Positions 1-64,000 of a stretch of 64,000 bases of DNA are shown piece by piece; the stretch's first letter is position 1; each line of letters starts with the position of its first letter. The translations under genes were made by a program, and so were the position numbers. This DNA is from Treponemataceae bacterium (GTDB lineage: Bacteria > Spirochaetota > Spirochaetia > Treponematales > Rectinemataceae). The notes beneath the pieces were generated by a model. That model made no database searches, had not been told where the DNA came from, and was given only the letters and a program-made list of their open reading frames with translations. The stretch covers positions 1,248,001 to 1,312,000 of the forward strand of contig CAXXHO010000005.1 in NCBI GenBank assembly GCA_963667725.2. Direction: 5' to 3'.

Positions 1-192
1 TAGCGCCTCGCGGACCGGGATTCGGCTGACGTCGAACATTTGCGCCAGTTCTCGCTCGGAGGGCAGGGGATCTCCTTCCTTGAGTTTCCCCGTCCTGAGC
101 CATTCTCTTATCCTGCCGAAAATCTGATTGTACAAGGCGTTGCTGTCATTGGCGATGATTTTGTCCAGCGGTTGAACTTCCTCACTCAGCAC
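1..192 (-). CDS. GntR/FadR-family transcriptional regulator, N-terminal part (runs off the window edge; not in ORF track)
   Basis: Manual translation from GTG at 192, with AGGAG SD upstream: ...LYNQIFGRIREWLRTGKLKEGDPLPSERELAQMFDVSRIPVREAL, the classic GntR wHTH signature. Confidence 0.9.
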   Translation of the reverse strand, partial: MLSEEVQPLDKIIANDSNALYNQIFGRIREWLRTGKLKEGDPLPSERELAQMFDVSRIPVREAL

Positions 193-291
193 ATTTTTCT
201 CCTGGGTCTATTTTATTATCTCTTCGGCATATCGTCCATCAAGAGTGCTCTGATACTATATCCGCAATTCGAAAAAAAGTAATGCGCCGGT

Positions 292-1200
292 TTACGGAAC
301 TTGCTTCTTGCCGAGTCGGCGACGAAGCCTGGCGGTAAGCTCGTCCACTTCGGCGGAGTATTCGCCGCTGTCGAAAAGCATCGCCTTCGTCTGAAGGATA
401 GCCCCGCGGATCGACACGCAAATCCTGTACATGGGATCGTTCTTTTCGTCGAGGAAGAGGAGTTCGTCAGGGATTCTTAGCTGATTCCCGTTCCAGAACG
501 AATCGTCGTCGGGAATCGCGAACTTGGCGACGAGTCTTCTGTTGAAATCCAGTTCATTCTTGTCGTCGTAATTGTCGGTTATATCGGTGGTGCCGGCGAG
601 AAAACCTTCCTGAAAGTAGGGCCGCAGCGCCAGCGAAGGACAGGCGCTCAATAGCCTGATGTTGACGATCTCCTGCTCGGAGTTGATGGAAATCCCGTTG
701 GGCATGTAGGGCAGGGCGAGAACATAGACATAGGCTTCGGCGGCTTCCCCGCTGGATTGGGCAAAAGAGCAGGCGACCCTGAGCGATTGGGTCAGGTCCA
801 AAAGCGGGGTCTCATGTACTTCATAGTGCTGGATGAGCGACCATTGGATGTATTGCTTCCTGCGTATCTCGTCGGCGGCGCGGCGGTCATGCTTTTTCGT
901 CTCGTCCACAAGAAGCGTGGAAATCTCCCTGAGCAGGGCGAAATCGTAGTCCAGCTTGGTCTTGGAGATAATGTTTTTTCTGTAGAGAGAGGGATAGAGG
1001 CTGCTCGCCCCCGCCTTGTTCCGGTGATCCCTGGCCTGGCCGCGGAAAAAAAGCAGGCAGTCCCTGTTCAGATAGGAGAGCTCCGCCACGATTTTCATCA
1101 GCTCATTGTAGGTTGCCACGGGATAGGCATCGCTTCGCGGCACCGAATCCCTGTAATGTCGCTTCAGCGGTTCCGTCAGTTGGGGCGTAATTTCTTTCAT
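292..1200 (-). CDS. FRG domain-containing protein
   Basis: FFRGQ, LYPSLYR and IQHYEVHETPLLDLTQSLRVACSFA motifs, plus QEG. Confidence 0.85.
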   Translation of the reverse strand: MKEITPQLTEPLKRHYRDSVPRSDAYPVATYNELMKIVAELSYLNRDCLLFFRGQARDHRNKAGASSLYPSLYRKNIISKTKLDYDFALLREISTLLVDETKKHDRRAADEIRRKQYIQWSLIQHYEVHETPLLDLTQSLRVACSFAQSSGEAAEAYVYVLALPYMPNGISINSEQEIVNIRLLSACPSLALRPYFQEGFLAGTTDITDNYDDKNELDFNRRLVAKFAIPDDDSFWNGNQLRIPDELLFLDEKNDPMYRICVSIRGAILQTKAMLFDSGEYSAEVDELTARLRRRLGKKQVP

Positions 1201-1308
1201 GATCTTCTCTCTATGATAGGCAGCCGCCGCGTAAAGTCAACCGCGGCGCGACGGCGCCGCGGTTCAGCATCCTAATTACCGCAATAAACGCTCAATATAC
1301 ACGAGTTG

Positions 1309-1344
1309 AAAACGGGGCATCCGGGGCTTGCCTCCGGACGCCCC
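1309..1344 (-). terminator. Intrinsic terminator after the S8 protease
   Basis: GGGGCGTCCGG...CCGGATGCCCC stem followed by TTTT on the minus strand. Confidence 0.7.
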
Positions 1345-1369
1345 TGCCTTCACTCTCTTTGCCCGCTAT

Positions 1370-3523
1370 TTAGGGCATCACAAAATAGAAGTAATCGGCG
1401 TCTCCATGATAGAAACCGTAATCGGTGCCGACCTCGACTAGTTTGGCCGTCGCCAGGGTGTCATTGTCTTCGAATTCATCGTCGAGACCAGCCCCGCGGC
1501 CATTCGTCGTGTCAACTGAATACATCCCTATGAACCCCAGATTGAGGCCGTACTCTCCAGTCGCCCCATCGTACTGCGTGATCCCCACTTTATAGGTTTT
1601 GCCGCTTTCAAGACCTGTAACGCTAATCGTGTCTAGGTAACTATAATCGTAGCTATTCACGAGCACATTATCCGCGTCGTCGTAGAGCGAGATCACGGTG
1701 TCGGCCAAGGTCTCCTCATTCGGATCCTCGGCGAGGTTCGGAACCGTCTGGATAAGCAGCGGCGCGGCTTCATTGAACTCAAGAGTGATCCCTTTGTCGG
1801 TGCTGTTGTCCACGGTGAAGGGTTGCTCGGCCATGGTCCCGAGATAGTTCGTTCTGGCGGTGTAAGTGCCCGGCTTGAGCAGCTTGAATTCCGCGGCTCC
1901 CTCTGAAGCGTTTGTTATTCCGAGACAGACGTACACACCGTCGCTGTCGTAGAGGTAGACGGATTGGCCTACGACCGCGTCGGGATAGCCAGTTATACCA
2001 GATCCGTACTGGGCATTGGTGTTATTCACATAGACGGAGACGGTCTTCGTGCTATAGGTTGCTCCAAGGTTAGGTATAATCCCGCCATTGAGAATCTGCG
2101 CTGCGGCCTTTACGTTGACCAAGCCATATCCGGTATCCTCATCCCAACCCGAAGCGCCGATATCGGTGGCCGTCGATTCGATGATGCTGCGGATCTGATC
2201 AGGCTTGAGCGTCGGGTTGAAGGTTAGCAGGTAGGCTACCGTGCCGGTCACGAAAGGAGCGGCCATCGAAGTGCCGGACATATCCAGGTACGTATCGCTC
2301 GTTCCATTGCCGGTTGAGTAGATGTTGTAGCCTGGCGCGGAGACCGAGATGAAATTTCCGCTGGTAGAGAACGATACCTTGGTGCCATCGGCTTTTGTGG
2401 CGCCGATCGCCAGCACGCCCGTATAAGCGGCCGGGTACTGCGGGGCGTTGTAGCCGCTGTTGCCCATCGAAGCGACCACCATAATATCTTCGTCCAGCGC
2501 CTGGTTGATCATGTCCAGCTCGAAATAGCCGGCATAGGAACTTCCAAGCGACATGTTGACGGGAATGGTTTGCGTAACGCTGTTGGTCTGTTTCCAGGAA
2601 ATGAGGTCCGCGAGACCGCCGTAGACCGCCCAGTCGGAACCTGAGCCGCTGGCAGCCGAGTCAGAGAAGCACTTGTATGAGATAAGCTTCACATTTTTCC
2701 ATGCGACGCCAGCCACGCCCTTGCCGTTGTTGCCTAGGGCCGCGATAGTGCCCGCGGTGTGGGTGCCATGCCCCTCCTCATCCCAGTCTTCATTCTCGGG
2801 CACGTCCACGAGCGCTCCGCCGTTCCCTACGAAAGCGAAGGTGTTGCCTCCATCGGAAGAGGCAAAAGCGCTCTTCGCGTACTCGATTATCTGGTCGCCA
2901 TTGCCGTCGATAAAGTCCTCGTGAATCCGGTTAATGCCCGTATCGATGTCGGCGACATAGACCGTGTTGGCGCCGACGTCATAAGCTTGATAGGCTTCGA
3001 TAGCCTTAGTGGTCTCAAAGTGGCCGAAGCGTCCCCATGTCTCTGGATCGTTGAAGAAGGCGGCGATGGCGGCCGCGTCGCGGCTCGTCGCCTTGTCGAT
3101 AGCAGCCTCCGATGAGCTTTCATCGTCCGGCAATTTGGAGACGAGTTCGTGTTGGGCGTAGACTACCCCGGCGGTGTGCCGGAGGCGGGCGACAAGCTTT
3201 ACCGTTTCGCTCTTTTTATACAGCCTATAGTATTCCGAGCCGTTGAGGCTGAAGTGGCCAGAGACAGCAGCGCCGTAACGCGTGAAACGGTCGGCGTCGA
3301 AGCCCGAGGCTACCTTGACGATAACAAAGTCTGCGTTCACCTCACCCGCGGCGGCGGCTATCGTCAGTTCCGCCTCGTCGGATGGTTCGAACATGACATA
3401 GGGAGTCATGGACCGCGCGGCGGCTGACGTCGAGCCCGAGATCGCGAACAGGCCGCAGCCCGTTAAGACGCTGGCTGCCAATATCGCCGCGAATGTCATT
3501 ATAATAGTAGGTTTCTTGTTCAT
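1370..3523 (-). CDS. S8 (subtilisin-family) serine protease lipoprotein, dentilisin PrtP/fervidolysin-like
   Basis: Catalytic triad motifs DIDTG, HGTHTAG and GTSMAAP; lipobox LTGC; GAGGAG SD before ATG 3523. Confidence 0.9.
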   Translation of the reverse strand: MNKKPTIIMTFAAILAASVLTGCGLFAISGSTSAAARSMTPYVMFEPSDEAELTIAAAAGEVNADFVIVKVASGFDADRFTRYGAAVSGHFSLNGSEYYRLYKKSETVKLVARLRHTAGVVYAQHELVSKLPDDESSSEAAIDKATSRDAAAIAAFFNDPETWGRFGHFETTKAIEAYQAYDVGANTVYVADIDTGINRIHEDFIDGNGDQIIEYAKSAFASSDGGNTFAFVGNGGALVDVPENEDWDEEGHGTHTAGTIAALGNNGKGVAGVAWKNVKLISYKCFSDSAASGSGSDWAVYGGLADLISWKQTNSVTQTIPVNMSLGSSYAGYFELDMINQALDEDIMVVASMGNSGYNAPQYPAAYTGVLAIGATKADGTKVSFSTSGNFISVSAPGYNIYSTGNGTSDTYLDMSGTSMAAPFVTGTVAYLLTFNPTLKPDQIRSIIESTATDIGASGWDEDTGYGLVNVKAAAQILNGGIIPNLGATYSTKTVSVYVNNTNAQYGSGITGYPDAVVGQSVYLYDSDGVYVCLGITNASEGAAEFKLLKPGTYTARTNYLGTMAEQPFTVDNSTDKGITLEFNEAAPLLIQTVPNLAEDPNEETLADTVISLYDDADNVLVNSYDYSYLDTISVTGLESGKTYKVGITQYDGATGEYGLNLGFIGMYSVDTTNGRGAGLDDEFEDNDTLATAKLVEVGTDYGFYHGDADYFYFVMP

Positions 3524-3537
3524 TGCTTTGCTCCTCG

Positions 3538-5523
3538 TCATTCCACCGTGAACGAGAACCAGCCGTTAAGCGTCTGCTGGCCGTTCTGGTACACGTCGGC
3601 ATACGAGCGGGAGACACAGTTCGTGCCGCTCTTGATAAAATATGCCGCCACATTAGTACTGGCGCTCCCTTCATAATCTCCGAATATGTCCCAGTAGTAG
3701 GTTACGCCAGATTCAAGTTGCAGAGCATCTCCTGTAGCGCGGTTCGTGGCGGCGTTGAAAAGCGCGGGCTTGAGACTGACGATCCCCGTGGCGGAGTCCA
3801 CGGCAATATAATTGGCGACACTCGCCGCAGCATAATATAACCAAGTACTTCCTGACCAATAATAGAGTTTTCCGCTTGAGAAAGCATAGTACATGTACCC
3901 GTAATAAACATGGGTGCCATCGGCCGTTCTGATGACAGGCGAGAAATAGACTCCATCAGCGACTGCGGCATCATAGAGGTCGGGGTTGGAAATCTGCACG
4001 GTAAAGTCCGGCAAAGCAGTCGCATCAATGCTCTTCGTTTTATTTGCGGGACTCACGAGCGAGGCGGTAAATGCGGGCAAAAACTTTATAGGTCCCATAA
4101 CAGCGCTTTCATTTGTATGGGTGTCATCCGTGAAAGCCGTGATTTTATATTCGTACTCCACGCCTTCCTCGAGCTGCGAATCGGCGTCGTAATAGACATG
4201 CGTCCCGCCATAGCCTGTCGATAAGGTTCCGAAATTCTCGGTGCCGATTAAGGTCCAGTCGGCGCCGTTGTTTGATGAACGATACACCCGATAGCCGAGG
4301 ATGGGGACGGCGTTCCCGCCCGATGCGGCGTCTTGGAATGCGAAGGTGATAGCCGCTCTGTAGGAGATTGAGCCGCTTGCGAGTCCAGTGAGGGAGTCGG
4401 TCGTTTTCGTGTTCTTGAAGTAATCCCTAGAAACACCATAGATCCCCAACTCGGCTTTGAGGCTCTGGAAGTAATTAGCGGATATGTCGGCGCCGGTCGT
4501 GTTCGCGCCTGAGTTTGTCACGGCCAGATTCCGCTCAGTACGGTTGTTTGCGCGATCGTAGATGACGAAACTGAGCGTGTGCTCTCCGGGGACGATGTCC
4601 GCCCAAGAGATGCCGAAGTACGCCGTTCCGGTAAAAGTTCCGGCTGCCGAGTCGTAGGTAGAGGTGGAGAGGGTGGCATTCGGGGTATAGCCGCTGAAAA
4701 TGCTCGGCGTCTGGTCAAGGCCCATCTTGATTCCGAAGCCTGACCAGGAAGTTTCGTCCATCTCTGACTTGCCCGACGCTACAAGCTTAATATACTTGAT
4801 CGTCGAGAAATCAACGATGTTCCCGGAGACTATCGAGGTCCAAGCGGCGGTGGCGGGATCGGCGTCTGTCGTATATTGTATCGAGCCGATAATGGGCGAT
4901 TCAGCGGGGAAAGTACTCATGTCGAGCGTCGGGCAGATCATGGTCAGCGAGAGGCCGTTGGCCCCGGTGACGTTCTCTTTGGAGGATTGCGCGCGATTGG
5001 TTGGCGAGGCCTTGACGGTGTAGGTACTCCCCAGGGCGAGCCATAGCGGTTGGGGATTGGCGCTGAACGCGGCATCATATAATAGGCTACCACCTTGATA
5101 AATGTAGACCGTACCGCCGACGGGCAGTTTGCTGCCGTTTACGGAACCGATGATCTCGGTCTCGGCGTTAGCTTTGTAAACCGTTACCGTGTACGCCTTG
5201 ATATTCCCATCCTCAGCGGTGACCGTAGCCGTGAAAACGTTTGGGCCGACGACGAGATCGGTATCGGCAGCGACCTTGTTCCAGGCAAGGATAGCGGCAT
5301 CGTCGTTCACGTTCGCGACGATCGTAATCCTTGTCGTATTCTTATCCACGACAACAGTATACGACGTGGTGGAGCTAGAGAATGCTTTGTTCAACGTCTG
5401 ACCTGTAATGCTCAATGCGCTCAAGGTAGCGTCGGAGGATTTTGGGGCCGTCGGCTGGACGCATCCCGAGGCTATGAGAATAACCGCGACGATGACGGCA
5501 ATTCTCTTTAACGTCTTTTTCAT
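3538..5523 (-). CDS. Surface lipoprotein with an N-terminal cadherin-like beta-sandwich and an FN3-like region (PrcA-like partner of the protease)
   Basis: Lipobox ASGC; SSDATLSALSI...F....YTV...VTAEDG..YTVTV cadherin-like pattern; GYRVYRS...YEYKITAF FN3-like pattern; CAGGAG SD. Confidence 0.75.
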   Translation of the reverse strand: MKKTLKRIAVIVAVILIASGCVQPTAPKSSDATLSALSITGQTLNKAFSSSTTSYTVVVDKNTTRITIVANVNDDAAILAWNKVAADTDLVVGPNVFTATVTAEDGNIKAYTVTVYKANAETEIIGSVNGSKLPVGGTVYIYQGGSLLYDAAFSANPQPLWLALGSTYTVKASPTNRAQSSKENVTGANGLSLTMICPTLDMSTFPAESPIIGSIQYTTDADPATAAWTSIVSGNIVDFSTIKYIKLVASGKSEMDETSWSGFGIKMGLDQTPSIFSGYTPNATLSTSTYDSAAGTFTGTAYFGISWADIVPGEHTLSFVIYDRANNRTERNLAVTNSGANTTGADISANYFQSLKAELGIYGVSRDYFKNTKTTDSLTGLASGSISYRAAITFAFQDAASGGNAVPILGYRVYRSSNNGADWTLIGTENFGTLSTGYGGTHVYYDADSQLEEGVEYEYKITAFTDDTHTNESAVMGPIKFLPAFTASLVSPANKTKSIDATALPDFTVQISNPDLYDAAVADGVYFSPVIRTADGTHVYYGYMYYAFSSGKLYYWSGSTWLYYAAASVANYIAVDSATGIVSLKPALFNAATNRATGDALQLESGVTYYWDIFGDYEGSASTNVAAYFIKSGTNCVSRSYADVYQNGQQTLNGWFSFTVE

Positions 5524-5598
5524 TGTTTTCTCCTGTTTACTATACAAAGGCTCCTATTCGTCATCCGAATCGTTACTTTATTTTTTTATCATAGGTTG

Positions 5599-5627
5599 AT
5601 TTTGAAGCGCGCCAAAGCTCCTGTCAA
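5599..5627 (-). promoter_or_regulatory. Putative sigma70 promoter of the lipoprotein-protease operon
   Basis: TTGACA-N17-CAAAAT on the minus strand. Confidence 0.5.
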
Positions 5628-5742
5628 GTTTGTTTAGGTTTTTAATCCGGATTCTTATTTTAAAGAAATATTTCCTTTGGCTTAGCATGGCACCTTTCGG
5701 CGATGCGGTGTATCGCCAAAACGTGGTATTTGTTCCCCTTGC

Positions 5743-6426
5743 ATGGGGAACAGGAACAGGAGGTGGCTTACGCGTTACCGAGGACAATCGATTCGGATCG
5801 TCGCGCCGCTGACGACACTGCTTTTCATGGGAACGCTTGTCTTCCCGGCGGGTGCTCAAAGTTCCTTGCCGCCTGATGCGGCGCTCGGCGGAATTGGAGA
5901 AAAGGGTACGGCCCCGTATCCCAAGCCCGGCGTGTTACAAGGCAATGCGCTGAAGTCGGCGCTCATTGCCGCGACAATGCGGGCGATCGGCATGGAAATT
6001 CTGTATTCCGAGAACGAACTGCGCGCGGCCAAGGCGCGGTCCGGGGATTTTGCCGATATCGCTCGTCTTGATGAAAAAATCACGGACTTGAAAAACGAAC
6101 TTGCCAAAACCGCGCTTCTCGAACCTTCCGATTATTCTTTGCCTAAAACCAGGCGCGTTCGCGTCACTCCTAAAAAACCATACAGTTACGGCTCAAGCCT
6201 CGATATCGACGGAAGCGGTAAGAAGAACCCCGTTTATTATGCGGCGGGAATCCAGGGGGACGATTTCTCCATGCTCGAGGTAAGGAATAAATACGCGCTC
6301 ACGATTTATCTTCTGAGGCCAAAGGCTTTCGAGTCGGGTCAAAAAAAGGGCCATTATGTATTCATCATGGCTCCGTCGGGACCCGGTCCGGGCTTCAAGG
6401 CGCCCGATTCCACTAGCCAGCCATAA
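5743..6426 (+). CDS. Hypothetical exported protein
   Basis: 227-aa ORF with signal-peptide-like N-terminus (..VFPAGA-Q) and a short coiled-coil; start uncertain. Confidence 0.6.
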   Translation: MGNRNRRWLTRYRGQSIRIVAPLTTLLFMGTLVFPAGAQSSLPPDAALGGIGEKGTAPYPKPGVLQGNALKSALIAATMRAIGMEILYSENELRAAKARSGDFADIARLDEKITDLKNELAKTALLEPSDYSLPKTRRVRVTPKKPYSYGSSLDIDGSGKKNPVYYAAGIQGDDFSMLEVRNKYALTIYLLRPKAFESGQKKGHYVFIMAPSGPGPGFKAPDSTSQP

Positions 6427-6816
6427 GCGGGCAAGGCGATGGAATCCGCGCACACGAGTTGCGGATATTTTCGGATTACGGCGCAAAGGGGAATGAAGGC
6501 TGTTCACTTGCGGCACTTTTTTGAAATACGGTTAAAGAGTTTTATGGAGTTTCCTTGCCTTTGGCGATAAGCCGAGGCCTATTTCCCCTACGAAAAACAG
6601 CTAAAACTATTTGTTGGTCGTTGACGCGGAGTACCTCTCAGCTGCCATGATTTCCTATTGCGTGACGACAAAAGTCGCGGATTTTAACGAGAAAATAACT
6701 AAAATTATATTGTTCAAATTATATTGATAGTTAATTATAGAAATAATCATGAAGTGGTGGAATTTTCCTATTGCCCTCCTTGACTGATTTTGTAATCGGT
6801 ATTTATCTATAAGTAA

Positions 6817-6832
6817 TGTACTATATAGTACA
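6817..6832. promoter_or_regulatory. Perfect 16-bp palindrome, candidate operator
   Basis: TGTACTATATAGTACA in an AT-rich intergenic region about 50 bp upstream of the flavoprotein start. Confidence 0.6.
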
Positions 6833-6880
6833 ACCATTCTGTGCGAATGGGGTATTACTTCAGTCCTTGGAGGAAAGGAA

Positions 6881-8830
6881 TTGAAAAAGACCGTCAAGGG
6901 TTCGCTTCTCCTTCTGGCAGCTATCGTCGCGATGACGATGTTTTCCTGCCAGCAGGTCAAGCAATCCGCAAAGACCGAAACGCCGACACCGTCGGCGGTG
7001 ACATCGATGAAACCGGGCGTCTACAAGCAGACCGTAAAGGGCATGCACGATGGTCTCGTCGTCGAAGTCACGCTCTCCGAAAAGAAAATCGAAAAAGTCG
7101 TCGTCGTCGGGAACAACGACACGCCTGGAATCTCGGCCGGAGCGATCTCGACGCTTCCCGATAAAATCGTCGCAGCCCAGAGCCTGTCCATAGACACGGT
7201 TTCCGGCGCTACCATGACCAGCAGGGGAATTCTCGCCGCGGTCGGTCAAGCCATCGCGGCCGCGGGCGGCAAGGTCGAGGAATTCAAGATCGCGGGCAAA
7301 GAACCCGAAGCGACCACGGCGGCCAGTACAGCCGCTTCCACCGAAGCTATCGCCTCGACAGCGCTTCCCGCCAAATGGGATATGACCTACGACGTTGTCG
7401 TGGTCGGCGGCGGATTCGCCGGTCTCTCCGCTTCTCATAGCGCGGCCACCCACGGCGCGAAAACCGTCCTGGTCGAGAAAATGCCCTTCGTGGGCGGAAA
7501 CTCCCAGATCAACGGCGGCGTCTACGCGGCTTACACGAGCAAGCTCGCGGCCGATTTCCAGAAGAAGTTTAACCTTGTTCCGGACACCGCCGAAGCTCAT
7601 ATCGCCGACACCATGAAGGGCGGCGACTACATGAGCGACATCAAGCTCGTGAAGAACATGGTCTACGGATCTCCTTTCTATCTCGACATGCTTCTCAGCA
7701 ATGGCCTTAAGGTTCGCGAGAGCCTCACCAGGCCGGGCGGGCACTACGGCTACCGCACCTACACCACGATCAATGGCCAGGGCAGCGACATCGTCGAAGT
7801 CCAGAAGAAAATGTGCAAGGAAGCCGGCGTCGAGACGCTCGTAAACTCCAAGATGGTAAAAATCTACCGCGAAGGCGAACTCAAGGGTAAAGTCGTCGGA
7901 ATCGGCGTCGAGACCAAGTCCGGTTATAAAACCATCAAGGCGAACAAGGCGGTCATCCTCACCACCGGCGGATTCGCCGCTAACGTGGAGATGAGGTCCA
8001 AGCAGGTTCCCGCGCTCACCGCGGATCTCCCGACGACCAACCATGTAGGAGCGACCGGTGAAGGCATCACGATCGCTCAGGAAGTTGGCGCGAACACCAT
8101 GCAGATGAGCTATATCCAGCTATACCCTTTCGCCGACCCGAACAACGGCGTTCTCGACGCCTTCGCGGTCATTCCCTTCAGCGGACCTTCGGCCGGCATC
8201 GTCTACGTGAATGAGTACGGCAAGCGTTACGTCAACGAAGGCGAACGCCGCGACGTCTGCGCCAAGGCGGCCCAGGATTCCGGCGGGTTCCCCACCTTCT
8301 CCATCTTCGGCGAGGATATCTGCAAGAAAGGCGGCTTTATCACAGCGGAACAGCTTGCTGCGGGTATTCAGGCCGACCGTATCTTTGTGGCCGATACGCT
8401 TGAGCAGCTCGCCGCCGAGATCAACAAGCGCGCGTACAAGGGCGAGAAGGTCAACATGGATCCCGCGACTCTCGTCGCCACCATCGCCAAGCACAACGAG
8501 TATGTGAAGGCGCTCAAAGATCCCGATTTCGGCAAACGCATCGATAAGGGCGTCATGATGACCAGCGAGAAAGGCCCCTTCTATGCGATTCCGCAGTGGC
8601 CTTCGGTCCATCACACGATGGGCGGCGTCACGATCACCGAAAAGACTGAAGTTCAGGATATTTACGGCAAGGTTATCCCCGGGCTCTTCGCTGCTGGCGA
8701 AGTAACCGGCGGCGTCCATGGCACGAACCGCCTCGGCTCCAACGCCGTAGCCGACTGCGTGGCCAACGGCTACATCGCCGGGCAAATGGCCTCGACCGGC
8801 ACGCTCCCCGATTTTATCAAGGGTAAGTGA
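6881..8830 (+). CDS. Flavocytochrome c-type (urocanate/fumarate reductase family) lipoprotein with an N-terminal FMN-binding domain
   Basis: Lipobox FSC; DTVSGATMTS flavinylation motif; DVVVVGGGFAG FAD motif; HHTMGG and GVHGTNRLGSNA; TTG start after GGAGG/AAGGA. Confidence 0.9.
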   Translation: MKKTVKGSLLLLAAIVAMTMFSCQQVKQSAKTETPTPSAVTSMKPGVYKQTVKGMHDGLVVEVTLSEKKIEKVVVVGNNDTPGISAGAISTLPDKIVAAQSLSIDTVSGATMTSRGILAAVGQAIAAAGGKVEEFKIAGKEPEATTAASTAASTEAIASTALPAKWDMTYDVVVVGGGFAGLSASHSAATHGAKTVLVEKMPFVGGNSQINGGVYAAYTSKLAADFQKKFNLVPDTAEAHIADTMKGGDYMSDIKLVKNMVYGSPFYLDMLLSNGLKVRESLTRPGGHYGYRTYTTINGQGSDIVEVQKKMCKEAGVETLVNSKMVKIYREGELKGKVVGIGVETKSGYKTIKANKAVILTTGGFAANVEMRSKQVPALTADLPTTNHVGATGEGITIAQEVGANTMQMSYIQLYPFADPNNGVLDAFAVIPFSGPSAGIVYVNEYGKRYVNEGERRDVCAKAAQDSGGFPTFSIFGEDICKKGGFITAEQLAAGIQADRIFVADTLEQLAAEINKRAYKGEKVNMDPATLVATIAKHNEYVKALKDPDFGKRIDKGVMMTSEKGPFYAIPQWPSVHHTMGGVTITEKTEVQDIYGKVIPGLFAAGEVTGGVHGTNRLGSNAVADCVANGYIAGQMASTGTLPDFIKGK

Positions 8831-8891
8831 GCGGTGACGAAGCGATAAAGCTTGCGTCATGGATGCGCCGCTTTATGACGCGGTGCTTATA

Positions 8892-8935
8892 AGGAAGGCC
8901 CGCCCCCCGTATCAGGGGGGCGGGCCTTCCTGTTT
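8892..8935 (+). terminator. Intrinsic (probably bidirectional) terminator
   Basis: 17-bp stem AGGAAGGCCCGCCCCCC/GGGGGGCGGGCCTTCCT between convergent genes. Confidence 0.85.
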
Positions 8936-9017
8936 GTAGGGCGCGGCGTTTGGCCCTGTCGTCTACGGCTTAGCGTGGCTCACAGCGTCGCGCCACGTCT
9001 CCGAGAAGCGCCTATAC

Positions 9018-10094
9018 CTATAGCTCCATATGCATGGCGGCGCGGACTTCCTGGAGCGTGCCGATGGCCAAGGCTCTCGCGTTCTCGATGCCGTCCAGGA
9101 GCACCGACCTGATGTAGGCGGGGTCGGCCTCGAGCCTTGTGCGCTCGGCGCGCAAGGGGCGCAGGTATTCGTTGAGCGACTCCGTCAGGGTACGCTTGAG
9201 GGCGCCCGATCCCTGGTCTGCGATCCGGGCGGCAATAGCCGCCGGATCGTCGCCCGTGCAGAGCGAGCAGATCAGGAGCAGATTGGAGACTTCGGGGCGC
9301 TTTACGGGGTCATAAGTTATCGTGCGATCCGCGTCCGTCTTGGCTTTTTTGATGAGGGCAGCGGTTTCGTCTTCGGTGGAGCAGAGCATGATGGCGTTGT
9401 TTCGGCTCTTGCTCATTTTTTGGCCGCCGTCGAGGCCGAGAATGGTGGGCGCCGCGCTCAGCAGGGCTTGGGGTTCCGGAAACACGGGCTTGCCGGCGGC
9501 GAAACGCTCGTTGAACCGGCGCGCTATGACGCGGGTCAGCTCGAGGTGGGGCAGCTGATCCTTGCCCACGGGGACGGTATTGCCCTTGCAGAAGAGAATG
9601 TCCGCGGCCTGGTGAACGGGATAGGTGTACATGCCGGCGGTTATGTTCTTCATGCCCGAGGCGGCGATTTCTTCCTTGACCGTTGGATTGCGGTTCAATT
9701 CCGCGTTGGTGACGAGGGTGAGGAAGGGCAGGAGAAGCTGGTTTAGCTCGGGCACGTGGCTGTGCGGGAATATATGCGTTTTCCCGTTTGGGATGAGCCC
9801 CGCCGCGATATAGTCGATGGTCAGCTCGCGCGTGTTTTCGGCGATGGCCTCGAAGGTTTCGCGGTCGGTGAGAACCTGGTAATCGGCGATGACGATATAG
9901 GTGGTGACGCCGAGTCTCGCGAGCCGCACGCGGTTCTGCAGGGAACCGAACAGATGCCCGATATGCAGACGTCCGGTGGGTCTGTCGCCCGTCAGCACCC
10001 TGTATCGTTCGGGGTGCGATGGGATATCTTTTTCCATGGCCGCGCTTTTCGCGGCGGCCGCTTCGAATGACCCATATTCCATTTCGTCGGACAT
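9018..10094 (-). CDS. trpS: Tryptophan--tRNA ligase
   Basis: TGDRPTGRLHIGH (HIGH), VPVGKDQLPHLE, KMSKS; start at MSDEM with GGAG SD. Confidence 0.95.
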   Translation of the reverse strand: MSDEMEYGSFEAAAAKSAAMEKDIPSHPERYRVLTGDRPTGRLHIGHLFGSLQNRVRLARLGVTTYIVIADYQVLTDRETFEAIAENTRELTIDYIAAGLIPNGKTHIFPHSHVPELNQLLLPFLTLVTNAELNRNPTVKEEIAASGMKNITAGMYTYPVHQAADILFCKGNTVPVGKDQLPHLELTRVIARRFNERFAAGKPVFPEPQALLSAAPTILGLDGGQKMSKSRNNAIMLCSTEDETAALIKKAKTDADRTITYDPVKRPEVSNLLLICSLCTGDDPAAIAARIADQGSGALKRTLTESLNEYLRPLRAERTRLEADPAYIRSVLLDGIENARALAIGTLQEVRAAMHMEL

Positions 10095-10192
10095 TGTGTA
10101 CTCCTGCGAGATTTTGGGGACGCCGCGCGCCCCGGAGCTTCGGTAGCTGCCAGGATAAATCGCTTCAGTGCCTTTTATCAAGGGATCGGAGG

Positions 10193-10238
10193 CGCGGCGT
10201 CGCCATGGAATGGCGCGCCATTCCATGGCGACGCCGCG
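10193..10238. repeat. Perfect 46-bp palindrome with no spacer
   Basis: CGCGGCGTCGCCATGGAATGGCG|CGCCATTCCATGGCGACGCCGCG. Confidence 0.9.
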
Positions 10239-10246
10239 AGGCGGCC

Positions 10247-10690
10247 TCAACGCTGGACGGCGACGCCTCGGGAAGGCCTGGGCTTCCGGATTTCCATCCA
10301 GTCGAGAGGGCGCGATACCACGGAAAAACCGACCTTTTTATAGACTTCATGGGCATCCTTCGTTATGAGGAGCCACTGATAGACTCTCGCCATCGAGGGG
10401 TGGTCCAGCATGCGGCGAATCATGCCCTGGCCGATGCCGCGCCCTCGGTATTCCCCGTCGACGAACACGTCGAGAATATAGGCGAAACGCATTCTATCCG
10501 AGATGGCGCGCGCGTACCCGACTTGCCGGCCAGACTCGTCAAAGGCGCCGATCACGAGCGCCGAATTCTCCGCGCCTTCCCTCACCTCGTCCAGCCCGAT
10601 GCCCGGACACCAGTACGACTGCGCGAGCATTTCGGTCACCCTCGCCAGGTCCATCGCGGCGACGCCGTCTTTATATTGAATATTCGTCAT
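10247..10690 (-). CDS. GNAT family N-acetyltransferase
   Basis: QVGYARAISD..FAYILDVFV...YRGRGIG; LITKDAHEVYKKVGF. Confidence 0.9.
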   Translation of the reverse strand: MTNIQYKDGVAAMDLARVTEMLAQSYWCPGIGLDEVREGAENSALVIGAFDESGRQVGYARAISDRMRFAYILDVFVDGEYRGRGIGQGMIRRMLDHPSMARVYQWLLITKDAHEVYKKVGFSVVSRPLDWMEIRKPRPSRGVAVQR

Positions 10691-10691
10691 G

Positions 10692-12077
10692 CTAGATCCT
10701 TAGTATCATTCTCGCCGTCGTGAAATAGATCAAGAGGCCGGTGATATCCACGATAGTGGTGAGGGCGGGGCTGGCGATGAGAGCCGGATCGGCGCCGAGC
10801 AAGGCGGCCCCGAGCGGCAGAGCCGCGCCTATTATCGTCGAAGCCACAACCTGGATGGCCAGGGCAATGCCTATCGCCAATCCTATGTCCAGGGCCGTGA
10901 TGGCTCCCGAGACCTGCATGTGCGAAGCTGAAGCCGTGAGCAGGACGCGCGCGAAAGCCAAGGCCCCCAACACGATCCCCAAAAGCAGGGCTACCCGCAG
11001 CTCCTTCCAGAGTACCCTGAACCCATCCTTGGTCTGAATTTCCTTCAGGGCCAGCGAACGCACGATGACGGCAGCCGATTGGCTCCCCGTGTTGCCCCCG
11101 GTGCTGGTGAGCATGGGCATATAGAAGGCGAGAATCATGAGGTTCGCGAGCGTCTGCTCGAAGGATTGCATGACGGCGCCGGAAACCAGCCCCAGAAGCG
11201 CCAGGATGACAAGCCAGCCTACCCGGTTCCTGAAATGCGACCAGATGGTCGTGTGCAGATAGGGAATGTTTTCGTGGCTGCCCGTGATGGCCATGAAGCG
11301 TTCTATATCCTCGGTCTGTTCCAGTTCCAGTACGTCGATGATGTCGTCATGGGTGATAAGGCCGATCAAGACATCGTCGGCATCGACGACAGGCAGGGCC
11401 ACGAGATCGTAGCGCGAAAACAAGTAGGCCGCTTGTTCCCTGTCGTTGAGCGCGTTGACGCTCTGAGGCCTGGCGTCCATTATTTCGGAAAGCTTCTTTT
11501 CGGGATTGGCCAGGATGAGGTCCGCGAGGTTTATCGCTCCCTTCAGTTTCCTGGCCTCGTCGATGGCGAAAATCATGAAAATCGAGTGCGCCTCGGCCCC
11601 TTCGAGCCTGATCCGCTCGATGGAGTCCTTCACCGTCAAATCCTGGTTCAGCGCGATATACTCTGAAGTCATCACGGAACCGGCTGTTCCCTCCTCGAAC
11701 TGGGCGAGCCTCTTGATGTCGTCGCGTTCCTTTTTGGCCAGTATGCGCAGGAGGGCTTCGAACTTCTCTCGGGGAATAGCCTTGAGCAAATCGACCCTGT
11801 CGTCCGGGTCCAGCGATTCGACGAGTCTGGCGAGGTCGGTGGTGTCAAGCAGGTCGGAAGCGTCGATCTGGTAGGCGAGGGGAAGCTCGCGGAAAACAGC
11901 CGCCGCCCTGACTTCCCCAAGGATTCCCATCACTTCGAGCGTCTCCGCGGGATCCAGCCCGGTGAGTATTTCCGCTATGGCGGTGGGGTGCAGGTCGCGG
12001 AGGAAGTCGAGGATATCGTCGCTTCTGCCTTCTTCGAGAAGGTTCGCGAGATCGGGGGCGAGCAGTTGATCCAGCAT
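10692..12077 (-). CDS. mgtE: Magnesium transporter MgtE
   Basis: N-domain, CBS pair (TAGSVMT...LPVVD), PML.STGGNTGSQ and SPALTTIVDITG. Confidence 0.93.
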   Translation of the reverse strand: MLDQLLAPDLANLLEEGRSDDILDFLRDLHPTAIAEILTGLDPAETLEVMGILGEVRAAAVFRELPLAYQIDASDLLDTTDLARLVESLDPDDRVDLLKAIPREKFEALLRILAKKERDDIKRLAQFEEGTAGSVMTSEYIALNQDLTVKDSIERIRLEGAEAHSIFMIFAIDEARKLKGAINLADLILANPEKKLSEIMDARPQSVNALNDREQAAYLFSRYDLVALPVVDADDVLIGLITHDDIIDVLELEQTEDIERFMAITGSHENIPYLHTTIWSHFRNRVGWLVILALLGLVSGAVMQSFEQTLANLMILAFYMPMLTSTGGNTGSQSAAVIVRSLALKEIQTKDGFRVLWKELRVALLLGIVLGALAFARVLLTASASHMQVSGAITALDIGLAIGIALAIQVVASTIIGAALPLGAALLGADPALIASPALTTIVDITGLLIYFTTARMILRI

Positions 12078-12125
12078 GGCAGCCTCCTTGGCCCAACAGG
12101 GCCAAACTCGACCGGATCCAGGAAA

Positions 12126-12719
12126 TCAGGTTCCGGATGCCGATCGGAGGAGCGATTCGAGGACTATGTCGGCTTCGAGATTGGCGACGATGGCTACGCG
12201 CGGGGCGAAAGGCGGCGAGTCGGGCGTCACTTCGTTCTCGAAATCCCCGCAAAGATGAAGCCTGCCGCGGCGCACGATCTTTATGGAATCGAAATGACCT
12301 ATGCCCGCGAGACCAGACGCCGCCACGACCTGGGTTTCGGGGAAGGCGTCGAGGCAGGTTTCGATGAGCATGGCCTTGGCCTCGGCGTCGTCGAAAGCTT
12401 CCACGATCACGTCGCAGCCTGGATAGAGCCGGAGCAGGGACTCCGGGTCCAGGCGGAGCCTGTGGGCGTCGATCTCAAGGCTCGGCTCTATCCTTCTGAG
12501 ATTCACGGCGAGGGCATCGACCTTGTAATCCCCCACTTGGTCCTGGAAGTAGTACTGCCGATCCAGGTTGGCCGCCGAGACCCTGTCGAAGTCGGCCACG
12601 ACGAGCCGGCGGACTCCCGCCCTGACCAGCGCGACGGCGCAGTTGGAGCCGAGTCCGCCGGCTCCGGCGATTCCCACTTTTGCCCGCGAGAATATCTCGC
12701 GCAGTCTGTCGCGTTCCAT
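12126..12719 (-). CDS. thiF: Sulfur-carrier adenylyltransferase ThiF (short form)
   Basis: VGIAGAGGLGSN, DFDRVSAANLDRQ, VEAFD, ASGLAG, LCGD, APRVAIVA. Confidence 0.8.
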   Translation of the reverse strand: MERDRLREIFSRAKVGIAGAGGLGSNCAVALVRAGVRRLVVADFDRVSAANLDRQYYFQDQVGDYKVDALAVNLRRIEPSLEIDAHRLRLDPESLLRLYPGCDVIVEAFDDAEAKAMLIETCLDAFPETQVVAASGLAGIGHFDSIKIVRRGRLHLCGDFENEVTPDSPPFAPRVAIVANLEADIVLESLLRSASGT

Positions 12720-12729
12720 AAAGTAAAGA

Positions 12730-13293
12730 CTAACGGACTTTAGACGGCGAAGCAAGGTAAAAGTCGACGGCGATAAGATTTAGGAAAAGGGAAGTCTCGG
12801 CGCTGTCCACGTCGAACATGAGGCCCAGCGAGAACATTCTTTCGCGCCGCCCGTAATAGGGGTTGCCCAGCGCGAAGGGCGTTATGCGCAAGAATATGGC
12901 CCGCGAATATTCCGGCGCGCCGGAAGTCAGGTTGTGCATGCCATAGAGAATCCCCGCGTCCAACAGGGCATTCAGATAGATGGCCGGTCCGCCCGATTTC
13001 CTTACGCGTTCGCCGAAAAGCGATACGCCTACATGCCCTTCCAGAAAGATGTCATCGAGCGGTTCGGGACTCAGGCGGGGCAGGATCGAAAAACCCGCTT
13101 CCGCGTATCGCGTTATGCCGCAGCTGAGGCCGAAGGAAGAAAAAATCCCGGGGGTCCCCGCGGGGTACTTCCCTTCGGCGTTTCTGAAGAAACTCCATCC
13201 GCCGACGGAAAAGGAGAGGTTCTGGGCTCCGGCCGAAATGGCGGCCAGGAGGAGGAGCGAGAAAAGGGTGAGTGAACGGACCGGGTGTTTCAT
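12730..13293 (-). CDS. Hypothetical exported protein (beta-rich)
   Basis: Signal peptide ending AGA-Q; alternating hydrophobic strands. Confidence 0.65.
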   Translation of the reverse strand: MKHPVRSLTLFSLLLLAAISAGAQNLSFSVGGWSFFRNAEGKYPAGTPGIFSSFGLSCGITRYAEAGFSILPRLSPEPLDDIFLEGHVGVSLFGERVRKSGGPAIYLNALLDAGILYGMHNLTSGAPEYSRAIFLRITPFALGNPYYGRRERMFSLGLMFDVDSAETSLFLNLIAVDFYLASPSKVR

Positions 13294-13304
13294 CGCTGCC
13301 TGCC

Positions 13305-13847
13305 TCAGTATGACATATAGGAAAATTCGAAAAGCTCGATGCCCCAGCCCTTCACGGCGAATGAAGAATCGAAGACGAGGCCGAAGGACCCGACGGAAAA
13401 ATACCCATACCCGGCGAAAAGCCGCAAGGGAGAAAGGCTTACCGTGTAGCGGAGGTCTCTTAAGTTCGCGAATGGGGCGTAGACGGTCGCGCTCGCCATG
13501 GGGGCCAGCGTCGTTTCGCGCGCGGACATCCAGGCGAAAGGGTGTTCCTTTATATGGAAGAGCGTGAGATCGACGCCGAGGCCGGCCAGCGATTCGGTAA
13601 AGGAGAGAGGATTCACGGGAATGAGATAGTGCATGGTAAAGGCCGAACCCAGCACGGGGATATCGGCGATTTTCGCCGAAGCGGAAAAGTCCATGTATTC
13701 CGCATCCGAAAAGAGCGGCGAGGAAAAGCCGCCCATGGAAACCGAGTAATAGAATGAACTCTCGTTCCCGGCGAAGGACGGCGCGGCCGATCGGGCGAAT
13801 AGCGCGAGAAAGAAGAGAATGAGAGCGCGGCGATGTAGTCTCTTCAT
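13305..13847 (-). CDS. Hypothetical exported protein (beta-rich, aromatic C-terminus)
   Basis: Signal peptide; C-terminus WGIELFEFSYMSY. Confidence 0.65.
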   Translation of the reverse strand: MKRLHRRALILFFLALFARSAAPSFAGNESSFYYSVSMGGFSSPLFSDAEYMDFSASAKIADIPVLGSAFTMHYLIPVNPLSFTESLAGLGVDLTLFHIKEHPFAWMSARETTLAPMASATVYAPFANLRDLRYTVSLSPLRLFAGYGYFSVGSFGLVFDSSFAVKGWGIELFEFSYMSY

Positions 13848-13851
13848 CTTG

Positions 13852-15147
13852 TCAGCCTCCGAACAGCATGCCGAGATAGGATGTCAGATAGCTGAGGCTT
13901 CGATACTGTCTCGCTTCTTCCATCAATACGGGAGTCGCGTATTTCATGATCTCCCGCAGGTTAAGAAGCGTCTGCGCTCCCACCTCCTTATCGGCGCTCA
14001 CCAGCGCGATTTCCCTGGACAGGTACTGGGATCGATAATTGAAGTTGGGGCTTCCGAAGGCTGCCAGGTACCCGTCGGCCAGCATGAGTTTGTAATGGAG
14101 GAAGGAATTGTCGGGCGCGTCGAACATGTAAACCTTCGCGCCCGCTTCCAGGAGGTCCTGGATGCAGTATTTCGAGGCCTCGTCGTAGGCCGCGCGAAAG
14201 GAATTGGCTGAAAGGACGATGTGGACGTCTACGCCTCGTCTCGTCGCGGTCTTGATTTTGCGCACGAGCTCGGGCGTCGAAAAGGTATATGCTTGCAGCA
14301 TCCATATTTCCTTCTCGGCGAAGAGGAAGAAGGCGTCGAAGAGGCTGTCGACCTTAGATGGTTCGCCGGGAACCTGGTCCACGACCCAGACGGAGCTGTC
14401 CGTTTTTTTTTCGGGTATGCCGAATTTTCCCGGCTCGATGGGGTCAGGCGAGTTGCGGTTCCAGGTCCGGCAGAAGGAATCGACCATGTAGGCGAGCGGT
14501 CCCGGGCCTTCGATTTCCGCGAAGGTGTCGATGTTGCTGTATTCGCCCGAGGGCGCGAGGGAATAGTAATTCAGGTTCATGCCGCCCACCGCCAGGTGTT
14601 TTCCGTCTATGATCCAGAATTTTCTGTGATCGCGGTCGAGCAAGGCGGGGAGGGAGAAGAGTCTGAGCCCCGATATCGGATTGTATTCGGCCACGCGCAC
14701 CGGCGTTCCCTGGAAATATTTCAGCGCCGTGGGCAGGTAGGATGCCTGATCGGGCATATAGGTAAAATATGAGGAAGAGTCAAAGATGACATAGACGCGC
14801 ACGCCTTCCCTGGATTTCCGGACGAGGGCTTCCATGATGGCCGAATTCACGGGGTGATAATTGACGAGGAATGAGTCGATCATGATGTAGTCTTTGGCGC
14901 TCTCCACGAGTTCCAGGGCGCGGGCTTTCCATTCGTCGCTGGAGAAGTGGAGTTTCGGAAGCGTGGAGGGGAATTCCGGAATATTCCGCTCGGCAAAATA
15001 TCTGTGCAGGCCCACCCGGAGGCGGTCTTGAGGTTCGCGGGCGGGCGAGCTCGCGCAGGAGACGAGGTTAAGGATCGAGGTAATCGCGAGGATGAGCGCG
15101 ATGCTGGACATGGGCGGGCGCGTTTCGGGCGAATGAATGTGGGACAT
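13852..15147 (-). CDS. Phospholipase D/cardiolipin synthase-like protein, probable lipoprotein
   Basis: Two HKD motifs, HRKFWIID..GGMN and HYKLMLAD..GSPN; LVSC lipobox; start may be 15111. Confidence 0.88.
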   Translation of the reverse strand: MSHIHSPETRPPMSSIALILAITSILNLVSCASSPAREPQDRLRVGLHRYFAERNIPEFPSTLPKLHFSSDEWKARALELVESAKDYIMIDSFLVNYHPVNSAIMEALVRKSREGVRVYVIFDSSSYFTYMPDQASYLPTALKYFQGTPVRVAEYNPISGLRLFSLPALLDRDHRKFWIIDGKHLAVGGMNLNYYSLAPSGEYSNIDTFAEIEGPGPLAYMVDSFCRTWNRNSPDPIEPGKFGIPEKKTDSSVWVVDQVPGEPSKVDSLFDAFFLFAEKEIWMLQAYTFSTPELVRKIKTATRRGVDVHIVLSANSFRAAYDEASKYCIQDLLEAGAKVYMFDAPDNSFLHYKLMLADGYLAAFGSPNFNYRSQYLSREIALVSADKEVGAQTLLNLREIMKYATPVLMEEARQYRSLSYLTSYLGMLFGG

Positions 15148-15154
15148 GTCGGGT

Positions 15155-16087
15155 TCAACCTTTGAAGAATGGCGCGAGCGCGTCGGCTATGCCTGATTCG
15201 AAATCCACGCGGGGTTTGTAGCCCAAGGCTTCGATGAGGGTGGTATCCATTCTGCAGTCCTTGGGGCGCGGGGCGCCTTTCGAGGGCGCGGCATCGGGCG
15301 CCGCGAAGGATGCGTCCATGCCAAGAGTCTGGGCCATGATCATGAGCATTTCATATTTCGTATAGGCGACGGGGCCAGATAGAAGATAGATCGGCAGCCC
15401 GGACCGATGCTCTGCTGCCTGTCCGCTGGCGGTCGGCCCGCCGGATCGCGGCGCGAGCGCGTCGATGATTTTTTCAATCGCGGCGGCGACATCATTGACA
15501 TGAAGAGGGTATCTGCGAGCCCAATTATCGACCTTGCATGCCTGTCCTTTCTTGAGAAGCGAGGCGAGTTCCGTGACCGCAGATTCGTCGAGTCTTTCGA
15601 CCGTGCCGTAGAGGATGGGCAACCTGAGTATCGCGGCCTTAGCCGCCGTCATGGCGGCGACGCGCGCCTCCCCTTCGAGTTTGAGCCTGCCGTATTCGTT
15701 GAGAGGATTCACGGGCGAATCGGGAAAATAGGGCGGGTTGGATCCGTCGAACACATAGTCGGTGGAAATATACAGCAGAAAGGCTCCGCTCTTGGCGCAG
15801 GCTCGGGCGACCGTCTCCGTGGCGGCGACATTGAGCGCTCTGGCCTGACTGGGGTTCCTGTCGACGATGTCGGGACGGCGTTCCGCAGCGGCGTGAATCA
15901 CGAAATCGGGCTTCGCCGCGGCGAAAAGCGCCGCCACTTCGGCCGAGTCGGTCAGATCAGCCTTGATCACGGGCGTTCGGGCTCTCGAAAAGGCGGTTCC
16001 GGTGAGTTCCATATCTCGACGGCCGCGCAGTCTGGCCAAAATCGCGCGGCCGAGCAGCCCAGAGGCTCCCGTCAGCAATACTCTCAT
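15155..16087 (-). CDS. RmlD/MAT2B-like extended SDR oxidoreductase
   Basis: TGASGLLG, HAAAERRPD, ISTDYVFDG, YGRLK, RPKDCRMD. Confidence 0.85.
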   Translation of the reverse strand: MRVLLTGASGLLGRAILARLRGRRDMELTGTAFSRARTPVIKADLTDSAEVAALFAAAKPDFVIHAAAERRPDIVDRNPSQARALNVAATETVARACAKSGAFLLYISTDYVFDGSNPPYFPDSPVNPLNEYGRLKLEGEARVAAMTAAKAAILRLPILYGTVERLDESAVTELASLLKKGQACKVDNWARRYPLHVNDVAAAIEKIIDALAPRSGGPTASGQAAEHRSGLPIYLLSGPVAYTKYEMLMIMAQTLGMDASFAAPDAAPSKGAPRPKDCRMDTTLIEALGYKPRVDFESGIADALAPFFKG

Positions 16088-16278
16088 AGTGGGGAATATA
16101 CTATCACAGGGAAATGCTGTAGTCTAAGGCCCCTGGAATGTCTGGCCCGCCAGATCGATTTCCTATGTGTCTGAGATCGATTCAGGCACCTCTAGCCGGA
16201 AAACTTGAATAAACGCGTAATTTAATATAGCTTATTAGCAATCTTTAAATTTTTAAATTTCAGGACAAGGAGTCTTAT

Positions 16279-17184
16279 ATGGATACAATGTTCTGGTCAG
16301 CTCGCCAGAGCGCCGAATGGAAAACCAAGGTGGGGCTGGCCGAGATGCTTAAAGGCGGCGTCATCATGGATGTCACGAACGTCGCTCAGGCGAAGATAGC
16401 GGAGGAGGCCGGCGCCGTCGCTGTCATGGCCCTCGAGCGGGTGCCCGCCGATATCCGCGCCCAAGGCGGCGTCGCGCGCATGTCGGATCCTAAGATGATC
16501 AGGGAAATACAGAAGGCGGTATCCATACCCGTCATGGCTAAATGCAGGATCGGACACTTCGTCGAGGCCAGGATTCTCGAATCCCTCGGCGTAGATTTCA
16601 TCGATGAATCCGAAGTGCTTACCCCCGCCGACGACAGATTCCATGTCTACAAACAGGATTTCAAGGTTCCCTTTGTCTGCGGCTGCCGCGATCTGGGCGA
16701 AGCGCTTCGCCGCATCGGCGAAGGCGCCGCCATGATCCGCACCAAGGGCGAACCCGGCACGGGCGACGTCGTCGAGGCGGTAAGACATATGCGCACGGTC
16801 CGCGACGGCATCGCGCGCCTGACAAGGCTCCCCGTGGAAGAATTGATGACGGCGGCCAAGGAATTGGGCGCGCCCTACGAACTGGTCTATGAAATCGCGA
16901 AAACGGGCAAGCTGCCGGTGCCGAACTTTTCGGCGGGCGGGATAGCCACCCCGGCCGACGCCGCCCTCATGATGCAGCTCGGCGCCGAATCCGTCTTTGT
17001 AGGCTCGGGCATATTCAAGTCGGGCGATCCCGCCCGCCGGGCCCGCGCCATAGTGGGGGCGGCTGTCCATTTCCAGGATCCGAAGATGCTTGCCGAACTC
17101 TCTGAGGATCTTGGCGAGGCCATGGTCGGCATCGGCATTTCCGATCTCGGTGAAAACCAGAAGATGGCCGTGAGAGGCTGGTAA
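16279..17184 (+). CDS. pdxS: Pyridoxal 5'-phosphate synthase lyase subunit
   Basis: [44 protein letters not shown]-terminal RGW. Confidence 0.97.
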
Positions 17185-17189
17185 CCTAA

Positions 17190-17810
17190 ATGGTCGCTCC
17201 CGATACTCAACGCTTGCCAGCCGGCCCAGGCGGCCTCAGGGTAGGCGTTCTCGCCCTCCAGGGTGACTATGCAGCCCATATCGCCGCGCTTCGCGAAGTC
17301 GGCGCCGAGGCTTTCGAGATCCGTTCAGCGGCCGACCTCGAATTGGCCGATTCGGTGGTGATTCCCGGCGGCGAAAGCACGGTGATGGGTTCCCTCCTGC
17401 AGCGTTTCGGTTTCATGGACGCTTTCAGGCGTCGAATCCTTGCGGGAATGCCCGTCTTTGGCACCTGCGCCGGTCTCATCCTCCTTTCGAAGGACATCGA
17501 GAACAGGAAGCAGCCGGGACTTGGGCTGCTCGATGTCACGGTCCGCAGGAACGCCTACGGAACCCAGAAGGACAGTTTCCGCGCTCAGGTAAAAACGACG
17601 ATTCCCGGCGTTCCCGAACTTGAAGGCGTTTTCATTAGAGCTCCGAAAATTACGAAGATCGGTCCCGGGGTGGAGGTTCTCGCCGTTCATGAGGGCAGTC
17701 CTGTCCTCGTTCGCGAGGGCTCCATGCTCGGAGCGACGTTCCATCCCGAGCTTGTACCAGGCGCTCTTATCCATAAATGGTTCTTGGGTTTTCCCAAAGA
17801 ACGGAGGTAA
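17190..17810 (+). CDS. pdxT: PLP synthase glutaminase subunit
   Basis: GVLALQG, PGGEST, GTCAGLI, RNAYG, FIRAP, FHPEL. Confidence 0.96.
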   Translation: MVAPDTQRLPAGPGGLRVGVLALQGDYAAHIAALREVGAEAFEIRSAADLELADSVVIPGGESTVMGSLLQRFGFMDAFRRRILAGMPVFGTCAGLILLSKDIENRKQPGLGLLDVTVRRNAYGTQKDSFRAQVKTTIPGVPELEGVFIRAPKITKIGPGVEVLAVHEGSPVLVREGSMLGATFHPELVPGALIHKWFLGFPKERR

Positions 17811-17814
17811 TTTC

Positions 17815-18522
17815 ATGATCGCGAAGGAAATAAAGAAAGCGGCCAGCCAGGACGATATCGCGGCCCACGTAAAACGCGTCTTCACAGTCCGCGACAAGCA
17901 GATTCTCGCCAACCATTTTGCCATAGCCGACACGATTGCCCAAACCTTCGGCAAGGGCTGCGAGGTCGTCATTCATTCCCTCGAGGACATTGGCAAGTCC
18001 ATCGTGAAGATCGTGAACGGTGAGGTTACCGGCCGGGTCCTGGGCGCCCCCATAACCGATCTGGGGCTCAAGGTAGCCAACAACGCCTACGATTCCAAGG
18101 AAGATATCGTAGGACCCTATTTTTCCAAGACCAAGGCCGGGAAGCCGCTCAAGTCGACGACGATGATCATACGCAACGACGAGGGCGCGCCCATAGGTTT
18201 CCTCTGCATCAATTTCGACCTTTCCATGCCGCTCACGCAGTTTTTCGCCGATTTTTCGCCCGCGCCCGAAGTCCCGCCATCGGGCGAGAATTTCGCGCCA
18301 GATGTCGACGAACTCGTCGCCCAGGCCGTGGCCGACGAACTGGAAGCTGTCTCCCGCGTCACGGGCGTTTCTCCTACCGAAAAGAACCGCCGCATTGTCG
18401 CCAACCTTGAACTGCGAAGCATCTTCGACATAAAGGGAGCCGTGGAACTCGTCGCCGGCGAACTGGGCGTCACCAAGCACACAATTTACAAATATCTCCG
18501 GGAATTGCGCAACGAACAGTGA
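17815..18522 (+). CDS. YheO-like PAS_6 + HTH transcriptional regulator
   Basis: FG.GCEVVIHSL, GAPITDLG, LKSTT, GFLCINFD, F.IKGAVELVA..LGVTKHTIYKYL; GGAGG SD. Confidence 0.9.
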   Translation: MIAKEIKKAASQDDIAAHVKRVFTVRDKQILANHFAIADTIAQTFGKGCEVVIHSLEDIGKSIVKIVNGEVTGRVLGAPITDLGLKVANNAYDSKEDIVGPYFSKTKAGKPLKSTTMIIRNDEGAPIGFLCINFDLSMPLTQFFADFSPAPEVPPSGENFAPDVDELVAQAVADELEAVSRVTGVSPTEKNRRIVANLELRSIFDIKGAVELVAGELGVTKHTIYKYLRELRNEQ

Positions 18523-18534
18523 GCGGCATGAGTT

Positions 18535-18584
18535 GAACTCCCGCCTCGGGGACGTCATAATCCTCCTAGCACGTACTAGGAGGA
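18535..18584 (+). promoter_or_regulatory. Internal promoter plus SD-sequestering hairpin upstream of ridA
   Basis: TTGAAC-N17-CATAAT followed by TCCTCCTAG-cacgta-CTAGGAGGA. Confidence 0.55.
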
Positions 18585-18588
18585 TGTC

Positions 18589-19014
18589 ATGTCCAAGCTT
18601 TGTTTCAACGCCAAGATAGCTCCAGCCGCTCTCGGCCCCTATTCGCACGCCGTCGTTTCCGGCGATTTCGTGTTCCTTTCCGGCCAGCTCGGGCTCGATC
18701 CCGCCACCAACGCCCTCGCGCCGGGCGGCGTGGAAGCCGAAACCCGCCAATCCCTCACCAATATTTCCACCATTCTCGCCGAATTGGGGCTCTCGCTCTC
18801 CAATGTGGTCAAGACGACTGTTTTTTTAAGGGATATGGGCGATTTCGCGCGCATGAACGCCGTATACGCCGAGTTTTTTCCGAAGGATTTTCCCGCCCGC
18901 AGCGCCGTCCAAGCCGCGGCCCTTCCCAAAAACGGCGCGGTGGAGATAGAGGTGATCGTCTCGTCCGGCGCGGCGACGGCCGATGCAGTGGCCGCGCGCC
19001 GCGTTTCGGAATGA
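18589..19014 (+). CDS. ridA: RidA/YjgF family enamine/imine deaminase
   Basis: APAALGPYSHA, LSGQLG, VVKTTVFL, MNAVYAEFF, PARSAV, LPK..VEIE. Confidence 0.93.
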   Translation: MSKLCFNAKIAPAALGPYSHAVVSGDFVFLSGQLGLDPATNALAPGGVEAETRQSLTNISTILAELGLSLSNVVKTTVFLRDMGDFARMNAVYAEFFPKDFPARSAVQAAALPKNGAVEIEVIVSSGAATADAVAARRVSE

Positions 19015-19023
19015 GCCTCGGCC

Positions 19024-20205
19024 ATGAAATACGATTTTGACCGACTCTATGACAGAGCTTCTTCCGATTCCCTGAAGTGGGCCAATAGAGCCGAGCATTG
19101 CGGCTCCGAGGATGCGATACCGCTCTGGGTGGCCGACATGGATTTTGCCTGTCCGCCCGAAGTCGCCGCCGCGGTGCGGGAGAGGGCGGCCCACCCCATC
19201 TATGGCTATCCCATAAGGAGCGATGCCTACTACCAGGCCGTCATCGGCTGGATGAAGCGGCGCAATGGCTGGAACATCGCCAAAGAGTGGATCTGCTACT
19301 CGCCCGGCGTCGTTCCGGCCCTCAACTTCGCCGTCCAGGCCGTATCCAACCCTGGCGACAAGATCATCATCCAGCCGCCGGGGTACCACCCCTTCGTGAG
19401 CGCGACCCTGTGCAATGGCCGCCAGCTTGTCGAAAACGAGCTCGTTTTCGACGGCGGGCGCTATGTCATGGATTACGAGGCCCTCGAACGATCCATCGAC
19501 GGACGTACCAAGGCTATCATCTTTTGCAGTCCGCACAACCCCGTAGGCAGGGTCTGGGAAAAGATCGAGCTGGAAAAGCTCGTCGATATCTGCCATCGCC
19601 ACGGCATCGTCATTATTTCGGATGAAATTCACTCCGATCTCATTCTGGGCGATATCCGCCACTCGCCCATTGCCTCCCTATCCGAAAAGGCCGCGGCCAT
19701 CACCATCACGCTCACCGCTCCCAACAAGACCTTCAATATGGCCGGGCTTACGATGGGCAATGCCATCATTTCCGACAAAAAGCTTCGCGACGCCTTTCAG
19801 AACGCAGTGGAAGACTCGGGCATCGGCGTGTCGAATGTATTCGGCAACGTCGCCCTCGAGGCGGCCTACAACGAGGGCGAAGCCTGGCTCGAGGAACTGC
19901 TCGTCTACCTGCGGGGGAATTTCGGCCTCGTTTCGGATTTCATCGCCAAGAAGTTGCCCGAACTCAGTATATTACCACTAGAAGGCACCTATCTCGGCTG
20001 GATCGATTGCCGGAGGCTCGGGCTCTCCGATGCCGGGCTCAGGGAATTCTTCACGAAAAAGGCCAGGATATGGCTGGATGAGGGAACAAAGTTCGGCTCC
20101 GGCGGTTCCGGGTTCATGCGCGTAAACCTGGCCTGCCCGAGATCGTATCTGGCGGAAGCGCTCCTCAGGATGGAAAAAGCTCTCGAGGAACGAAGGAGGG
20201 GATGA
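19024..20205 (+). CDS. MalY/PatB family PLP-dependent C-S lyase (cystathionine beta-lyase-like)
   Basis: PLWVADMDF, CSPHNPVGRVW, SDEIHSD, APNKTFN, EGTYL.W.D, FMRVNLACP. Confidence 0.92.
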   Translation: MKYDFDRLYDRASSDSLKWANRAEHCGSEDAIPLWVADMDFACPPEVAAAVRERAAHPIYGYPIRSDAYYQAVIGWMKRRNGWNIAKEWICYSPGVVPALNFAVQAVSNPGDKIIIQPPGYHPFVSATLCNGRQLVENELVFDGGRYVMDYEALERSIDGRTKAIIFCSPHNPVGRVWEKIELEKLVDICHRHGIVIISDEIHSDLILGDIRHSPIASLSEKAAAITITLTAPNKTFNMAGLTMGNAIISDKKLRDAFQNAVEDSGIGVSNVFGNVALEAAYNEGEAWLEELLVYLRGNFGLVSDFIAKKLPELSILPLEGTYLGWIDCRRLGLSDAGLREFFTKKARIWLDEGTKFGSGGSGFMRVNLACPRSYLAEALLRMEKALEERRRG

Positions 20206-20206
20206 C

Positions 20207-20737
20207 ATGGATTTTATTCTCGACGAAGTCGCTCAATTCTGGCGGATCATCACGCTCAAGCCGTTCAGGAAAACGGAAGGAGTTTCGTTCGACATCCTGC
20301 CGATGAAGTACCTTCCGAAGATAGACGGCGTGGACCGTGTCGTGCACAAGCACGGAGCCTTGTCGCCGGGCTCGGTGGGAGACGTTAAGCGGCCCTGGTA
20401 CCTTCATCCCCAGCAGGAGGACAATCTTCTCGTGCTTCAGGGCGTCCGCATGGTGGACATATATTCCCTGAAATACAGGCGCCTCGAGCACTTCACCGTG
20501 GAGCCCGAAAGAGTGTTCCACAACGACAAGCTCGTGTATGAAGGACCGGCCATGGTCGTGTGGCCGACCAACGTGTTCCATCGCATAACGTCGGGCGAAA
20601 ATGGCTCCGTGTCCCTCAATTTCGCCGTCAGGCTGCCCGGATTCAATATCGACACCAATTTTTCCGTCTACGATCTCGATACGAAGACGGGGGAATACAA
20701 AGTCATCAGGGAAGGAAAGCTGGATCAGTTCGCGTAA
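20207..20737 (+). CDS. Conserved hypothetical protein, probable cupin fold
   Basis: WYLHPQQEDNL..LQG and WPTNVFHR resemble cupin motifs 1 and 2; tightly coupled to the upstream gene. Confidence 0.6.
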   Translation: MDFILDEVAQFWRIITLKPFRKTEGVSFDILPMKYLPKIDGVDRVVHKHGALSPGSVGDVKRPWYLHPQQEDNLLVLQGVRMVDIYSLKYRRLEHFTVEPERVFHNDKLVYEGPAMVVWPTNVFHRITSGENGSVSLNFAVRLPGFNIDTNFSVYDLDTKTGEYKVIREGKLDQFA

Positions 20738-20738
20738 C

Positions 20739-20770
20739 GCGTTGCGCAGAGTGCGATTTCGCGCAACGCG
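20739..20770. terminator. Hairpin between convergent genes
   Basis: CGCGTTGCG...CGCAACGCG inverted repeat. Confidence 0.55.
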
Positions 20771-20776
20771 GGGTTT

Positions 20777-22093
20777 TCATTCCTCTTCCGCGTTGCGGTT
20801 CACTTCGTTGGTTCTGCTCACCATGACCTTGTCTATTCTGTTGCCGTCCATGTCCACTATTTCGATATGAAAGCTGTTCCATTCGCAGGACTCGCCCACT
20901 TTGGGGATCGAGCCCATGCATTCGAGCACGAGGCCGGCCACGGTATCGTAGGCGTTGGCGTCGAATTTTTCCTCGTCCAGCTCCATGGATTCGGCGAACT
21001 CCGCTATGGCGAGGGTGCCGTCCACGAGGAATGAGCCGTCTTCCCGCTCGACGACGCCTGGCACTTCGTCGGAGTCGTTCTGGGCGAGTCCCGCGACGAC
21101 GGATTCCATGAGATCGCTCATCGTTACGAGGCCGGAAACGCCGCCGTATTCGTCGACGATCAAGCCGGTGCTCGCCGCGTTGTCTTTCAGTATGGAGAGA
21201 GCGCGCAAGGCCGATATGGTCTCAGGTATGAGGACGGGCGGGCTCAGGTGGGCCCTGATATCGATGCTGCCTTCGCGCACGAGGGTGGCGAGGGCTTCCC
21301 TGACGTTGAGCATGCCCACGATCCTGTCGAGGTCGCCTTCCATGACGGGCAGGCAGGCGAAGTTGGCGTTCGCCACCAGTTCTTCCTTGGTCGTTTTATT
21401 CCCGTCTTCCAAATCCAGGGCCAGGACGTCGGTGCGCGGCGTCATGAAGGTCGTGACCCGCCTGTCGTCCAGGTTGAGGACGCCCTCCACCATTTCCTTT
21501 TCCGAGTTCTCGAAGATGCCCGATTCCGCGCCCTCGGCTATGAGGATCTTGACTTCATCTTCGGTGACGTCCGGTCCCGGGGCGCGCGCGAAGCCGAGGG
21601 TTCTGACGATGAGCGATGTCGCGCCCGACAGGAATCTGACGAGGGGATCGAAGATGATGCTGATGATGGAGATAGGGCGAATGATGGCCGCGGCGACCTT
21701 CTCGGGGCGAGAGAGGGCAAGGCTTTTCGGCACCAGTTCCCCGAGGATGACAGAGAAGAGCGTGGTGAGGATGACGATGATTACGACCGAAAGCGGTTCG
21801 GCGATGCTGGCGACGAGGGGAAAGCCCGAAAGCCAGAGGCTCATGCTGCGCGATATCGTCGCTCCGCCCACGGCGCCGGTCAGAATGCCGATGAGGGTGA
21901 TCGCCACCTGTATGGCCGACAGATATCTGCCGGGCTGCTCCGCGGCGCGCAGGGCAAGCAGATAGTTTTTTCTGCCCTCGTCCGCCTCGTGGCGGAGTCT
22001 GGCCTTTCGGGAGGATACGATCGCCATTTCCGAGAGAGAAAAAAAGCCGTTGAGGAGAATGAGGGCCAGAATGAGTATGAGTTCAGCGATCAT
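20777..22093 (-). CDS. HlyC/CorC (CNNM + CBS + CorC) family protein
   Basis: LNGFFSLSEMAIVSSRK, GELVPKSLA, MTPRTD, VDEYGGVSGLVT, VDMDGNRIDKV. Confidence 0.93.
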   Translation of the reverse strand: MIAELILILALILLNGFFSLSEMAIVSSRKARLRHEADEGRKNYLLALRAAEQPGRYLSAIQVAITLIGILTGAVGGATISRSMSLWLSGFPLVASIAEPLSVVIIVILTTLFSVILGELVPKSLALSRPEKVAAAIIRPISIISIIFDPLVRFLSGATSLIVRTLGFARAPGPDVTEDEVKILIAEGAESGIFENSEKEMVEGVLNLDDRRVTTFMTPRTDVLALDLEDGNKTTKEELVANANFACLPVMEGDLDRIVGMLNVREALATLVREGSIDIRAHLSPPVLIPETISALRALSILKDNAASTGLIVDEYGGVSGLVTMSDLMESVVAGLAQNDSDEVPGVVEREDGSFLVDGTLAIAEFAESMELDEEKFDANAYDTVAGLVLECMGSIPKVGESCEWNSFHIEIVDMDGNRIDKVMVSRTNEVNRNAEEE

Positions 22094-22329
22094 GGCAGGC
22101 CTCGAGGCTGTGCTTGGAAGAATATGGCCGGCGCCTCAGCGAGGCGCCGATGTGACTGAAGGGATCGGTTTCCGGAGACGGGGGTTCCGCGGTGTCGGAT
22201 GCGTGTTCGTTCATGGGTCCAGAATACCAAATAATCGAGGCCTCGTCGAGACCGGCTTCGCTATCGACGTCGATAGCGACGACGCTCCCTACCGTAGTGA
22301 AAAATAAAAACTTGTTGTATAGTTCCCGC

Positions 22330-24432
22330 ATGCTGAACCGATTCGCCGTCCTGATCTGCGCCCTGGCCTTCTGCCTGTTGGGCGCATCCGCCCAGAACGT
22401 TGACGCGGCATTTCCCGCTGACGATACCTTCAGGGTCATAGCCGACTCGATCTCCATCGGCAGGGAAGAATTTTCCGCCCGTCTCGACGAGATCCGCGCC
22501 GAAGGACGCGAGCCTCTCGGCCTCGTCCTCGCGGGTGGATCGGCGCGGGCTTACGCTCATATCGGCGTCATCCAGGTGCTTGAAGATGCCGGCATCAGGC
22601 CTGACTTCATCGTCGCCAACTCTATGGGCGCCGTGGTCGGCATGCTTTACGCCGCCGGAGTATCCCCTGGCACGATCGCCCAAATCGTAGGAGCCGTTCC
22701 CCCCGAATTCTATTTCAACCTCGTTCTCCCCACGAAAGGCGGCATAATCAACGCCGATCCCTTTGTCGGCGCCGTAAAGGAAATGGTGGGAGATCTGGAT
22801 CTCTCCGATACTCCGATACCTATCATCGTGACGGGCGAAGACCTGAGGACCAGGCGGCTTGTGGAGCTGTCAGCGGGAGAATTTTCCAAAGCCATGACGA
22901 CAACCTTCGCCATGCCGGCGATTTTCGAACCGGTTCCCTTCGGGGAATTCCTCCTCGTCGACGGCGGATCGACCAACTTGGTGCCGGTCGAGATAGCCGC
23001 GAAGTATTCCTCTCTTCTTATCGTTTCCACCGCCTTCTACAACAAGAGCATGAACTACGGCAATCTTCTGTCCGTGCTCAGCAGGACCTTCGATATCGGG
23101 AAAACGAGATCGGGCATCGAGGCGCTGCTCGCGGTCTCGCCCATCGTCATCAGAAATGATGTCGAAAATATTTCTTACATGCAGTTTTCCAGCCCAGCGG
23201 CCATCATCGAGCGGGGAAGGGAAAGCGCCTTGGCTTCCATCGACGAAATACTCGGCGTACTGCCCGCAACGTCCAAAAATAGGCGGATGCCGCCCGAGCT
23301 GATCGAAGCCAGGGCAAGGTATGACCTCTCAATTCCGCGTACCCTCGCCCGGCTGAGGCGGGGGGCCTTGCCCGACGTTGTTCCTTCGGTGCGATACAAA
23401 CTCAGATACAAGCTTTTTGATATGTTTGAGCGTTCGGCGATGGAGCTGGACAGTCAAATGTACGGCGGGCTGGCGCTGTCGGCGGCGGCCGGCATGGTCA
23501 GAGCTTCGGTTTCCTCGATAATGGGGCTGTCGGGAGACCCCGGGCGGCAGTGGGCGCTTACGATGGGCATGCGGGCCAATCCCCTCGATACCTTTCTCAC
23601 CGAGGCCGAGTTGAGACTTTGGGGCGATTTCAGTTCACTTCCCGCGTTTTTTCTCGAGCCCGACAGCCTCGAATTCCTGGCCGATCTTTCCTGGTCCTCG
23701 AAGGGCGAGGACCTCGTCCTCCGGCCCTCTCTGAGCGCCTCCCTCGATTACGCCCTTGACTCGGGGGCTCTCGGCTGGGAAACAAGGGCCGAAGTGGCTC
23801 TCGACGCGGGACTCGGCGACAGGCCTCTCCTCCAGGGAACCTGGGCGGGGTTTGTGTCGGCAAGAGCGGGCGCCTTTGCCGACACGCTGGCCGAGCCGGC
23901 GGGCTCGCCACGCTATGGTCCCGAAATGACGCTGAAGACGGGCATTGCCTATCTTGGCGGCACCAATTTGGGCGGCGCCGCTTCTGGTAGCGCCAATTCT
24001 GGCGCCGCCAGTCCTGGCGGCGCCGCCTTGAGGGGAAGGGTGACGGGGCGGTTCGATATGTCCGGCAGGGGGCTCTCGCTCGAGCGGGGCGAAGCCTATC
24101 GGGGAAACGCCCTAGCGGGCGCGGCGCCCATCGTCATCGCCGCTAACATGGAACTCGTCTGGCTGGCGAAATCCCTCGAGTTCGACGCGGCCGAGCTATT
24201 CCTCGTCAAGAACATGGAATTGGGTCCATATTTCGACGCCGTCTGGCTTGCGGGCGGCGGCTCCGGTTCAACCCTGAAGCCTGATGCCTTCAGCCTCGGG
24301 CTCAGCTACGGCACTACCCTGAGTTTCGCCGGCTTGACGCCCATCGATCTGTCGCTTTTCCTGGGCTTGGACAATACGGGATATCCGGTTTTCGGCGTCA
24401 GGGCGGGAAGGCTTTTCCCCGCCGTCAAGTGA
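22330..24432 (+). CDS. Exported patatin-like phospholipase with a C-terminal beta-rich domain
   Basis: Signal peptide; LAGGSARAYAHIG, ANSMG, VDGG; C-terminus amphipathic and strand-like. Confidence 0.85.
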   Translation: MLNRFAVLICALAFCLLGASAQNVDAAFPADDTFRVIADSISIGREEFSARLDEIRAEGREPLGLVLAGGSARAYAHIGVIQVLEDAGIRPDFIVANSMGAVVGMLYAAGVSPGTIAQIVGAVPPEFYFNLVLPTKGGIINADPFVGAVKEMVGDLDLSDTPIPIIVTGEDLRTRRLVELSAGEFSKAMTTTFAMPAIFEPVPFGEFLLVDGGSTNLVPVEIAAKYSSLLIVSTAFYNKSMNYGNLLSVLSRTFDIGKTRSGIEALLAVSPIVIRNDVENISYMQFSSPAAIIERGRESALASIDEILGVLPATSKNRRMPPELIEARARYDLSIPRTLARLRRGALPDVVPSVRYKLRYKLFDMFERSAMELDSQMYGGLALSAAAGMVRASVSSIMGLSGDPGRQWALTMGMRANPLDTFLTEAELRLWGDFSSLPAFFLEPDSLEFLADLSWSSKGEDLVLRPSLSASLDYALDSGALGWETRAEVALDAGLGDRPLLQGTWAGFVSARAGAFADTLAEPAGSPRYGPEMTLKTGIAYLGGTNLGGAASGSANSGAASPGGAALRGRVTGRFDMSGRGLSLERGEAYRGNALAGAAPIVIAANMELVWLAKSLEFDAAELFLVKNMELGPYFDAVWLAGGGSGSTLKPDAFSLGLSYGTTLSFAGLTPIDLSLFLGLDNTGYPVFGVRAGRLFPAVK
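23956..24030 (+). repeat. Degenerate 15-bp tandem repeat (x5) within the patatin gene
   Basis: GGCGGCACCAATTTG GGCGGCGCCGCTTCT GGTAGCGCCAATTCT GGCGCCGCCAGTCCT GGCGGCGCCGCCTTG. Confidence 0.65.
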
Positions 24433-26194
24433 TATTCTCGTCTTCGCCGTAGGCCGCGTCGTTCTGCGTCAGGGGATTCTTGAAGCGCCAGAGCAGAAGG
24501 GCGATAAAGACCAGGTTGATGACGCTGGCCGCCGCGAAAAGGTTCCATTTCGGATTGCCCGAGGCCACCGACCCCACATAGCTGTGAAGCTTCACCCCAA
24601 TGGTGTAAAGCCTGTCGTCGGTGAGAAAAACGAGGGGAACGAGGAAGCCGTTCCAGGCGGAGATGAAGGCCGTCATCATCGCGGCGGCCAGGGCCGGGGC
24701 GCTCAAGGGAGCGATGATCTTCAGCATATAGGCGAGGGGCTTCATGCCCTCGAGCGCGGCTTCCTCCTCATAGCTCGGAGGCAGGCGATCCAGGAAGGCC
24801 TTCAGCGTAAAGAGTGAAAAGGGCAGGGCGTGGAAGATATACACCGTGACGAGCGGGACATAGCCGCCCAGCAAGCCCATAAGCCTGAAGAGAATGAAGA
24901 GCGGAATGAGGGAATGGACGCCGCCCGTCATTCCTAGCGCCTGCAGGAAGGCGAAGGCCTTCGCCGAGCGCCTGGCCGTCGTCCGCGACAGGGCAAGGGC
25001 CGCCGGCAAGGTGAAGATCGGTAACAAGAGGGCTGTGGTCGCCGCTACCAGGAAGGTGTTGAAAAAGTATCGCAGTATTCCCTCTTCACGCAGAATGGTG
25101 GCGTAGGGACGAAGCGAGATGAAACGCGGAAGAAGCCCGTCTATATAGACTGCCGACAGATCCGAGAACGAAAGCCACAGGACAACGTAGATTACGAGAA
25201 CGGCGGAAGCGACGGCGAAAATTCGCGCCGTCCAGCAGGCCGCTTTCCAGGCGAAGGCCGCCGCTTTGCCGCCGATGTTCGGCCGTACCATCCGCTCTTT
25301 CCCTTCCGGCCGCTTTCTGAGGCGAAACCACAGCCCAACCAGCAATATGACGAGCATTCCCACCGCGACGGCGTATGCCGAAGGTATGCCGTAGTCATTT
25401 TCGTTCCTAAAGGCGTCATAGAGAAAAATTTCGAGCGTGGTCGTCGCCCCGACAATATTTTTTTCGGTGATGCCGCCGATAAAGGGCGGTCCTCCGGCCG
25501 TCATCAGGAAGGGCACCTGGAATTCCTTGAACGACCTCACGAAATCGAGAGCCCACATGACGATGAGCGTTGTGCGGGCTTGCGGCGCCCTTATCCATCG
25601 CGCGATCGTCCAGGAATCGGCCCCGTCCATACTGGCGGCTTCTGTCATGCCGCGGTTCACGGCGCGGAGCGACGCGTAGAGGGCAAACACGACAAGGGGA
25701 ATGCTCAGCCATACGTCGACGGCAAGGGCGGCGACAAAACCGGCCGCTGGATCGGTGAGAAGATTCAGCTCTCTCCCCAGCATGACCGAAAGAATCGACT
25801 TTCCGCCGCTGCCGTGGATGATCATCCGCCAGATGGGCACCGAGATGAAGGATGGCACTCCCCAGGGCACGAGAATGGCCGCGAAAACGATCTTGAAAGA
25901 CTTTCCCGCGTCCAGGAGGACGGAAGCCAGGATGAATCCGATGAGAACGGAGAGGCTGGCCGAGAGGAGGGCCCATCCCAGCGTTATGCCCAGGGAAAGA
26001 ACGAATGCCCTGTCCTCGACGAGGGCTCTGAAATTTTCGAGACCGGCCCAGGCGGCCTGGCCGTAGCTGTCGTGGTAGAGGGAACTGACCGCGGCGGTAA
26101 AGAAGGGTAGTATGCCCGCGGCCAGAACGAGAAAGGCGAGAGGAAGGATGGCCAGTTTCGCCGCCCTGGATCCGCCGAGGATGGACGCCTTCAT
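24425..26194 (-). CDS. Fused two-domain ABC permease (MalF-like + MalG-like)
   Basis: GLENFRAL, PWGVP, EAASMDGA (EAA loop 1); FFNTFLVA, EEEAALEG (EAA loop 2), FISAWN. Confidence 0.88.
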   Translation of the reverse strand: MKASILGGSRAAKLAILPLAFLVLAAGILPFFTAAVSSLYHDSYGQAAWAGLENFRALVEDRAFVLSLGITLGWALLSASLSVLIGFILASVLLDAGKSFKIVFAAILVPWGVPSFISVPIWRMIIHGSGGKSILSVMLGRELNLLTDPAAGFVAALAVDVWLSIPLVVFALYASLRAVNRGMTEAASMDGADSWTIARWIRAPQARTTLIVMWALDFVRSFKEFQVPFLMTAGGPPFIGGITEKNIVGATTTLEIFLYDAFRNENDYGIPSAYAVAVGMLVILLVGLWFRLRKRPEGKERMVRPNIGGKAAAFAWKAACWTARIFAVASAVLVIYVVLWLSFSDLSAVYIDGLLPRFISLRPYATILREEGILRYFFNTFLVAATTALLLPIFTLPAALALSRTTARRSAKAFAFLQALGMTGGVHSLIPLFILFRLMGLLGGYVPLVTVYIFHALPFSLFTLKAFLDRLPPSYEEEAALEGMKPLAYMLKIIAPLSAPALAAAMMTAFISAWNGFLVPLVFLTDDRLYTIGVKLHSYVGSVASGNPKWNLFAAASVINLVFIALLLWRFKNPLTQNDAAYGEDENIT

Positions 26195-26201
26195 TCCTTC
26201 C

Positions 26202-27629
26202 CTAGAAAACGAGATTGATAGACTGGATCTGCTTTACGTTCTTGATCCCTTCGGGCAACCTGGCGATGTTCTTGTCCCAGACGAGGACGAGGGGGAATTC
26301 GCTGGGATCGAGGCCAGCCCCATCCTTGTACATGGCGAGTATGACTTCGTCGTTGGCGTCCAGTTCGCGCGAATCGAGGGTGATCTTGTAGCCGTCGACG
26401 GCGGTTACCTCGACTTTGTAGCCGGCCTTGGCCGCCGCGCTGTCATAAGCATGGATGCTCGTGTCCTGCTTGTGCGGCTGGTAAGCGGGGTCGTCGGCGT
26501 AGCCCAGCAGAAGGTGGAGGGGGAAGCCGGTGTAGCTGCCGCTTATTCCCTTGCGCTCGAAAACGACTTCCTTCTTGTGGCAGCTCACGCAGGACTGCAC
26601 CGTGGCGCGATCCATCGTTCCGTTCATTTTCCCCCCGTAGGAGACGGCGAAATCCTTGAAGTCCTTCTGTTTCACGATGATGCGCTTGATCATCTTGACC
26701 GAGGTGTGGCCGTCGATGTTGGGATCGTTGGGACCGATTTTCACCGTCCTTATGTAGCCCGGATCCTTGGGGAGCCAGTCGCCGTCCATCCTGAAGGCCA
26801 GTATCCAGGTGCCGTCCGCCTCGTCGAGCACTTGCTTGCCGGAATAGGTCATCTCATAGCCGTCGGTGGCCGCGAAGGTTATGGAATCGTCAGCGGAAAG
26901 ACTCATGAAACGGGCCAGGATAGCCCTGAGGCCCACCCCGCCATAGACATTGGAGTACTTTGTCCCGGCGCTGGTCGTGAAGCTTCCCTTGTTTTCCATA
27001 TATGCCTGATCTTTTTCCAGGTCGGCGAGGGTGTAGGAGGCTTTCACTCCGTTTATATCCAGCTCGAGCGCGAAGGAGGCGGCTTCCGAAACCGCCTTGG
27101 ACGCTGCGAGGCTCGTGGTTATGGAGGCGATCTGCTTGACCCAAAGGCCCTTGGCCGTGTCGCCGACGACCATGGGTCTGTCGAGGGGCTTGCCGGCTTC
27201 GGTATCGGCGAGGATCAGCGCGTCCTGGGCGACATCCTTCGTGGAGAAGGTGGCGGAAAAACCGTCGGCCGCCGAGAGGGTGACTTCATAGCCCTTGGCC
27301 CAGAGTCCGGCGTCGAAGGCATAGGGATGGGAGGAGTCGGAACCGTCGATCATGGCGATAGCGAGGCGGAGGGGAATGCCTGAATAGGTTGTCGCCACGC
27401 CTTTTTTATCCACCGTTTTCTGGACATAATCCTTGCCCGCGGCCTTTATCTTCTGGTAATAGGACTGGGACAGGCTGTCCTTCCTCGCGCCCGCCAGTTC
27501 GATGCTCCAGCCCGTCTCCGCCGCCGAGGCGGCCGATGTCGAGTCCGCCGCTTTCCGCGATACGCATCCGGCGAGAACGAACGCGATGGCGACCGTGATG
27601 GCGAGAATGGTCCTCATTCGTCTAGGCAT
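26202..27629 (-). CDS. Lipoprotein with three tandem repeats resembling the molybdopterin-dependent oxidoreductase (sulfite-oxidase-like) domain
   Basis: Lipobox LAGC; each repeat has YxG(I/V/F)xL...AxDG(F/Y)...ILA...G..L...VKxIxxI; AAGGAG SD. Confidence 0.7.
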   Translation of the reverse strand: MPRRMRTILAITVAIAFVLAGCVSRKAADSTSAASAAETGWSIELAGARKDSLSQSYYQKIKAAGKDYVQKTVDKKGVATTYSGIPLRLAIAMIDGSDSSHPYAFDAGLWAKGYEVTLSAADGFSATFSTKDVAQDALILADTEAGKPLDRPMVVGDTAKGLWVKQIASITTSLAASKAVSEAASFALELDINGVKASYTLADLEKDQAYMENKGSFTTSAGTKYSNVYGGVGLRAILARFMSLSADDSITFAATDGYEMTYSGKQVLDEADGTWILAFRMDGDWLPKDPGYIRTVKIGPNDPNIDGHTSVKMIKRIIVKQKDFKDFAVSYGGKMNGTMDRATVQSCVSCHKKEVVFERKGISGSYTGFPLHLLLGYADDPAYQPHKQDTSIHAYDSAAAKAGYKVEVTAVDGYKITLDSRELDANDEVILAMYKDGAGLDPSEFPLVLVWDKNIARLPEGIKNVKQIQSINLVF

Positions 27630-27656
27630 GGTGTTGCTCCTTTCGCATATTCATGA

Positions 27657-29189
27657 TTACGGCTTCGAGCCGCCGCTTATGGTTCCCAGGTTGGCGTCGA
27701 TGAGACGGCGCGCTTCCGCGAGGGCCGCGTCCGGCTTCATGCTGCCCGCGAGTATGAATCGAAGAATTTTCCACATAGTGTTTTTATAGGTGCTATAGCC
27801 TGAGCTTGGGGGTATGACGGCGCCTATCTCCGCGCTTCTTGCCAAGATGGCGTGATAGGGGCCGTCGCCTTCCGTTACCTCCCAAGCGTCTGAATTCGCC
27901 GGGAGTTTGGAGAGGGCGGTCGAAAAGCGCTGCTGAACCCCGATGCCGGACAGGTGCTCGAGGAGCCTTCGCGCGGTGACCGGGGATTGGGTGGAGCGCG
28001 TCATCGCGAAGCCTTTGAAATCGAGGAGGGGCGCCATGGGCTTGCCCGTGGACGAAACCACCGGATAGGGCGCGACGCCGAAGTCCAGGCCTATCCGTTC
28101 GAACTCGGGGATGGAATAGGACCCGCTCAGGATCATGGCGATTTTGCCCGAAGCGAAACGCGCCACCATGGCGTCGCGCTCAAGGGGCTCCAGGTAGCCT
28201 CGGTCGATCATCGAGAGAATCCAGGATATGGCCTGTCTGGTTCCACGATCGTCGGGACGGACCCCGCCGTCGGCATCGGCGATGGAAGGTTTTCCGAAGC
28301 CCATGGCTATGGGTAAAAGCCAATACGCAGAATAGACATTCCAGGAAATCGGCGTTCCGCCGCTCCGGCTTATCCGCGCGGCCATGGCTTCCAGATCGTC
28401 GGTCGTCCAGGTCAGGGCGGGCGGAACGGGGACTTGCTTTCTGTCGTAGAAAACCAGCTGCGCATCGAAATAGAAGGGAATCGCCCAACGTCGGCTTTCG
28501 GCGCTGAAGGCTGTCGCCCCATTCTCCACGATATGAGAGACGTCGATTCGATCCAGGGGCTGGAGGGTCTGCGCCGCCACGAGGTCAGGAACGTTGTCCG
28601 ATTGGATCATGAGGAGATCGGGCGTGCGCCCGCCGCCGCGCTGGACGGCCAGAAGCTTGGACCTCGTATCCGGTATGTCCACCGCTCTGACTTTCGCGCC
28701 GGAGAGCGTCGCCCAACGTTGGATTTCCGCCTTGAGTTCGGGGACGCCCTCCCAGGAGAGCCAGATTTCCAGTTCCCGCTCGCTGGCCCGGTCTCCGCTG
28801 ATGCTCACGGAACTGATGGAGGCCACCCTGGCATCCGGCGCGAGCAGGTCCCATCCTCCGGAGGACGATTCGACGATATAGAATCCGGAGAGTCTGTCCG
28901 CGAGGTTGTCTCCTATCCATATTTTTGCCCCGGCCGAGCCGGCGCACTCGATCCTCCAGGCTTCCACGAGGGGGGGAAGCAATTCGGAGATGGCGAGGCC
29001 GCGTTCCATGGAGTTCTTCGAGGGGATGGAATATGAAAGCGCGCGTAGCGCGGCGTCTGAGGGTATGGTTTTTGAGCTGCCGTTAAGGCGCAGATCGAAC
29101 GCCCAGGCAGAGGCGTGAAGCGCGAAGGCGAGGCCTAGGGAGAGAACAACCGTCCGGAAACCAGGTCCCGGCGGGTTTGAGCGAGTCAT
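27657..29189 (-). CDS. Family-1 (MalE-like) extracellular solute-binding protein with an extra N-terminal domain of about 110 aa
   Basis: Signal peptide; PDLLMI, LQPLD, WAIPFYFDAQLVFYD, FASGKIAMILSGSY, DFGVAPYP. Confidence 0.85.
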   Translation of the reverse strand: MTRSNPPGPGFRTVVLSLGLAFALHASAWAFDLRLNGSSKTIPSDAALRALSYSIPSKNSMERGLAISELLPPLVEAWRIECAGSAGAKIWIGDNLADRLSGFYIVESSSGGWDLLAPDARVASISSVSISGDRASERELEIWLSWEGVPELKAEIQRWATLSGAKVRAVDIPDTRSKLLAVQRGGGRTPDLLMIQSDNVPDLVAAQTLQPLDRIDVSHIVENGATAFSAESRRWAIPFYFDAQLVFYDRKQVPVPPALTWTTDDLEAMAARISRSGGTPISWNVYSAYWLLPIAMGFGKPSIADADGGVRPDDRGTRQAISWILSMIDRGYLEPLERDAMVARFASGKIAMILSGSYSIPEFERIGLDFGVAPYPVVSSTGKPMAPLLDFKGFAMTRSTQSPVTARRLLEHLSGIGVQQRFSTALSKLPANSDAWEVTEGDGPYHAILARSAEIGAVIPPSSGYSTYKNTMWKILRFILAGSMKPDAALAEARRLIDANLGTISGGSKP

Positions 29190-29317
29190 TATTCCCCCTT
29201 TTCAAGCATGGAAGGCTGAACCGTTTCCGGCGCAACCCGATGGCTTTTAGTCCATGGACTTCCGAGGCTCATTGTCATGATGCCGCGTATCTTTAGGAGC
29301 TAAGGCTCGAAGGAATT
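29190..29317 (-). ncRNA. Moco RNA motif-like leader (molybdenum/tungsten cofactor riboswitch candidate)
   Basis: Minus strand AUUCCUUCGAGC..CCUAA..CAUGG.CUAAAAGC-CAUC-GGGUUG.CCG-GAAA-CGG.UCAGCCUUCC..UUGAAAAGGGGGAAU-A-AUG matches the remembered Moco motif architecture (P1 over SD, CCUAA in P2, GAAA-capped P4, GCCUYCC-P5); judged by eye. Confidence 0.75.
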
Positions 29318-29326
29318 CTATGGCTG

Positions 29327-29355
29327 ATTCTATGGCGCCCATTCGCAGGCGTCAA
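29327..29355 (-). promoter_or_regulatory. Sigma70 promoter driving the Moco-like leader
   Basis: TTGACG-N17-TAGAAT, placing the TSS just 5' of P1. Confidence 0.75.
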
Positions 29356-29397
29356 GCGGATGAACCTGTCTTGACGGACAGACCCGAGCGCGGGGCG

Positions 29398-29428
29398 AAA
29401 AAAAAAGGCGCCCCGGATGGGCGCCTTT
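29398..29428 (-). terminator. Intrinsic terminator of the upstream outer-membrane protein gene
   Basis: AAAGGCGCCC/GGGCGCCTTT stem with a T9 tract on the minus strand. Confidence 0.85.
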
Positions 29429-29461
29429 CGTATCCGATCCGAATCCGATCGGGATCCGACG

Positions 29462-29962
29462 CTACAGTTTCAGGAGGACGCCGATATAGGAGGCCTCGAG
29501 GCCGGTTTCGGCGTTGATGGCGAAGTTCTCCGAAAGGAAATAGCTCGTGCCGCCGATCGTGTTGAAGCCGACGCTGGGAAGGATCGAAAGACCAAGACCA
29601 AAGTACGAATCGAAGTTGCCGATCCAGGCGAGTTCGCTGGGCAGGTCGAGGGCGCCCCAGTTGAAGTGGAGGGTGCCTACCGCGCCTACCGCGACGTCCA
29701 GGGTGCTGCCGATATAGAGTCCGGCGCGGCCGGCTACGCCATAGGTGAAGGGAAGTTTTTCGGCGATCGTGAACTTGCCGATGGCGTATTCAACGCCGCC
29801 GCCGACCGAAAGGCCGTACCAATAGCCAAAACCGATGCCGACATTCGCGTTTATAGAACCGGGATTAATGAGCATGCCATTTTTGGAATAGTTAGTGGTT
29901 TCCGCGGACGCGAAACCAACGACGACGCAGAGAAGCGCGACAAGCACCGTGAACTTCTTCAT
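29462..29962 (-). CDS. Small exported protein, probable outer-membrane beta-barrel
   Basis: Signal peptide ending ASA-E; Gly/aromatic amphipathic strands; AAGGAG SD. Confidence 0.7.
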   Translation of the reverse strand: MKKFTVLVALLCVVVGFASAETTNYSKNGMLINPGSINANVGIGFGYWYGLSVGGGVEYAIGKFTIAEKLPFTYGVAGRAGLYIGSTLDVAVGAVGTLHFNWGALDLPSELAWIGNFDSYFGLGLSILPSVGFNTIGGTSYFLSENFAINAETGLEASYIGVLLKL

Positions 29963-30258
29963 TTCCCTCTCCTTTTGCGTGAGACGATCAGGTTGATGCT
30001 TCGTCCGGAATGTATCGAAGAATCATACGATTCAAGCCGGGCAGGATAATATCCATTCATAATTGTATAGATGATTCCCGAAATTTGCAAATAATAATTA
30101 ACTTGATTCATATGGTTTTTACCCAATCGCCGTGCCGCCGAACTGTCGCTATGTATAAAAATACCAATAGCATGCGGCTTTTATGTCTTGACATTGCGAC
30201 GCCCCCTGTTGTACCGTCCCGTAAAGGATATTCACATGAGTTATATTAAAGATTCCTT

Positions 30259-31095
30259 ATGTTTCATGCGAAGCGGCCGGAACAGGCCGCATTACTCAAC
30301 CCTCTCGTACTAGTCCAGACTATTCCCCATTTGACATCGCCAGTTCCTCCCACTAATTCCCCGGCTTTAGCCATAAGGGATATCAGTAAAAGATTCGGTC
30401 CTCACGCGGTTCTGGACGGCGTTTCGCTCTCCATCCCGGCTGGAAGAATTTACGGCATCATCGGACGGAGCGGAGCGGGCAAGACCACCCTCATCAGGAT
30501 CGCCTCGCTGCTCGAGCGCGCCGACGGCGGCGAGATTTTCTATTCCGGGGTTTCAGTATCCGGAGCCAAGGGAAAGGAACTGATAGAGGCGCGCAGAAAA
30601 GCTGGGTTCGTGTTCCAGAACTTCAACCTTTTCTCCTCGAGAACCGTCGCGGGCAATGTGGCTTTTCCCCTGGAAGCGGCCGGCTGGAATAAAACGGCCA
30701 TTCGCGAAAGGGTGGAGGAGCTCGTGGAGCTCGTCGGGCTCTCTGACAAGGCGGACAGGCCGGCCGGCCGGCTTTCGGGAGGCGAGCGTCAGCGCGTCGC
30801 CATCGCCAGGGCTCTCGCTAACAGACCGCAGATACTCTTCTGCGACGAAGCTACCAGCGCTCTGGACCCCGAAACAACGAGGTCCATCCTGGATCTGATC
30901 CAGTCCCTGCGCCAGCGTTTCGGTCTCACCGTCATGATGGTTACTCACCAGATGGAAGTGGTCAGGAGAATCTGCGACGATGTCGCGATCATCTCCGACG
31001 GCTTGATCGTGGAGAGCGGCCCCGTGGCTTCCGTTTTTTCCCGTCCAAGCAGCGAAACCGGACGCCGTCTCGTGGCGGAGGTCAATCATGCGTGA
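30259..31095 (+). CDS. metN: Methionine ABC transporter ATP-binding protein (short form, no C-terminal NIL domain)
   Basis: GIIGRSGAGKTT, FQNFNLFSSRTV, LSGGERQRVAIARAL, CDEATSALDP, THQMEVV; start uncertain (TTG 30331 possible). Confidence 0.88.
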   Translation: MFHAKRPEQAALLNPLVLVQTIPHLTSPVPPTNSPALAIRDISKRFGPHAVLDGVSLSIPAGRIYGIIGRSGAGKTTLIRIASLLERADGGEIFYSGVSVSGAKGKELIEARRKAGFVFQNFNLFSSRTVAGNVAFPLEAAGWNKTAIRERVEELVELVGLSDKADRPAGRLSGGERQRVAIARALANRPQILFCDEATSALDPETTRSILDLIQSLRQRFGLTVMMVTHQMEVVRRICDDVAIISDGLIVESGPVASVFSRPSSETGRRLVAEVNHA

Positions 31096-31753
31096 AATCT
31101 TTGACCTCATCGCCAGGCCGGTTCTGGAAACCATCCTCATGGTGATCGCGTCCACGACGATCGCTGGACTGTTCGGCGGTTCCATCGGTCTCGCGCTCTA
31201 CTTCATGTCGAACGAAAGGCTTTCCGAACATTCGGGTCAGCTTTCGATCGTGAAGAAAGTCGCCGACCGGGTGATCAACACCCTGCGGTCGTTTCCCTTC
31301 GTCATTCTCATGGTCCTTGTGCTTCCTCTTTCACGCCTCATCGTGGGGACGAGCCTTGGGACGGTGGCGGCCATCGTGCCTCTTTCCATCGCGGCTATGC
31401 CCTTTGTGGCGCGCATCGTCGAATCGTCGTTGGCCGAAATCGATGGCGGCATCCTCGACGCGGCTCTCTCTTCGGGAGCCACGAAGGCCAGAATTCTCTT
31501 CGCCATTCTCGTGCCTGAAGCCCTCCCTTCGCTTATCGCCGGTCTCACGCTCACGATGATCAACCTGGTGGGTTATTCCGCCATGGCAGGGGTCATCGGA
31601 GGGGGCGGTCTCGGCGATCTGGCCATCAGATACGGCTACCAGCGTTTCAGGACCGACATCATGATCGCATCGGTGCTCTCGATCATCATACTCGTCGAGG
31701 GAATCCAGATGACGGGCAACAGGATCACGAGGAATCTGAAGCTCAAGCGCTGA
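31088..31753 (+). CDS. metI: Methionine ABC transporter permease
   Basis: RSFPFVILM, GTSLG, GYSAMAG.IGGGGLGDLAIRYGYQRF. Confidence 0.93.
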   Translation: MREIFDLIARPVLETILMVIASTTIAGLFGGSIGLALYFMSNERLSEHSGQLSIVKKVADRVINTLRSFPFVILMVLVLPLSRLIVGTSLGTVAAIVPLSIAAMPFVARIVESSLAEIDGGILDAALSSGATKARILFAILVPEALPSLIAGLTLTMINLVGYSAMAGVIGGGGLGDLAIRYGYQRFRTDIMIASVLSIIILVEGIQMTGNRITRNLKLKR

Positions 31754-31809
31754 TCAGACAGTCCCCAATGCCCCCTATGGCGGCATAATCTCATCGCAGG
31801 AGGTTCGCT

Positions 31810-32625
31810 ATGAACCGGAACAACCGTACTGTATCCTTTATCCTGGCGACGGCATTGGCAATCGCCGCCGTCTCCGTCCCGGCCTTCGCCCAGACCGCTC
31901 AGAAGCCCGTGACGCTCAAAGTCGGCGCCAATCCCATTCCCCACGCCGATCTGCTCAACCTGGTGAAGGCGGATCTTCTCGCCCAGGGCATCAAGCTCGA
32001 GATCGTCGAGATCACCGACTATGTGACGCCCAACCTTCTTCTCGCCGAAAAGCAGCTCGACGCGAATTTTTTCCAGCACACGCCCTATCTCAACAATTTC
32101 GCGGCGGAGCGCAAGCTGGCCCTGGAACCCGCCGGCCAGGTATTCGTCGCGCCTCTCGGCCTCTATTCCAGGAAATACAAAAAGTTGAACGATCTTCCCG
32201 TCGGCGCCGTCATCACCATACCGAACGATCCGACTAACGAAGCCCGCGCCCTCATACTTTTCCAGAATAAGGGGCTCATAAAGCTGGCCGCTGGCTCTGG
32301 GCTGAAGGCGACGATACGCGACATCACCGAGAATCCCAAGAAATTCCAGTTCAAGGAAATCGAGGCTCCGCAGCTTCCGAGAACCCTGGACGACGCCGCC
32401 GCCGCCGTCATCAACGGCAGCTTCGCCACCCAGGCCGGTTTCTATCCCTCTAGGGACAACCTGATGATCGAAGGCGCCGAGTCTCCCTATCCCAATATTC
32501 TCGCCACCCGCAAGGGTGACGCCGACGATTGGCGCGTAGTGGCCCTGCTCAAGGCCCTACAGTCCGAAAAAGTGCGGCAGTATCTCGAGAACAACTATAA
32601 CGGGAGTTTCGTGCCGGCCTTCTGA
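31810..32625 (+). CDS. metQ: MetQ/NlpA family substrate-binding protein
   Basis: LKVGA..PHA, DYVTPN, DANFFQH.PYL, IPNDPTNEARAL, QLPRTLDD, SPYPN. Confidence 0.92.
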   Translation: MNRNNRTVSFILATALAIAAVSVPAFAQTAQKPVTLKVGANPIPHADLLNLVKADLLAQGIKLEIVEITDYVTPNLLLAEKQLDANFFQHTPYLNNFAAERKLALEPAGQVFVAPLGLYSRKYKKLNDLPVGAVITIPNDPTNEARALILFQNKGLIKLAAGSGLKATIRDITENPKKFQFKEIEAPQLPRTLDDAAAAVINGSFATQAGFYPSRDNLMIEGAESPYPNILATRKGDADDWRVVALLKALQSEKVRQYLENNYNGSFVPAF

Positions 32626-32745
32626 TATCCTATGGTTTGACAGCATGGCGCCTTCATGCGATAGTGGCCTGATTTTGCGGCCGCGACTATCTGAAGGCGT
32701 CTTTTTTTTTAGCCTTGTTCCGCCGCAGGGAAGGATGGAGCAAGT

Positions 32746-33981
32746 ATGATTTCCGCGAAGGGAAAGCTGGGGTTCATAACAGGCCAGCCGAAGAACTGGA
32801 AAGTCACCGCGACCCGCGCCTCTCTCGACAAGCTCATCTATCAGATGGTCTTCCCCTATCTCGGCGTCTATCTCGTCGGCCTCGGCGCCACGGGCACAAC
32901 GCTGGGGCTGGCCAATGGCTTGGGCATGGCCTTGAGCGCTCTCTACGGCCTTGTAGGCGCTTCTTTCATAAAGCGATCCGGCACCAGGCGCATGTATCTT
33001 CGCGGTTTGGCCATAGTCGCCTTTTCCTATCTGGTTCTGGGGCTGGCCGGCGGGTGGGTTGTGGGCATGGCGGGCGTGATGGCCTGGTGGCTGGGCTCGG
33101 CCGAGACCGGTCTCTGCTGCAATGTCGTCTGCGGCAGTTCCCTGGAGAACAAGGGGAGGGCGACGGCCATGGGCACCTGCGAGAGCGTCGCGCAGGGGAC
33201 GATGAGCTTCATCGGACCGGCGATCGGCGCCGGCATCGTCGGTCTCCTCGGCGGCCTTAAGGTCGCGACGATCCGCCCGTTGTTTTTCCTGGCCTTCGCG
33301 GGTGAAATCGGCTGTCTTTATTTCGTGAAGCGCAATCTGACGGACTGCGGGGCCGCGGCCCGCGCCGCGACGCGCACAGGCCCGAACACGGGCCTCGCCA
33401 ATCCATTTCATATTCTTAAAGGAAGAAAGCATCTCGGCAGGTTCATCGCCGTCTCCTGCCTGACCAACCTTCCCGTCGGCATGGTTCTGCCATTCACCCA
33501 GCTTTTCGCGAGCGAAACGAAATCCGCTAGTCCCTACATTCTCGCCGCCATGGTGACGGGCTCAGCCTTGGTCAGTCTCGCGGTCGGGCTTCCCATCGGG
33601 AGAGTGGCCGACAGGATAGGCAGGAAAAAAATCCTCTATGCCCTCGCGCCGCTCTTCTTGGCGAGCAATGTCCTGCTCATCTCCAGTTCGGCTCCCGTTT
33701 TTCTGATCCTTTCGGGAATTCTCCAGGGTGTCTTCCCCGTTACGCTCGTCATTTCCGCCGCCATGGCTTTCGAGCAGGTGCCCGCTGAGGATATGGGCGA
33801 TTGGATGGCCATACTCCGATTTTTCAAGATGGCCATGGGAGCCGTATTGACGATTCTCTCCGGACTGATCTGGGATCACCTGGGACCGCAATGGGTCTTC
33901 ATCTTCGCGGCCGGCATCGACATTTTCGTGAGAATCCCCCTGCTTATGAGCATCCCCGAAACCTTGGAGAAGAAGGCTTAA
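32746..33981 (+). CDS. MFS transporter
   Basis: About 12 hydrophobic segments; GRVADRIGRK motif A. Confidence 0.85.
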   Translation: MISAKGKLGFITGQPKNWKVTATRASLDKLIYQMVFPYLGVYLVGLGATGTTLGLANGLGMALSALYGLVGASFIKRSGTRRMYLRGLAIVAFSYLVLGLAGGWVVGMAGVMAWWLGSAETGLCCNVVCGSSLENKGRATAMGTCESVAQGTMSFIGPAIGAGIVGLLGGLKVATIRPLFFLAFAGEIGCLYFVKRNLTDCGAAARAATRTGPNTGLANPFHILKGRKHLGRFIAVSCLTNLPVGMVLPFTQLFASETKSASPYILAAMVTGSALVSLAVGLPIGRVADRIGRKKILYALAPLFLASNVLLISSSAPVFLILSGILQGVFPVTLVISAAMAFEQVPAEDMGDWMAILRFFKMAMGAVLTILSGLIWDHLGPQWVFIFAAGIDIFVRIPLLMSIPETLEKKA

Positions 33982-34081
33982 GTCGTCGGATCAAGCTGCC
34001 CGACCGGGGCGATTAAACCGTGGCGCGCCCTTTCCCCCTTGCCGATGAAATTAGTATTTTTTTATCGAAAGGAGCGCTTCG

Positions 34082-35242
34082 ATGAAATACATCATCATCG
34101 GCAATGGAGCGGCGGGCATGGCCGCCGCTGAATCGATACGCGACAAGGACCCCGAGGGCGAGGTTGTCATCTATACGAACGAGGATCGGTATAACTATTC
34201 GCGCCCCAGGATCATAGAATACCTGAACGGAGCTTTCCCCGGCGAAAAACTGACGATCAGGGGGAAGGAATTCTATGAAAAGAAGAACCTGCGACTCGTG
34301 AAGCCGGCATCGATCGAGGCTATCGATCCGCCAGCCCGCGCCGTGTCGCTTCGCGGCGGGGCCTTGGATTATTTCGACAGGCTCATCATCGCGACCGGGG
34401 CTTCGGCCTTCAGGCCATCCATCGAGGGCGCGGACCTCGACTCCGTCTTCACGTTGAGGACGATCGACGACGCCGACAGAATCCTGGCCCGCTGCGCCGG
34501 CGGCAAAGAAGTCGTCGTTTTGGGCGGCGGGCTTCTGGGAATCGAGACGGCGGCCAATCTCGCGAAGACGTGCACGAAGACCACTATCGTTGAAATGTTC
34601 GACCGCCTCCTTCCCCGCCAGCTGGACGCCGAAGCCGCCTCGGTGCTCCAAGCGATGCTCGAAAAAGAAGGTTTGCGATTTCTTCTCGGGAAACAGACCT
34701 CTGCGATCCGGAAAAAGGGCGAGGTTTCGGCGCTGATCTTCCGCGACGGTTCGTCGATCGAAGCCGACATAATCGTCTTTTCGGCCGGCATCGTGAGCAA
34801 CGTCGAGCTTGCCCGCGGCGCGGGAATCCTCTGCGATCGGGGCATCGTCGTCGACGAACATATGGAGACCAGTATTTCCGGCATCTTCGCCGCCGGCGAC
34901 GCCGCCCAGTTCAGGGGCCGGGTATATGGCCTCTGGCCAGTCGCCAGGGAGCAGGGCGGCGTCGCCGGCCGCAACGCCGCGGGCGAGGAGGCGACGTACT
35001 ACGGCAGTCCCGTATCCGTCAAGCTCAAGGTGAGCGGGATCGAGCTCGTCTCCCTGGGATCGATCGAGGCGGGAGAGGGCGTCTCCGTCGTGACGAGACG
35101 CGGCGACGAGCGCTTCAAGCGCCTTTTCCTGAAGGATGGGCGGCTGGCCGGAGCCATCCTCATCGGCGACGTATCGGGCTCCGCCGGGCTTCAGAAACTC
35201 CTGATGTCAGGGGAAATCGTCGGGAAGCCTGAATCTTTATAA
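34082..35242 (+). CDS. NAD(P)/FAD-dependent oxidoreductase (NADH:rubredoxin reductase/NirB N-terminal-like)
   Basis: IIGNGAAG, LIIATGA, VLGGGLLGIE, GIVVD.HMETS...FAAGD, LKVSGI. Confidence 0.88.
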   Translation: MKYIIIGNGAAGMAAAESIRDKDPEGEVVIYTNEDRYNYSRPRIIEYLNGAFPGEKLTIRGKEFYEKKNLRLVKPASIEAIDPPARAVSLRGGALDYFDRLIIATGASAFRPSIEGADLDSVFTLRTIDDADRILARCAGGKEVVVLGGGLLGIETAANLAKTCTKTTIVEMFDRLLPRQLDAEAASVLQAMLEKEGLRFLLGKQTSAIRKKGEVSALIFRDGSSIEADIIVFSAGIVSNVELARGAGILCDRGIVVDEHMETSISGIFAAGDAAQFRGRVYGLWPVAREQGGVAGRNAAGEEATYYGSPVSVKLKVSGIELVSLGSIEAGEGVSVVTRRGDERFKRLFLKDGRLAGAILIGDVSGSAGLQKLLMSGEIVGKPESL

Positions 35243-35316
35243 TCCATACTCTGGCCTCGCCGTCCGGGGAACACTATAATCGTGCTGAATGGCATCAATT
35301 CTATAGGAGGATATTC

Positions 35317-36216
35317 ATGAATAGAAGACTTTTCGCGATTCTGACCTTGGCGATATTCACCGCCGCCGGCGTCTGGGCCGCGCCCGGAGCTTTCGGACCC
35401 TACGCGTTCAACGCGATCGCGGTGAGCGTACCCTCCCGCGGCGTCAGCGTTCCCGCGCTGCTTACGCTTCCCCAAAAGGAAGGAAAGCTTCCCCTCGTCG
35501 TCATGGCCCATGGGCACGGCGGCAGCAAGGAAGAAAATGGCGGCTTCACCGCCATCGCCGAAGCGCTCGCGGTCCGCGGCGTGGCGAGCATCAGGATGGA
35601 CTTCCCCGGCTGCGGCGCGAGCGCCGAACCTTTCACCGCGAATACCCTCACCAATATGCTCGCCGATATGGAAGCGGCGCGCGCCTACGCGGTAGGCCGT
35701 ACGCAGATCGATCTCTCCAACATGGGTGTCTTCGGCTACAGCATGGGCGGCCGACTCGCGATCCTTTCAGCCTCGAAGGGCTACCGCTCCCTGGGCCTTC
35801 TCGCGCCCGTCGGCACCGATGGCCCCGACGCGATGTATGTCTTCATGGGAGGGAAGGGAAAATACGCCGAATACGCCGCGAAGGCCAAGGCCGATGGCCA
35901 TGTGCTTTTCACGACTCCCTACGGTCAGGTACAGGATCTGAGCGCGAAATGGTTCAGCGACAACGAAGCGGCCAAGGGTCTCGCCGCGGTATCCGCGTTC
36001 ACCGGTCCCATCCTCTTCGTGACGGGCGGCGCCGACACCATTATCCCGGCGTCCGTGATCCAGGCGACGGCTGGCGCGGCGGTGGCCAGCTCGTATATCG
36101 AAATCGTGCCCGTGGCCGGCGCTGATCACGGCTACGGCTTCTACGGCGGCGACTCCGCTCTCAAAGCCCAGACGGCCGAAGCGATCGCCAGCTTCTTTGC
36201 CCTCACGCTGCGCTGA
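35317..36216 (+). CDS. Exported alpha/beta hydrolase
   Basis: Signal peptide; HGHGG, DFPGCG.S, GYSMGG nucleophile elbow, G.AD, GADH. Confidence 0.88.
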   Translation: MNRRLFAILTLAIFTAAGVWAAPGAFGPYAFNAIAVSVPSRGVSVPALLTLPQKEGKLPLVVMAHGHGGSKEENGGFTAIAEALAVRGVASIRMDFPGCGASAEPFTANTLTNMLADMEAARAYAVGRTQIDLSNMGVFGYSMGGRLAILSASKGYRSLGLLAPVGTDGPDAMYVFMGGKGKYAEYAAKAKADGHVLFTTPYGQVQDLSAKWFSDNEAAKGLAAVSAFTGPILFVTGGADTIIPASVIQATAGAAVASSYIEIVPVAGADHGYGFYGGDSALKAQTAEAIASFFALTLR

Positions 36217-36242
36217 TCCGTCGGCGAGGGGCCGCGGCTCAA

Positions 36243-36767
36243 TCAGCGCAGCGGCTCCTCGCCGTGATTCTGACCGAGGAACAGCCCCATGCAGACGAGG
36301 TCCTCGTATTCTCCCTTGAATTTTCTTTTTTTTCTGAGACAGCCTTCTTCGGTAAAGCCTGCTTTCAGGTACAGGGCTCGGGCTGCCGTATTCGTCTCGA
36401 ATACTTCGAGCTCCAGTTTCTCGAGGCCAAGCCTCGTGGCTCCTTCGATGCAGGCGCTCAAGAGTCTTTTTCCCAGTCCTTTTCCCCGGTGCTCAGCGGC
36501 TATGCCCATTCCGACGGTCGCCGAATGGCGGATCTCCTCGAAACCGCCTATATTGATGTCGATCCAGCCGACGAGCTCGCCAGAGTCGGTGTAGGCTCCA
36601 AGCATAGGATTGCCTGCTTCGTTGTGCGCTTCTATGTACTTTCTCGTGCTGCCGGCTGGAAAGCGTAGCGAGAAAAAGAGGTATTTCTCCTCGTCCTTTA
36701 TCCTGTTGATGAGCGAAAAAAGAATGTCTGCGTCATTGGGCGATACTGGTCTGATCTCGTAGTTCAT
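36243..36767 (-). CDS. GNAT family N-acetyltransferase
   Basis: GMGI...HRGKGLG, LEVFETN..A.ALY.KAGF..EG; ATGA overlap with the upstream gene. Confidence 0.88.
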   Translation of the reverse strand: MNYEIRPVSPNDADILFSLINRIKDEEKYLFFSLRFPAGSTRKYIEAHNEAGNPMLGAYTDSGELVGWIDINIGGFEEIRHSATVGMGIAAEHRGKGLGKRLLSACIEGATRLGLEKLELEVFETNTAARALYLKAGFTEEGCLRKKRKFKGEYEDLVCMGLFLGQNHGEEPLR

Positions 36768-37657
36768 GAGGGCCTCTCTGCTGACCACAGCATCTTGTTA
36801 TCTTCGAAGCCGTACCGAACCTTGCCTTCGTTTTTTAGGTAGGAAAGGAAGGAGCGGAGCGTGCTGCCGGCGAGGACGTATTGCCCATGATCCAGTCTTA
36901 TCCCGTAGCGGCCCGATATTTCCGCGAAAAGATCTTCGAAGATGAGAGGCCTTTCGAGCGCCTTCAGGATGCTGGCCTCGATCTTCTCGACCCTGTCCCT
37001 GTTCGCTTCGACGAGAGGCTGGATGGAATCGCACACCTCGCCGTGGGAAGGCACGAAATAGCGGGCATTTATGTCGCCTAACGTCTCGAGGCTTTTCTTG
37101 AACGCTTCGACGTCATAGATAAAGGGAATCTTGTATTTTTCCAAAATATTTTCACCGAAGAGGCTGTCTCCCAGGTAGAAGACGCCGTCCTTCGTGAGAA
37201 CGCCTATCATGTCGATGAAATGGCCGAGTAGGGGGACGAAAGTGAGCGATTCCGTGCTGTCACCCGGGCTTATCAAACGCGTAACCTTCGACGATTTGGC
37301 CTCGAAAAATTTTGAGCGCAGTTCCCTGAAAGGAAACCCACCCCATAGGAGGCTGCTCTCGAGATATGGGTTTTCAATGAACGAAGACTCGCCCCGCGTG
37401 GCCCATATTTCGCAGCCCGTCATTCCCTGCAGGTAATTATTGGCGCCGATGTGGTCGGCGTTGGAGTGCGTGTTGATGATCGTCTTGAGGGACCAGGCCT
37501 TCTCGCCGAGGATCTTGAGAATCCTCCTGCCCGCGTCCTTGTCGTTGCCCGAATCTATGAGTCGCGCCGCGCCCGCGTCGGCGTAAATGCCTATGTTCGT
37601 GGGACCCGGAACGAGCCAGGAATTGCCTTCAAGGTGAAGCAAAGGAAGATTGTCCAT
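36764..37657 (-). CDS. Metallo-beta-lactamase fold hydrolase
   Basis: LIDSG, NTHSNADHIG, GH, GD, VPSHG. Confidence 0.85.
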   Translation of the reverse strand: MDNLPLLHLEGNSWLVPGPTNIGIYADAGAARLIDSGNDKDAGRRILKILGEKAWSLKTIINTHSNADHIGANNYLQGMTGCEIWATRGESSFIENPYLESSLLWGGFPFRELRSKFFEAKSSKVTRLISPGDSTESLTFVPLLGHFIDMIGVLTKDGVFYLGDSLFGENILEKYKIPFIYDVEAFKKSLETLGDINARYFVPSHGEVCDSIQPLVEANRDRVEKIEASILKALERPLIFEDLFAEISGRYGIRLDHGQYVLAGSTLRSFLSYLKNEGKVRYGFEDNKMLWSAERPS

Positions 37658-37846
37658 AATGGCTCCTATGGTCGCTTAGCAAAATTTATCGTATTTTACC
37701 ATGGTTTTGACGCCAGCGCTCCATGGGGGAGAGCGCTTTCGCCTTTGTAGACCTACAGTGAGCGCATATTGGGCGAGGACGCGATAGGGGATTCATGGAG
37801 GATCCTAGGGGCGGCTTCTGCGGCATAGGTACGGTATTTTCCGCAT

Positions 37847-37883
37847 AAAAGGGCCGCCCGGGATTCGCGTCCCGGGCGGCCCT
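37847..37883 (-). terminator. Intrinsic terminator of hppA
   Basis: 14-bp stem AGGGCCGCCCGGGA/TCCCGGGCGGCCCT plus TTTT. Confidence 0.85.
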
Positions 37884-37913
37884 GATTCAAGCTTCCGTTC
37901 TTTTCCGTCCGGT

Positions 37914-39992
37914 TCACCCGAACAGGTGGTATTGGGCGATGAGCGGGGCGAAGAGGCTGGAGACGAGGCTCATGACCGTGATGAGCGTATTCAGGGAAGG
38001 ACCGGCCGTATCCTTGAAGGGGTCGCCGACGGTGTCGCCGACCACGGCGGCCTTGTGCGCTTCGGATCCGGGTCCGCCGCAGTTGCCCGCTTCGATATAC
38101 TTCTTGGCGTTGTCCCAGAGTCCGCCGGCGTTGGACATGAGGAGGGCGAAGACGACGCCAGTGAATATGGCGCCGCCGAGGAAGCCGCCCAGTGCGGTCG
38201 GTCCCAGGATGAAGCCGACTAAGAGGGGAAGGACGACGGCGAGGAGGGCCGGGAACACGAGGGCGCGAAGGGCTCCCGAGGAAGCTATGCCGACGCAGCG
38301 CGAGTAATCCGGGAGTTCGGTGCCGGCGAGAATGCCCGGCTTTGCCTTGAACTGGCGCCTGATCTCCTCGATCATCGTGAAGGCGTTGCGCGTCACCGCG
38401 AGCATGGTGAGGGCGCTGAAGAGCGGCGGGACGATGCAGCCGAGGAATATGCCGCTTAAGACGATCGGGTCCTGCAGGTTCATGAGGAAGTTGCCGCCCG
38501 AGTATTTGACGATGACTTCAGAATAGGCCGCGTACATCGCGAGGACGGTGAGGGCGGCCGCGCTTATTGAAAAGCCTTTCGTGATGGCCTTGGCGGTGTT
38601 GCCGGCCGAGTCCAGGACGTCCGCTGTGTCCACGACTTCGTGGCTCATGCCTGACATCTCGGCGATGCCCTTGGCGTTGTCGACGATGGGGCCGTAGGCG
38701 TCGTTTGAAACGACGATGCCGGTGAGGGAGAGCATGCCGACGGCGGCGATGCCGACGCCGTAGATTCCGGGCAGGCCGAAAGCCTGGGCCGAGAAATAGG
38801 AGGCGAGGGTCGCGATGACGATGCCGATGAGGGCGGGCGCTATGGAGATGAGGCCGTAGCTGAAGCCCGTGATGATCGTGAGTCCGGTGCCCGAGGCCGA
38901 AATTTCGGCGACGTTGCGCACGGGTCTGTATTCATCGTTCGTGAAATAGTCGGTGGTGAAGCCGATAATCACGGAGATGACGAGGCCGGAAACCGTCGCG
39001 ATGAGGGCGCCGTAATTGAAGACGGTTTCGCCCGCCAGAGCGTTCACGACGACGAAGAGAATAGTCGCGAGCACGCAGAACACCACGCAGGAGAATACCG
39101 TGCCGAAGTTGAGCGCCTTGCCGGGCTTGCCGTCGGGTCCCACTTTGACGAACTGGAGTCCGATCAGGGCGCTGACGATGCCGACGATGCAGAGGATGAG
39201 GGGGAGGATGGCGTACTGCATGCCTATCGATCCCGCCGCCGCGAAGGAGGTGCCGAGGAGCATGGAGGCTACGGTCGCCGCCACGTAGGAATCGAAGATG
39301 TCGGCGCCCATGCCGGCCACGTCGCCGACGTTGTCGCCGACATTGTCAGCTATGACGGCTGGGTTGCGCGGATCGTCTTCGGGAATGCCGAGCTCGACCT
39401 TGCCCGTCAGGTCGGCCGCGATGTCGGCCGTCTTCGTGTAGATTCCGCCGCCAGCCTTCGCGAGAAGGGCGAGGGAGGAAGCGCCGAAGCTGAAGCCGAG
39501 CACGATTTCGGCGTCATGGAAGATCAGGTACAGGAGGCTCATGCCGAAAACGGCGACGCCCACCATGGCCAGGCCCATGACGGCGCCCGCCTTGAAGGCT
39601 ACGTTGAACCCCTGTCCGAGGCTTCGTCCGCAGGCCGTAGCCGTCCTGACGTTCGCCTTGACGGCGATCGACATGCCGAGCCAGCCGGCGAGAGCGGAGC
39701 AGAGCGCCCCGAATCCGAAGGCGGCGGCGGTGTAGACGCCATGGAGGGGCCGTTCGGGGTCACCTGAGAAGATGACTCCCAGGACGACGACGAGGACCAC
39801 GGCCACGGCTATGAGCGCGCGATAGAGCATCCTGAGATAGGTGGACGCGCCGTCCTTGATCCATGATGCGATTTGCACTGCCTTCTCGGTTCCCGGTTCC
39901 TGACGAAAAACCCAGCGGTAGTACACCAGAGCCGCGGCGATGGAGCCCAAGCCGCAGCCGATGCCAATGTAGAGCCAAAGATCACTATTCAT
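37914..39992 (-). CDS. hppA: Membrane-bound ion-translocating pyrophosphatase
   Basis: GGGIYTKTADIAADL.GKVE, EDDPRN, DNVGDNVGD, GGLWDNAKK, GDTVGDPFKDT. Confidence 0.96.
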   Translation of the reverse strand: MNSDLWLYIGIGCGLGSIAAALVYYRWVFRQEPGTEKAVQIASWIKDGASTYLRMLYRALIAVAVVLVVVLGVIFSGDPERPLHGVYTAAAFGFGALCSALAGWLGMSIAVKANVRTATACGRSLGQGFNVAFKAGAVMGLAMVGVAVFGMSLLYLIFHDAEIVLGFSFGASSLALLAKAGGGIYTKTADIAADLTGKVELGIPEDDPRNPAVIADNVGDNVGDVAGMGADIFDSYVAATVASMLLGTSFAAAGSIGMQYAILPLILCIVGIVSALIGLQFVKVGPDGKPGKALNFGTVFSCVVFCVLATILFVVVNALAGETVFNYGALIATVSGLVISVIIGFTTDYFTNDEYRPVRNVAEISASGTGLTIITGFSYGLISIAPALIGIVIATLASYFSAQAFGLPGIYGVGIAAVGMLSLTGIVVSNDAYGPIVDNAKGIAEMSGMSHEVVDTADVLDSAGNTAKAITKGFSISAAALTVLAMYAAYSEVIVKYSGGNFLMNLQDPIVLSGIFLGCIVPPLFSALTMLAVTRNAFTMIEEIRRQFKAKPGILAGTELPDYSRCVGIASSGALRALVFPALLAVVLPLLVGFILGPTALGGFLGGAIFTGVVFALLMSNAGGLWDNAKKYIEAGNCGGPGSEAHKAAVVGDTVGDPFKDTAGPSLNTLITVMSLVSSLFAPLIAQYHLFG

Positions 39993-40070
39993 ACTATCCT
40001 TCCAGGCTTTCGCGTATTTCTCCGGCGCTTCTTTTTGTGAGGCGGCGGGGCCGGCGAGAGTCTTATGTTC

Positions 40071-40835
40071 TCAAATTGTCGCGGATTTCCACCAGAGATG
40101 GTTGGTTTCCTTGAGGGTACCCATGGACGGGAGCATATAGGCAGCCAAGCCTTCGGCCTTATTGCCGATAAAGATGCCGTTTTTTATCGTGCGATATGAA
40201 AAAGTGCCTGGGTGGAGCCTGTCGACTACTTTTGCCGCCACTTCCTTGCTTTTGACCTGTTCGAGACAGGAACGAAGGTGACTGGTATTGTCGTAGGGCA
40301 GATCTCCGAGCGAGCCATTCAGCGGGTCCGTGGCCAAGTCTCCCAGCCGAAGTTCGACGAAAGTGATGGCCGGTATGCTGAGAGGAGTGTCCGATCCTCC
40401 GCAGAGGAGTCTGAAGAATGGTTCGGGTCCCAGCCTCGAAACGACGAGAGGCCTGACGGGAGCGAGTTCGTGATAGAGGTGGAGCCCCTCGCTTGAGTCG
40501 GCTTTTTCGGCGCCGCGCTGGACGCCAAGCGTCCTTCCATCTTTTGTTACGAGATATAATGTGCCGATGGCGGTAAGCGGGACTCTTTCGAGCACACGGT
40601 ATACCGAGGCATAGACGGTATGTTTTGGCTGGCCGTCCGCGTGGGGAACGCAGCGGGCTAAGGCTGTCTCGATGGGGATATCGGCGTGCCTGAAGGCTGG
40701 ATCCACCTCGAAGAAGACCGCCTGGCCTTGTGTCGTATGTTCCGCTCCGACGGCGTAATAATTTCCGAATTCTTCTGGACTCAGCATCGACGCGATGAGC
40801 GCTTCCGGCATGAGCGAAAGATAAAGGTGACGCAT
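40071..40835 (-). CDS. Conserved hypothetical protein
   Basis: GGAGG SD before MRHLYLSL; internal two-fold similarity (LIASML.PEEFG / LVVSRL.PEPF). Confidence 0.7.
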   Translation of the reverse strand: MRHLYLSLMPEALIASMLSPEEFGNYYAVGAEHTTQGQAVFFEVDPAFRHADIPIETALARCVPHADGQPKHTVYASVYRVLERVPLTAIGTLYLVTKDGRTLGVQRGAEKADSSEGLHLYHELAPVRPLVVSRLGPEPFFRLLCGGSDTPLSIPAITFVELRLGDLATDPLNGSLGDLPYDNTSHLRSCLEQVKSKEVAAKVVDRLHPGTFSYRTIKNGIFIGNKAEGLAAYMLPSMGTLKETNHLWWKSATI

Positions 40836-40916
40836 ATGGCCTCCATTTTTTTCGGAATTTCGCAGATTATAATCCCATATCCCGAGGCGCGCAATGTAGG
40901 TCATAATTTTAAAAAA

Positions 40917-41696
40917 TCAATTTTTGTTCTGATTCATCCTCATTTCCGGCAGAAGGCGCCAATACTTCTTGGGCATGTGCCCCGACTGGACGCGCGGATT
41001 TCTGCGCTGGGCTATCGCCACGGTATCGAAATAGTGAATCCATCCCGATCTTACGGCCTTTTCCCGTTCCGAAAAAGGCGGCTCCTCCCCTCGCGCCAGG
41101 GAGAAGCCTTCGACCATTTCCCAATGAACGCCTGGAACGTGAAGAATCGCCATGCCTCGTTTCCTGTCGTGGATGGCAAACCTCATGTCCGCGTAGCGAG
41201 CGGCAAAGTGGTCGCCGATCAGGAGAAGGATGTCGCAGTCGGGCTCGATGGGCGCGTACCAGGAACCATCAGCCAGCTCGGAGAATCTGATCAGCCCTGT
41301 GACGAGATGGGCCTGACCTTTCGTGCGCAGGGCGGCTTTGACGACGAAGCAGATGTCAGTATCACCCATGTTTTCCAGGGCTTTCCCGCCCTCGCTCGAT
41401 ATTCTCGCGAGAGTGCGGGCGATGGCGTTTTCCTTATCCGGCGCGTCGGAGCAGAAGGCTTCCAGGCAGGTGCGCAGGGCCGCTTCGCCGGCTTTGCGGG
41501 AGAGGCGCCTCCAGAGCAGCGTCGCCCGCGCCTCGTCGCTCGGAACGGCAATAGTTTCGTCGAAGAGCTCCTCGACCGATGAGGGGCCGCGGATGGAAGG
41601 AAGAGGAAAGCCCGAGCGCGAAGCGTTGATCAGTTCGGCGGCCGCGCAGAGGAAGCCTGGAAAACTGCCGTCATAATGCAGGACGACGGAGTTCAT
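40917..41696 (-). CDS. TIGR03915/DUF4130 putative DNA metabolism protein
   Basis: YDGSFPGFLCA, GLIRF, IEPDCDIL...HF..RY, FAIHD..R, MPKKYW..LPE; ATGA overlap with the radical SAM gene. Confidence 0.88.
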   Translation of the reverse strand: MNSVVLHYDGSFPGFLCAAAELINASRSGFPLPSIRGPSSVEELFDETIAVPSDEARATLLWRRLSRKAGEAALRTCLEAFCSDAPDKENAIARTLARISSEGGKALENMGDTDICFVVKAALRTKGQAHLVTGLIRFSELADGSWYAPIEPDCDILLLIGDHFAARYADMRFAIHDRKRGMAILHVPGVHWEMVEGFSLARGEEPPFSEREKAVRSGWIHYFDTVAIAQRRNPRVQSGHMPKKYWRLLPEMRMNQNKN

Positions 41697-43189
41697 CCCG
41701 CGGCGTCCTTCACCGATTCGCCTTCCCATGGCAGGTCGGGCTGCATGGATGGATCTTCCCTGAACGCCGGATCCAGAAGTGCGCGACGCAGTAACTCCGG
41801 GTTCTCCAGCATCCCCCCTCCTCGGCATGCGCCCTCATTGTCAGGCAACCTGCCCGACACCGTGATGAACCATTTCGCCCGCCTCATGACCACGCCCAGA
41901 CGCGAGAGGGATGAGGCCTTTATCGGAGATTGCTTTCTGGCCTTCAGGATGCGCATGGCTGACTTAGGGCCGATTCCCGGCACGCGCAGGAGCTCCCTGT
42001 AATCGGCTGTCGATAGCTCCACGGGAAAAAACTGGATGTTGCGAAGCGCCCAGGAGCTCTTGGGGTCCATGTTCTGGTCGAGGAAGGGGTGGGACGAATC
42101 CAGGATTTCCGAGGCTTCGAAACCGTAGAAGCGGAAAAGCCAGTCGGCCTGGTAGAGCCTGTGCTCTCTCGCGAGCGGGGGCCTGGCGACGACGGGAAGC
42201 CTTGGATCAGCCCCCGTCGGAATGAACGCCGAGTAATAGACTCGCCTGACATCGTAGGCCAGGTAGAGATTCTCGGCGAGGGTGAGAATGGTGGCATCGG
42301 ATTCTGGGCTGGCTCCGATCACCAGCTGCGTCGTCTGTCCGGCGGGCATGAGCGGGGCTTCCGGGTTTCGCGTCCGGGTCTTCCTCGCGTCGAATACGCT
42401 GATTCCCTTCGACAGGTCGCGGTCGGCTGGCCTCAGGTCCCGAGGAATGGGTTTAATGTAGGGGATGAGGGCGCTGTCGCCTGCCGGAGGTAAGGCTGGG
42501 GTATCGGTCGCGGTAACGACCCCGGCTCCGACAGCGCCCGGCGCGGATGCCGAGACGGCCCGGGGCGTCGCGGCCGCGATCTGCGGCGCCTCGAAGCCGC
42601 CTGCCTTCGCGAGCGCTCTCATGGGACCGAAAATCGCTTTGGGCGTCTTGTCCGGCGCGATTCTCGAAAGGCTGGCCGCGCTCGGCAGCTCTATGTTCAC
42701 CGAAACCCTGTCCGCCCATCTGGCCGCTTCGAGGACAAGCCTTTCCGAGGCGCCGGGTATCACCTTGAGATGGATGTAGCCGTTGAAACGCTCCCTGGTC
42801 CTCAGGGTCCTGGCGACCCAGATCAGGCGTTCCATCGTCGCGTCCGGGCAGCCGATTACGCCCGATGAAAGAAAAGTGCCTTCTATATAATTGCGGCGAT
42901 AGAAGTCGATGATGAGCCGAACGAGTTCCTCGGGCTCGAAGGCCGCCCGCCTGACATCGTTCGAGCGTCTGTTTACGCAATAGGCGCAATCGTAGGCGCA
43001 GGCGTTGGAAAGCAGCACCTTGAGGAGGGCGACGCAGCGTCCGTCGGACGCCCAAGCGTGGCATATGCCGCCGACGGCGCCGTTGCCCAGGCCGCCAGGG
43101 GTGTTTTTTCGCCCGCTTCCCGAGGTGGAGCAGGAGGCGTCATATTTTGCGGCGTCGGCCAGGACGCCGATTTTATCGTTTACGTTCAT
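41693..43189 (-). CDS. Putative DNA modification/repair radical SAM protein (TIGR03916 type) with C-terminal HhH
   Basis: LADAAKYDASC, GICH...DGRC, CxxxCxxC (CAYDCAYC), REHRLYQADWL.RFYGF, LLRVPGIG. Confidence 0.92.
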   Translation of the reverse strand: MNVNDKIGVLADAAKYDASCSTSGSGRKNTPGGLGNGAVGGICHAWASDGRCVALLKVLLSNACAYDCAYCVNRRSNDVRRAAFEPEELVRLIIDFYRRNYIEGTFLSSGVIGCPDATMERLIWVARTLRTRERFNGYIHLKVIPGASERLVLEAARWADRVSVNIELPSAASLSRIAPDKTPKAIFGPMRALAKAGGFEAPQIAAATPRAVSASAPGAVGAGVVTATDTPALPPAGDSALIPYIKPIPRDLRPADRDLSKGISVFDARKTRTRNPEAPLMPAGQTTQLVIGASPESDATILTLAENLYLAYDVRRVYYSAFIPTGADPRLPVVARPPLAREHRLYQADWLFRFYGFEASEILDSSHPFLDQNMDPKSSWALRNIQFFPVELSTADYRELLRVPGIGPKSAMRILKARKQSPIKASSLSRLGVVMRRAKWFITVSGRLPDNEGACRGGGMLENPELLRRALLDPAFREDPSMQPDLPWEGESVKDAAG

Positions 43190-43233
43190 GTATACTAAAC
43201 ATCAGTTTAGTATACATGAAGACTGCTGTCAAC
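43185..43233 (-). promoter_or_regulatory. Promoter overlapped by a perfect 16-4-16 inverted repeat (operator)
   Basis: TTGACA-N17-TAAACT; TTCATGTATACTAAAC-atca-GTTTAGTATACATGAA (43185-43220) covers the -10 and the ATG. Confidence 0.75.
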
Positions 43234-43675
43234 GATCGCCGTCCAGTCTCGCTTCGAACACGAACTGTTCCTTGACCTTCAGGAATCCTTCCCTTCCATA
43301 GAAACGATGGGCGTCCTCGCGTATGACATTCGCTCGGAGGCGGACAATGCCCAGCTGTTTGGCCTTTGTCCATTTTTTCACTTCGCCCATGAGCGCCGCG
43401 CCGATGCCGGCGCTACGGTGCTTCGTGTCGACGACGAAACCCGAGATTTCGACATAGACGGGCGTGTAGAAATGGTCGATGACGCCCACGCTCGTCCAGC
43501 CGACAACCTGGCCGGAAAGCTCGGCGACGATGACCCGTTCTTCGGGGTTGCCCGCATATCTCCGGAGGCCTGCCTGAACCGAGCCGATCGAGGCGGGATA
43601 GCCGAGCTGGGCGGCGAGATCGGCAAGGGCCGCGGCGTCGGCGTCGATCGCGTCCCTGATGATCAATGGTTTCAT
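43229..43675 (-). CDS. GNAT family N-acetyltransferase
   Basis: QLGYP, FVVD..HRSAGIG, R.DAHRFY.REGF. Confidence 0.88.
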   Translation of the reverse strand: MKPLIIRDAIDADAAALADLAAQLGYPASIGSVQAGLRRYAGNPEERVIVAELSGQVVGWTSVGVIDHFYTPVYVEISGFVVDTKHRSAGIGAALMGEVKKWTKAKQLGIVRLRANVIREDAHRFYGREGFLKVKEQFVFEARLDGDR

Positions 43676-43693
43676 GGCAGGTTCCTTTTCTTG

Positions 43694-44623
43694 TCAGTTT
43701 TCGAGCGAATAATAGGCAACGACATCGATGTCGTCGAACCCGGCGTTTTTGTAGAGCTTCATGGCGTGGACGTTGGTGCTGTCTACATCGATCAGGATTT
43801 CATGGTCGCGGCCGATCAGGTCGAGGACGGCGCAGAGAAATTCCATCCCGTATCCTTTGCCCTGCTCGTCGGGGGATACTGCCAGAGTATTGACCGAGAG
43901 CACGCCCTCCTCGTCGGCGACGAAGCAGGTAGCCACGATTTTCCCCTTGAGTGAGCCGAGGTATGCCCGCCTGGCGCCCGAAGCGAAACTTGAACGCACG
44001 AAGGCTTCGGTTTCCGCTCCCGGATCGTTGAAAGCGGCGGAGAGAATCTTTGTCATGACCGGAACGTCGGACAGTCCCCCCTCCCGCAGCCTCAGCCGGT
44101 CGGGGTGCTGCCAGAGTATATGCCGCGTCAGCCTGAGCGCGTGCTCCTCGTGTTCCGGCACGCCCTCAACCCTCGACACGAACGCCTTCCCCGACGCTGA
44201 GCGGTCGTTGCATACGAGGAGCTGCCGCGCGCCGCCTATCGTGGCGCCGCCTATCGTGGCGCCGCCTATCGTGGCGCCGCCTATCGTGGCGCCGCCTATC
44301 GTGGCGCCGCCTATCGTGGCGCCGCCAGCGAGTGCCTTCCGCGCTGCCGCCAGCAGCCTGCCGGCGTGGCCGTTTCTCCTTGCCTCAGGCGCCACGCATA
44401 TGGCGATCTCGCCTTCCTCGGCCCTGGGCGCGAAAATCGAAGCCAGGCCCAGGAGCCAGCCTTTTTCATACAGAAGGAACCAGCTGTCCATATTCTTGCG
44501 GAAATTCAGACGATGGTCGATCTGGACGCAGGGAGAACAGCCGTCGAAGGCCGCGCAGGCTCCGATCAAGGCCTTTACGTCGGCTTCCTTCGCTTCATCG
44601 AGACTCTCGAGTTCATATATCAT
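43694..44623 (-). CDS. Tandem-domain GNAT acetyltransferase with a GGATI repeat insertion
   Basis: V.PEARRNG and AVSPDEQGKGYG motif A copies; VDSTN..A.KLYKNAGF. Confidence 0.85.
   Translation of the reverse strand: MIYELESLDEAKEADVKALIGACAAFDGCSPCVQIDHRLNFRKNMDSWFLLYEKGWLLGLASIFAPRAEEGEIAICVAPEARRNGHAGRLLAAARKALAGGATIGGATIGGATIGGATIGGATIGGATIGGARQLLVCNDRSASGKAFVSRVEGVPEHEEHALRLTRHILWQHPDRLRLREGGLSDVPVMTKILSAAFNDPGAETEAFVRSSFASGARRAYLGSLKGKIVATCFVADEEGVLSVNTLAVSPDEQGKGYGMEFLCAVLDLIGRDHEILIDVDSTNVHAMKLYKNAGFDDIDVVAYYSLEN
44228..44326 (-). repeat. Perfect 15-bp tandem repeat (VNTR), 6 copies plus a partial
   Basis: (GGCGGCGCCACGATA)x6 + GGCGGCGCG, encoding (GGATI)6GGA. Confidence 0.95.
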
Positions 44624-45850
44624 TTATTGTCCTTTTATGGTTCTGCCGATTTTCTGCCCGGACACCGAGGAAGCCCTGAGATACAGGAGGGACGAAGCGC
44701 TGAATATCGCGCCCGCGATGATCCAGACCCCGGGTATCATCAAACGGGTCACGAGGGCTGCGAAGGCGAGGGACCCCGCGGCTCCGCCCAACTGGACAGC
44801 GAGCGATCCCAGGGAAAGCATCGACGACCTTCTGTCCTCGGGGATTTCGACATTAAAAATTGTGTTTTCAGGCACGTTGGCCATGCCGTTGAAGAGAAAC
44901 ATCGTGAGATAGAAGACCGAGAAGGAAAGTGTCGTCTTCTGGAGCGCAAGCGCAAGTATCAAGACTCCCGCGGCGATCCTGAGGAGGAAAAGCAGGAAAA
45001 GATGGGGGATTCTCCGCCTAGAGAGAAGGAGGCCGACGAGGAGGACGCCAGCCAGGGAGGCGATGAAATAACCGCTGTTCACGATGCCGAAAATCCAGGT
45101 CTTTTGGTCCGACCCGAGAATTTCCTTCAGCCGCGGCTGCCAGTAGACTTCTATCGCGGAAAAGGTGAATCCCCAGAGGCATGTCCCCGCCAGCAGCAGT
45201 CCAAGAATTCTGCTTCCGCGGATTATCCTGAGGGAATCGAGCACATAATCCCCGAATTTGATGGAAGGCCCGACTGGCGGCTCATCCTTTTTAGTCGTCA
45301 GCAAGGTCAAGGCCAAGAGGGCCAGAAGGATCAGGATCTGCGCGACGAGATTGCCGTTGTAGCGGTCGGAAGCCGGCCAGAGCTTTTCCCAGAGGAGAGG
45401 GAGAAAACCTCCGAGAAGGGCACCCGAGGCGAGGCCCGCCGTTTCGCCGGCGCTTATGACGCTCATGAGCTTGTGGAGGTTTTCCTTGCCGTGGACGTTT
45501 ATATAGTCGTTTATATAGACGGCCTCTATGGAGCCTGAGGAGAAAGCCCTCGAAACGGCATACAGGGCGAAGCCGAATAGAATAGGCATGAAGCCTTCGG
45601 CCCATATGAGTATGAAACGCGCCGCCAGGGAAAAGCCTATGGAGATGAGATAGATGCGCTTCCTGCCTATCGAGTCCGATAATATCCCGCTGGGGAATTC
45701 CAGAAGCACGACGATGATGGAGACGATCGCTCCGATAATACCGAGGTTTTCGATCGACACTCCCCTGGACAGGATCATGAGGCTCATCACCGTCGTCATG
45801 ATGCCCATGACCATCCAGTGCAGGAATCTGTTCAGGAAGGGAATTATCAT
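44624..45850 (-). CDS. MFS transporter
   Basis: LEFPSGILSDSIGRK, AFSSGS; about 12 TM segments. Confidence 0.88.
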   Translation of the reverse strand: MIIPFLNRFLHWMVMGIMTTVMSLMILSRGVSIENLGIIGAIVSIIVVLLEFPSGILSDSIGRKRIYLISIGFSLAARFILIWAEGFMPILFGFALYAVSRAFSSGSIEAVYINDYINVHGKENLHKLMSVISAGETAGLASGALLGGFLPLLWEKLWPASDRYNGNLVAQILILLALLALTLLTTKKDEPPVGPSIKFGDYVLDSLRIIRGSRILGLLLAGTCLWGFTFSAIEVYWQPRLKEILGSDQKTWIFGIVNSGYFIASLAGVLLVGLLLSRRRIPHLFLLFLLRIAAGVLILALALQKTTLSFSVFYLTMFLFNGMANVPENTIFNVEIPEDRRSSMLSLGSLAVQLGGAAGSLAFAALVTRLMIPGVWIIAGAIFSASSLLYLRASSVSGQKIGRTIKGQ

Positions 45851-46071
45851 CGCAGCTCCCGGCGCGTCGCAGGTTCGTCATCATATTCGGGGTATTCGGG
45901 CGCCAGGCGAATTATCGCCCGCGATTCTTCCCTGGTCAATGCGCTCGCTCCCAACTTGACGGCGCTTTTCGCGGGGGGCTACAGTCAGTATGTCTTGCCG
46001 ATTGGCGCGAGTCGGCGAATTCGGGCTCCGGCAAGATCAAAAAACGACGAAACAAGCGCCGAGGAGAAGCC

Positions 46072-47172
46072 ATGGGAACCGAGGATGTTCGAACGAAGCG
46101 CGCGGCGATAGTCTCGATGCTCCACCCGCGGGGGATTCCCTCTCTCTGGTGTCCGCCCATCACGCACTACGACGCGAGCGGGAAAATCGACTTGGCGAGA
46201 TCCCGGGCCCACCTCGCGAGGATCATTCCTTACGCGCCCTGCCTCCTCATTCCGGGCTCCACCGGCGACGGCTGGGAAATGGGCGAGGCCGAGACGGAAA
46301 CAATGCTCCGCGACCTTCTTCCCATCGTCGGATCCCTGGGCGGCAAGGTTCTGGTCGGAGCCCTTCATCCGAGCGCCTCCGCCGCCAGGCGCGCGATGGA
46401 ATCAAGGATGGACTTGGCTCTCGAGACCGCCGGCTCCAGAATCCGCGCCGAAAGCCTGCTCGGCGATCCGCTGAAATCAGCCGCGGCATGCGCCAAGGCG
46501 GGAATCGCGGGCTTCGCCGTCTGCGCCCCCGCGGGAGTCGATCTGACCCAGGAACAGATAGGCGCCGCTCTCTCCGGTATTCTCGACATGGGGCTGCCCA
46601 CCGCCGTTTACCAGCTTCCCCAGGTGACGAAAAACGAGATAGAACCCGAAACCTTCGCCCTTCTCGTGGCGTACTACCCCAATCTCTATCTTTTCAAGGA
46701 TACGAGCGGACTGGACCATGTGGCCTTGGCCGATATCGAGAGGGGAGGGGTTTTCTTCGCGCGCGGCGCCGAGGGGGACTTCTCGCGCTGGATATCCAGG
46801 TCGGCCAGCCCCGAGGGCGCGGCGGCCGAGCATCGCTATGATGGATTCCTCCTCAGTTCGGCCAACGTTTTCGCGAAAGACTTGGCCGAGATAATCGAGG
46901 CCGCGCGAAACGGCGAGCAGGCCAGGGCCGACTTGATTTCGGGAAAGATCGACCGCGTGGTCGCCGCCGTATTCGCCGAGGCGGCCAAGCTGCCCTTCGG
47001 AAACGCTTTCAGTAACGCCAACCGCGCGTTGGAATGGGCGATGTCCATCGGAGACGGCTCCGTCGAGCTTCCGCCGCCGAGAACGCATTGCGGCGAGAAG
47101 CTTCCCGCTTCCCTGCTTCATTTTGCCGCCGCGGCCTTGGCTTCGGAGGGGATGAAAGCGGTATATTCCTGA
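46072..47172 (+). CDS. Dihydrodipicolinate synthase-like (class I aldolase) family protein
   Basis: PPITHYD..G.ID, PGSTGDGW, YQLPQVT, FKDTSG (Schiff-base Lys). Confidence 0.8.
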   Translation: MGTEDVRTKRAAIVSMLHPRGIPSLWCPPITHYDASGKIDLARSRAHLARIIPYAPCLLIPGSTGDGWEMGEAETETMLRDLLPIVGSLGGKVLVGALHPSASAARRAMESRMDLALETAGSRIRAESLLGDPLKSAAACAKAGIAGFAVCAPAGVDLTQEQIGAALSGILDMGLPTAVYQLPQVTKNEIEPETFALLVAYYPNLYLFKDTSGLDHVALADIERGGVFFARGAEGDFSRWISRSASPEGAAAEHRYDGFLLSSANVFAKDLAEIIEAARNGEQARADLISGKIDRVVAAVFAEAAKLPFGNAFSNANRALEWAMSIGDGSVELPPPRTHCGEKLPASLLHFAAAALASEGMKAVYS

Positions 47173-47174
47173 AC

Positions 47175-48422
47175 ATGAGCAAAAACTGGAAGAAGGACCT
47201 GGCTCTTTTCCTGGGCAGCCAGGCGGTTTCGATTTTCGGATCCATGCTGGTGCAGTACGCCATCATGTGGCACATAACGCTCAGCGCGAATTCGGGATCG
47301 GTTCAGACACTCTACATTGTTTGCGGCATACTGCCCACGTTTTTCATATCGCCCTTTGCCGGAGTCTGGGCGGACCGTCACGATCGCAGAAAGCTCATCA
47401 TGCTCTCCGACTCGATGATCGCGGTCACGACGCTCATCGTCGCCATAATATTCCTGGTAAGCGGGGAGAAAAGTCTTGTCTTGCTCCTGGCGGCTTCGGC
47501 GGTGCGCGCCCTTGGACAGGGAATCCAGACGCCGTCGGTGGGAGCCTTCCTTCCGCAGATCGTGCCCCAGGAACATCTCACCAAGGCCAATGCCTTCGCT
47601 ACGACCATCCAGTCCGTCATCATGCTGGCCTCGCCCCTGCTCAGCGCCGCCCTTCTTTCCTTCGCCTCGATAGAAGCCATCTTTTTCATCGACGTGGCGA
47701 CAGCCCTGGCCGCCGTATCCATCCTCGGATTTTTCCTTAAAACGCCTCCCCACGAACGCGCTACCAGGAAGATCGAACTGAGCTATTTTCACGACCTTCG
47801 CAAGGGATTTTCCTATATCGGCTCGCACGCCTATCTGAAGTTCTTCTTCCTCTACTGCGCGATGTTCTTTTTCTTCGCGGCCCCCATCGCCTTCCTGACG
47901 CCCCTCCAGGTAGCCCGTTCGTTCGGCGGCGACGTCTGGCGCCTCACGGCCATAGAGATAAGCTTTTCGCTCGGGATGATGGGAGGCGGGCTGCTCATGG
48001 GCACCTGGGGCGGGTTCAGGAACAGGGTCCATACCATGGCTTTTTCCAGCTTCCTCATGGGAGCCATGACCCTGGCTCTGGGCCTCGTGCCGGTTTTTTG
48101 GATCTACCTTATATTCATGGGGCTGACCGGCGTTTCCATGCCCATCTTCAATACGCCCGCCTCCGTCCTTCTCCAGGAGAAGGTAGAACCCGATTTCCTG
48201 GGACGGGTCTTTGGCGTCCTGGGCATGATCTCTAGCGTTATGATGCCGATTGGGATGCTTCTCTTCGGGCCAATAGCCGATGTGGTGAGGATTGAATGGC
48301 TGCTTGTGGGCAGCGGCGGCGTGATCGCTCTCCTCGGGCTCTTCCTGATGGGCAACAAAGTATTGGCAAGCCACGGATTGCCCGCGGATCCAGTAGGTCA
48401 GGAACCTTCAGGCCAGGTTTGA
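47175..48422 (+). CDS. MFS transporter (MefA/DHA3-like efflux family)
   Basis: SQAVSIFGS.LVQYAI.W, AGVWADRHDRRK, QEKV...LGRVF. Confidence 0.88.
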   Translation: MSKNWKKDLALFLGSQAVSIFGSMLVQYAIMWHITLSANSGSVQTLYIVCGILPTFFISPFAGVWADRHDRRKLIMLSDSMIAVTTLIVAIIFLVSGEKSLVLLLAASAVRALGQGIQTPSVGAFLPQIVPQEHLTKANAFATTIQSVIMLASPLLSAALLSFASIEAIFFIDVATALAAVSILGFFLKTPPHERATRKIELSYFHDLRKGFSYIGSHAYLKFFFLYCAMFFFFAAPIAFLTPLQVARSFGGDVWRLTAIEISFSLGMMGGGLLMGTWGGFRNRVHTMAFSSFLMGAMTLALGLVPVFWIYLIFMGLTGVSMPIFNTPASVLLQEKVEPDFLGRVFGVLGMISSVMMPIGMLLFGPIADVVRIEWLLVGSGGVIALLGLFLMGNKVLASHGLPADPVGQEPSGQV

Positions 48423-48451
48423 ATAAAAGATAATGTTTGCCGCGCGTCGGC

Positions 48452-49402
48452 TCATTCGCTCATCCGGGCGAGAGTGCCGGAGTCGGCCACCAGGCAGTCC
48501 ATGGCTCTTTTTACGACAAAGCCCTCGGCCAGATAAAGCGCGAGAGCGTTATTGTTGCTCGCGTTCACCGAAAGGCTGGCAGACCGGAAACCTTGGGCCG
48601 CCCCGAAGCGTATCGCGCTCCTGATGAGGACCTTCCCGAGACCCAGGTGCCGGTACGCCCTATCCACCGAAACGGCGCTTATAAAAATCGATCCTTCTTC
48701 ATCGTCGCGTTCGCAGTAGATGGTTCCGCAGGCTTTGCCCTCGGGATCGAGGAGAAGCATGGCGCCTCCTTCCAGGGCTTCGGCGCCGCCAAGCCTTTCC
48801 GCCCAATCCTCCACCCTCGTGTCGCTGGAGCCTGTCACCTCGCGGAAATTGCGGTTCCTCACGAGGACGAAATCGGCCAGGGCGTCCGCGTCATCCCTCC
48901 GCAGGACGGTCAGCGCAAAACCCGGCGGAAGAACCGGCTTGCCGCATTCCATGTCGTCGCGGCGCATGGCGCAGGCCATCCTTTCCATGACAAAACCGGA
49001 CTCAAGCAGGAACTCGCCGAGAAAAGGCAATCCGGAGGGGAGGAAGAGATAAAGGCTTAGGCTTTTTGCCGCGCTGGCGGCCTCGGCCGCCCTGACGGTC
49101 CTGGCCGCTGCGCCGAGGAGCATCCGGTAGGCCTCGCGTCGTTCGGAAAGATCGCTGACCGAAGCGTGGAGCATCGCAATCCTGATTCTGCCCGACGCTA
49201 TCATCGAGGCGCTGAGCATGAGCGATAGGACGGCGACCATGGCGCCCTGCCTGTCCCGGAGGACGAAACTGGGCTGCTCGTGATTGCCCATGAAATCGGC
49301 GCCGGGAACATAGGATTCGTCGTGCTCGCGTCCGTGCCGGGCGCAATATTTCAGGAAACCGGCCTTATTCCCCTGACCAAAGGATTCCAGCTTGAAGTTC
49401 AT
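48452..49402 (-). CDS. GNAT family N-acetyltransferase
   Basis: VDRAYRHLGLG, LSVNASN..AL.LY..EGF. Confidence 0.82.
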   Translation of the reverse strand: MNFKLESFGQGNKAGFLKYCARHGREHDESYVPGADFMGNHEQPSFVLRDRQGAMVAVLSLMLSASMIASGRIRIAMLHASVSDLSERREAYRMLLGAAARTVRAAEAASAAKSLSLYLFLPSGLPFLGEFLLESGFVMERMACAMRRDDMECGKPVLPPGFALTVLRRDDADALADFVLVRNRNFREVTGSSDTRVEDWAERLGGAEALEGGAMLLLDPEGKACGTIYCERDDEEGSIFISAVSVDRAYRHLGLGKVLIRSAIRFGAAQGFRSASLSVNASNNNALALYLAEGFVVKRAMDCLVADSGTLARMSE

Positions 49403-49589
49403 GTCCTGAATAATACCACCGTAATTATTGAAAATGAATGCCGTAACGCTTCAGTACCCTCAGCGCTCGCAGCGTATTCCATTTGCCGCTTCCCCGCTTT
49501 GTCAATCGAAGGATCCCGAGACTTGCCTGTCCGGGATTCCCTCATTAGATTAATCGGATACGATCGACGCTCAGGAGGATTCCGCTATA

Positions 49590-49907
49590 ATGAAGATTAC
49601 GAAAGAAAACTTGATTCGCCGGATGGCCGTGATTGTCGCTTTGCTGGCCGTCGCCTTTCTCTTCAGTTCCTGCTTGCCGGGAGACGGAAAGAATAGCGTG
49701 GAGAAGCCCGCCAACTTCCTGATGGGAATCTGGCATGGATGGATAGCGCCTCTTTCGATGATCGTGGGCATTTTCAACGGCAATATTCGCGTCTATGAAG
49801 TGAACAACAGCGGCTGGTGGTACGATATGGGCTTCTATATGGCCATCATCTCGGGATTCGGCGGGATCGCCCTCTCCAGGAAAGCCAGGAAAGAAAGGCA
49901 CGTCTGA
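49590..49907 (+). CDS. Small membrane lipoprotein, hypothetical
   Basis: Lipobox FSSC; F..GIWHGWIAP and YEVNN.GWWYD.GF; AGGAGG SD. Confidence 0.75.
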   Translation: MKITKENLIRRMAVIVALLAVAFLFSSCLPGDGKNSVEKPANFLMGIWHGWIAPLSMIVGIFNGNIRVYEVNNSGWWYDMGFYMAIISGFGGIALSRKARKERHV

Positions 49908-49920
49908 GTTCGGGGCCGGT

Positions 49921-50595
49921 TTACTCCGCTACGACGACGGACAGATCGACGAATTCCGCGCCGTAGCGCGTTTCGAGAATATGACGCGCGAGATCGAAGG
50001 CGGGAGCCTCGGCTTTCGCGATGATCACGGAGTCGGAGGTGGCTATAGCCCCGCCTTTCCAAGCTGAAACGAAACCGTCGGCGCTTGGGCCCAGGATGAC
50101 TTCGCCGGCGATGCCGCGACGGGCGAGGGTCTTCCGCAGCGCTTCGGCGTGATCCGCGCTGCGGGGTATGGGGGCATCGAGGAAAAACGTCGCCTGGTTG
50201 ACTTCGAGCATGGCAAGATTTCCGCAGAGTTCGTCGATGGCCGCGTAGAATTGGGCGGCATCGGCCACCCGGCCGTGGGCTCCCCCCGCGTCGCGCAGGA
50301 ATCCGTCGGTCGAGATGAAAAGCGGGTGTCCTCGAAGATAATTCGTGATAGTGAAAAGAATATTGTAGCTATCCACCGCGATGCGCGAATCCCGAGGAAC
50401 TGAGGCGGCGCGCCGCAGCGCGTTGGCGAGCGAAAGATTCCCGGGCAGGACTCCCCTGAAAAGAACCATGCGTTCAGCCTTGTCGAGCCTGTAACGATCG
50501 CCCGTGAGCTTGATGCTCGCGTCGACCGGATAGCCTCTGTCCAGAAGCAGTCGATAGTCTCGCGCCGCCTCGCGAAAATCACCGTCGAAATTCAT
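49921..50595 (-). CDS. DUF434 domain protein (PIN-like)
   Basis: LLDRGYP...GDRYRL, VDSYN, DGFLRD, LDAP, ATSDS.II. Confidence 0.75.
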   Translation of the reverse strand: MNFDGDFREAARDYRLLLDRGYPVDASIKLTGDRYRLDKAERMVLFRGVLPGNLSLANALRRAASVPRDSRIAVDSYNILFTITNYLRGHPLFISTDGFLRDAGGAHGRVADAAQFYAAIDELCGNLAMLEVNQATFFLDAPIPRSADHAEALRKTLARRGIAGEVILGPSADGFVSAWKGGAIATSDSVIIAKAEAPAFDLARHILETRYGAEFVDLSVVVAE

Positions 50596-50639
50596 TCATT
50601 CATCCTTCCGCGTGATCGCCGATGCCTTGGGAGGTCTTT

Positions 50640-52352
50640 TTATTCAAGCAACGGCATAGTTTTCTGAAGTTTTTCCTTGAACGCGTCCGAGGAGTTCAGA
50701 GCGATATCCCGCAGTATGGCGCTCTTCACCGTCCGGCCTTGTTCTGTACTGATCTTGGCCTCGTATAGATCCGCGTTCAGGACGATGAAGGAAGGCTGGG
50801 TTTCCCTGGAGTTCCAGGCTTTCCATAGCGGCAATTCTTCCGTCGTACCAAGCCCGTTAGGATTTCCCGTCCGGACGAAGTTGGCCAGATAGGAGCCGAT
50901 CTTCGTCTGAAGGTCCAGTCGGCCCTGGCCGTTGGCCCTGGGAGGAATCGGCAGGGGAAGGACATTCCCGTAGCGGGAATCCGTCTGGAGGAAAAAGGAT
51001 ATTTCGACGGCATGGCCGGCGCCAAGTCGGAGCCCCGCGTATCTCCCCATCACGCTGTCGCCGTTTTGGTCGGGAGCGCCCCAGTCGAAGCGGTAGAGGT
51101 ATACTTTTCTATCCGTGTTCTTGGAGTCAACAGCGTCGGCTATAGAATCGGCGCCTTCGGCCTTCCACACCGCGGTAGTCTTCTCCACCAATTCCTGGTA
51201 ATCAGGGCCTCTCCTGCTTTGCCACTTGTACAGGAGAAAGAGTTTTGTCTCTTCCTTATTGGTCCCGATGATGAGGGGGACATCGGCGCACCAGGCAGGA
51301 TCGGCGAAGGCAGCGAATCCCTTCGATGGGAGCAGCTTGCCATCGAAGATCGGGGAGGGAAGGGAGAGAATGCTTCCGGAATCGGACTTCGAAAGACGAA
51401 GAAGCTCTCCAGGTCTAGCCGTCTTCAGCCATTCCGCCGTTCCCTCCCTGCCCAGAGAAGCCATGAATTCATTGGCTTCCTTTTCGGTAGCGGCTTTTCC
51501 CTGGGAGATCGCGAGCCTGCGCGCGATGTCTTCCGCGAATTCCACGGGATCTATCTGCGGCTGACGCGTATAGCCGCTTTCGGCTATAGCCTTGTGGAAA
51601 AGGCCCCTTGCCTTGGGCGCCATGAGAAGGGTGAGAACATTGAGGGCTCCCGCCGATTCTCCGGCTATCGTCACATTGCCGGGATCTCCGCCGAAGGCCT
51701 CTATGTTGTCGCGTATCCACTCGAGCGAGGCTATGAGATCCAGCGTACCGAAGTTGCCGGAGTCCGTTTCGGGGTCTCCCGTGCGGAGGGCGGGATGGGC
51801 GAACCATCCCAGGATGTCGAGCCTATAGTTAACCGAAACATAGACGAGGTTCGCCTTCGAGGCCAGGGCATGGCCTCTATAGTTGCGGCTGCCGCTGGAG
51901 GATCCCGTCGTATTGGCCCCGCCATGGACCCAAACATAGACGGGGAGCTTCTTTTCCTTGGTGGCCGGTCTCCAGACATTGAGAAAAAGGCAATCCTCCG
52001 AACCGACGGGCAAGTCGGTCAGCAGCGCGCGCTGAACCGCCTTCGATCCGAAATGGCTGGCCTTGCGGATGCCTTGCCAGGGTTGAGGGGGCTGCGGTTT
52101 CTGCCAGCGAAGATCTCCCTCGGGAGGAGCGGCATACGGAATGCCGAGCCAGGAGTAAGTGTTCTCCTTATCCGTCGATCCCTCGAGAGTTCCATACATC
52201 GTCTTGACTATCTGAAAGCCATCCCATTCGCCGGGGACGAAGGTGGAAGACGAAGGGGCGGGGATGCTCGCGCACGATGCCAGGAACAGAAGTATGGGGA
52301 TCGCCAGAAAGGCGGTACCCCTATATAAAACAGTCGATTTTTCCCCTCTCAT
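50640..52352 (-). CDS. Carboxylesterase type B lipoprotein
   Basis: Lipobox LASC; GIPYA.PP, SEDCLFLNVW, HGG, FGGDP.NVTIAGESAG. Confidence 0.92.
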   Translation of the reverse strand: MRGEKSTVLYRGTAFLAIPILLFLASCASIPAPSSSTFVPGEWDGFQIVKTMYGTLEGSTDKENTYSWLGIPYAAPPEGDLRWQKPQPPQPWQGIRKASHFGSKAVQRALLTDLPVGSEDCLFLNVWRPATKEKKLPVYVWVHGGANTTGSSSGSRNYRGHALASKANLVYVSVNYRLDILGWFAHPALRTGDPETDSGNFGTLDLIASLEWIRDNIEAFGGDPGNVTIAGESAGALNVLTLLMAPKARGLFHKAIAESGYTRQPQIDPVEFAEDIARRLAISQGKAATEKEANEFMASLGREGTAEWLKTARPGELLRLSKSDSGSILSLPSPIFDGKLLPSKGFAAFADPAWCADVPLIIGTNKEETKLFLLYKWQSRRGPDYQELVEKTTAVWKAEGADSIADAVDSKNTDRKVYLYRFDWGAPDQNGDSVMGRYAGLRLGAGHAVEISFFLQTDSRYGNVLPLPIPPRANGQGRLDLQTKIGSYLANFVRTGNPNGLGTTEELPLWKAWNSRETQPSFIVLNADLYEAKISTEQGRTVKSAILRDIALNSSDAFKEKLQKTMPLLE

Positions 52353-52544
52353 GCGTATAATGTATCGCTGCTTTCAAGTTTTCACAAAGTTTTGAGAATG
52401 GGCTGTGATTTTTTCCGCGCCGTCGGGCCGAAAGCAAAATACTGTTTCACGGGATAAAATTTCTTGACGCGGGGTACTTCGTCCGATAAAATGAAAATGA
52501 AATTTGCATTCTGAAAGCCTTAGTTTTTCTAAGGAGGAGTAACG

Positions 52545-53519
52545 ATGAAAAAGGCATTGCTGATTCTTGCGGTACTTTTAATTGCCTCGGGAGCGGGAGC
52601 GCAGAACAAGGCCGGCTGGCCCACCCAACTCAAATTCATGGCAGGTCCTCCGGGCGGCAACTGGTTCGCCCTCGGTACGGCTCTCTCCGAAATGTGGAGC
52701 AAGAACGTAATCCAGACGACCTCCTCCACGGGCGGCGGCGTAGGCAACATCGTCAACACCGACCTCAAGAAGGGCGATTTCGGATTCTCCGTTGTCTCCC
52801 TCGTGGGCGCAGCCCTCGCGGGCGAAGAGGATTTCGCCGGCAAGGACGTCAAGAACGCCGTCGTGATGGCCAACCTCTATACGCAGTTCACCTACTACAT
52901 CATCAGGAAAGACTTCGCCGACAAGAACGGCATCAAGAGCGTCGACGACCTCGTCGCCAAGAACATCCCCGTCCGCTTCGCCACACTGAAGCCGGGCACA
53001 GCCTCGGAGTTCGTCATCAAGGCGATGTTCAAAAAGGGATATAAAACCGATTACGAAACACTCAAGAAGAAGGGCTGGAGCTTCGAGTTCACATCCTATG
53101 AGAATGGCGCCGACCTCATGGCCGACAACCATCTCGATGTCTTCGCCTTCTCGGTGGGCAAGGCGGCCGCCATCATCATGAACATCGAAAGCTCGACGCC
53201 GATCTACATCCTTCCGGTAGGGCAGCCCGCCCTCGACGCCCTCGCCAAGGCCTACGGCACCACCACCTTCACGATCGAGCCGGGCATCTACAAGAGCGTG
53301 ACGGCCCCCATCAAGACGATCGGCGACTATAACTGCATCGTCGTCCGTAAAGACCTGCCCGACAGCCTCGTGTACGAGCTGAACAAGGCTATGTGGGCGA
53401 ATAAGGCCAGCCTCGCGGCAGCCGTCTCGGATTTCAACGAACTCACCATCAAGGACGCCCTCCCCGCCGCGCTGCCTACCCACCCGGGTTCGGTTCAGTT
53501 CTGGAAGAGCGCGAAATAG
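52545..53519 (+). CDS. TAXI family TRAP transporter solute-binding subunit
   Basis: Signal peptide; GPPGG.W...G, TGGGVGN, NLY, LP.HPG. Confidence 0.88.
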   Translation: MKKALLILAVLLIASGAGAQNKAGWPTQLKFMAGPPGGNWFALGTALSEMWSKNVIQTTSSTGGGVGNIVNTDLKKGDFGFSVVSLVGAALAGEEDFAGKDVKNAVVMANLYTQFTYYIIRKDFADKNGIKSVDDLVAKNIPVRFATLKPGTASEFVIKAMFKKGYKTDYETLKKKGWSFEFTSYENGADLMADNHLDVFAFSVGKAAAIIMNIESSTPIYILPVGQPALDALAKAYGTTTFTIEPGIYKSVTAPIKTIGDYNCIVVRKDLPDSLVYELNKAMWANKASLAAAVSDFNELTIKDALPAALPTHPGSVQFWKSAK

Positions 53520-53562
53520 TCGCATCACTCGTTTTTCTTCAATAGTACTTTGCGTTTACCCT

Positions 53563-53590
53563 GAGGCCGGGATGATTCCCGGCCTCCTTT
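53563..53590 (+). terminator. Intercistronic hairpin (partial terminator or mRNA stabiliser)
   Basis: GAGGCCGGGA-tgat-TCCCGGCCTC followed by CTTT. Confidence 0.6.
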
Positions 53591-53635
53591 CGTAATTTTT
53601 ATTCTTGCATCAATCCTTGATCCTGGAGATATCCA

Positions 53636-55675
53636 ATGCGGAAACTGGAAGGTTTTGCCAAGAAGGCGATGTACGTCTACATCGTGCTCATCGGGATTTT
53701 TCATATCTACACATCGGTGTTCGGCAATTTTGAGGCCTATCTGCAGCGGTCCCTCCACCTGTCGATGATACTGCCCCTGGCCTTCATCCTCTGGCCCGTA
53801 AGAAAGAAGGGCCCGATGGACAGGATTCCCTGGTACGACGTGGCTCTCGCCCTGCTTTCTTTCGCGCCCGGCGTCTATATCGTGAAGAATTACTGGGCTA
53901 TCACCTCCAGGATGGTCCAGGTCGATGCCGTGACGAACGCCCAGCTCGTCCTCGGCATTCTGCTCATCCTCCTTCTCCTCGAAGCGGCGCGTCGCGTCGT
54001 GGGGCTTCCGATAACCATCATCGCCCTCGTGGCCATCCTCTACATGCTTTTCGGAAAGCATATTCCCGGCCTCTTCCAGGGCATTTCCTTCACCCTGCCC
54101 GAAGTCATCGAACAGTCCTTCCTTACTGACGAAGGCATCTTCTCCTCGCCGCTGGGCGTGTCGGCCACCTATGTGATGGTCTTCCTCATCTTCGGAGGCT
54201 TCCTCGAGAAGACGGGTGTGGGACAGTACTTCATGGACCTGGCCCAGGCCTTCACGGGCACCCAGCCCGGCGGGCCCGCCCTCATCGCGGTGACATCCTC
54301 CTGCCTTTTCGGCTCGATATCGGGCTCGGCCGTGGCGAACGTCTACGGTACGGGCACCTTTACCATTCCGCTTATGAAGAAAATCGGGTATCCGGCATAC
54401 TTCGCGGGCGCCGTCGAGGCCGTAGCCTCCACAGGGGGTCAGATCATGCCGCCCGTCATGGGCGCGGGCGCCTTCCTCATGGCCTCATTCCTCGGCTTGC
54501 CCTACAAGACGATAATGATCGCGGCATTGCTTCCCGCCCTCCTTTATTACGGCGCCGTCTTCCTCATGGTGAAGCTGGCCGCACACAAGAACAACCTGCA
54601 GGGGCTCGCGGCCGAGGATCTTCCCTCCAAACGCAGCGTGGTCAGGAAACTGTATATGATCACCCCCCTCGCCGGCATCGTCTATTTCCTGCTCTCCGGT
54701 TCGACGCCGATGAGGGCGGCCATCATGGGCATAATTCTCGCCTGGGTGACGGCCTTCTTCAATCCGAAGACGGAGGATCCCGGGAAACGGAAAATCTCGT
54801 ACATCGTAGGAACCTTGTCCATCGTCGTCTTCCTCGTCGTGACGGCATTCCCCGGCCTCACCGAAGGCCTTATGAAATCGAAACTGGGGATCGTCCCCAT
54901 CCTGGCGGTATTCCTCACGGCGACCTTCTTCAACGCCGGCATGGGCCTCAAGGATGTAATCGACGCTATCTATGATGGCTCTAAAGGCATACCACTCATC
55001 GCCATAGCCTGCGCCACGGCAGGCATCGTCCTCGGCGCCGTCGCCCTCACCGGCATAGGCGGCAAGCTCGTGGGCTTCGTTCTTTCCTTCTCCAAGGAGC
55101 TGCCGATATTGGCCCTCATCCTCATCATGCTCATCTCCATTTTCCTGGGCATGGGCCTGCCCACGACGGGCGCCTACATACTCGCCTCTGCCCTGGGCGC
55201 TCCCATCCTCGTCAGGATGGGCTTTTCGCCCCTGGCTTCCCACATGTTCGTCTTCTATTTCGCCGTCGTTTCCAACATCACGCCGCCCGTGGCCCTCGCC
55301 TGCTTCGCCGCGGCCTCGATTTCGGGGGCGGGACCCAACAAGATCGGTTTTCAAGCCATGAGGCTGGGTTTTCTCGCTTTCATCGTTCCTTTCGCCTTCT
55401 GCTACGATTCCGGCCTCCTCCTTCAGGGCGGTCTGATCGCCAATCTTTGGGCTATCGCTTCGGGCATCATCGCCATCTTCGCCTTCGGCTTTTTCTGGAT
55501 GGGCTTCATCACGAGAGTGATACCGGTATGGCTGAGGGCAATCCTCCTCGCGGCCGGCGTCTATACCCTTTTCCCCGGCACCCTGCCGGTGGTGCTGAGC
55601 GGAGTGGCGGTTGTCGGGGCTTTTCTGTATTCGAAGCTCCTGCCCGCGAAGCCTAAAATGGGCGCGGCGGCTTGA
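53636..55675 (+). CDS. TRAP transporter 4TM/12TM fused permease
   Basis: GSISGSAVANV..TG.FTIPLMK, EAVASTGGQIMPPVMGA, GMGLPTT, ITPPVALA. Confidence 0.93.
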   Translation: MRKLEGFAKKAMYVYIVLIGIFHIYTSVFGNFEAYLQRSLHLSMILPLAFILWPVRKKGPMDRIPWYDVALALLSFAPGVYIVKNYWAITSRMVQVDAVTNAQLVLGILLILLLLEAARRVVGLPITIIALVAILYMLFGKHIPGLFQGISFTLPEVIEQSFLTDEGIFSSPLGVSATYVMVFLIFGGFLEKTGVGQYFMDLAQAFTGTQPGGPALIAVTSSCLFGSISGSAVANVYGTGTFTIPLMKKIGYPAYFAGAVEAVASTGGQIMPPVMGAGAFLMASFLGLPYKTIMIAALLPALLYYGAVFLMVKLAAHKNNLQGLAAEDLPSKRSVVRKLYMITPLAGIVYFLLSGSTPMRAAIMGIILAWVTAFFNPKTEDPGKRKISYIVGTLSIVVFLVVTAFPGLTEGLMKSKLGIVPILAVFLTATFFNAGMGLKDVIDAIYDGSKGIPLIAIACATAGIVLGAVALTGIGGKLVGFVLSFSKELPILALILIMLISIFLGMGLPTTGAYILASALGAPILVRMGFSPLASHMFVFYFAVVSNITPPVALACFAAASISGAGPNKIGFQAMRLGFLAFIVPFAFCYDSGLLLQGGLIANLWAIASGIIAIFAFGFFWMGFITRVIPVWLRAILLAAGVYTLFPGTLPVVLSGVAVVGAFLYSKLLPAKPKMGAAA

Positions 55676-55689
55676 ACGCCGAGGCCGAT

Positions 55690-56253
55690 ATGGTACGGCG
55701 CTGCCCCTGGTGCGGCGCCGACCCCCTCTATGTGCGCTATCACGACCAGGAGTGGGGAACTCCCCTGCACGACGAGGGCAAGCATTTCGAATTCCTCCTC
55801 CTTGAGACCCAGCAGGCTGGGCTCTCCTGGATAACTATCCTCCGAAAGCGGGAGGCATACAGGAAAGCCTTTGCCGGCTTTGATCCGGAAGTCGTGGCTC
55901 GATTCGGGGACGCCGATGTGGCAAGGCTTTTGGGCGACGCGGGCATCATCCGCAATAGACGGAAAATCGAGGCGAGCGTCAAAAACGCCCGCGCCTTCCT
56001 CGCGATCAGGGAAGAATTCGGCAGTTTCGATGCCTGGCTCTGGCGTTTTGTGGACGGTAAGCCCGAACAGGGAATGCGCCACGTTCTTGCCGACCTGCCC
56101 GCGACGACGCCGCTTTCGGATACGGTGAGCGCCGAGATGAAGAAGCGCGGTTTCGGATTCGTAGGCTCGACGACCATCTATGCCCATCTGCAGGCCGTTG
56201 GCCTCGTCAACGATCATCTGCTGTCCTGTTTCCGCTGGAAGGAACTTCAATGA
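55690..56253 (+). CDS. tag: DNA-3-methyladenine glycosylase I
   Basis: RCPW...Y..YHD.EWG.P, FE.L.LE..QAGLSW.TIL, IIRNR.KI, G.VNDH...C; alternative TTG start at 55672. Confidence 0.95.
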   Translation: MVRRCPWCGADPLYVRYHDQEWGTPLHDEGKHFEFLLLETQQAGLSWITILRKREAYRKAFAGFDPEVVARFGDADVARLLGDAGIIRNRRKIEASVKNARAFLAIREEFGSFDAWLWRFVDGKPEQGMRHVLADLPATTPLSDTVSAEMKKRGFGFVGSTTIYAHLQAVGLVNDHLLSCFRWKELQ

Positions 56254-57170
56254 CGATAATGGAAGCCATGGAAGCCCGCGTTTCCACCCGCAGTTTTGAC
56301 GGGGCTGGCCTGACGGCGCCTGAGGCGGCCGAACTTACCGCCATGCTCAAGTCCGTCGCCAGGGAGGCGGCGCCTTTCGGCAACAGGGTGCGCCTTGCCC
56401 TCGCCGGGGGCGCCGAAGTCATGGGCAGCGGAGCTGGGGGCGATGGAGCCGCGGGCGGCAAAGCTGCGGCTAAGGGCGCGAAACCCCTAAGGCTCGGCAC
56501 CTATGGCCTCATCGCGGGGGCCTCGGCCTTCATCGTGCCGGCCGTCCTTCCCGGCGTCGGCGCCATGGAGGACGCGGGCTTCATCATCGAAAAAGCTGTT
56601 CTCGAGGCGACGGCCCTGGGCTGGGCGAGCTGCTGGATAGGGGGCGTCTTCTCCAGGAGCAAAGCGGCGAAGATAGCCGCGGCGGCCGAAGGGGAACTCG
56701 TGCCCGCCGTCATCGCGCTCGGCAGGCCGGCGGGCAGGCGGAGCCTGGCCGACAGAATCGTGACAGGGGCGGCGAAATCGCGTTCCAGGAAGGCTATCGC
56801 GGACATAGTCTTCGCCGCCGAGGGACTGGAGAACGCCTGGATGGAGGCGACCAAAGCCCTGCGGAACGCCCCTTCTGCGTCCAACAAGCAGCCCTGGCGT
56901 CTCCTTCGGCTCGCCGGGCGAGACGAGTGGCTCATCTTCCTGGACGAGGATAAGGTGTACAACAACAGCCTCGGCGCCGTGCATATACAGAATATCGATA
57001 TCGGCATCGGGATGCGCCATTTCCATGAAGCGGCGATCGCCTCCGGAATGAATGGCAGATGGATTCCGCTGCCATTCGCCGATGGGACGATTCAGCCAGC
57101 CCTGCGCTATGGCGAAGAAAAAGGGTGGATTCCCGTCGCGCTCTGGCGATTTGCCCCGGCGGATTTTTAA
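56250..57170 (+). CDS. Nitroreductase family protein (duplicated domain type)
   Basis: R.STRSF, LGTYG.I.GA, LG..SCWIGG, APSASNKQPWR, IDIGI...HF. Confidence 0.85.
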   Translation: MTIMEAMEARVSTRSFDGAGLTAPEAAELTAMLKSVAREAAPFGNRVRLALAGGAEVMGSGAGGDGAAGGKAAAKGAKPLRLGTYGLIAGASAFIVPAVLPGVGAMEDAGFIIEKAVLEATALGWASCWIGGVFSRSKAAKIAAAAEGELVPAVIALGRPAGRRSLADRIVTGAAKSRSRKAIADIVFAAEGLENAWMEATKALRNAPSASNKQPWRLLRLAGRDEWLIFLDEDKVYNNSLGAVHIQNIDIGIGMRHFHEAAIASGMNGRWIPLPFADGTIQPALRYGEEKGWIPVALWRFAPADF

Positions 57171-57242
57171 CGCTATATTCAACTAAGTGAATAATAAGCG
57201 TGGAATCACACGCGCAATTTCTAGCGACCCGGGAGGAATTAT

Positions 57243-57761
57243 ATGATTTCCAGCAAAATGACCGATAGAATCAACCTTCAGATCAACCGTGAGATGTATT
57301 CGGCATATCTCTATCTCGCCATGGGGGCGAAGATGAAAGAAACCGGATACGCTGGCGTCGCCAACTGGCTTACCGTGCAGTACCACGAAGAAATGTTCCA
57401 CGCGATGAAGTTCGCGAAATATCTCGAGGAACAGGGCGCGGCCGTCAAGTATGCCCAGATCGACACGCCCGTCTTCGCCGAGACAGGCATCAAGGAGCTG
57501 TTCCAGCACATCCTCAAGCACGAGCAGTTCGTGACCTCGAGCATACGCGAGATCGTCGAACTGGCCAGGGCCGAGAAGGACTATGCCACCGAGAATCTCC
57601 TCCAGTGGTATATCGACGAGCAGGTCGAGGAAGAGAAAAACGACTTCGAGATCCTTCAGGCCATCGATCTTCTCGGAAACAACGCTCAAGGCCTCTATAT
57701 GCTCAATATCGAATTGGGCAAGCGCGGCAACGGCGCCCAGCTCGATTTCACGAAGATTTAA
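57243..57761 (+). CDS. ftnA: Non-heme ferritin
   Basis: QINREMYSAYLYL, EEMFHAMK, HEQFVT, LQWYIDEQVEEE ferroxidase residues. Confidence 0.92.
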   Translation: MISSKMTDRINLQINREMYSAYLYLAMGAKMKETGYAGVANWLTVQYHEEMFHAMKFAKYLEEQGAAVKYAQIDTPVFAETGIKELFQHILKHEQFVTSSIREIVELARAEKDYATENLLQWYIDEQVEEEKNDFEILQAIDLLGNNAQGLYMLNIELGKRGNGAQLDFTKI

Positions 57762-57821
57762 GCCTCAGGCCTAACCCCGCTCCTTTCATGACTTGCTGAA
57801 TTACCCCGTCTTCGCGGCCTG

Positions 57822-57846
57822 AAAGCCCCGGACGGGGCTTTTTTTT
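57822..57846 (+). terminator. Intrinsic terminator after ferritin
   Basis: AAAGCCCCG-ga-CGGGGCTTT followed by a T tract. Confidence 0.85.
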
Positions 57847-57873
57847 GCCCTCCATTTGCCGTATTTTAGATAG

Positions 57874-59481
57874 ATGCAGGCCATACAATACGTAAGTACG
57901 AGAATTTCTCCAGGCGGCAGGGTTGAAGACCCCGTAGGCATCGAGACCGCGATAGCGCGCGGCATGCCCCCCGACGGAGGTCTTTACGTTCCGACTTCAT
58001 TGCCTGCCCTTCCGGGGCGTATTTTCGACCCCGGCCCCCTTTCCTATGCCGAACTGGCCACCATGATCCTGACACCTTTTTTCTCTGGATGGGAGGACGG
58101 ATCGCTCCGGGCCATCCTCGAAAAAGCCTATGGCTCAAGCGGGGAAGATCCATATTTCGATACGCCCGAAATCGCGTCCCTCATCCCTCTGGATGGGCTC
58201 GACTTGCCCGACAACCCGCCTTTGTATCTCCTCGAGCTTTTTCATGGAAGAACCTGCGCCTTCAAGGATATGGCTTTGAGCGTCCTGGGCGGCTTCCTGC
58301 GCGAAAGCCTGGACAGGATGGGAAAAAAGGAGCCTATCCTCGTTCTCGTGGCCACCTCGGGAGACACGGGTTCGGCCGCCCTCGAAGGCCTCGCCGCGGT
58401 GGAGGGAATCCATACGGCCGTCATTTATCCCGGAGAGGGAACGAGCGAGATCCAGCGACTGCAGATGACGACGGCCAGCTTGCGGCGACGTTTCGTCGCC
58501 GGCATAAAGGGCAATTTCGACGATGCCCAGGGCGCGGTGAAGCGGATTTTCGCGCGCGCGGCGCGCGGCGAGGGGCCATTGGCCGGCCGCGGCCTTTCGT
58601 CGGCCAACTCGATCAACATCGGCAGACTTCTGCCGCAGATCGTCTATTATGTGGCCGCCTGGAGGGCTCTCGCCGCGCGCGGGGCGCTGGGCGAGGACAG
58701 ATTCATGCACGTGGCCGTCCCCACGGGGAATTTCGGCGATATCCTCGCGGCCAAATACGCGAAGGAAATGGGACTGCCGATAGGCAGGCTCATATGCGCC
58801 TCGAACGCGAATAAGGTCCTCGCCGATTTCTTCGCGACGGGCGTCTACGACAGACGCCGCAATCTCGTGAAAACCGAGAGCCCTTCCATGGATATTCTGG
58901 TATCCAGCAACCTGGAGCGGCTTCTATTCATGGCGTCGGGGAGAAACCAAAAACGCGTAACGTCGCTCATGGGGGAACTTGCGGCGAAAGGCTGGTTCGA
59001 GATAAACCCCGACGAAAAGGCGTATATCGCGGACTTCTCATCAGGTTGGTGCAGCGACGCTTCGGCGAAATCGGCCATCGCGAACGTTTGGGAATCCTGC
59101 TCGATCCTCGTCGATCCGCATACGGCAACTGCCCTGGAAGTGGCGATTCGAGATTCTTCACCGCTTCGCCCTATGGCGCCCATCGTGGTCGCGTCGACGG
59201 CAAGTCCCTTCAAGTTTCCCCGGGCATGCCTCGATGCCTTGAAGGGCGCCACCACGGACAACGGCGGGGAGGAGACGGTGGATGACGACGATGGGCGATC
59301 AAGCCCCGACGGCGATCTGGCTCTCGCGCAGGGATTGTCCGCGATGACAGGCTGTTCGATGCCCGCGCCGATACGCGCCCTCACATCCAAAAGAATCCTG
59401 CACGACGCGATGATTGCCGTCGACGGCGTGGAGGACGCTCTGGCCGACTACGCGCGCGAAAAGATGGGCGCGCGGCCATGA
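57874..59481 (+). CDS. thrC: Threonine synthase
   Basis: YVSTR, DGGLYVP, LELFHG.T.AFKD, ATSGDTG, SANSINIGR, VPTGNFG, SPSMDI..SSN.ER, DPHTA, TASPFKF. Confidence 0.94.
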   Translation: MQAIQYVSTRISPGGRVEDPVGIETAIARGMPPDGGLYVPTSLPALPGRIFDPGPLSYAELATMILTPFFSGWEDGSLRAILEKAYGSSGEDPYFDTPEIASLIPLDGLDLPDNPPLYLLELFHGRTCAFKDMALSVLGGFLRESLDRMGKKEPILVLVATSGDTGSAALEGLAAVEGIHTAVIYPGEGTSEIQRLQMTTASLRRRFVAGIKGNFDDAQGAVKRIFARAARGEGPLAGRGLSSANSINIGRLLPQIVYYVAAWRALAARGALGEDRFMHVAVPTGNFGDILAAKYAKEMGLPIGRLICASNANKVLADFFATGVYDRRRNLVKTESPSMDILVSSNLERLLFMASGRNQKRVTSLMGELAAKGWFEINPDEKAYIADFSSGWCSDASAKSAIANVWESCSILVDPHTATALEVAIRDSSPLRPMAPIVVASTASPFKFPRACLDALKGATTDNGGEETVDDDDGRSSPDGDLALAQGLSAMTGCSMPAPIRALTSKRILHDAMIAVDGVEDALADYAREKMGARP

Positions 59482-59515
59482 GACTCCACGTCTATCCGCG
59501 CGCGAGGAGAAGTCC

Positions 59516-60295
59516 ATGAAAAAAATGCCCTCACTGTTCGTTGGCCACGGCTCGCCGATGAACGCGGTCGCCCATAATTCCTATACCGAATCCCTGGGCG
59601 CCCTTGCGGCGGCCATGCCCGCCCCCCGCGGCATCCTAGTCGTGTCAGCCCACTGGGTGACGCCTGGGCTGCGGGTCACTTCCTCCCCCTCGCCCAGGCA
59701 GATCTACGATTTTTTCGGCTTTCCCGATGAATTATACAAAATTCAATACGAACCTCATGGGAGTCCCGAACTCGCCGCGAGGACTGCTGAGCTGCTCGAC
59801 CGGGCGGGATTTCCCTGCGCGGAAGATCCGACCCGCGGCATCGACCATGCCGCCTGGGCTGTGCTTTTTCACATGTATCCCAAGGCCGATATTCCCGTGA
59901 TCGAAATGAGTCTGGACTATAAAATGAGGGTCGGACACTGGTTCGAGATAGGCGCGGCGCTGGCAGCCCTGCGGGAGGAAGGTTTTCTCGTCATGGGAAG
60001 CGGGAATGTCGTCCATAACCTGTACCGTTTCGAAGCCGCGATAGACGCGAAGCCGTATCCCTGGGCTTTGAAATTCAACGATACGGTGAAGGCCGCCGTC
60101 GCCGCAAACGATAGAGCCCGGCTTTCTTCCTTCGCGCTTCCCGTGGAAGAATCGCGCGACGCCGTGCCTACGCCCGAACATTATCTGCCGCTCCTGCCCC
60201 TGCTCGGCGGCATGGGCGAGGGAGAGAAGGCTTCGATATTCCACGAATCCATCCAGAACGCCAGCATCGCGATGACGGGTTTTTCGATCGGTTAG
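59516..60295 (+). CDS. 4,5-DOPA dioxygenase extradiol-like (LigB/YgiD family)
   Basis: LFVGHGSPM, SAHW, YDF.GFP, GIDH..W, GSGNVVHNL, PTPEHYLP; GAGGAG SD. Confidence 0.9.
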   Translation: MKKMPSLFVGHGSPMNAVAHNSYTESLGALAAAMPAPRGILVVSAHWVTPGLRVTSSPSPRQIYDFFGFPDELYKIQYEPHGSPELAARTAELLDRAGFPCAEDPTRGIDHAAWAVLFHMYPKADIPVIEMSLDYKMRVGHWFEIGAALAALREEGFLVMGSGNVVHNLYRFEAAIDAKPYPWALKFNDTVKAAVAANDRARLSSFALPVEESRDAVPTPEHYLPLLPLLGGMGEGEKASIFHESIQNASIAMTGFSIG

Positions 60296-60305
60296 GGGAA
60301 AAGCG

Positions 60306-61019
60306 CTATTTCCTGACGATGACGACGCAGCGTTCCTCGTCGAGGAAAGGAACCCAGATCGGCCTGACCTCGGCTCTCGAGAATGGTCCCGCGAGAAGGG
60401 GATCGGTCGCGAGGGCGGCCATCTCCATTTTCGCGTTGAACTGCTTACCTTTATAGGCGAAGAGAGCGCCGCCCGGAGCCAGGTTTTTCCATATAGCTTT
60501 GAAGAGTTTCAGCTCGGTAAACGGCCTGAAAGCCCTGAATATCACGATATCCTGGGGGCCTGGCGCTTTTTCGATCTCGCTCTCCACGATTTCCACGTTT
60601 CCCAGCGAGAGAATGGCCTTCTGGCTTTCGAGAAAGGATATGCGCTTTCCCATGCGCTCGACGAGACGGACCTTCCTGTCCGGCATGATGATGCTCAAGG
60701 GAATTCCGGGAAGGCCAGCCCCGGTTCCAATATCGCTCAACGTCGCCGCGTGGCCTTGGGACTTGTTCTCGGGCGAGTTGTCGCACTCTTCGAGCAGGCC
60801 CTCAAGGAGGCGCCAGGGCGCGAGACTGTCCAGGATATGCTTGATGACGAGCTCGTCTCCCGAAGCGTTCACGAGTCCGTAGGCGGGATTCCAGGTTTCT
60901 ATCTCGCCGATATAGCGTACAAGCGACTCCGTTTTCTTGTCGTTGCCGTCGAGGCCGAGGATGGCGAGTCCCCTGACCAGAAGCGACTGTGGATCATTCA
61001 TAGTGTCCATTGTAATCAT
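60306..61019 (-). CDS. rsmG: 16S rRNA m7G527 methyltransferase
   Basis: WN...L, HILDSL, DIGTGAGLPGIPL, RAF, YKG; start may be 61010 or 61001. Confidence 0.9.
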   Translation of the reverse strand: MITMDTMNDPQSLLVRGLAILGLDGNDKKTESLVRYIGEIETWNPAYGLVNASGDELVIKHILDSLAPWRLLEGLLEECDNSPENKSQGHAATLSDIGTGAGLPGIPLSIIMPDRKVRLVERMGKRISFLESQKAILSLGNVEIVESEIEKAPGPQDIVIFRAFRPFTELKLFKAIWKNLAPGGALFAYKGKQFNAKMEMAALATDPLLAGPFSRAEVRPIWVPFLDEERCVVIVRK

Positions 61020-61052
61020 TTGCCCGATTTTATTCCATTCCGGCGGGGAGGA

Positions 61053-61090
61053 TTGACAAAGTGAGGTCCTTTTCCCGATACTGAAATCCC
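61053..61090 (+). promoter_or_regulatory. Putative pyrG promoter adjacent to the start codon
   Basis: TTGACA-N18-GATACT-gaaatccc-ATG; no SD. Confidence 0.5.
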
Positions 61091-62713
61091 ATGAAGAAGC
61101 TAGTATTTGTCACTGGCGGGGTCTGCTCTTCATTGGGCAAAGGCATTGCGGCCTCGTCGATCGGCGCTCTCATGGAATCTCGCGGCTTTACCGTCCGTAT
61201 GGTAAAGATAGACCCCTACCTGAACGTGGATGCCGGGACGATGAGTCCCTACCAGCACGGCGAGGTGTACGTCACCGACGACGGCGCCGAAACCGACCTG
61301 GACCTGGGCAACTACGGAAGGTTCACCTCGGCTCCCCTTTCACGTATCAACTCCATCACGACGGGCCAAGTCTACAAGACCGTCATCGAAAAGGAACGCG
61401 CGGGCGATTTTCTTGGCCGCACGGTCCAGGTCATTCCCCACATAACCGACGAGATAAAGCGCCGCATCCTCGCCGTGGCCGAAAGCCCCGACGTCGACAT
61501 GACCATCGTCGAGATAGGCGGAACGGTAGGCGACATGGAATCGGTGCCTTTCCTGGAGGCTGCCCGCCAGCTCATCCACGAATTCGGCAAGCAGAACGCC
61601 ATCTCGGTCCACGTCACCCTCGTTCCCTCCGTCTCGGGAGGGGAGATAAAAACAAAACCCACCCAGCACGCCGTCAAGGAACTGCAGGAAATGGGAATCC
61701 AGCCGGACGTGGTCGTCCTGCGCTCCAAAGAGCCGCTGGACGAGGGCATACGCCGCAAGATCTCGTCGTTCACCAACGTCGAATTCGAGGGCGTGATCTC
61801 CGGTTACGATGTCTCGACGATCTACGAACTGCCCCTGGTCTACTATCAGTCGGGCATCGATGCCTTCATCCTGAAAAAGATGAATGTGGAAAGCAGGCAC
61901 GCCGAACTTTCGGCCTGGAAACAGGTCGTGGAGAAGGTGAAGAATCCAGCTGTCCGCGTGCGCATCGGCGTGGTGGGGAAGTACATGGAGCTTCACGACG
62001 CCTACAAGTCGGTTTGGGAAGCCCTTGGCCACGGCGGCATCGCGAACAACGCCGGCGTCGAGATCGTCAAGATCGATTCGGGAAGCCTTGAGGGGCCCGA
62101 CGCGAAGCTGGACGACATATTCGCCACGATCGACGGCATTCTGGTGCCCGGGGGCTTCGGCGAACGCGGCATCGAAGGCATGATCGTCGCCGCGCGCTAT
62201 GCCCGAGAGCACAAGCTTCCTTATTTCGGCATTTGCCTCGGCATGCAGATCATGGTGATAGAGTATGCCCGCGACGTGCTGGGATGGACCGACGCCCACT
62301 CCACCGAGTTCAGCAAATCGTCGAAATATCCTGTCGTAGCGCTGCTCGAGGAACAGATTGACGTTAAAGCCTACGGCGGCACGATGCGCCTGGGAGCGAG
62401 CGAGTCGCTGACGAAGGCCGATACGGCCATACGCAGGGCTTATGGCGCCGAGCATATCGTCGAGCGGCACCGGCACCGATACGAGGTGGCTAACGCCTTC
62501 AGAAAGGATTTGGAAAAGGCTGGGCTCGTCATAGCCGCGACCACGCCGGACGATAGCCTCGTGGAAGCATGCGAGTGGCCGAACCACCCGTGGGGCCTGG
62601 GCGTCCAGTTTCATCCCGAGTTCAAGTCGAGACCCACGAAAGCCCATCCGATCTTCAGGGCTTTCATCACCGAGTGCGCCGCGATGGCGAAAGTTCGCCA
62701 AACGCGCTCTTAA
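61091..62713 (+). CDS. pyrG: CTP synthase
   Basis: FVTGGV.SSLGKG, DPYLNVDAGTMSP, KTKPTQH, PGGFG.RG, GICLG, ERHRHRYE, QFHPE. Confidence 0.98.
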   Translation: MKKLVFVTGGVCSSLGKGIAASSIGALMESRGFTVRMVKIDPYLNVDAGTMSPYQHGEVYVTDDGAETDLDLGNYGRFTSAPLSRINSITTGQVYKTVIEKERAGDFLGRTVQVIPHITDEIKRRILAVAESPDVDMTIVEIGGTVGDMESVPFLEAARQLIHEFGKQNAISVHVTLVPSVSGGEIKTKPTQHAVKELQEMGIQPDVVVLRSKEPLDEGIRRKISSFTNVEFEGVISGYDVSTIYELPLVYYQSGIDAFILKKMNVESRHAELSAWKQVVEKVKNPAVRVRIGVVGKYMELHDAYKSVWEALGHGGIANNAGVEIVKIDSGSLEGPDAKLDDIFATIDGILVPGGFGERGIEGMIVAARYAREHKLPYFGICLGMQIMVIEYARDVLGWTDAHSTEFSKSSKYPVVALLEEQIDVKAYGGTMRLGASESLTKADTAIRRAYGAEHIVERHRHRYEVANAFRKDLEKAGLVIAATTPDDSLVEACEWPNHPWGLGVQFHPEFKSRPTKAHPIFRAFITECAAMAKVRQTRS

Positions 62714-62761
62714 GCGCTTTTGGCGCTCGTCAACCACGCAAGTAGCGTGTTGACGCTCGCT

Positions 62762-62793
62762 AAAGCCCGCCGACCAGCGCGCCAGGCGGGCTT
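62762..62793 (+). terminator. Terminator-like hairpin after pyrG
   Basis: AAAGCCCGCC...GGCGGGCTTT; followed by TTGACA-N17-CATACT upstream of lptC. Confidence 0.55.
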
Positions 62794-62835
62794 TGTATTG
62801 ACAGGGCGGCGGCCCCAAACCATACTCAACACGCG

Positions 62836-63471
62836 ATGCGAAGCGAAAATCAGCGTGAAAAAACCTCATCGGCCGCCGATGCCCTTTCGGCAAGACACCC
62901 GGCGCCGGCGGGCATAAGCGCCCTGATCCTGGCTTTCGCCATGCTGACGCTGGCCGCCTCCTGCTCGATGTCCGAAGCCGAGGCAGCGCTCTCGATGAAA
63001 GAAGACGAACCCGATGCCACTTTCCTGGGCTTCAGCCGCGAGGAGGTGGAGAACGGGGTTGTGACTTTTTCGGCGAAGGCCGAACGCGCCGAGTATTTTC
63101 AGGATAGAGGCCTTTTTGTCATCTACAACATTGTTTTCGAGGACAGGGGCCCGGAAGGCGGAAGCGCTGAAGCCACCGGCGAGGCCGACAAGGCCGTCTA
63201 CTACGAAGATACGGGCAACGCCGAATTCTCCGGCTTCGTCCAGATATACTCTCCCGAAGAAGATACTTATTTCGAGACAAGCGGACTCAACTACTTTTCG
63301 GCCACGAGGACAGTTGAAGGGCTGCCCGACAATCCGGTCGTCGTGAAGGTCGGAGAGAAGCTCTTCATCCAGGGAATGGGCTTTTTCGCCGATATACAGG
63401 AAAAGGCTTTTTCCTTTCGCGATGGGGCGCAGGGCGTCTTTCGCGTGGATTCCGCCGCCGGTTCACAGTAA
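62836..63471 (+). CDS. lptC: LPS export ABC transporter periplasmic protein LptC
   Basis: Membrane anchor/lipobox AASC then beta-jellyroll-like pattern (A..AE.., G.ADKA, V.VKVG...QG.GF); pyrG-lptC-lptA order. Confidence 0.7.
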   Translation: MRSENQREKTSSAADALSARHPAPAGISALILAFAMLTLAASCSMSEAEAALSMKEDEPDATFLGFSREEVENGVVTFSAKAERAEYFQDRGLFVIYNIVFEDRGPEGGSAEATGEADKAVYYEDTGNAEFSGFVQIYSPEEDTYFETSGLNYFSATRTVEGLPDNPVVVKVGEKLFIQGMGFFADIQEKAFSFRDGAQGVFRVDSAAGSQ

Positions 63472-63482
63472 GGAGAAGAACG

Positions 63483-64000
63483 ATGAGGCTTCATGACACG
63501 GATATAGGTCGGGAACGCCACAGCGCCGCGATGGGCAAAATTATTGTTCTGGCGGGCCTGTTTCTCATGCTTCTCGCCGGTTTTCCGGCATTCGCGCAAG
63601 AAACGGCGCCAGCGGTAGCTGGCGCGCCGGCGGTAGCCGGCGATACATCGAAAGCAGCCGGCGAGGCAGGGAGCTCCGACACCACCATCACCTTCACCGC
63701 GCGCCGCATGGAAAGCATCATCGCCAAAGGCAAGGAAAAGACGATCCTCATCGGCGGAGCCGTCGTCAACACCGGTACAATGGAAATCAAGGCCGAGAGA
63801 ATAGAACTCTTCGGCGAAGACTATAACGATGTCCTCTGTACGGGAACGGTAGTCGTTTTCGACGAATCCAAGGGCTTCCTCCTCAAGGCGGCCACCCTTA
63901 CCTACGCGCGGGATACAGAAATAGGCCTCGCCCAGACGCAGGTGGTGCTGGAAGACTCCAAGAACGATGTTCTCCTCAAGGCCGAGTGGGTGCGTTTCGA
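63483..64000 (+). CDS. lptA: LptA/OstA family protein, N-terminal part (runs off the window edge; not in ORF track)
   Basis: Manual translation after AAGGAG SD: signal peptide, then ITFTARRMES...TILIGGAVVNTGTMEIKAERIELFG...CTGTV. Confidence 0.78.
   Translation, partial: MRLHDTDIGRERHSAAMGKIIVLAGLFLMLLAGFPAFAQETAPAVAGAPAVAGDTSKAAGEAGSSDTTITFTARRMESIIAKGKEKTILIGGAVVNTGTMEIKAERIELFGEDYNDVLCTGTVVVFDESKGFLLKAATLTYARDTEIGLAQTQVVLEDSKNDVLLKAEWVRF

Follow-up and report, generated by a model that had tools for sequence, protein, structure and literature searches.

We identified a three-gene operon in the genome of a Treponemataceae bacterium that probably imports, and thereby salvages, the pterin cofactor (Wco/Moco) used by tungsten and molybdenum enzymes, the cargo probably being metal-loaded. 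It lies in the 64-kb stretch of DNA that was analyzed (the window) and encodes a substrate-binding protein with a MalE-like core, a lipoprotein with three PruR/SUOX-like domains, and a fused permease, preceded by an RNA of the Moco/Wco riboswitch class. Computation established the parts of the operon and how far they are conserved, the architecture of the RNA, the protein folds, and which genes are present or absent in which genomes. A preliminary description of this DNA had proposed that the operon may import or scavenge Moco/Wco, molybdopterin, or a precursor. This reading is now supported by a covariance-model match to RF01055, a conserved gene trio with its RNA, a link to AOR-family enzymes, and missing moa/moe genes.

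Operon organization and the riboswitch RNA

All elements of the preliminary description were recovered in place on the minus strand:

29403..29429, minus strand: terminator-like hairpin (stem of 11 pairs, 7 of them G-C) with a T run after it
29327..29355, minus strand: sigma-70-like promoter candidate TTGACG-N17-TAGAAT (10/12 matches)
29179..29324, minus strand: Moco/Wco riboswitch aptamer, RF01055 (54.1 bits; gathering score 36)
27657..29189, minus strand: gene for a substrate-binding protein of 510 aa (SBP_bac_8, E 8e-19; also SBP_bac_1)
26202..27629, minus strand: gene for a lipoprotein of 475 aa (Oxidored_molyb, E 2e-12)
24425..26194, minus strand: gene for a fused MalF-like and MalG-like permease of 589 aa (two BPD_transp_1 stretches)

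The hairpin and T run at 29403–29429 agree with the upstream terminator proposed earlier, which ends transcription of the minus-strand unit upstream and so insulates the operon from it. The promoter-like site is present at 29327–29355 and is the sole such match in 24200–29700, but 1.4 are expected there by chance, so that it is supported by its position only. The three genes (MalE-like binding protein, triple-repeat lipoprotein, and fused MalF/G permease) are indeed tightly spaced, with gaps of 27 nt between the binding protein and lipoprotein genes and 7 nt between the lipoprotein and permease genes. The first gene begins with its start codon at 29189, within the 3′ end of the aptamer. No ATPase gene was found within the operon. 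Neither a glycosidase nor a LacI-type regulator, which according to the preliminary description would speak against its reading, occurs among the 21 neighboring ORFs in the window, and no ROK regulator does either.

The structured leader had been taken for a Moco RNA, and the RF01055 covariance model recognized it as such: cmscan gave 54.1 bits (E 3.7e-10) over the full model (positions 1–135) with the P3 columns deleted, and this was the single Rfam match across the window. The P3 insert was absent in all 34 aligned RNAs. As judged from its sequence, the aptamer is a member of the P3-lacking RF01055 subclass, with cofactor binding predicted. In the parts of Regulski et al. (2008, PMC2408646) considered here, the P3-less subclass is tied to tungsten-cofactor genes, Moco RNAs are often found upstream of Mo/W oxyanion transporters, and P3-less RNAs are noted before "sulphite oxidase"-like genes of Syntrophomonas wolfei and left unexplained. 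In the window's genome, RF01055 RNAs also control non-transport genes, namely AOR and an aldehyde dehydrogenase.

The 5′ strand of P1 is at 29314–29309, and its 3′ strand at 29198–29193 is the Shine-Dalgarno sequence GGGGGA. In the alignment of 34 RNAs, the five inner positions of P1 form pairs in 33–34 sequences, 87.7% of P1 cells are paired, and one pair is C-G in 8 RNAs and U-A in 26. The P1 covariation score was 0.247 versus 0.153 in shuffles, a value that none of 500 shuffles reached. In 34/34 RNAs, the P1 3′ strand (GGAAG/GGAGG) is the ribosome-binding site, with the start codon following after 0–6 nt. This location of the ribosome-binding site inside P1 suggests a translational OFF switch.

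At 40/40 loci fetched from other Spirochaetia genomes, the order RNA, binding protein, lipoprotein, permease is retained as far as the contigs reach, and the lipoprotein gene is within the operon at every one of them. The riboswitch was detected at 32/40 loci, and seven of the eight loci without it are truncated by the end of their contig. The neighborhoods of homologs, a check proposed in the preliminary description, thus keep both the trio and its Moco RNA, and the conservation of this unit is far beyond chance.

The lipoprotein, its predicted partner, and the permease

The lipoprotein has a lipobox (LAGC) and three tandem domains (residues ~40–182, 183–332, and 333–475), which appear as three beta-rich domains in its structure model (pLDDT 85). 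Profile comparison related domain 2 to domain 1 with 92.5% probability and to domain 3 with 95.9%, in agreement with the triple repeat described earlier. Oxidored_molyb matched residues 209–326 with 47.5 bits against a cut-off of 24. Foldseek matched the lipoprotein to chicken sulfite oxidase (E 7e-8) and to the PruR structures 7kom, 7kp2, 7kos, and 7rkb (TM 0.64–0.72), and a profile match to 7kom was borderline (E 0.0097). On the basis of fold, the lipoprotein is composed of three PruR/SUOX-like domains of the pterin-binding type, for which binding is predicted. These domains are nearer to PruR, a non-catalytic pterin binder, than to the sulfite oxidase enzymes.

Periplasmic SUOX members carry a twin-arginine signal for export with the cofactor already bound. 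A twin-arginine motif was present in just 3 of 27 aligned signal peptides of the lipoprotein, many of which have a lipobox. The window's genome does encode TatC. Domain 2 has an invariant D-G-Y motif, whose counterpart in the alignment with Vibrio vulnificus PruR (7kom) is an N-D-Y stretch; D-G-Y/F is found in domains 1 and 3, so that the position of the pterin-site Tyr is kept, and a Trp of PruR aligns to Thr. In Agrobacterium PruR, N102 and Y104 contact the pterin and are called conserved (PMC11194511), and we infer that the D-G-Y/N-D-Y stretch is equivalent to N102–Y104. The stretch preceding the G-G-V motif is short in the lipoprotein, as in PruR. In domains 1 and 2, the columns that are invariant or nearly so include no Cys, and a Cys-His pair in domain 3 (residues 350–351) is at least 90% conserved in the close set but not across the wider set. 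The conserved Mo-ligating Cys on a long beta-hairpin that marks SUOX-family molybdoenzymes is absent from domains 1 and 2.

Behind its signal peptide, the binding protein (model pLDDT 91) has an additional N-terminal beta domain (residues ~32–134) and a MalE-fold core (~140–506), which matched MalE structures with Foldseek TM scores of 0.80–0.85 (normalized to the target). The preliminary description had doubted an automatic "sugar ABC transporter" call, and the equivalog scores justify this doubt: the binding protein reached 61.7 bits as MalE (cut-off 291), and the permease 75.4 bits as MalF (cut-off 392) and 68.2 bits as MalG (cut-off 261), while scores with the GlcU/T models were also far under their cut-offs. 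Nor does the binding protein resemble the ModA/TupA/WtpA-type oxyanion binders: Pfam yields only SBP_bac_8 and SBP_bac_1 and not PBP_like_2 or SBP_bac_11. Complex prediction for the binding protein and lipoprotein gave an ipSAE of 0.74 (runs 0.77, 0.69, and 0.74) versus 0.00 for the best control; 116 of 157 solved complexes attain this mark, compared with 2 of 215 mismatched pairs. Contact agreement was at least 83% and partner pLDDT at least 84. The predicted interface takes in lipoprotein residues 122–129, which contain the domain-1 D-G-F motif. The prediction supports docking of the lipoprotein on the binding protein.

Cofactor genes and distribution in Spirochaetia

The window's genome is a draft (97% complete, 8 contigs, 6% contamination) that has six intact AOR-family tungsten-enzyme genes (AFOR_N). 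Searches for MoaC, the MoaA C-terminal domain, MoaE, MoeA_N, and MoCF_biosynth (MogA/MoaB) gave no match in this genome, and gave matches in 11–13 of 14 control genomes. The genome is therefore itself an instance of what the preliminary description had suggested looking for, Mo/W enzymes without moaAC. ModA, TupA, and WtpA were not recognized in it either: the best 6 of 15 SBP_bac_11 matches are PhnS/ThiB-like, and the lone PBP_like_2 match is PstS. A frameshifted modA-like fragment at the extreme edge of contig C7 indicates that unassembled sequence exists.

Seven genomes represent the family of the window's genome, and AOR occurs in each. In four, the lipoprotein is present and MoaC is missing; a fifth, also without MoaC, has at a contig end the RNA together with a binding protein that shares 48% identity with that of the window; and two have MoaC and lack the lipoprotein. 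In one of these two (G304), an RNA of the RF01055 class precedes genes for a TupA-like binding protein, permease, ATPase, MoeA, MoaA, and MoaB, and MoaC follows ~4 kb downstream on that contig, on the same strand. In the second, an RNA of this class lies 4 kb upstream of MoaC.

Among 301 Spirochaetia genomes, 50 carried the lipoprotein at E ≤ 1e-20. AOR was present in 48/50 carriers and 91/251 non-carriers, which corroborates the proposed link of the operon to Mo/W enzymes, although related genomes in the sample are not independent. Carriers made up 23/50 genomes with AOR and without both MoaC and MoeA, 23/83 genomes with AOR and both MoaC and MoeA, and 2/162 genomes without AOR. MoaC and MoeA are both present in 23 of the 50 carriers, so auxotrophs are not the only hosts of the system. 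At the same threshold, 27 genomes that have AOR but neither MoaC nor MoeA gave no lipoprotein match. Eighteen of these belong to one family (f16), set apart only after the data were seen, with single weak AFOR_N matches and no riboswitch in 5/5 tested genomes. Of the remaining nine, five were examined: one (G019) carries a two-domain variant of the lipoprotein, and the riboswitch is absent in the other four.

Proposed function and comparison with known systems

We infer the ligand, its hand-over, and the direction of regulation as follows. The lipoprotein would be exported by the Sec/lipoprotein route without cofactor, and its three PruR-like domains would capture extracellular cofactor. The first domain may dock on the MalE-fold binding protein and hand over the ligand, which would then be delivered to the fused MalF/G-type permease, energized by an ATPase encoded outside the operon. 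In the cytoplasm, the imported cofactor would be inserted into the six AOR-family enzymes. When plentiful, the cofactor would bind the P3-less riboswitch, P1 would form and occlude the ribosome-binding site, and the operon would no longer be translated. Free Moco/Wco is chemically labile, which counts against import, as does the absence of an ATPase gene from the operon.

A rather unlikely alternative is that the cargo is a precursor of the cofactor or a product of its breakdown (cPMP, metal-free molybdopterin, or an oxidized pterin) completed by unrecognizable enzymes. cPMP and other free precursors have greater stability than Moco, and the 23 carriers with MoaC and MoeA could use them. The pocket of PruR is too short for Moco according to its authors (PMC11194511), and the lipoprotein shares the short hairpin of PruR, so that its domains may accommodate no more than the pterin end, or else a smaller pterin. 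However, 23 carriers lack both MoaC and MoeA, which makes the metal-loaded cofactor the likelier cargo compared with a precursor or an oxyanion. Moreover, the window's genome also lacks MoaE and MogA/MoaB and has no recognized tungstate or molybdate binding protein, leaving no known route from precursor to metal-loaded cofactor.

That the lipoprotein and the large binding protein handle tungstate or molybdate itself, as a new type of oxyanion uptake, is highly improbable. Moco RNAs do often precede Mo/W oxyanion transporters in the parts of PMC2408646 considered here, as RF01055 does the TupA-like transporter of G304, but the binding protein belongs to the MalE fold and family (SBP_bac_8/1) rather than to PBP_like_2 or SBP_bac_11, the lipoprotein has a pterin-binding fold, and an oxyanion would be useless to the 23 carriers without MoeA. 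It is also improbable that a sugar or aldehyde-pathway substrate is carried under mere co-regulation, with the lipoprotein serving as a redox protein or sensor in the periplasm. MalEFG is indeed the family that the binding protein and permease resemble most, and RF01055 RNAs in this genome control AOR and aldehyde dehydrogenase as well; however, every MalE/F/G model score is far under its cut-off, no glycosidase or sugar regulator was found nearby in the window, this operon and the moa/tup operon are complementary in their occurrence within the family, and a lipoprotein of the pterin-binding type, predicted to dock on the binding protein, is part of the operon at 40/40 loci.

There is an even chance that anoxic microbial communities trade the tungsten cofactor, finished and metal-loaded, as a "vitamin", with about half of the importer carriers being obligate auxotrophs. 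Approximately one in six sampled Spirochaetia genomes would then hold a dedicated importer, and about half of the carriers would have given up the whole moa/moe pathway and the oxyanion transporters. A surface or periplasmic triple-domain lipoprotein would capture and protect the cofactor and hand it over to the MalE-fold protein by direct docking, and the riboswitch regulon would balance uptake, AOR, and a tungsten-independent aldehyde dehydrogenase as back-up.

The operon resembles the maltodextrin importer MalEFGK2 (CUT1) in the core fold of the binding protein and the two MalF/G-type membrane modules, and differs from it in the extra N-terminal domain, the fused permease, the sub-cut-off scores, the absence of an ATPase gene from the operon, and the absence of sugar-use context in the window. 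The lipoprotein shares with PruR (Agrobacterium, Vibrio, and Klebsiella) a small secreted SUOX-type fold of ~135–150 aa without the Mo-ligating Cys and, as the alignment suggests, with the aromatic pterin-site Tyr. PruR binds its ligand rather than catalyzing a reaction, and the same is predicted for the lipoprotein. Unlike PruR, the lipoprotein has three tandem domains, appears to lack the PW motif, and has no DcpA-type partner, its neighbors being a binding protein and permease under a Moco/Wco riboswitch.

The proposed repression of uptake by a riboswitch for the finished cofactor is shared with cobalamin BtuFCD, which has accessory capture lipoproteins, and thiamine ThiBPQ. Both are riboswitch-controlled salvage systems in which uptake substitutes for biosynthesis in auxotrophs. 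The present system differs in its MalE-type binding protein, its SUOX/PruR-fold accessory protein, and its proposed class of cargo. Riboswitch-controlled vitamin uptake is listed as a general class in PMC3766115, without a category for Moco. We found no published bacterial Moco/Wco importer in the literature. To our knowledge, bacteria are generally thought to be obliged to synthesize their own pterin cofactor. The only known exception to de novo synthesis given in the consulted part of PMC9026282 is dietary Moco uptake by Caenorhabditis elegans, where finished Moco is likewise obtained from other organisms; that case concerns an animal, and its uptake mechanism is described there as not known and thought to involve protein-bound Moco. 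The RNA conforms to the P3-lacking "Tuco" subclass of the Moco RNA motif in its full-length match above the gathering score, the absence of P3, the ribosome-binding site in the 3′ part of the aptamer, and its occurrence in tungsten-enzyme genomes, whereas the genes it controls here encode a MalEFG-type importer and a pterin-binding-type lipoprotein rather than biosynthesis, oxyanion transport, or enzymes. The TupABC and moe/moa genes of G304 have the same RNA class, occur in the same family, and supply the same enzymes, but they take up the oxyanion and make the cofactor, and within the family they are present exactly where the importer operon is absent.

The operon and its riboswitch

The unit of interest occupies the window's minus strand at 24425..29428, and its three genes are separated by gaps of 27 and 7 nt.

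Parts of the operon (window coordinates)
29429-29403, minus strand: terminator-like hairpin with a T run, closing the upstream unit
29355-29327, minus strand: promoter-like site, TTGACG-N17-TAGAAT, the sole such match within 24200-29700
29324-29179, minus strand: Moco/Wco (molybdenum/tungsten pterin cofactor) riboswitch aptamer, RF01055, from Rfam
Gene 1, minus strand: solute-binding protein, 510 aa (SBP_bac_8, SBP_bac_1)
Gene 2, minus strand: lipoprotein, 475 aa (Oxidored_molyb, E 2e-12, residues 209-326)
Gene 3, minus strand: fused permease, 589 aa (two BPD_transp_1 modules)

The leader matches RF01055 at 54.1 bits (gathering score 36, E 3.7e-10), the only Rfam match in the whole window, and is thus the Moco RNA that the preliminary description had proposed. 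The doubt expressed there about a "sugar ABC transporter" label was also well founded. The NCBIfam models for MalE, MalF, MalG and their relatives score far under their cut-offs (MalE, 61.7 against 291 bits), and neither a glycosidase nor a sugar regulator occurs among the neighbours in the window. The binding protein and permease are members of the MalE/F/G superfamily but not those transporters. No ATPase gene is present inside the operon. The genes around it have no relation to it and encode a patatin-like protein, a CNNM/CorC protein, an aminotransferase, PdxS/PdxT, a methionine-type ABC system, and an MFS protein. About 1.4 promoter-like matches are expected by chance in 24200-29700, so the promoter call draws on position only. 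The 9-nt word CCATAGAAT occurs twice in 29315-29335 (-), with the copies 3 nt apart; copy 1 is the source of the -10-like hexamer, and copy 2 is located at the 5' end of the aptamer match. Two ORFs without a Pfam match overlap on opposite strands, 29417-30049 (+, 210 aa) and 29462-29962 (-, 166 aa), and the terminator at 29429-29403 fits the latter. Contigs from a run labelled metatranscriptomic cDNA, whose RNA status is a guess and whose library involved whole-genome amplification, cover 25 of 30 operon bins, and three further sequencing runs contain single short pieces of the operon each. This coverage says nothing reliable about expression.

The P3 stem is absent from the leader in the cmscan alignment. 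We aligned the window RNA with 33 RNAs from upstream of homologous operons, and an insert in the place of P3 was found in none of the 34. Passages of Regulski et al. 2008 (PMC2408646) distinguish P3-containing and P3-lacking forms of the Moco motif, describe the latter as almost confined to organisms or operons linked to the tungsten cofactor, and put forward its ligand as a proposal. The 3' strand of P1 is GGAAG, GGAGG or a near variant in all 34 RNAs, and the start codon follows 0-6 nt after it in every case; therefore, the ribosome-binding site is inside P1. The inner five pairs of P1 are present in 33-34 of the 34 sequences, and one pair alternates between U-A (26) and C-G (8). The P1 covariation score is 0.247 compared with 0.153 for shuffled alignments (0 of 500 shuffles as high), and it falls when the partner is shifted by one to three columns. 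The simplest reading of this architecture is that the importer riboswitch is a translational OFF switch, in which bound cofactor would stabilize P1 and hide the ribosome-binding site.

Distribution and tungsten-enzyme linkage in Spirochaetia

Spirochaete genomes and metagenomes contain many homologues of the lipoprotein, which carry the annotation "molybdopterin-dependent oxidoreductase", and of the binding protein, labelled "extracellular solute-binding protein". The named contigs nearest to the operon are Rectinemataceae and Treponemataceae MAGs. A single-protein search yielded seven close loci, and a wider survey was therefore made across an even sample of 301 class genomes, in which a lipoprotein match at E <= 1e-20 defined a carrier. 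There were 50 carriers. Loci were retrieved from 40 of the 49 carriers other than the window's genome, the nine with partial or weak matches being left out. The preliminary description had suggested looking among homologues for the same trio with its Moco RNA, and for co-occurrence with genomes that have Mo/W enzymes and lack moaAC; both were found. All 40 loci show matches to the binding protein, lipoprotein, and permease in this order and on a single strand, to the extent that the contig covers them; in 32, an RF01055 match above the gathering score lies immediately upstream in the same orientation. The contig ends before the site in seven of the eight loci without the RNA; only in genome G044 is the sequence present with no match. 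The tungsten-enzyme family AOR (AFOR_N domain) is present in 48 of the 50 carriers, 23 of which have neither MoaC nor MoeA.

Lipoprotein carriers by AOR and cofactor-synthesis genes (301 class genomes)
AOR present, neither MoaC nor MoeA: 50 genomes, 23 carriers
AOR present, one of MoaC/MoeA: 6 genomes, 2 carriers
AOR present, both MoaC and MoeA: 83 genomes, 23 carriers
AOR absent: 162 genomes, 2 carriers

Across the sample, MoaC and MoeA occur together in 117 genomes, MoaC alone in 6, and MoeA alone in 4. The 27 AOR-positive genomes that have neither of these genes nor the lipoprotein count against the import reading. Eighteen of them belong to one family, f16 (e.g., G012, G158, G200, G225, and G269), which we separated from the other genomes only once the data had been seen. 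Each f16 genome has one weak AFOR_N match (E 1e-13 to 1e-52); MoaC, MoeA, and the lipoprotein are absent from all 18, and the Moco RNA from the five tested. Five of the nine remaining exceptions were examined: the Moco RNA is absent from four, and the fifth, G019, has an operon that is otherwise identical (RNA, binding protein, and fused permease) with a two-domain lipoprotein homologue (hhalign 99.3%). The number of pterin-binding-type domains therefore varies.

The sharpest evidence for the importer reading comes from the window's own family, in which all seven genomes have AOR. Four have the lipoprotein and lack MoaC. A fifth, also without MoaC, contains the RNA followed by a binding protein with 48% identity to that of the window, after which the contig ends. 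The other two have MoaC and lack the lipoprotein. In one of these, G304, genes for a TupA-like binding protein, permease, ATPase, MoeA, MoaA, and MoaB stand behind a riboswitch of the same class, and MoaC is encoded in the same direction on that contig, approximately 4 kb downstream; in the other genome, MoaC is found 4 kb downstream of the RNA, again in the same orientation. Thus, depending on the family member, the same sensor governs either tungstate uptake and synthesis or the importer, and within this family the importer replaces the biosynthetic and tungstate-uptake operon. No statistics are attached to this pattern because related genomes are not independent.

The genome of the window (4.22 Mb, 8 contigs, 97% complete, 6% contamination) contains six AOR-family genes with open frames. 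Searches for MoaC, the MoaA C-terminal domain, MoaE, MoeA_N, and the MogA/MoaB domain gave no match in this genome and were positive in 11-13 of 14 control genomes. No oxyanion transporter was recognized there in SBP_bac_11, PBP_like_2, and modA searches: the best 6 of 15 SBP_bac_11 matches are PhnS/ThiB-like, the single PBP_like_2 match is PstS, and modA gave one frameshifted fragment at a contig edge (G000:C7:4-239 (-), model positions 1-79). This fragment represents a molybdate-binding gene in decay or a contig end of poor quality, and in both cases it warns that the assembly has gaps, with some sequence unassembled.

The genome contains two more Moco-type RNAs. One, a second full Moco/Wco riboswitch (52.6 bits; G000:C5:974706-974866 (-), 8707-8867 in locus L017), lies ahead of a ferredoxin-like gene and an AOR gene. 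Its ribosome-binding site, GGGAGG, lies 20-30 nt past the aptamer and is complementary to the conserved CCUCCC of the aptamer; this layout raises the possibility of an ON switch, opposite in sense to that of the importer. Two ORFs without a Pfam match lie immediately downstream of this riboswitch-controlled AOR gene (L017 2322-5039 (-), 905 aa, and 5136-5759 (-), 207 aa). The second RNA (32 bits, below the gathering score; G000:C3:227131-227269 (-), 7132-7270 in locus L018) is situated roughly 100 nt ahead of an aldehyde dehydrogenase gene of the NAD type; this gene probably starts at L018 7028. This weak match is supported by two genomes of the same genus, in which RNAs of 36-39 bits precede aldehyde dehydrogenases 94-96% identical to that of L018. 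By analogy with the B12-independent isozymes under B12 riboswitches, the enzyme resembles a tungsten-independent reserve for AOR, one that would be repressed whenever the cofactor is available.

The lipoprotein and its predicted partner

The lipoprotein model (27-sequence alignment, mean pLDDT 85) consists of a disordered linker followed by three beta-rich domains. Its Foldseek matches include sulfite oxidases, SorA, SoxC, nitrate reductase, and YedY (best E 7e-8), as well as PruR structures named "putative pterin binding protein" (7kom, 7kp2, 7kos, and 7rkb; TM 0.64-0.72, normalized to targets of 134-147 residues). A search of solved structures with the whole lipoprotein sequence gave no significant match. 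The domains match one another by profile (domain 2 with domain 1, 92.5%; domain 2 with domain 3, 95.9%), and the best solved relative of the domain 2 profile is PruR (E 0.0097, borderline), followed by SorA (E 0.18). In this profile alignment, an invariant D-G-Y aligns with an N-D-Y stretch of Vibrio vulnificus PruR (7kom). Agrobacterium PruR contacts the pterin through N102 and Y104, which the relevant passages describe as conserved among PruR homologues (PMC11194511), and we infer that the N-D-Y stretch corresponds to this N102/Y104 region. D-G-Y or D-G-F occurs in each of the three domains. No conserved cysteine is present in domains 1 and 2, and the region where the molybdenum-ligating cysteine hairpin would sit is short, as in PruR. 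The N-termini of the homologues are of lipoprotein or Sec type, with a twin-arginine in only 3 of 27; therefore, the protein is probably exported unfolded and free of cofactor, which fits a binder and not an enzyme. As TatC is encoded in the window's genome, the Tat system itself cannot serve as a criterion, and only the missing conserved twin-arginine counts.

Two candidate features were rejected. A heme c site at CVSCH (residues 347-351, CxxCH) was discarded since the first Cys is Gly in many homologues, and Ser220 ("TTSAG") was dropped as a molybdenum ligand in place of Cys since the SorA and PruR alignments put this motif after the Cys hairpin. The two-domain version of the lipoprotein (288 aa) is encoded at 2348-3214 (+) of locus L090 (G019:C59:13000-23000) and is not recognized by Pfam.

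In the binding-protein model (pLDDT 91), the core adopts the MalE fold (TM 0.80-0.85 against maltodextrin-binding proteins) and is preceded by an extra N-terminal beta domain of approximately 100 residues (residues ~32-134; window 28788-29096 (-)) that is conserved in the family. Hints of SUOX-fold kinship for this domain are weak and not significant: a comparison with the lipoprotein profile gave 2.3% probability (E 0.02), and the best score in an Atlas feature search (0.78) was for a cluster with Oxidored_molyb in 19% of its members, both of which are leads only. The predicted complex of binding protein and lipoprotein reached an ipSAE of 0.74 (runs 0.77, 0.69, and 0.74), compared with 0.00 for the best of three controls; 116 of 157 solved complexes scored this high, as did 2 of 215 mismatched pairs. 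At least 83% of contacts are common to the runs, and the partner pLDDT is at least 84. In the predicted interface, lipoprotein domain 1, including residues 122-129 with D-G-F, faces binding-protein residues 205-214 and 398-404, and part of the extra N-terminal domain of the binding protein (residues 75-78 and 131-137) also takes part. The prediction supports, short of showing, that the lipoprotein docks on the binding protein. We know of no solved complex of this kind.

Cargo and relation to known salvage systems

The operon encodes an importer accompanied by a pterin-binding-type accessory protein, and it tracks tungsten enzymes. We consider it probable that the cargo is the metal-loaded cofactor, because a precursor or an oxyanion would be useless to the approximately half of carriers without MoeA, MogA/MoaB, and MoaC. 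The main rival, import of a precursor or degradation product that is finished by unknown enzymes, draws on the PruR authors, who state that Moco is too long for the pocket of PruR (PMC11194511); the same half of the carriers would have no use for a precursor, and we regard this alternative as rather unlikely.

Import of the metal-loaded cofactor would contradict textbooks and reviews, according to which any cell using Moco or its tungsten form has to synthesize it de novo. Passages of a review describe C. elegans as the only known exception and the sole organism known to take up Moco (PMC9026282), and in part of a 2026 pterin review the way in which pterins cross membranes is stated to be unknown (PMC13259868). 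Our literature search found no bacterial importer of Moco, Wco or molybdopterin; its coverage mostly excluded subscription journals, and absence in print is unproven.

If the importer reading is true, Moco/Wco would join the exchanged vitamins, and the existence of tungsten-enzyme organisms without the entire biosynthetic pathway would be explained. Annotations as "sugar ABC transporter" or "molybdopterin-dependent oxidoreductase", which number in the thousands, would be corrected, and the uncharacterized P3-less riboswitch subclass would gain a physiological context. Proteins that bind and stabilize this notoriously labile cofactor would also be of practical interest for cofactor delivery, research on Moco deficiency included. 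A direct test of the hypothesis requires no more than three recombinant proteins and a single RNA.

The combination of a cofactor riboswitch and a binding-protein importer is a classical signature of salvage, known for cobalamin and thiamine. Uptake classes of this sort appear in a survey of riboswitch regulons, with none given for Moco (PMC3766115). The riboswitch with an ABC salvage importer is known as a type of system; what is new is the cargo, together with the accessory protein and the auxotrophy that the system implies.

Follow-up and report, generated by a model that had tools for sequence, protein, structure and literature searches.

A Moco/Tuco riboswitch precedes a three-gene ABC transport operon

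The window analyzed here is a stretch of 64,000 nucleotides from a Treponemataceae bacterium. Its minus strand carries a three-gene operon preceded by a structured RNA (positions 29179-29324) that belongs to the Moco/Tuco riboswitch family (Rfam RF01055) and is of the type that lacks the P3 stem. Gene 1 (27657-29189, minus) codes for a 510-amino-acid solute-binding protein of the MalE fold, which has a signal peptide and an extra N-terminal domain of ~105 amino acids. Gene 2 (26202-27629, minus) encodes a predicted lipoprotein of 475 amino acids composed of three homologous domains of the sulfite-oxidase/PruR type (residues ~39-175, 184-325 and 326-475), and gene 3 (24425-26194, minus) encodes a 589-amino-acid ABC permease in which MalF- and MalG-type halves are fused. 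There is no ATPase gene in the operon, and we infer that a MalK-type ATPase is shared from elsewhere.

A consensus scan identified one intrinsic-terminator-like hairpin (29403-29429, minus; shuffles yield a mean of 0.5) that closes the upstream gene and parts the operon from it, and one sigma70-like promoter (29327-29355, minus; shuffles yield a mean of 0.1) with 10 of 12 consensus matches and a 17-nucleotide spacer. Transcription is predicted to start near position 29320, just ahead of P1, with ~10 nucleotides between the end of the promoter and this stem. Because the promoter ends at 29327 and the terminator-like hairpin closes the upstream gene, the leader is likely to contain little beyond the aptamer.

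Several neighboring genes were considered as possible members of the operon. The upstream gene (29462-29962, minus), which has its own terminator, encodes a secreted protein of 166 amino acids that yields no Pfam or NCBIfam match, and its homologues adjoin the operon in ~10 close relatives in either orientation. Genes for a patatin-like phospholipase with a long C-terminal region (22192-24432, plus) and for a CNNM/CorC-family protein (20777-22093, minus) lie downstream. All three keep their place beside the operon only in close relatives and are not counted among its parts. A MetN/MetI/MetQ-like methionine ABC operon (30259-32625, plus) has no upstream riboswitch at the Rfam gathering threshold.

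The RNA is a P3-less aptamer whose P1 stem holds a ribosome-binding site

RF01055 is the sole Rfam family matched in the window. The alignment scores 54.1 bits (E = 3.7e-10; gathering score of 36) and spans model positions 1-135, with the aptamer proper occupying 29316-29191 on the minus strand. It bears out the original prediction of a Moco-type riboswitch from which P3 is missing. P1 is formed by nucleotides 29316-29309 and 29198-29191. P2 (29243-29306; 64 nucleotides) includes the two halves of a tetraloop receptor (29297-29293 and 29256-29252; CCUAA / AUGG), in which an A-C combination replaces the usual closing pair. The P3 columns of the alignment are deleted, and a linker of only 4 nucleotides (29242-29239) leads straight into P4 (29213-29238), which is capped by a GAAA tetraloop (29227-29224). 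P5 consists of 2 base pairs and is followed by three A nucleotides and then by a G-rich ribosome-binding site that serves as the 3′ strand of P1. The hallmarks of the family are therefore present: a GNRA loop on P4, a tetraloop receptor in P2, and P1, P2, P4 and P5 arranged around a conserved junction.

The original prediction also called attention to an extended P2 carrying an extra hairpin, and regarded this apical insertion, with a presumed GNRA loop, as unusual. The hairpin (29266-29284, minus) is real, and it is an extension of P2 rather than a P3 stem because it is located between the two receptor halves; it does not align as a canonical P3. Its GACA loop does not conform to GNRA because the third position is C; in this RNA it is the GAAA of P4 that does. 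A congener (G180) carries GGAA at the corresponding apical loop. Nor is the insertion out of the ordinary, since P2 ranges from ~35 to 73 nucleotides among orthologous leaders whose apical sequences are unrelated, which argues for tolerated peripheral variation. A P3 stem or a conserved extra element at this location is ruled out by the alignment together with this apical variability. In four other leaders (L113, L116, L118 and L134), long insertions are found not in P2 but on the 3′ side of P4, which represents a second tolerated insertion site.

Covariation among 47 leaders is consistent with this architecture: 81% of cells are paired and two-sided changes occur at 29 of the 36 pairs, although these counts lean toward the structure because the leaders were pre-selected as P3-less parses and are mutually related. 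The observed pairing was reached by none of 500 shuffles, and slid controls are 37-53% paired. A P5 pair is C-G in 24 of these leaders and U-A in 21. Folding energy, by comparison, was dropped as evidence for the RNA. The minus strand gives a z score of -1.29 that is matched by 20 of 200 shuffles and is not significant, the plus strand gives 0.16, and the computed minimum free energy structure does not form the P2 stem of the RF01055 family. Support for the RNA thus comes from the covariance-model score and covariation, and the RNA taken alone is unexceptional within a known family of cofactor-sensing switches.

The placement of P1 supports the proposal, made in the original prediction, of a translational OFF switch in which the ribosome-binding site is sequestered by P1. 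The G-rich site is located on the 3′ strand of this stem (29191-29198), 4-9 nucleotides before the AUG of gene 1 (position 29189), a sigma70-like promoter lies just upstream, and no terminator was found between the aptamer and the AUG. Such sequestration of the ribosome-binding site within P1 is also a feature of the E. coli moaA riboswitch. In the ensemble computed without ligand, this site is already paired (unpaired probability of 0.01-0.04), and no ON-state fold was identified.

The same set of elements (P1, P2 with receptor, P4 with GAAA, P5 and no P3) is described for the P3-less class (PMC2408646; PMC11725836). The available portion of the first of these reports does not show direct binding, even for E. 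coli moaA (PMC2408646). The present example differs from that class in several respects. It is not located ahead of synthesis genes, an oxyanion transporter or a known enzyme, no synthesis pathway was detected in its genome, and its apical P2 is longer.

The operon and its leader are conserved

The lipoprotein gene was located in 78 GTDB loci from Spirochaetota and Thermotogota, and from Bipolaricaulota for the lone lipoprotein. The order of genes for binding protein, lipoprotein and permease is preserved in 65 of these loci; nine are cut by contig ends, one is rearranged, and three carry the lipoprotein alone. A distant lipoprotein homologue that is accompanied by neither binding protein nor permease was noted in L133, L135 and L136 (Bipolaricaulota/Acetothermia and one Thermotogaceae).

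Of the 59 loci that have at least 170 nucleotides of sequence upstream of gene 1, 58 carry an aptamer there, and 56 of these RNAs are P3-less. These figures derive from a script that found a P2-P4 linker of 3-5 nucleotides in 48 leaders and of 27 nucleotides in two (Thermotogaceae L110 and L111), mis-parsed five and missed four. The nine failures were read by eye, and comprise eight P3-less aptamers and one leader (L108) without an aptamer.

The operon proteins combine MalE-type and sulfite-oxidase/PruR-type folds

Gene 1 matches only the SBP_bac_8/SBP_bac_1 and MalE families, with no match of the ModA or TupA type. In a fold search it scores Z 41.5 with MalE, and its nearest solved relatives bind sugars. 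The operon has the make-up of CUT1 importers such as MalEFGK, in that it encodes a MalE-fold binding protein and two BPD_transp_1 permease domains resembling MalF and MalG and lacks an ATPase gene of its own. It departs from these importers in its low identity (18-25%, far below every family cut-off), in its fused permease halves, and in the presence of the extra N-terminal domain, the accessory lipoprotein and the cofactor riboswitch. The extra domain of gene 1 is possibly a degenerate fourth domain of the SUOX type. Comparisons with such domains give hhalign E values of 0.19 and 0.003 and an Atlas value of 0.77, which we treat as a lead only, and its model has the strand and helix order of SUOX-type domains, with the fold search filled by MalE matches.

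The lipoprotein matches PF00174 in 36 of 36 members, and its domain 2 has homologues in domains 1 and 3 (hhalign 89% and 93%). Because a profile search of PDB sequences gave only matches with E values of 0.4-1, to PruR and sulfite oxidases, fold searches were needed for a closer comparison. The predicted model (pLDDT 86) matches Moco domains of the sulfite oxidase family as well as PruR. Domain 2 of this model superposes on 133 of 138 PruR residues with Z 16.1 and an rmsd of 2.5, and sulfite oxidase is tied at Z 16.0. Across four PruR structures (PDB 7kp2, 7kom, 7kos and 7rkb) the corresponding ranges are Z 14-16 and rmsd 2.5-2.9.

PruR is described as a periplasmic pterin binder that lacks the Mo-ligating Cys, and as a single domain of ~170 amino acids with a Pro-Trp motif, encoded beside a dcpA-type diguanylate cyclase gene and acting in signaling (PMC11194511). 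It shares with the lipoprotein a small, secreted SUOX-fold domain. Gene 2, in contrast, encodes 475 amino acids in three domains of a predicted lipoprotein and lies in an ABC operon under a cofactor riboswitch; identity to PruR is 16-20%, and the Pro-Trp motif was not seen at the hairpin turn of gene 2. The sulfite oxidase family (SorA, SoxC, MsrP/YedY; PF00174) is likewise related through the fold (Z 12-16) and through the Pfam match in domain 2. Unlike these enzymes, the lipoprotein is triplicated, has no dimerization or haem domain, and has no conserved Cys in domains 1 and 2. At the location in domain 2 where this residue would be expected, judged by an ungapped count from an anchor rather than by a structural test, there is an invariant Thr-Thr-Ser-Ala-Gly turn.

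Domain 3 carries a near-invariant Cys350-His351 at a helix end (26577-26582, minus), which hhalign places near the Cys of MsrP only with a gap, and which is a possible metal ligand. The pair belongs to a CxxCH motif that was considered as a haem c site and rejected, because Gly commonly replaces its first Cys and three of 36 members lack the motif.

These similarities allow for a reading in which the operon imports a sugar or another small substrate, the lipoprotein acts outside the cytoplasm as a Mo/W enzyme or sensor, and the switch only couples transport to cofactor status. The MalE fold, the MalF/MalG-like permease and the potential of Cys350-His351 to ligate a metal would suit this arrangement. 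So would the finding that putative sulfite-oxidase genes of Syntrophomonas wolfei are preceded by P3-less RNAs, as indicated in the available portion of that report (Regulski et al., 2008; PMC2408646), and the presence of the P3-less aptamer upstream of a pruA gene in the host genome (G000) and in G096, G180 (twice) and G062. Regulation alone does not name the cargo because, as this last case demonstrates, the P3-less aptamer also heads a gene that is not involved in transport. On the other hand, domains 1 and 2 lack a conserved Cys, and under an OFF switch a cofactor-using enzyme would be shut down precisely when cofactor is plentiful. We consider this reading unlikely, since it also leaves unexplained both the association of the operon with loss of cofactor synthesis (18/21 versus 10/64 genomes, as detailed below) and the source of cofactor for these cells. 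The S. wolfei ‘sulphite oxidase’ genes that follow P3-less RNAs may encode proteins related to the lipoprotein.

The host genome encodes Mo/W enzymes without detectable cofactor synthesis genes

For the assembly that contains the window, completeness is 97% and contamination 6%. Five contigs (C1, C2, C4, C6 and C7) are syntenic duplicates (72-77% identical) of regions of C5, and likely come from related strains or species that were binned in. The core of the genome was therefore taken to be C3 plus C5, two contigs of 2.36 and 1.37 Mb that total 3.73 Mb. On this core there are four AOR-family genes, five of the XDH family and two of the DMSOR family, none with stops inside the matched regions, and a check for AOR-family genes suggested by the original prediction is thus positive. 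Two further AOR genes lie on C1 and C7, contigs that are 76% identical syntenic duplicates of C5, and the count of six was reduced to four accordingly.

By contrast, family searches of this genome gave no match to MoaA, MoaC or PF00994 (MoeA/Mog/MoaB). A tblastn search with E. coli and family-level queries, TupA included, returned no orthologue-level match, the best being a partial moaA alignment at E ~5e-5. Family searches for TupA and ModA were also negative, and the only PF12849 match adjoins phoBR. The sole trace of modA is a frameshifted 5′ part at the end of contaminant contig C7. This fragment adjoins a gene for a PadR-like regulator, and its position corresponds by synteny to the xdhC-yqeC-yqeB region of C5, from which modA is absent. 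Searches for MoaD and MoaE are uninformative because E. coli queries found neither in four pathway-bearing clusters of relatives; a MOSC-domain gene is present in three of these four clusters.

Genes for late maturation are present, encoding MobA-, MobB-, MocA- and XdhC-like proteins, YqeB and YqeC, of which only YqeB and YqeC pass family cut-offs. All steps up to and including metal insertion are without detectable genes in this genome, whereas later steps are kept. Because many Mo/W enzymes are present and genes for synthesis of the pterin cofactor were not detected, the operon likely imports ready-made cofactor.

The lipoprotein tracks the loss of cofactor synthesis

We examined 221 genomes of the order, nearly all of them MAGs and at least 85% complete apart from rounding. 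Among these, AOR was found in 85, MoaC in 88, MoeA in 84, TupA in 60, ModA in 51 and the lipoprotein in 29. All but one of the lipoprotein carriers (28 of 29) have AOR, and the lipoprotein is present in only 1 of 136 genomes without AOR. It is present in 18 of the 21 AOR genomes that lack both moaC and moeA compared with 10 of the 64 that have either, a contrast for which a Fisher p value overstates the significance because related genomes are not independent. The contrast is also seen within each of two families and within the genera g10, g29 and g48. By hand count, the lipoprotein is present in 17 of the 18 AOR genomes from which tupA and modA are missing as well. The exception (G177) is a 96% complete genome with four AOR matches and no match to moaC, moeA, tupA, modA or the lipoprotein, which could mean either that its assembly has a gap or that salvage proceeds by a second route.

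These absences amount to one event rather than four, because tupABC, moeA, moaA, moaC and mog form a single cluster in relatives. This organization raises the concern that auxotrophy is an artefact of incomplete MAGs, or that a non-homologous synthesis route exists, in which case the cargo would be unconstrained. Most of the genomes are fragmented, the modA fragment of the host assembly sits at a contig end, and one genome (G204) looks like such a gap. This genome is the sole carrier in a third family and was counted as pathway-less, but is doubtful given a tupA fragment at a contig end together with modA. The extent of assembly gaps is bounded by the AOR genomes that lack the lipoprotein, of which only 3 of 57 are missing both markers; the corresponding figure for AOR genomes that carry it is 18 of 28. 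Moreover, the core of the host genome is contained in two contigs of megabase size, and the markers are lacking from all three sampled genomes of the same genus and from all six of genus g7. We therefore regard this explanation as very unlikely.

A second set of 45 carriers was drawn from the more distant of the 78 loci, as a sample with neither a control group nor completeness figures. AOR is present in 42 of them, and 26 lack both markers, 25 of these having AOR. Four Thermotogota with gene 1 beside the lipoprotein all lack both markers. Synthesis genes (moaC and/or moeA) are kept by 10 of the 29 carriers in the order sample and by 19 of the 45 in the second set, and for this reason the operon cannot be considered limited to auxotrophs. 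Candidatus Marispirochaeta associata JC231 (L097), for example, combines the operon with moaC/moeA. In two pathway-less genomes (G028 and G032), the copy of RF01055 that heads the operon is the only one found.

The possibility that the AORs are decaying relics was ruled out for one clade. In this clade the median dN/dS is 0.125 in 11 pathway-less genomes versus 0.128 in 10 pathway-bearing genomes, and the Cys and DxxGxDT motifs are intact. Purifying selection thus still acts on these AORs.

A candidate importer of a pre-formed metal-pyranopterin

The transporter of such cells could in principle carry the metal, the pterin or the finished cofactor. A further type of importer for tungstate or molybdate oxyanions that replaces TupABC or ModABC would be in keeping with the common placement of Moco/Tuco riboswitches ahead of oxyanion transporters, with the 17 carriers that have neither tupA nor modA, and perhaps with the invariant Thr/Ser/Gly-rich turn of domain 2. 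We judge this to be highly improbable. The same genomes lack pterin scaffold genes and MoeA, such that free oxyanion would be unusable, and the binding protein matches MalE-type rather than ModA or TupA families.

Import of a simpler pterin or of a precursor without metal (cPMP or molybdopterin), followed by addition of metal through an unrecognized route, is quite unlikely as well. In its favor, cPMP is the most stable intermediate according to the available portion of one report (PMC2408646), and PruR, the best size-matched fold neighbor of the lipoprotein domains, binds pterins other than Moco in a short pocket (PMC11194511). With MoeA, Mog and both oxyanion-binding proteins missing in 17 carriers, there is no known step by which a precursor could be finished. 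Since completing the cofactor from a free oxyanion or from a metal-free precursor would require MoeA, the cargo is likely to be a metal-loaded pyranopterin.

We therefore favor the conclusion, as a probable one given the comparative sequence data, that the operon is a feedback-repressed candidate importer of pre-formed metal-pyranopterin (W- and/or Mo-MPT). According to this model, cofactor that other organisms of the anaerobic community release would be captured and shielded by the three pterin-pocket-type domains of the lipoprotein. The MalE-like protein would pass it on to the fused permease, with a shared MalK-type ATPase supplying the energy, and the MobA/MobB-, MocA- and XdhC-like proteins would mature the imported cofactor for DMSOR-, XDH- and AOR-family enzymes. 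Cofactor accumulating in the cytoplasm would then bind the aptamer, stabilize P1 and shut translation off.

Several observations weigh against import of finished cofactor. Free Moco is unstable (PMC9026282; PMC7849362), the pocket of PruR was judged by its authors to be too short for Moco in the available portion of their report (PMC11194511), and the nearest solved relatives of the MalE-fold product of gene 1 are sugar binders.

Relation to known salvage systems and implications

The proposed arrangement has precedents for other cofactors. Cobalamin (BtuFCD) and thiamine transporters constitute riboswitch-controlled salvage systems, in which an OFF switch regulates an importer in organisms lacking synthesis. 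The operon shares this logic of a cofactor-sensing OFF switch over an importer where synthesis is lacking. For Moco itself, C. elegans takes up the pre-formed cofactor from its diet (PMC7849362). A 2021 review treats this animal as the only known exception, with an unknown mechanism, to the view that Moco is too unstable to be shared (PMC9026282). We found no described bacterial importer of Moco or Tuco in a mostly open literature, and the supplements of PMC2408646 and PMC3766115 may list the operon. Thus the unit represents riboswitch-controlled ABC cofactor salvage for a cargo with no bacterial importer that we could find in print, and its main interest lies downstream of the RNA.

More broadly, anaerobic spirochaetes and Thermotogota probably include natural Mo/W-cofactor auxotrophs that scavenge finished metal-pyranopterin through a dedicated ABC importer derived from sugar transporters and equipped with repeated pterin-binding domains. 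If so, the operon would represent the first Moco/Tuco uptake system in bacteria, and the cofactor would be a cross-fed public good of anaerobic communities, like vitamin B12. Mo/W enzymes in genomes without moa genes would not be relics, which would change how Mo/W use is read from genomes, and the lipoprotein would offer a natural Moco-stabilizing protein. The operon supplies three named proteins and a built-in reporter for work on bacterial cofactor uptake.

P3 status is an unreliable guide to the metal in this order

P3-less RNAs made up 58 of the 176 members of the Moco family in 2008 and were correlated with Tuco genes (Regulski et al., 2008; PMC2408646), and the rule that P3-less RNAs sense Tuco has been applied to Eubacterium limosum RNAs (PMC11725836). 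The host genome carries three copies of RF01055. In addition to the copy that heads the operon, there is a P3-bearing copy (G000:C5:974706-974866, minus) upstream of ydhY-ydhV-ydhW and a P3-less copy (G000:C3:227131-227269, minus; 32 bits, which is below the cut-off) in the sense orientation upstream of the P5C dehydrogenase gene pruA. YdhV of this genome is 53% identical to E. coli YdhV, and the E. coli type of this enzyme prefers Mo (PMC13328260). The pattern of these three copies fits the rule that P3 denotes Mo and its absence W, the second part of which was invoked in the original prediction.

This agreement does not extend to the leaders of tupA, the first gene of a tupABC-moeA-moaA-moaC-MOSC-mog cluster under RF01055 control in each of the five clusters read. 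By a script parse checked by eye (with L153 corrected by hand), 24 of 45 tupA leaders in the order are P3-bearing, nine are P3-less, one has an apparent remnant and 11 gave no parse. P3 is therefore present in 24 of the 33 classifiable leaders, and in all 15 of those from the family of the host genome. Its presence or absence divides largely by genus (L145-L149 and L152-L191). Because the tupA leaders break the rule, the inference from P3 loss to tungsten is unreliable in this order, where P3 status does not follow tupA. Among tungsten markers, the host genome has AOR-family genes but no TupA was found. XDH- and DMSOR-family enzymes mostly use Mo. We tentatively lean toward a preference of the aptamer in the window for tungsten, view recognition of either metal as nearly as likely, and consider a preference for molybdenum unlikely. 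Aptamers with and without P3 in one lineage provide a natural set for evaluating the rule proposed in 2008, from which the tupA leaders deviate.

The remaining leaders of these genomes suggest additional uses of the same aptamer. The P3-less RNAs ahead of pruA (L003, L005, L197, L199, L201 and L202) occur in two families, and the gene, named from its sequence, resembles those for NAD-dependent P5C (glutamate semialdehyde) dehydrogenases. By analogy with B12 switches, which control B12-independent isozymes, this switch may turn down an aldehyde dehydrogenase that needs no such cofactor whenever a W/Mo aldehyde oxidoreductase can take its place. The ydhY-ydhV(-ydhW) leaders of three genomes (G000, G096 and G062; L002, L004, L198 and L200) are P3-bearing, have a long insert in P5, and place the start codon well downstream of P1, and these RNAs could be ON switches for a cofactor-using enzyme.
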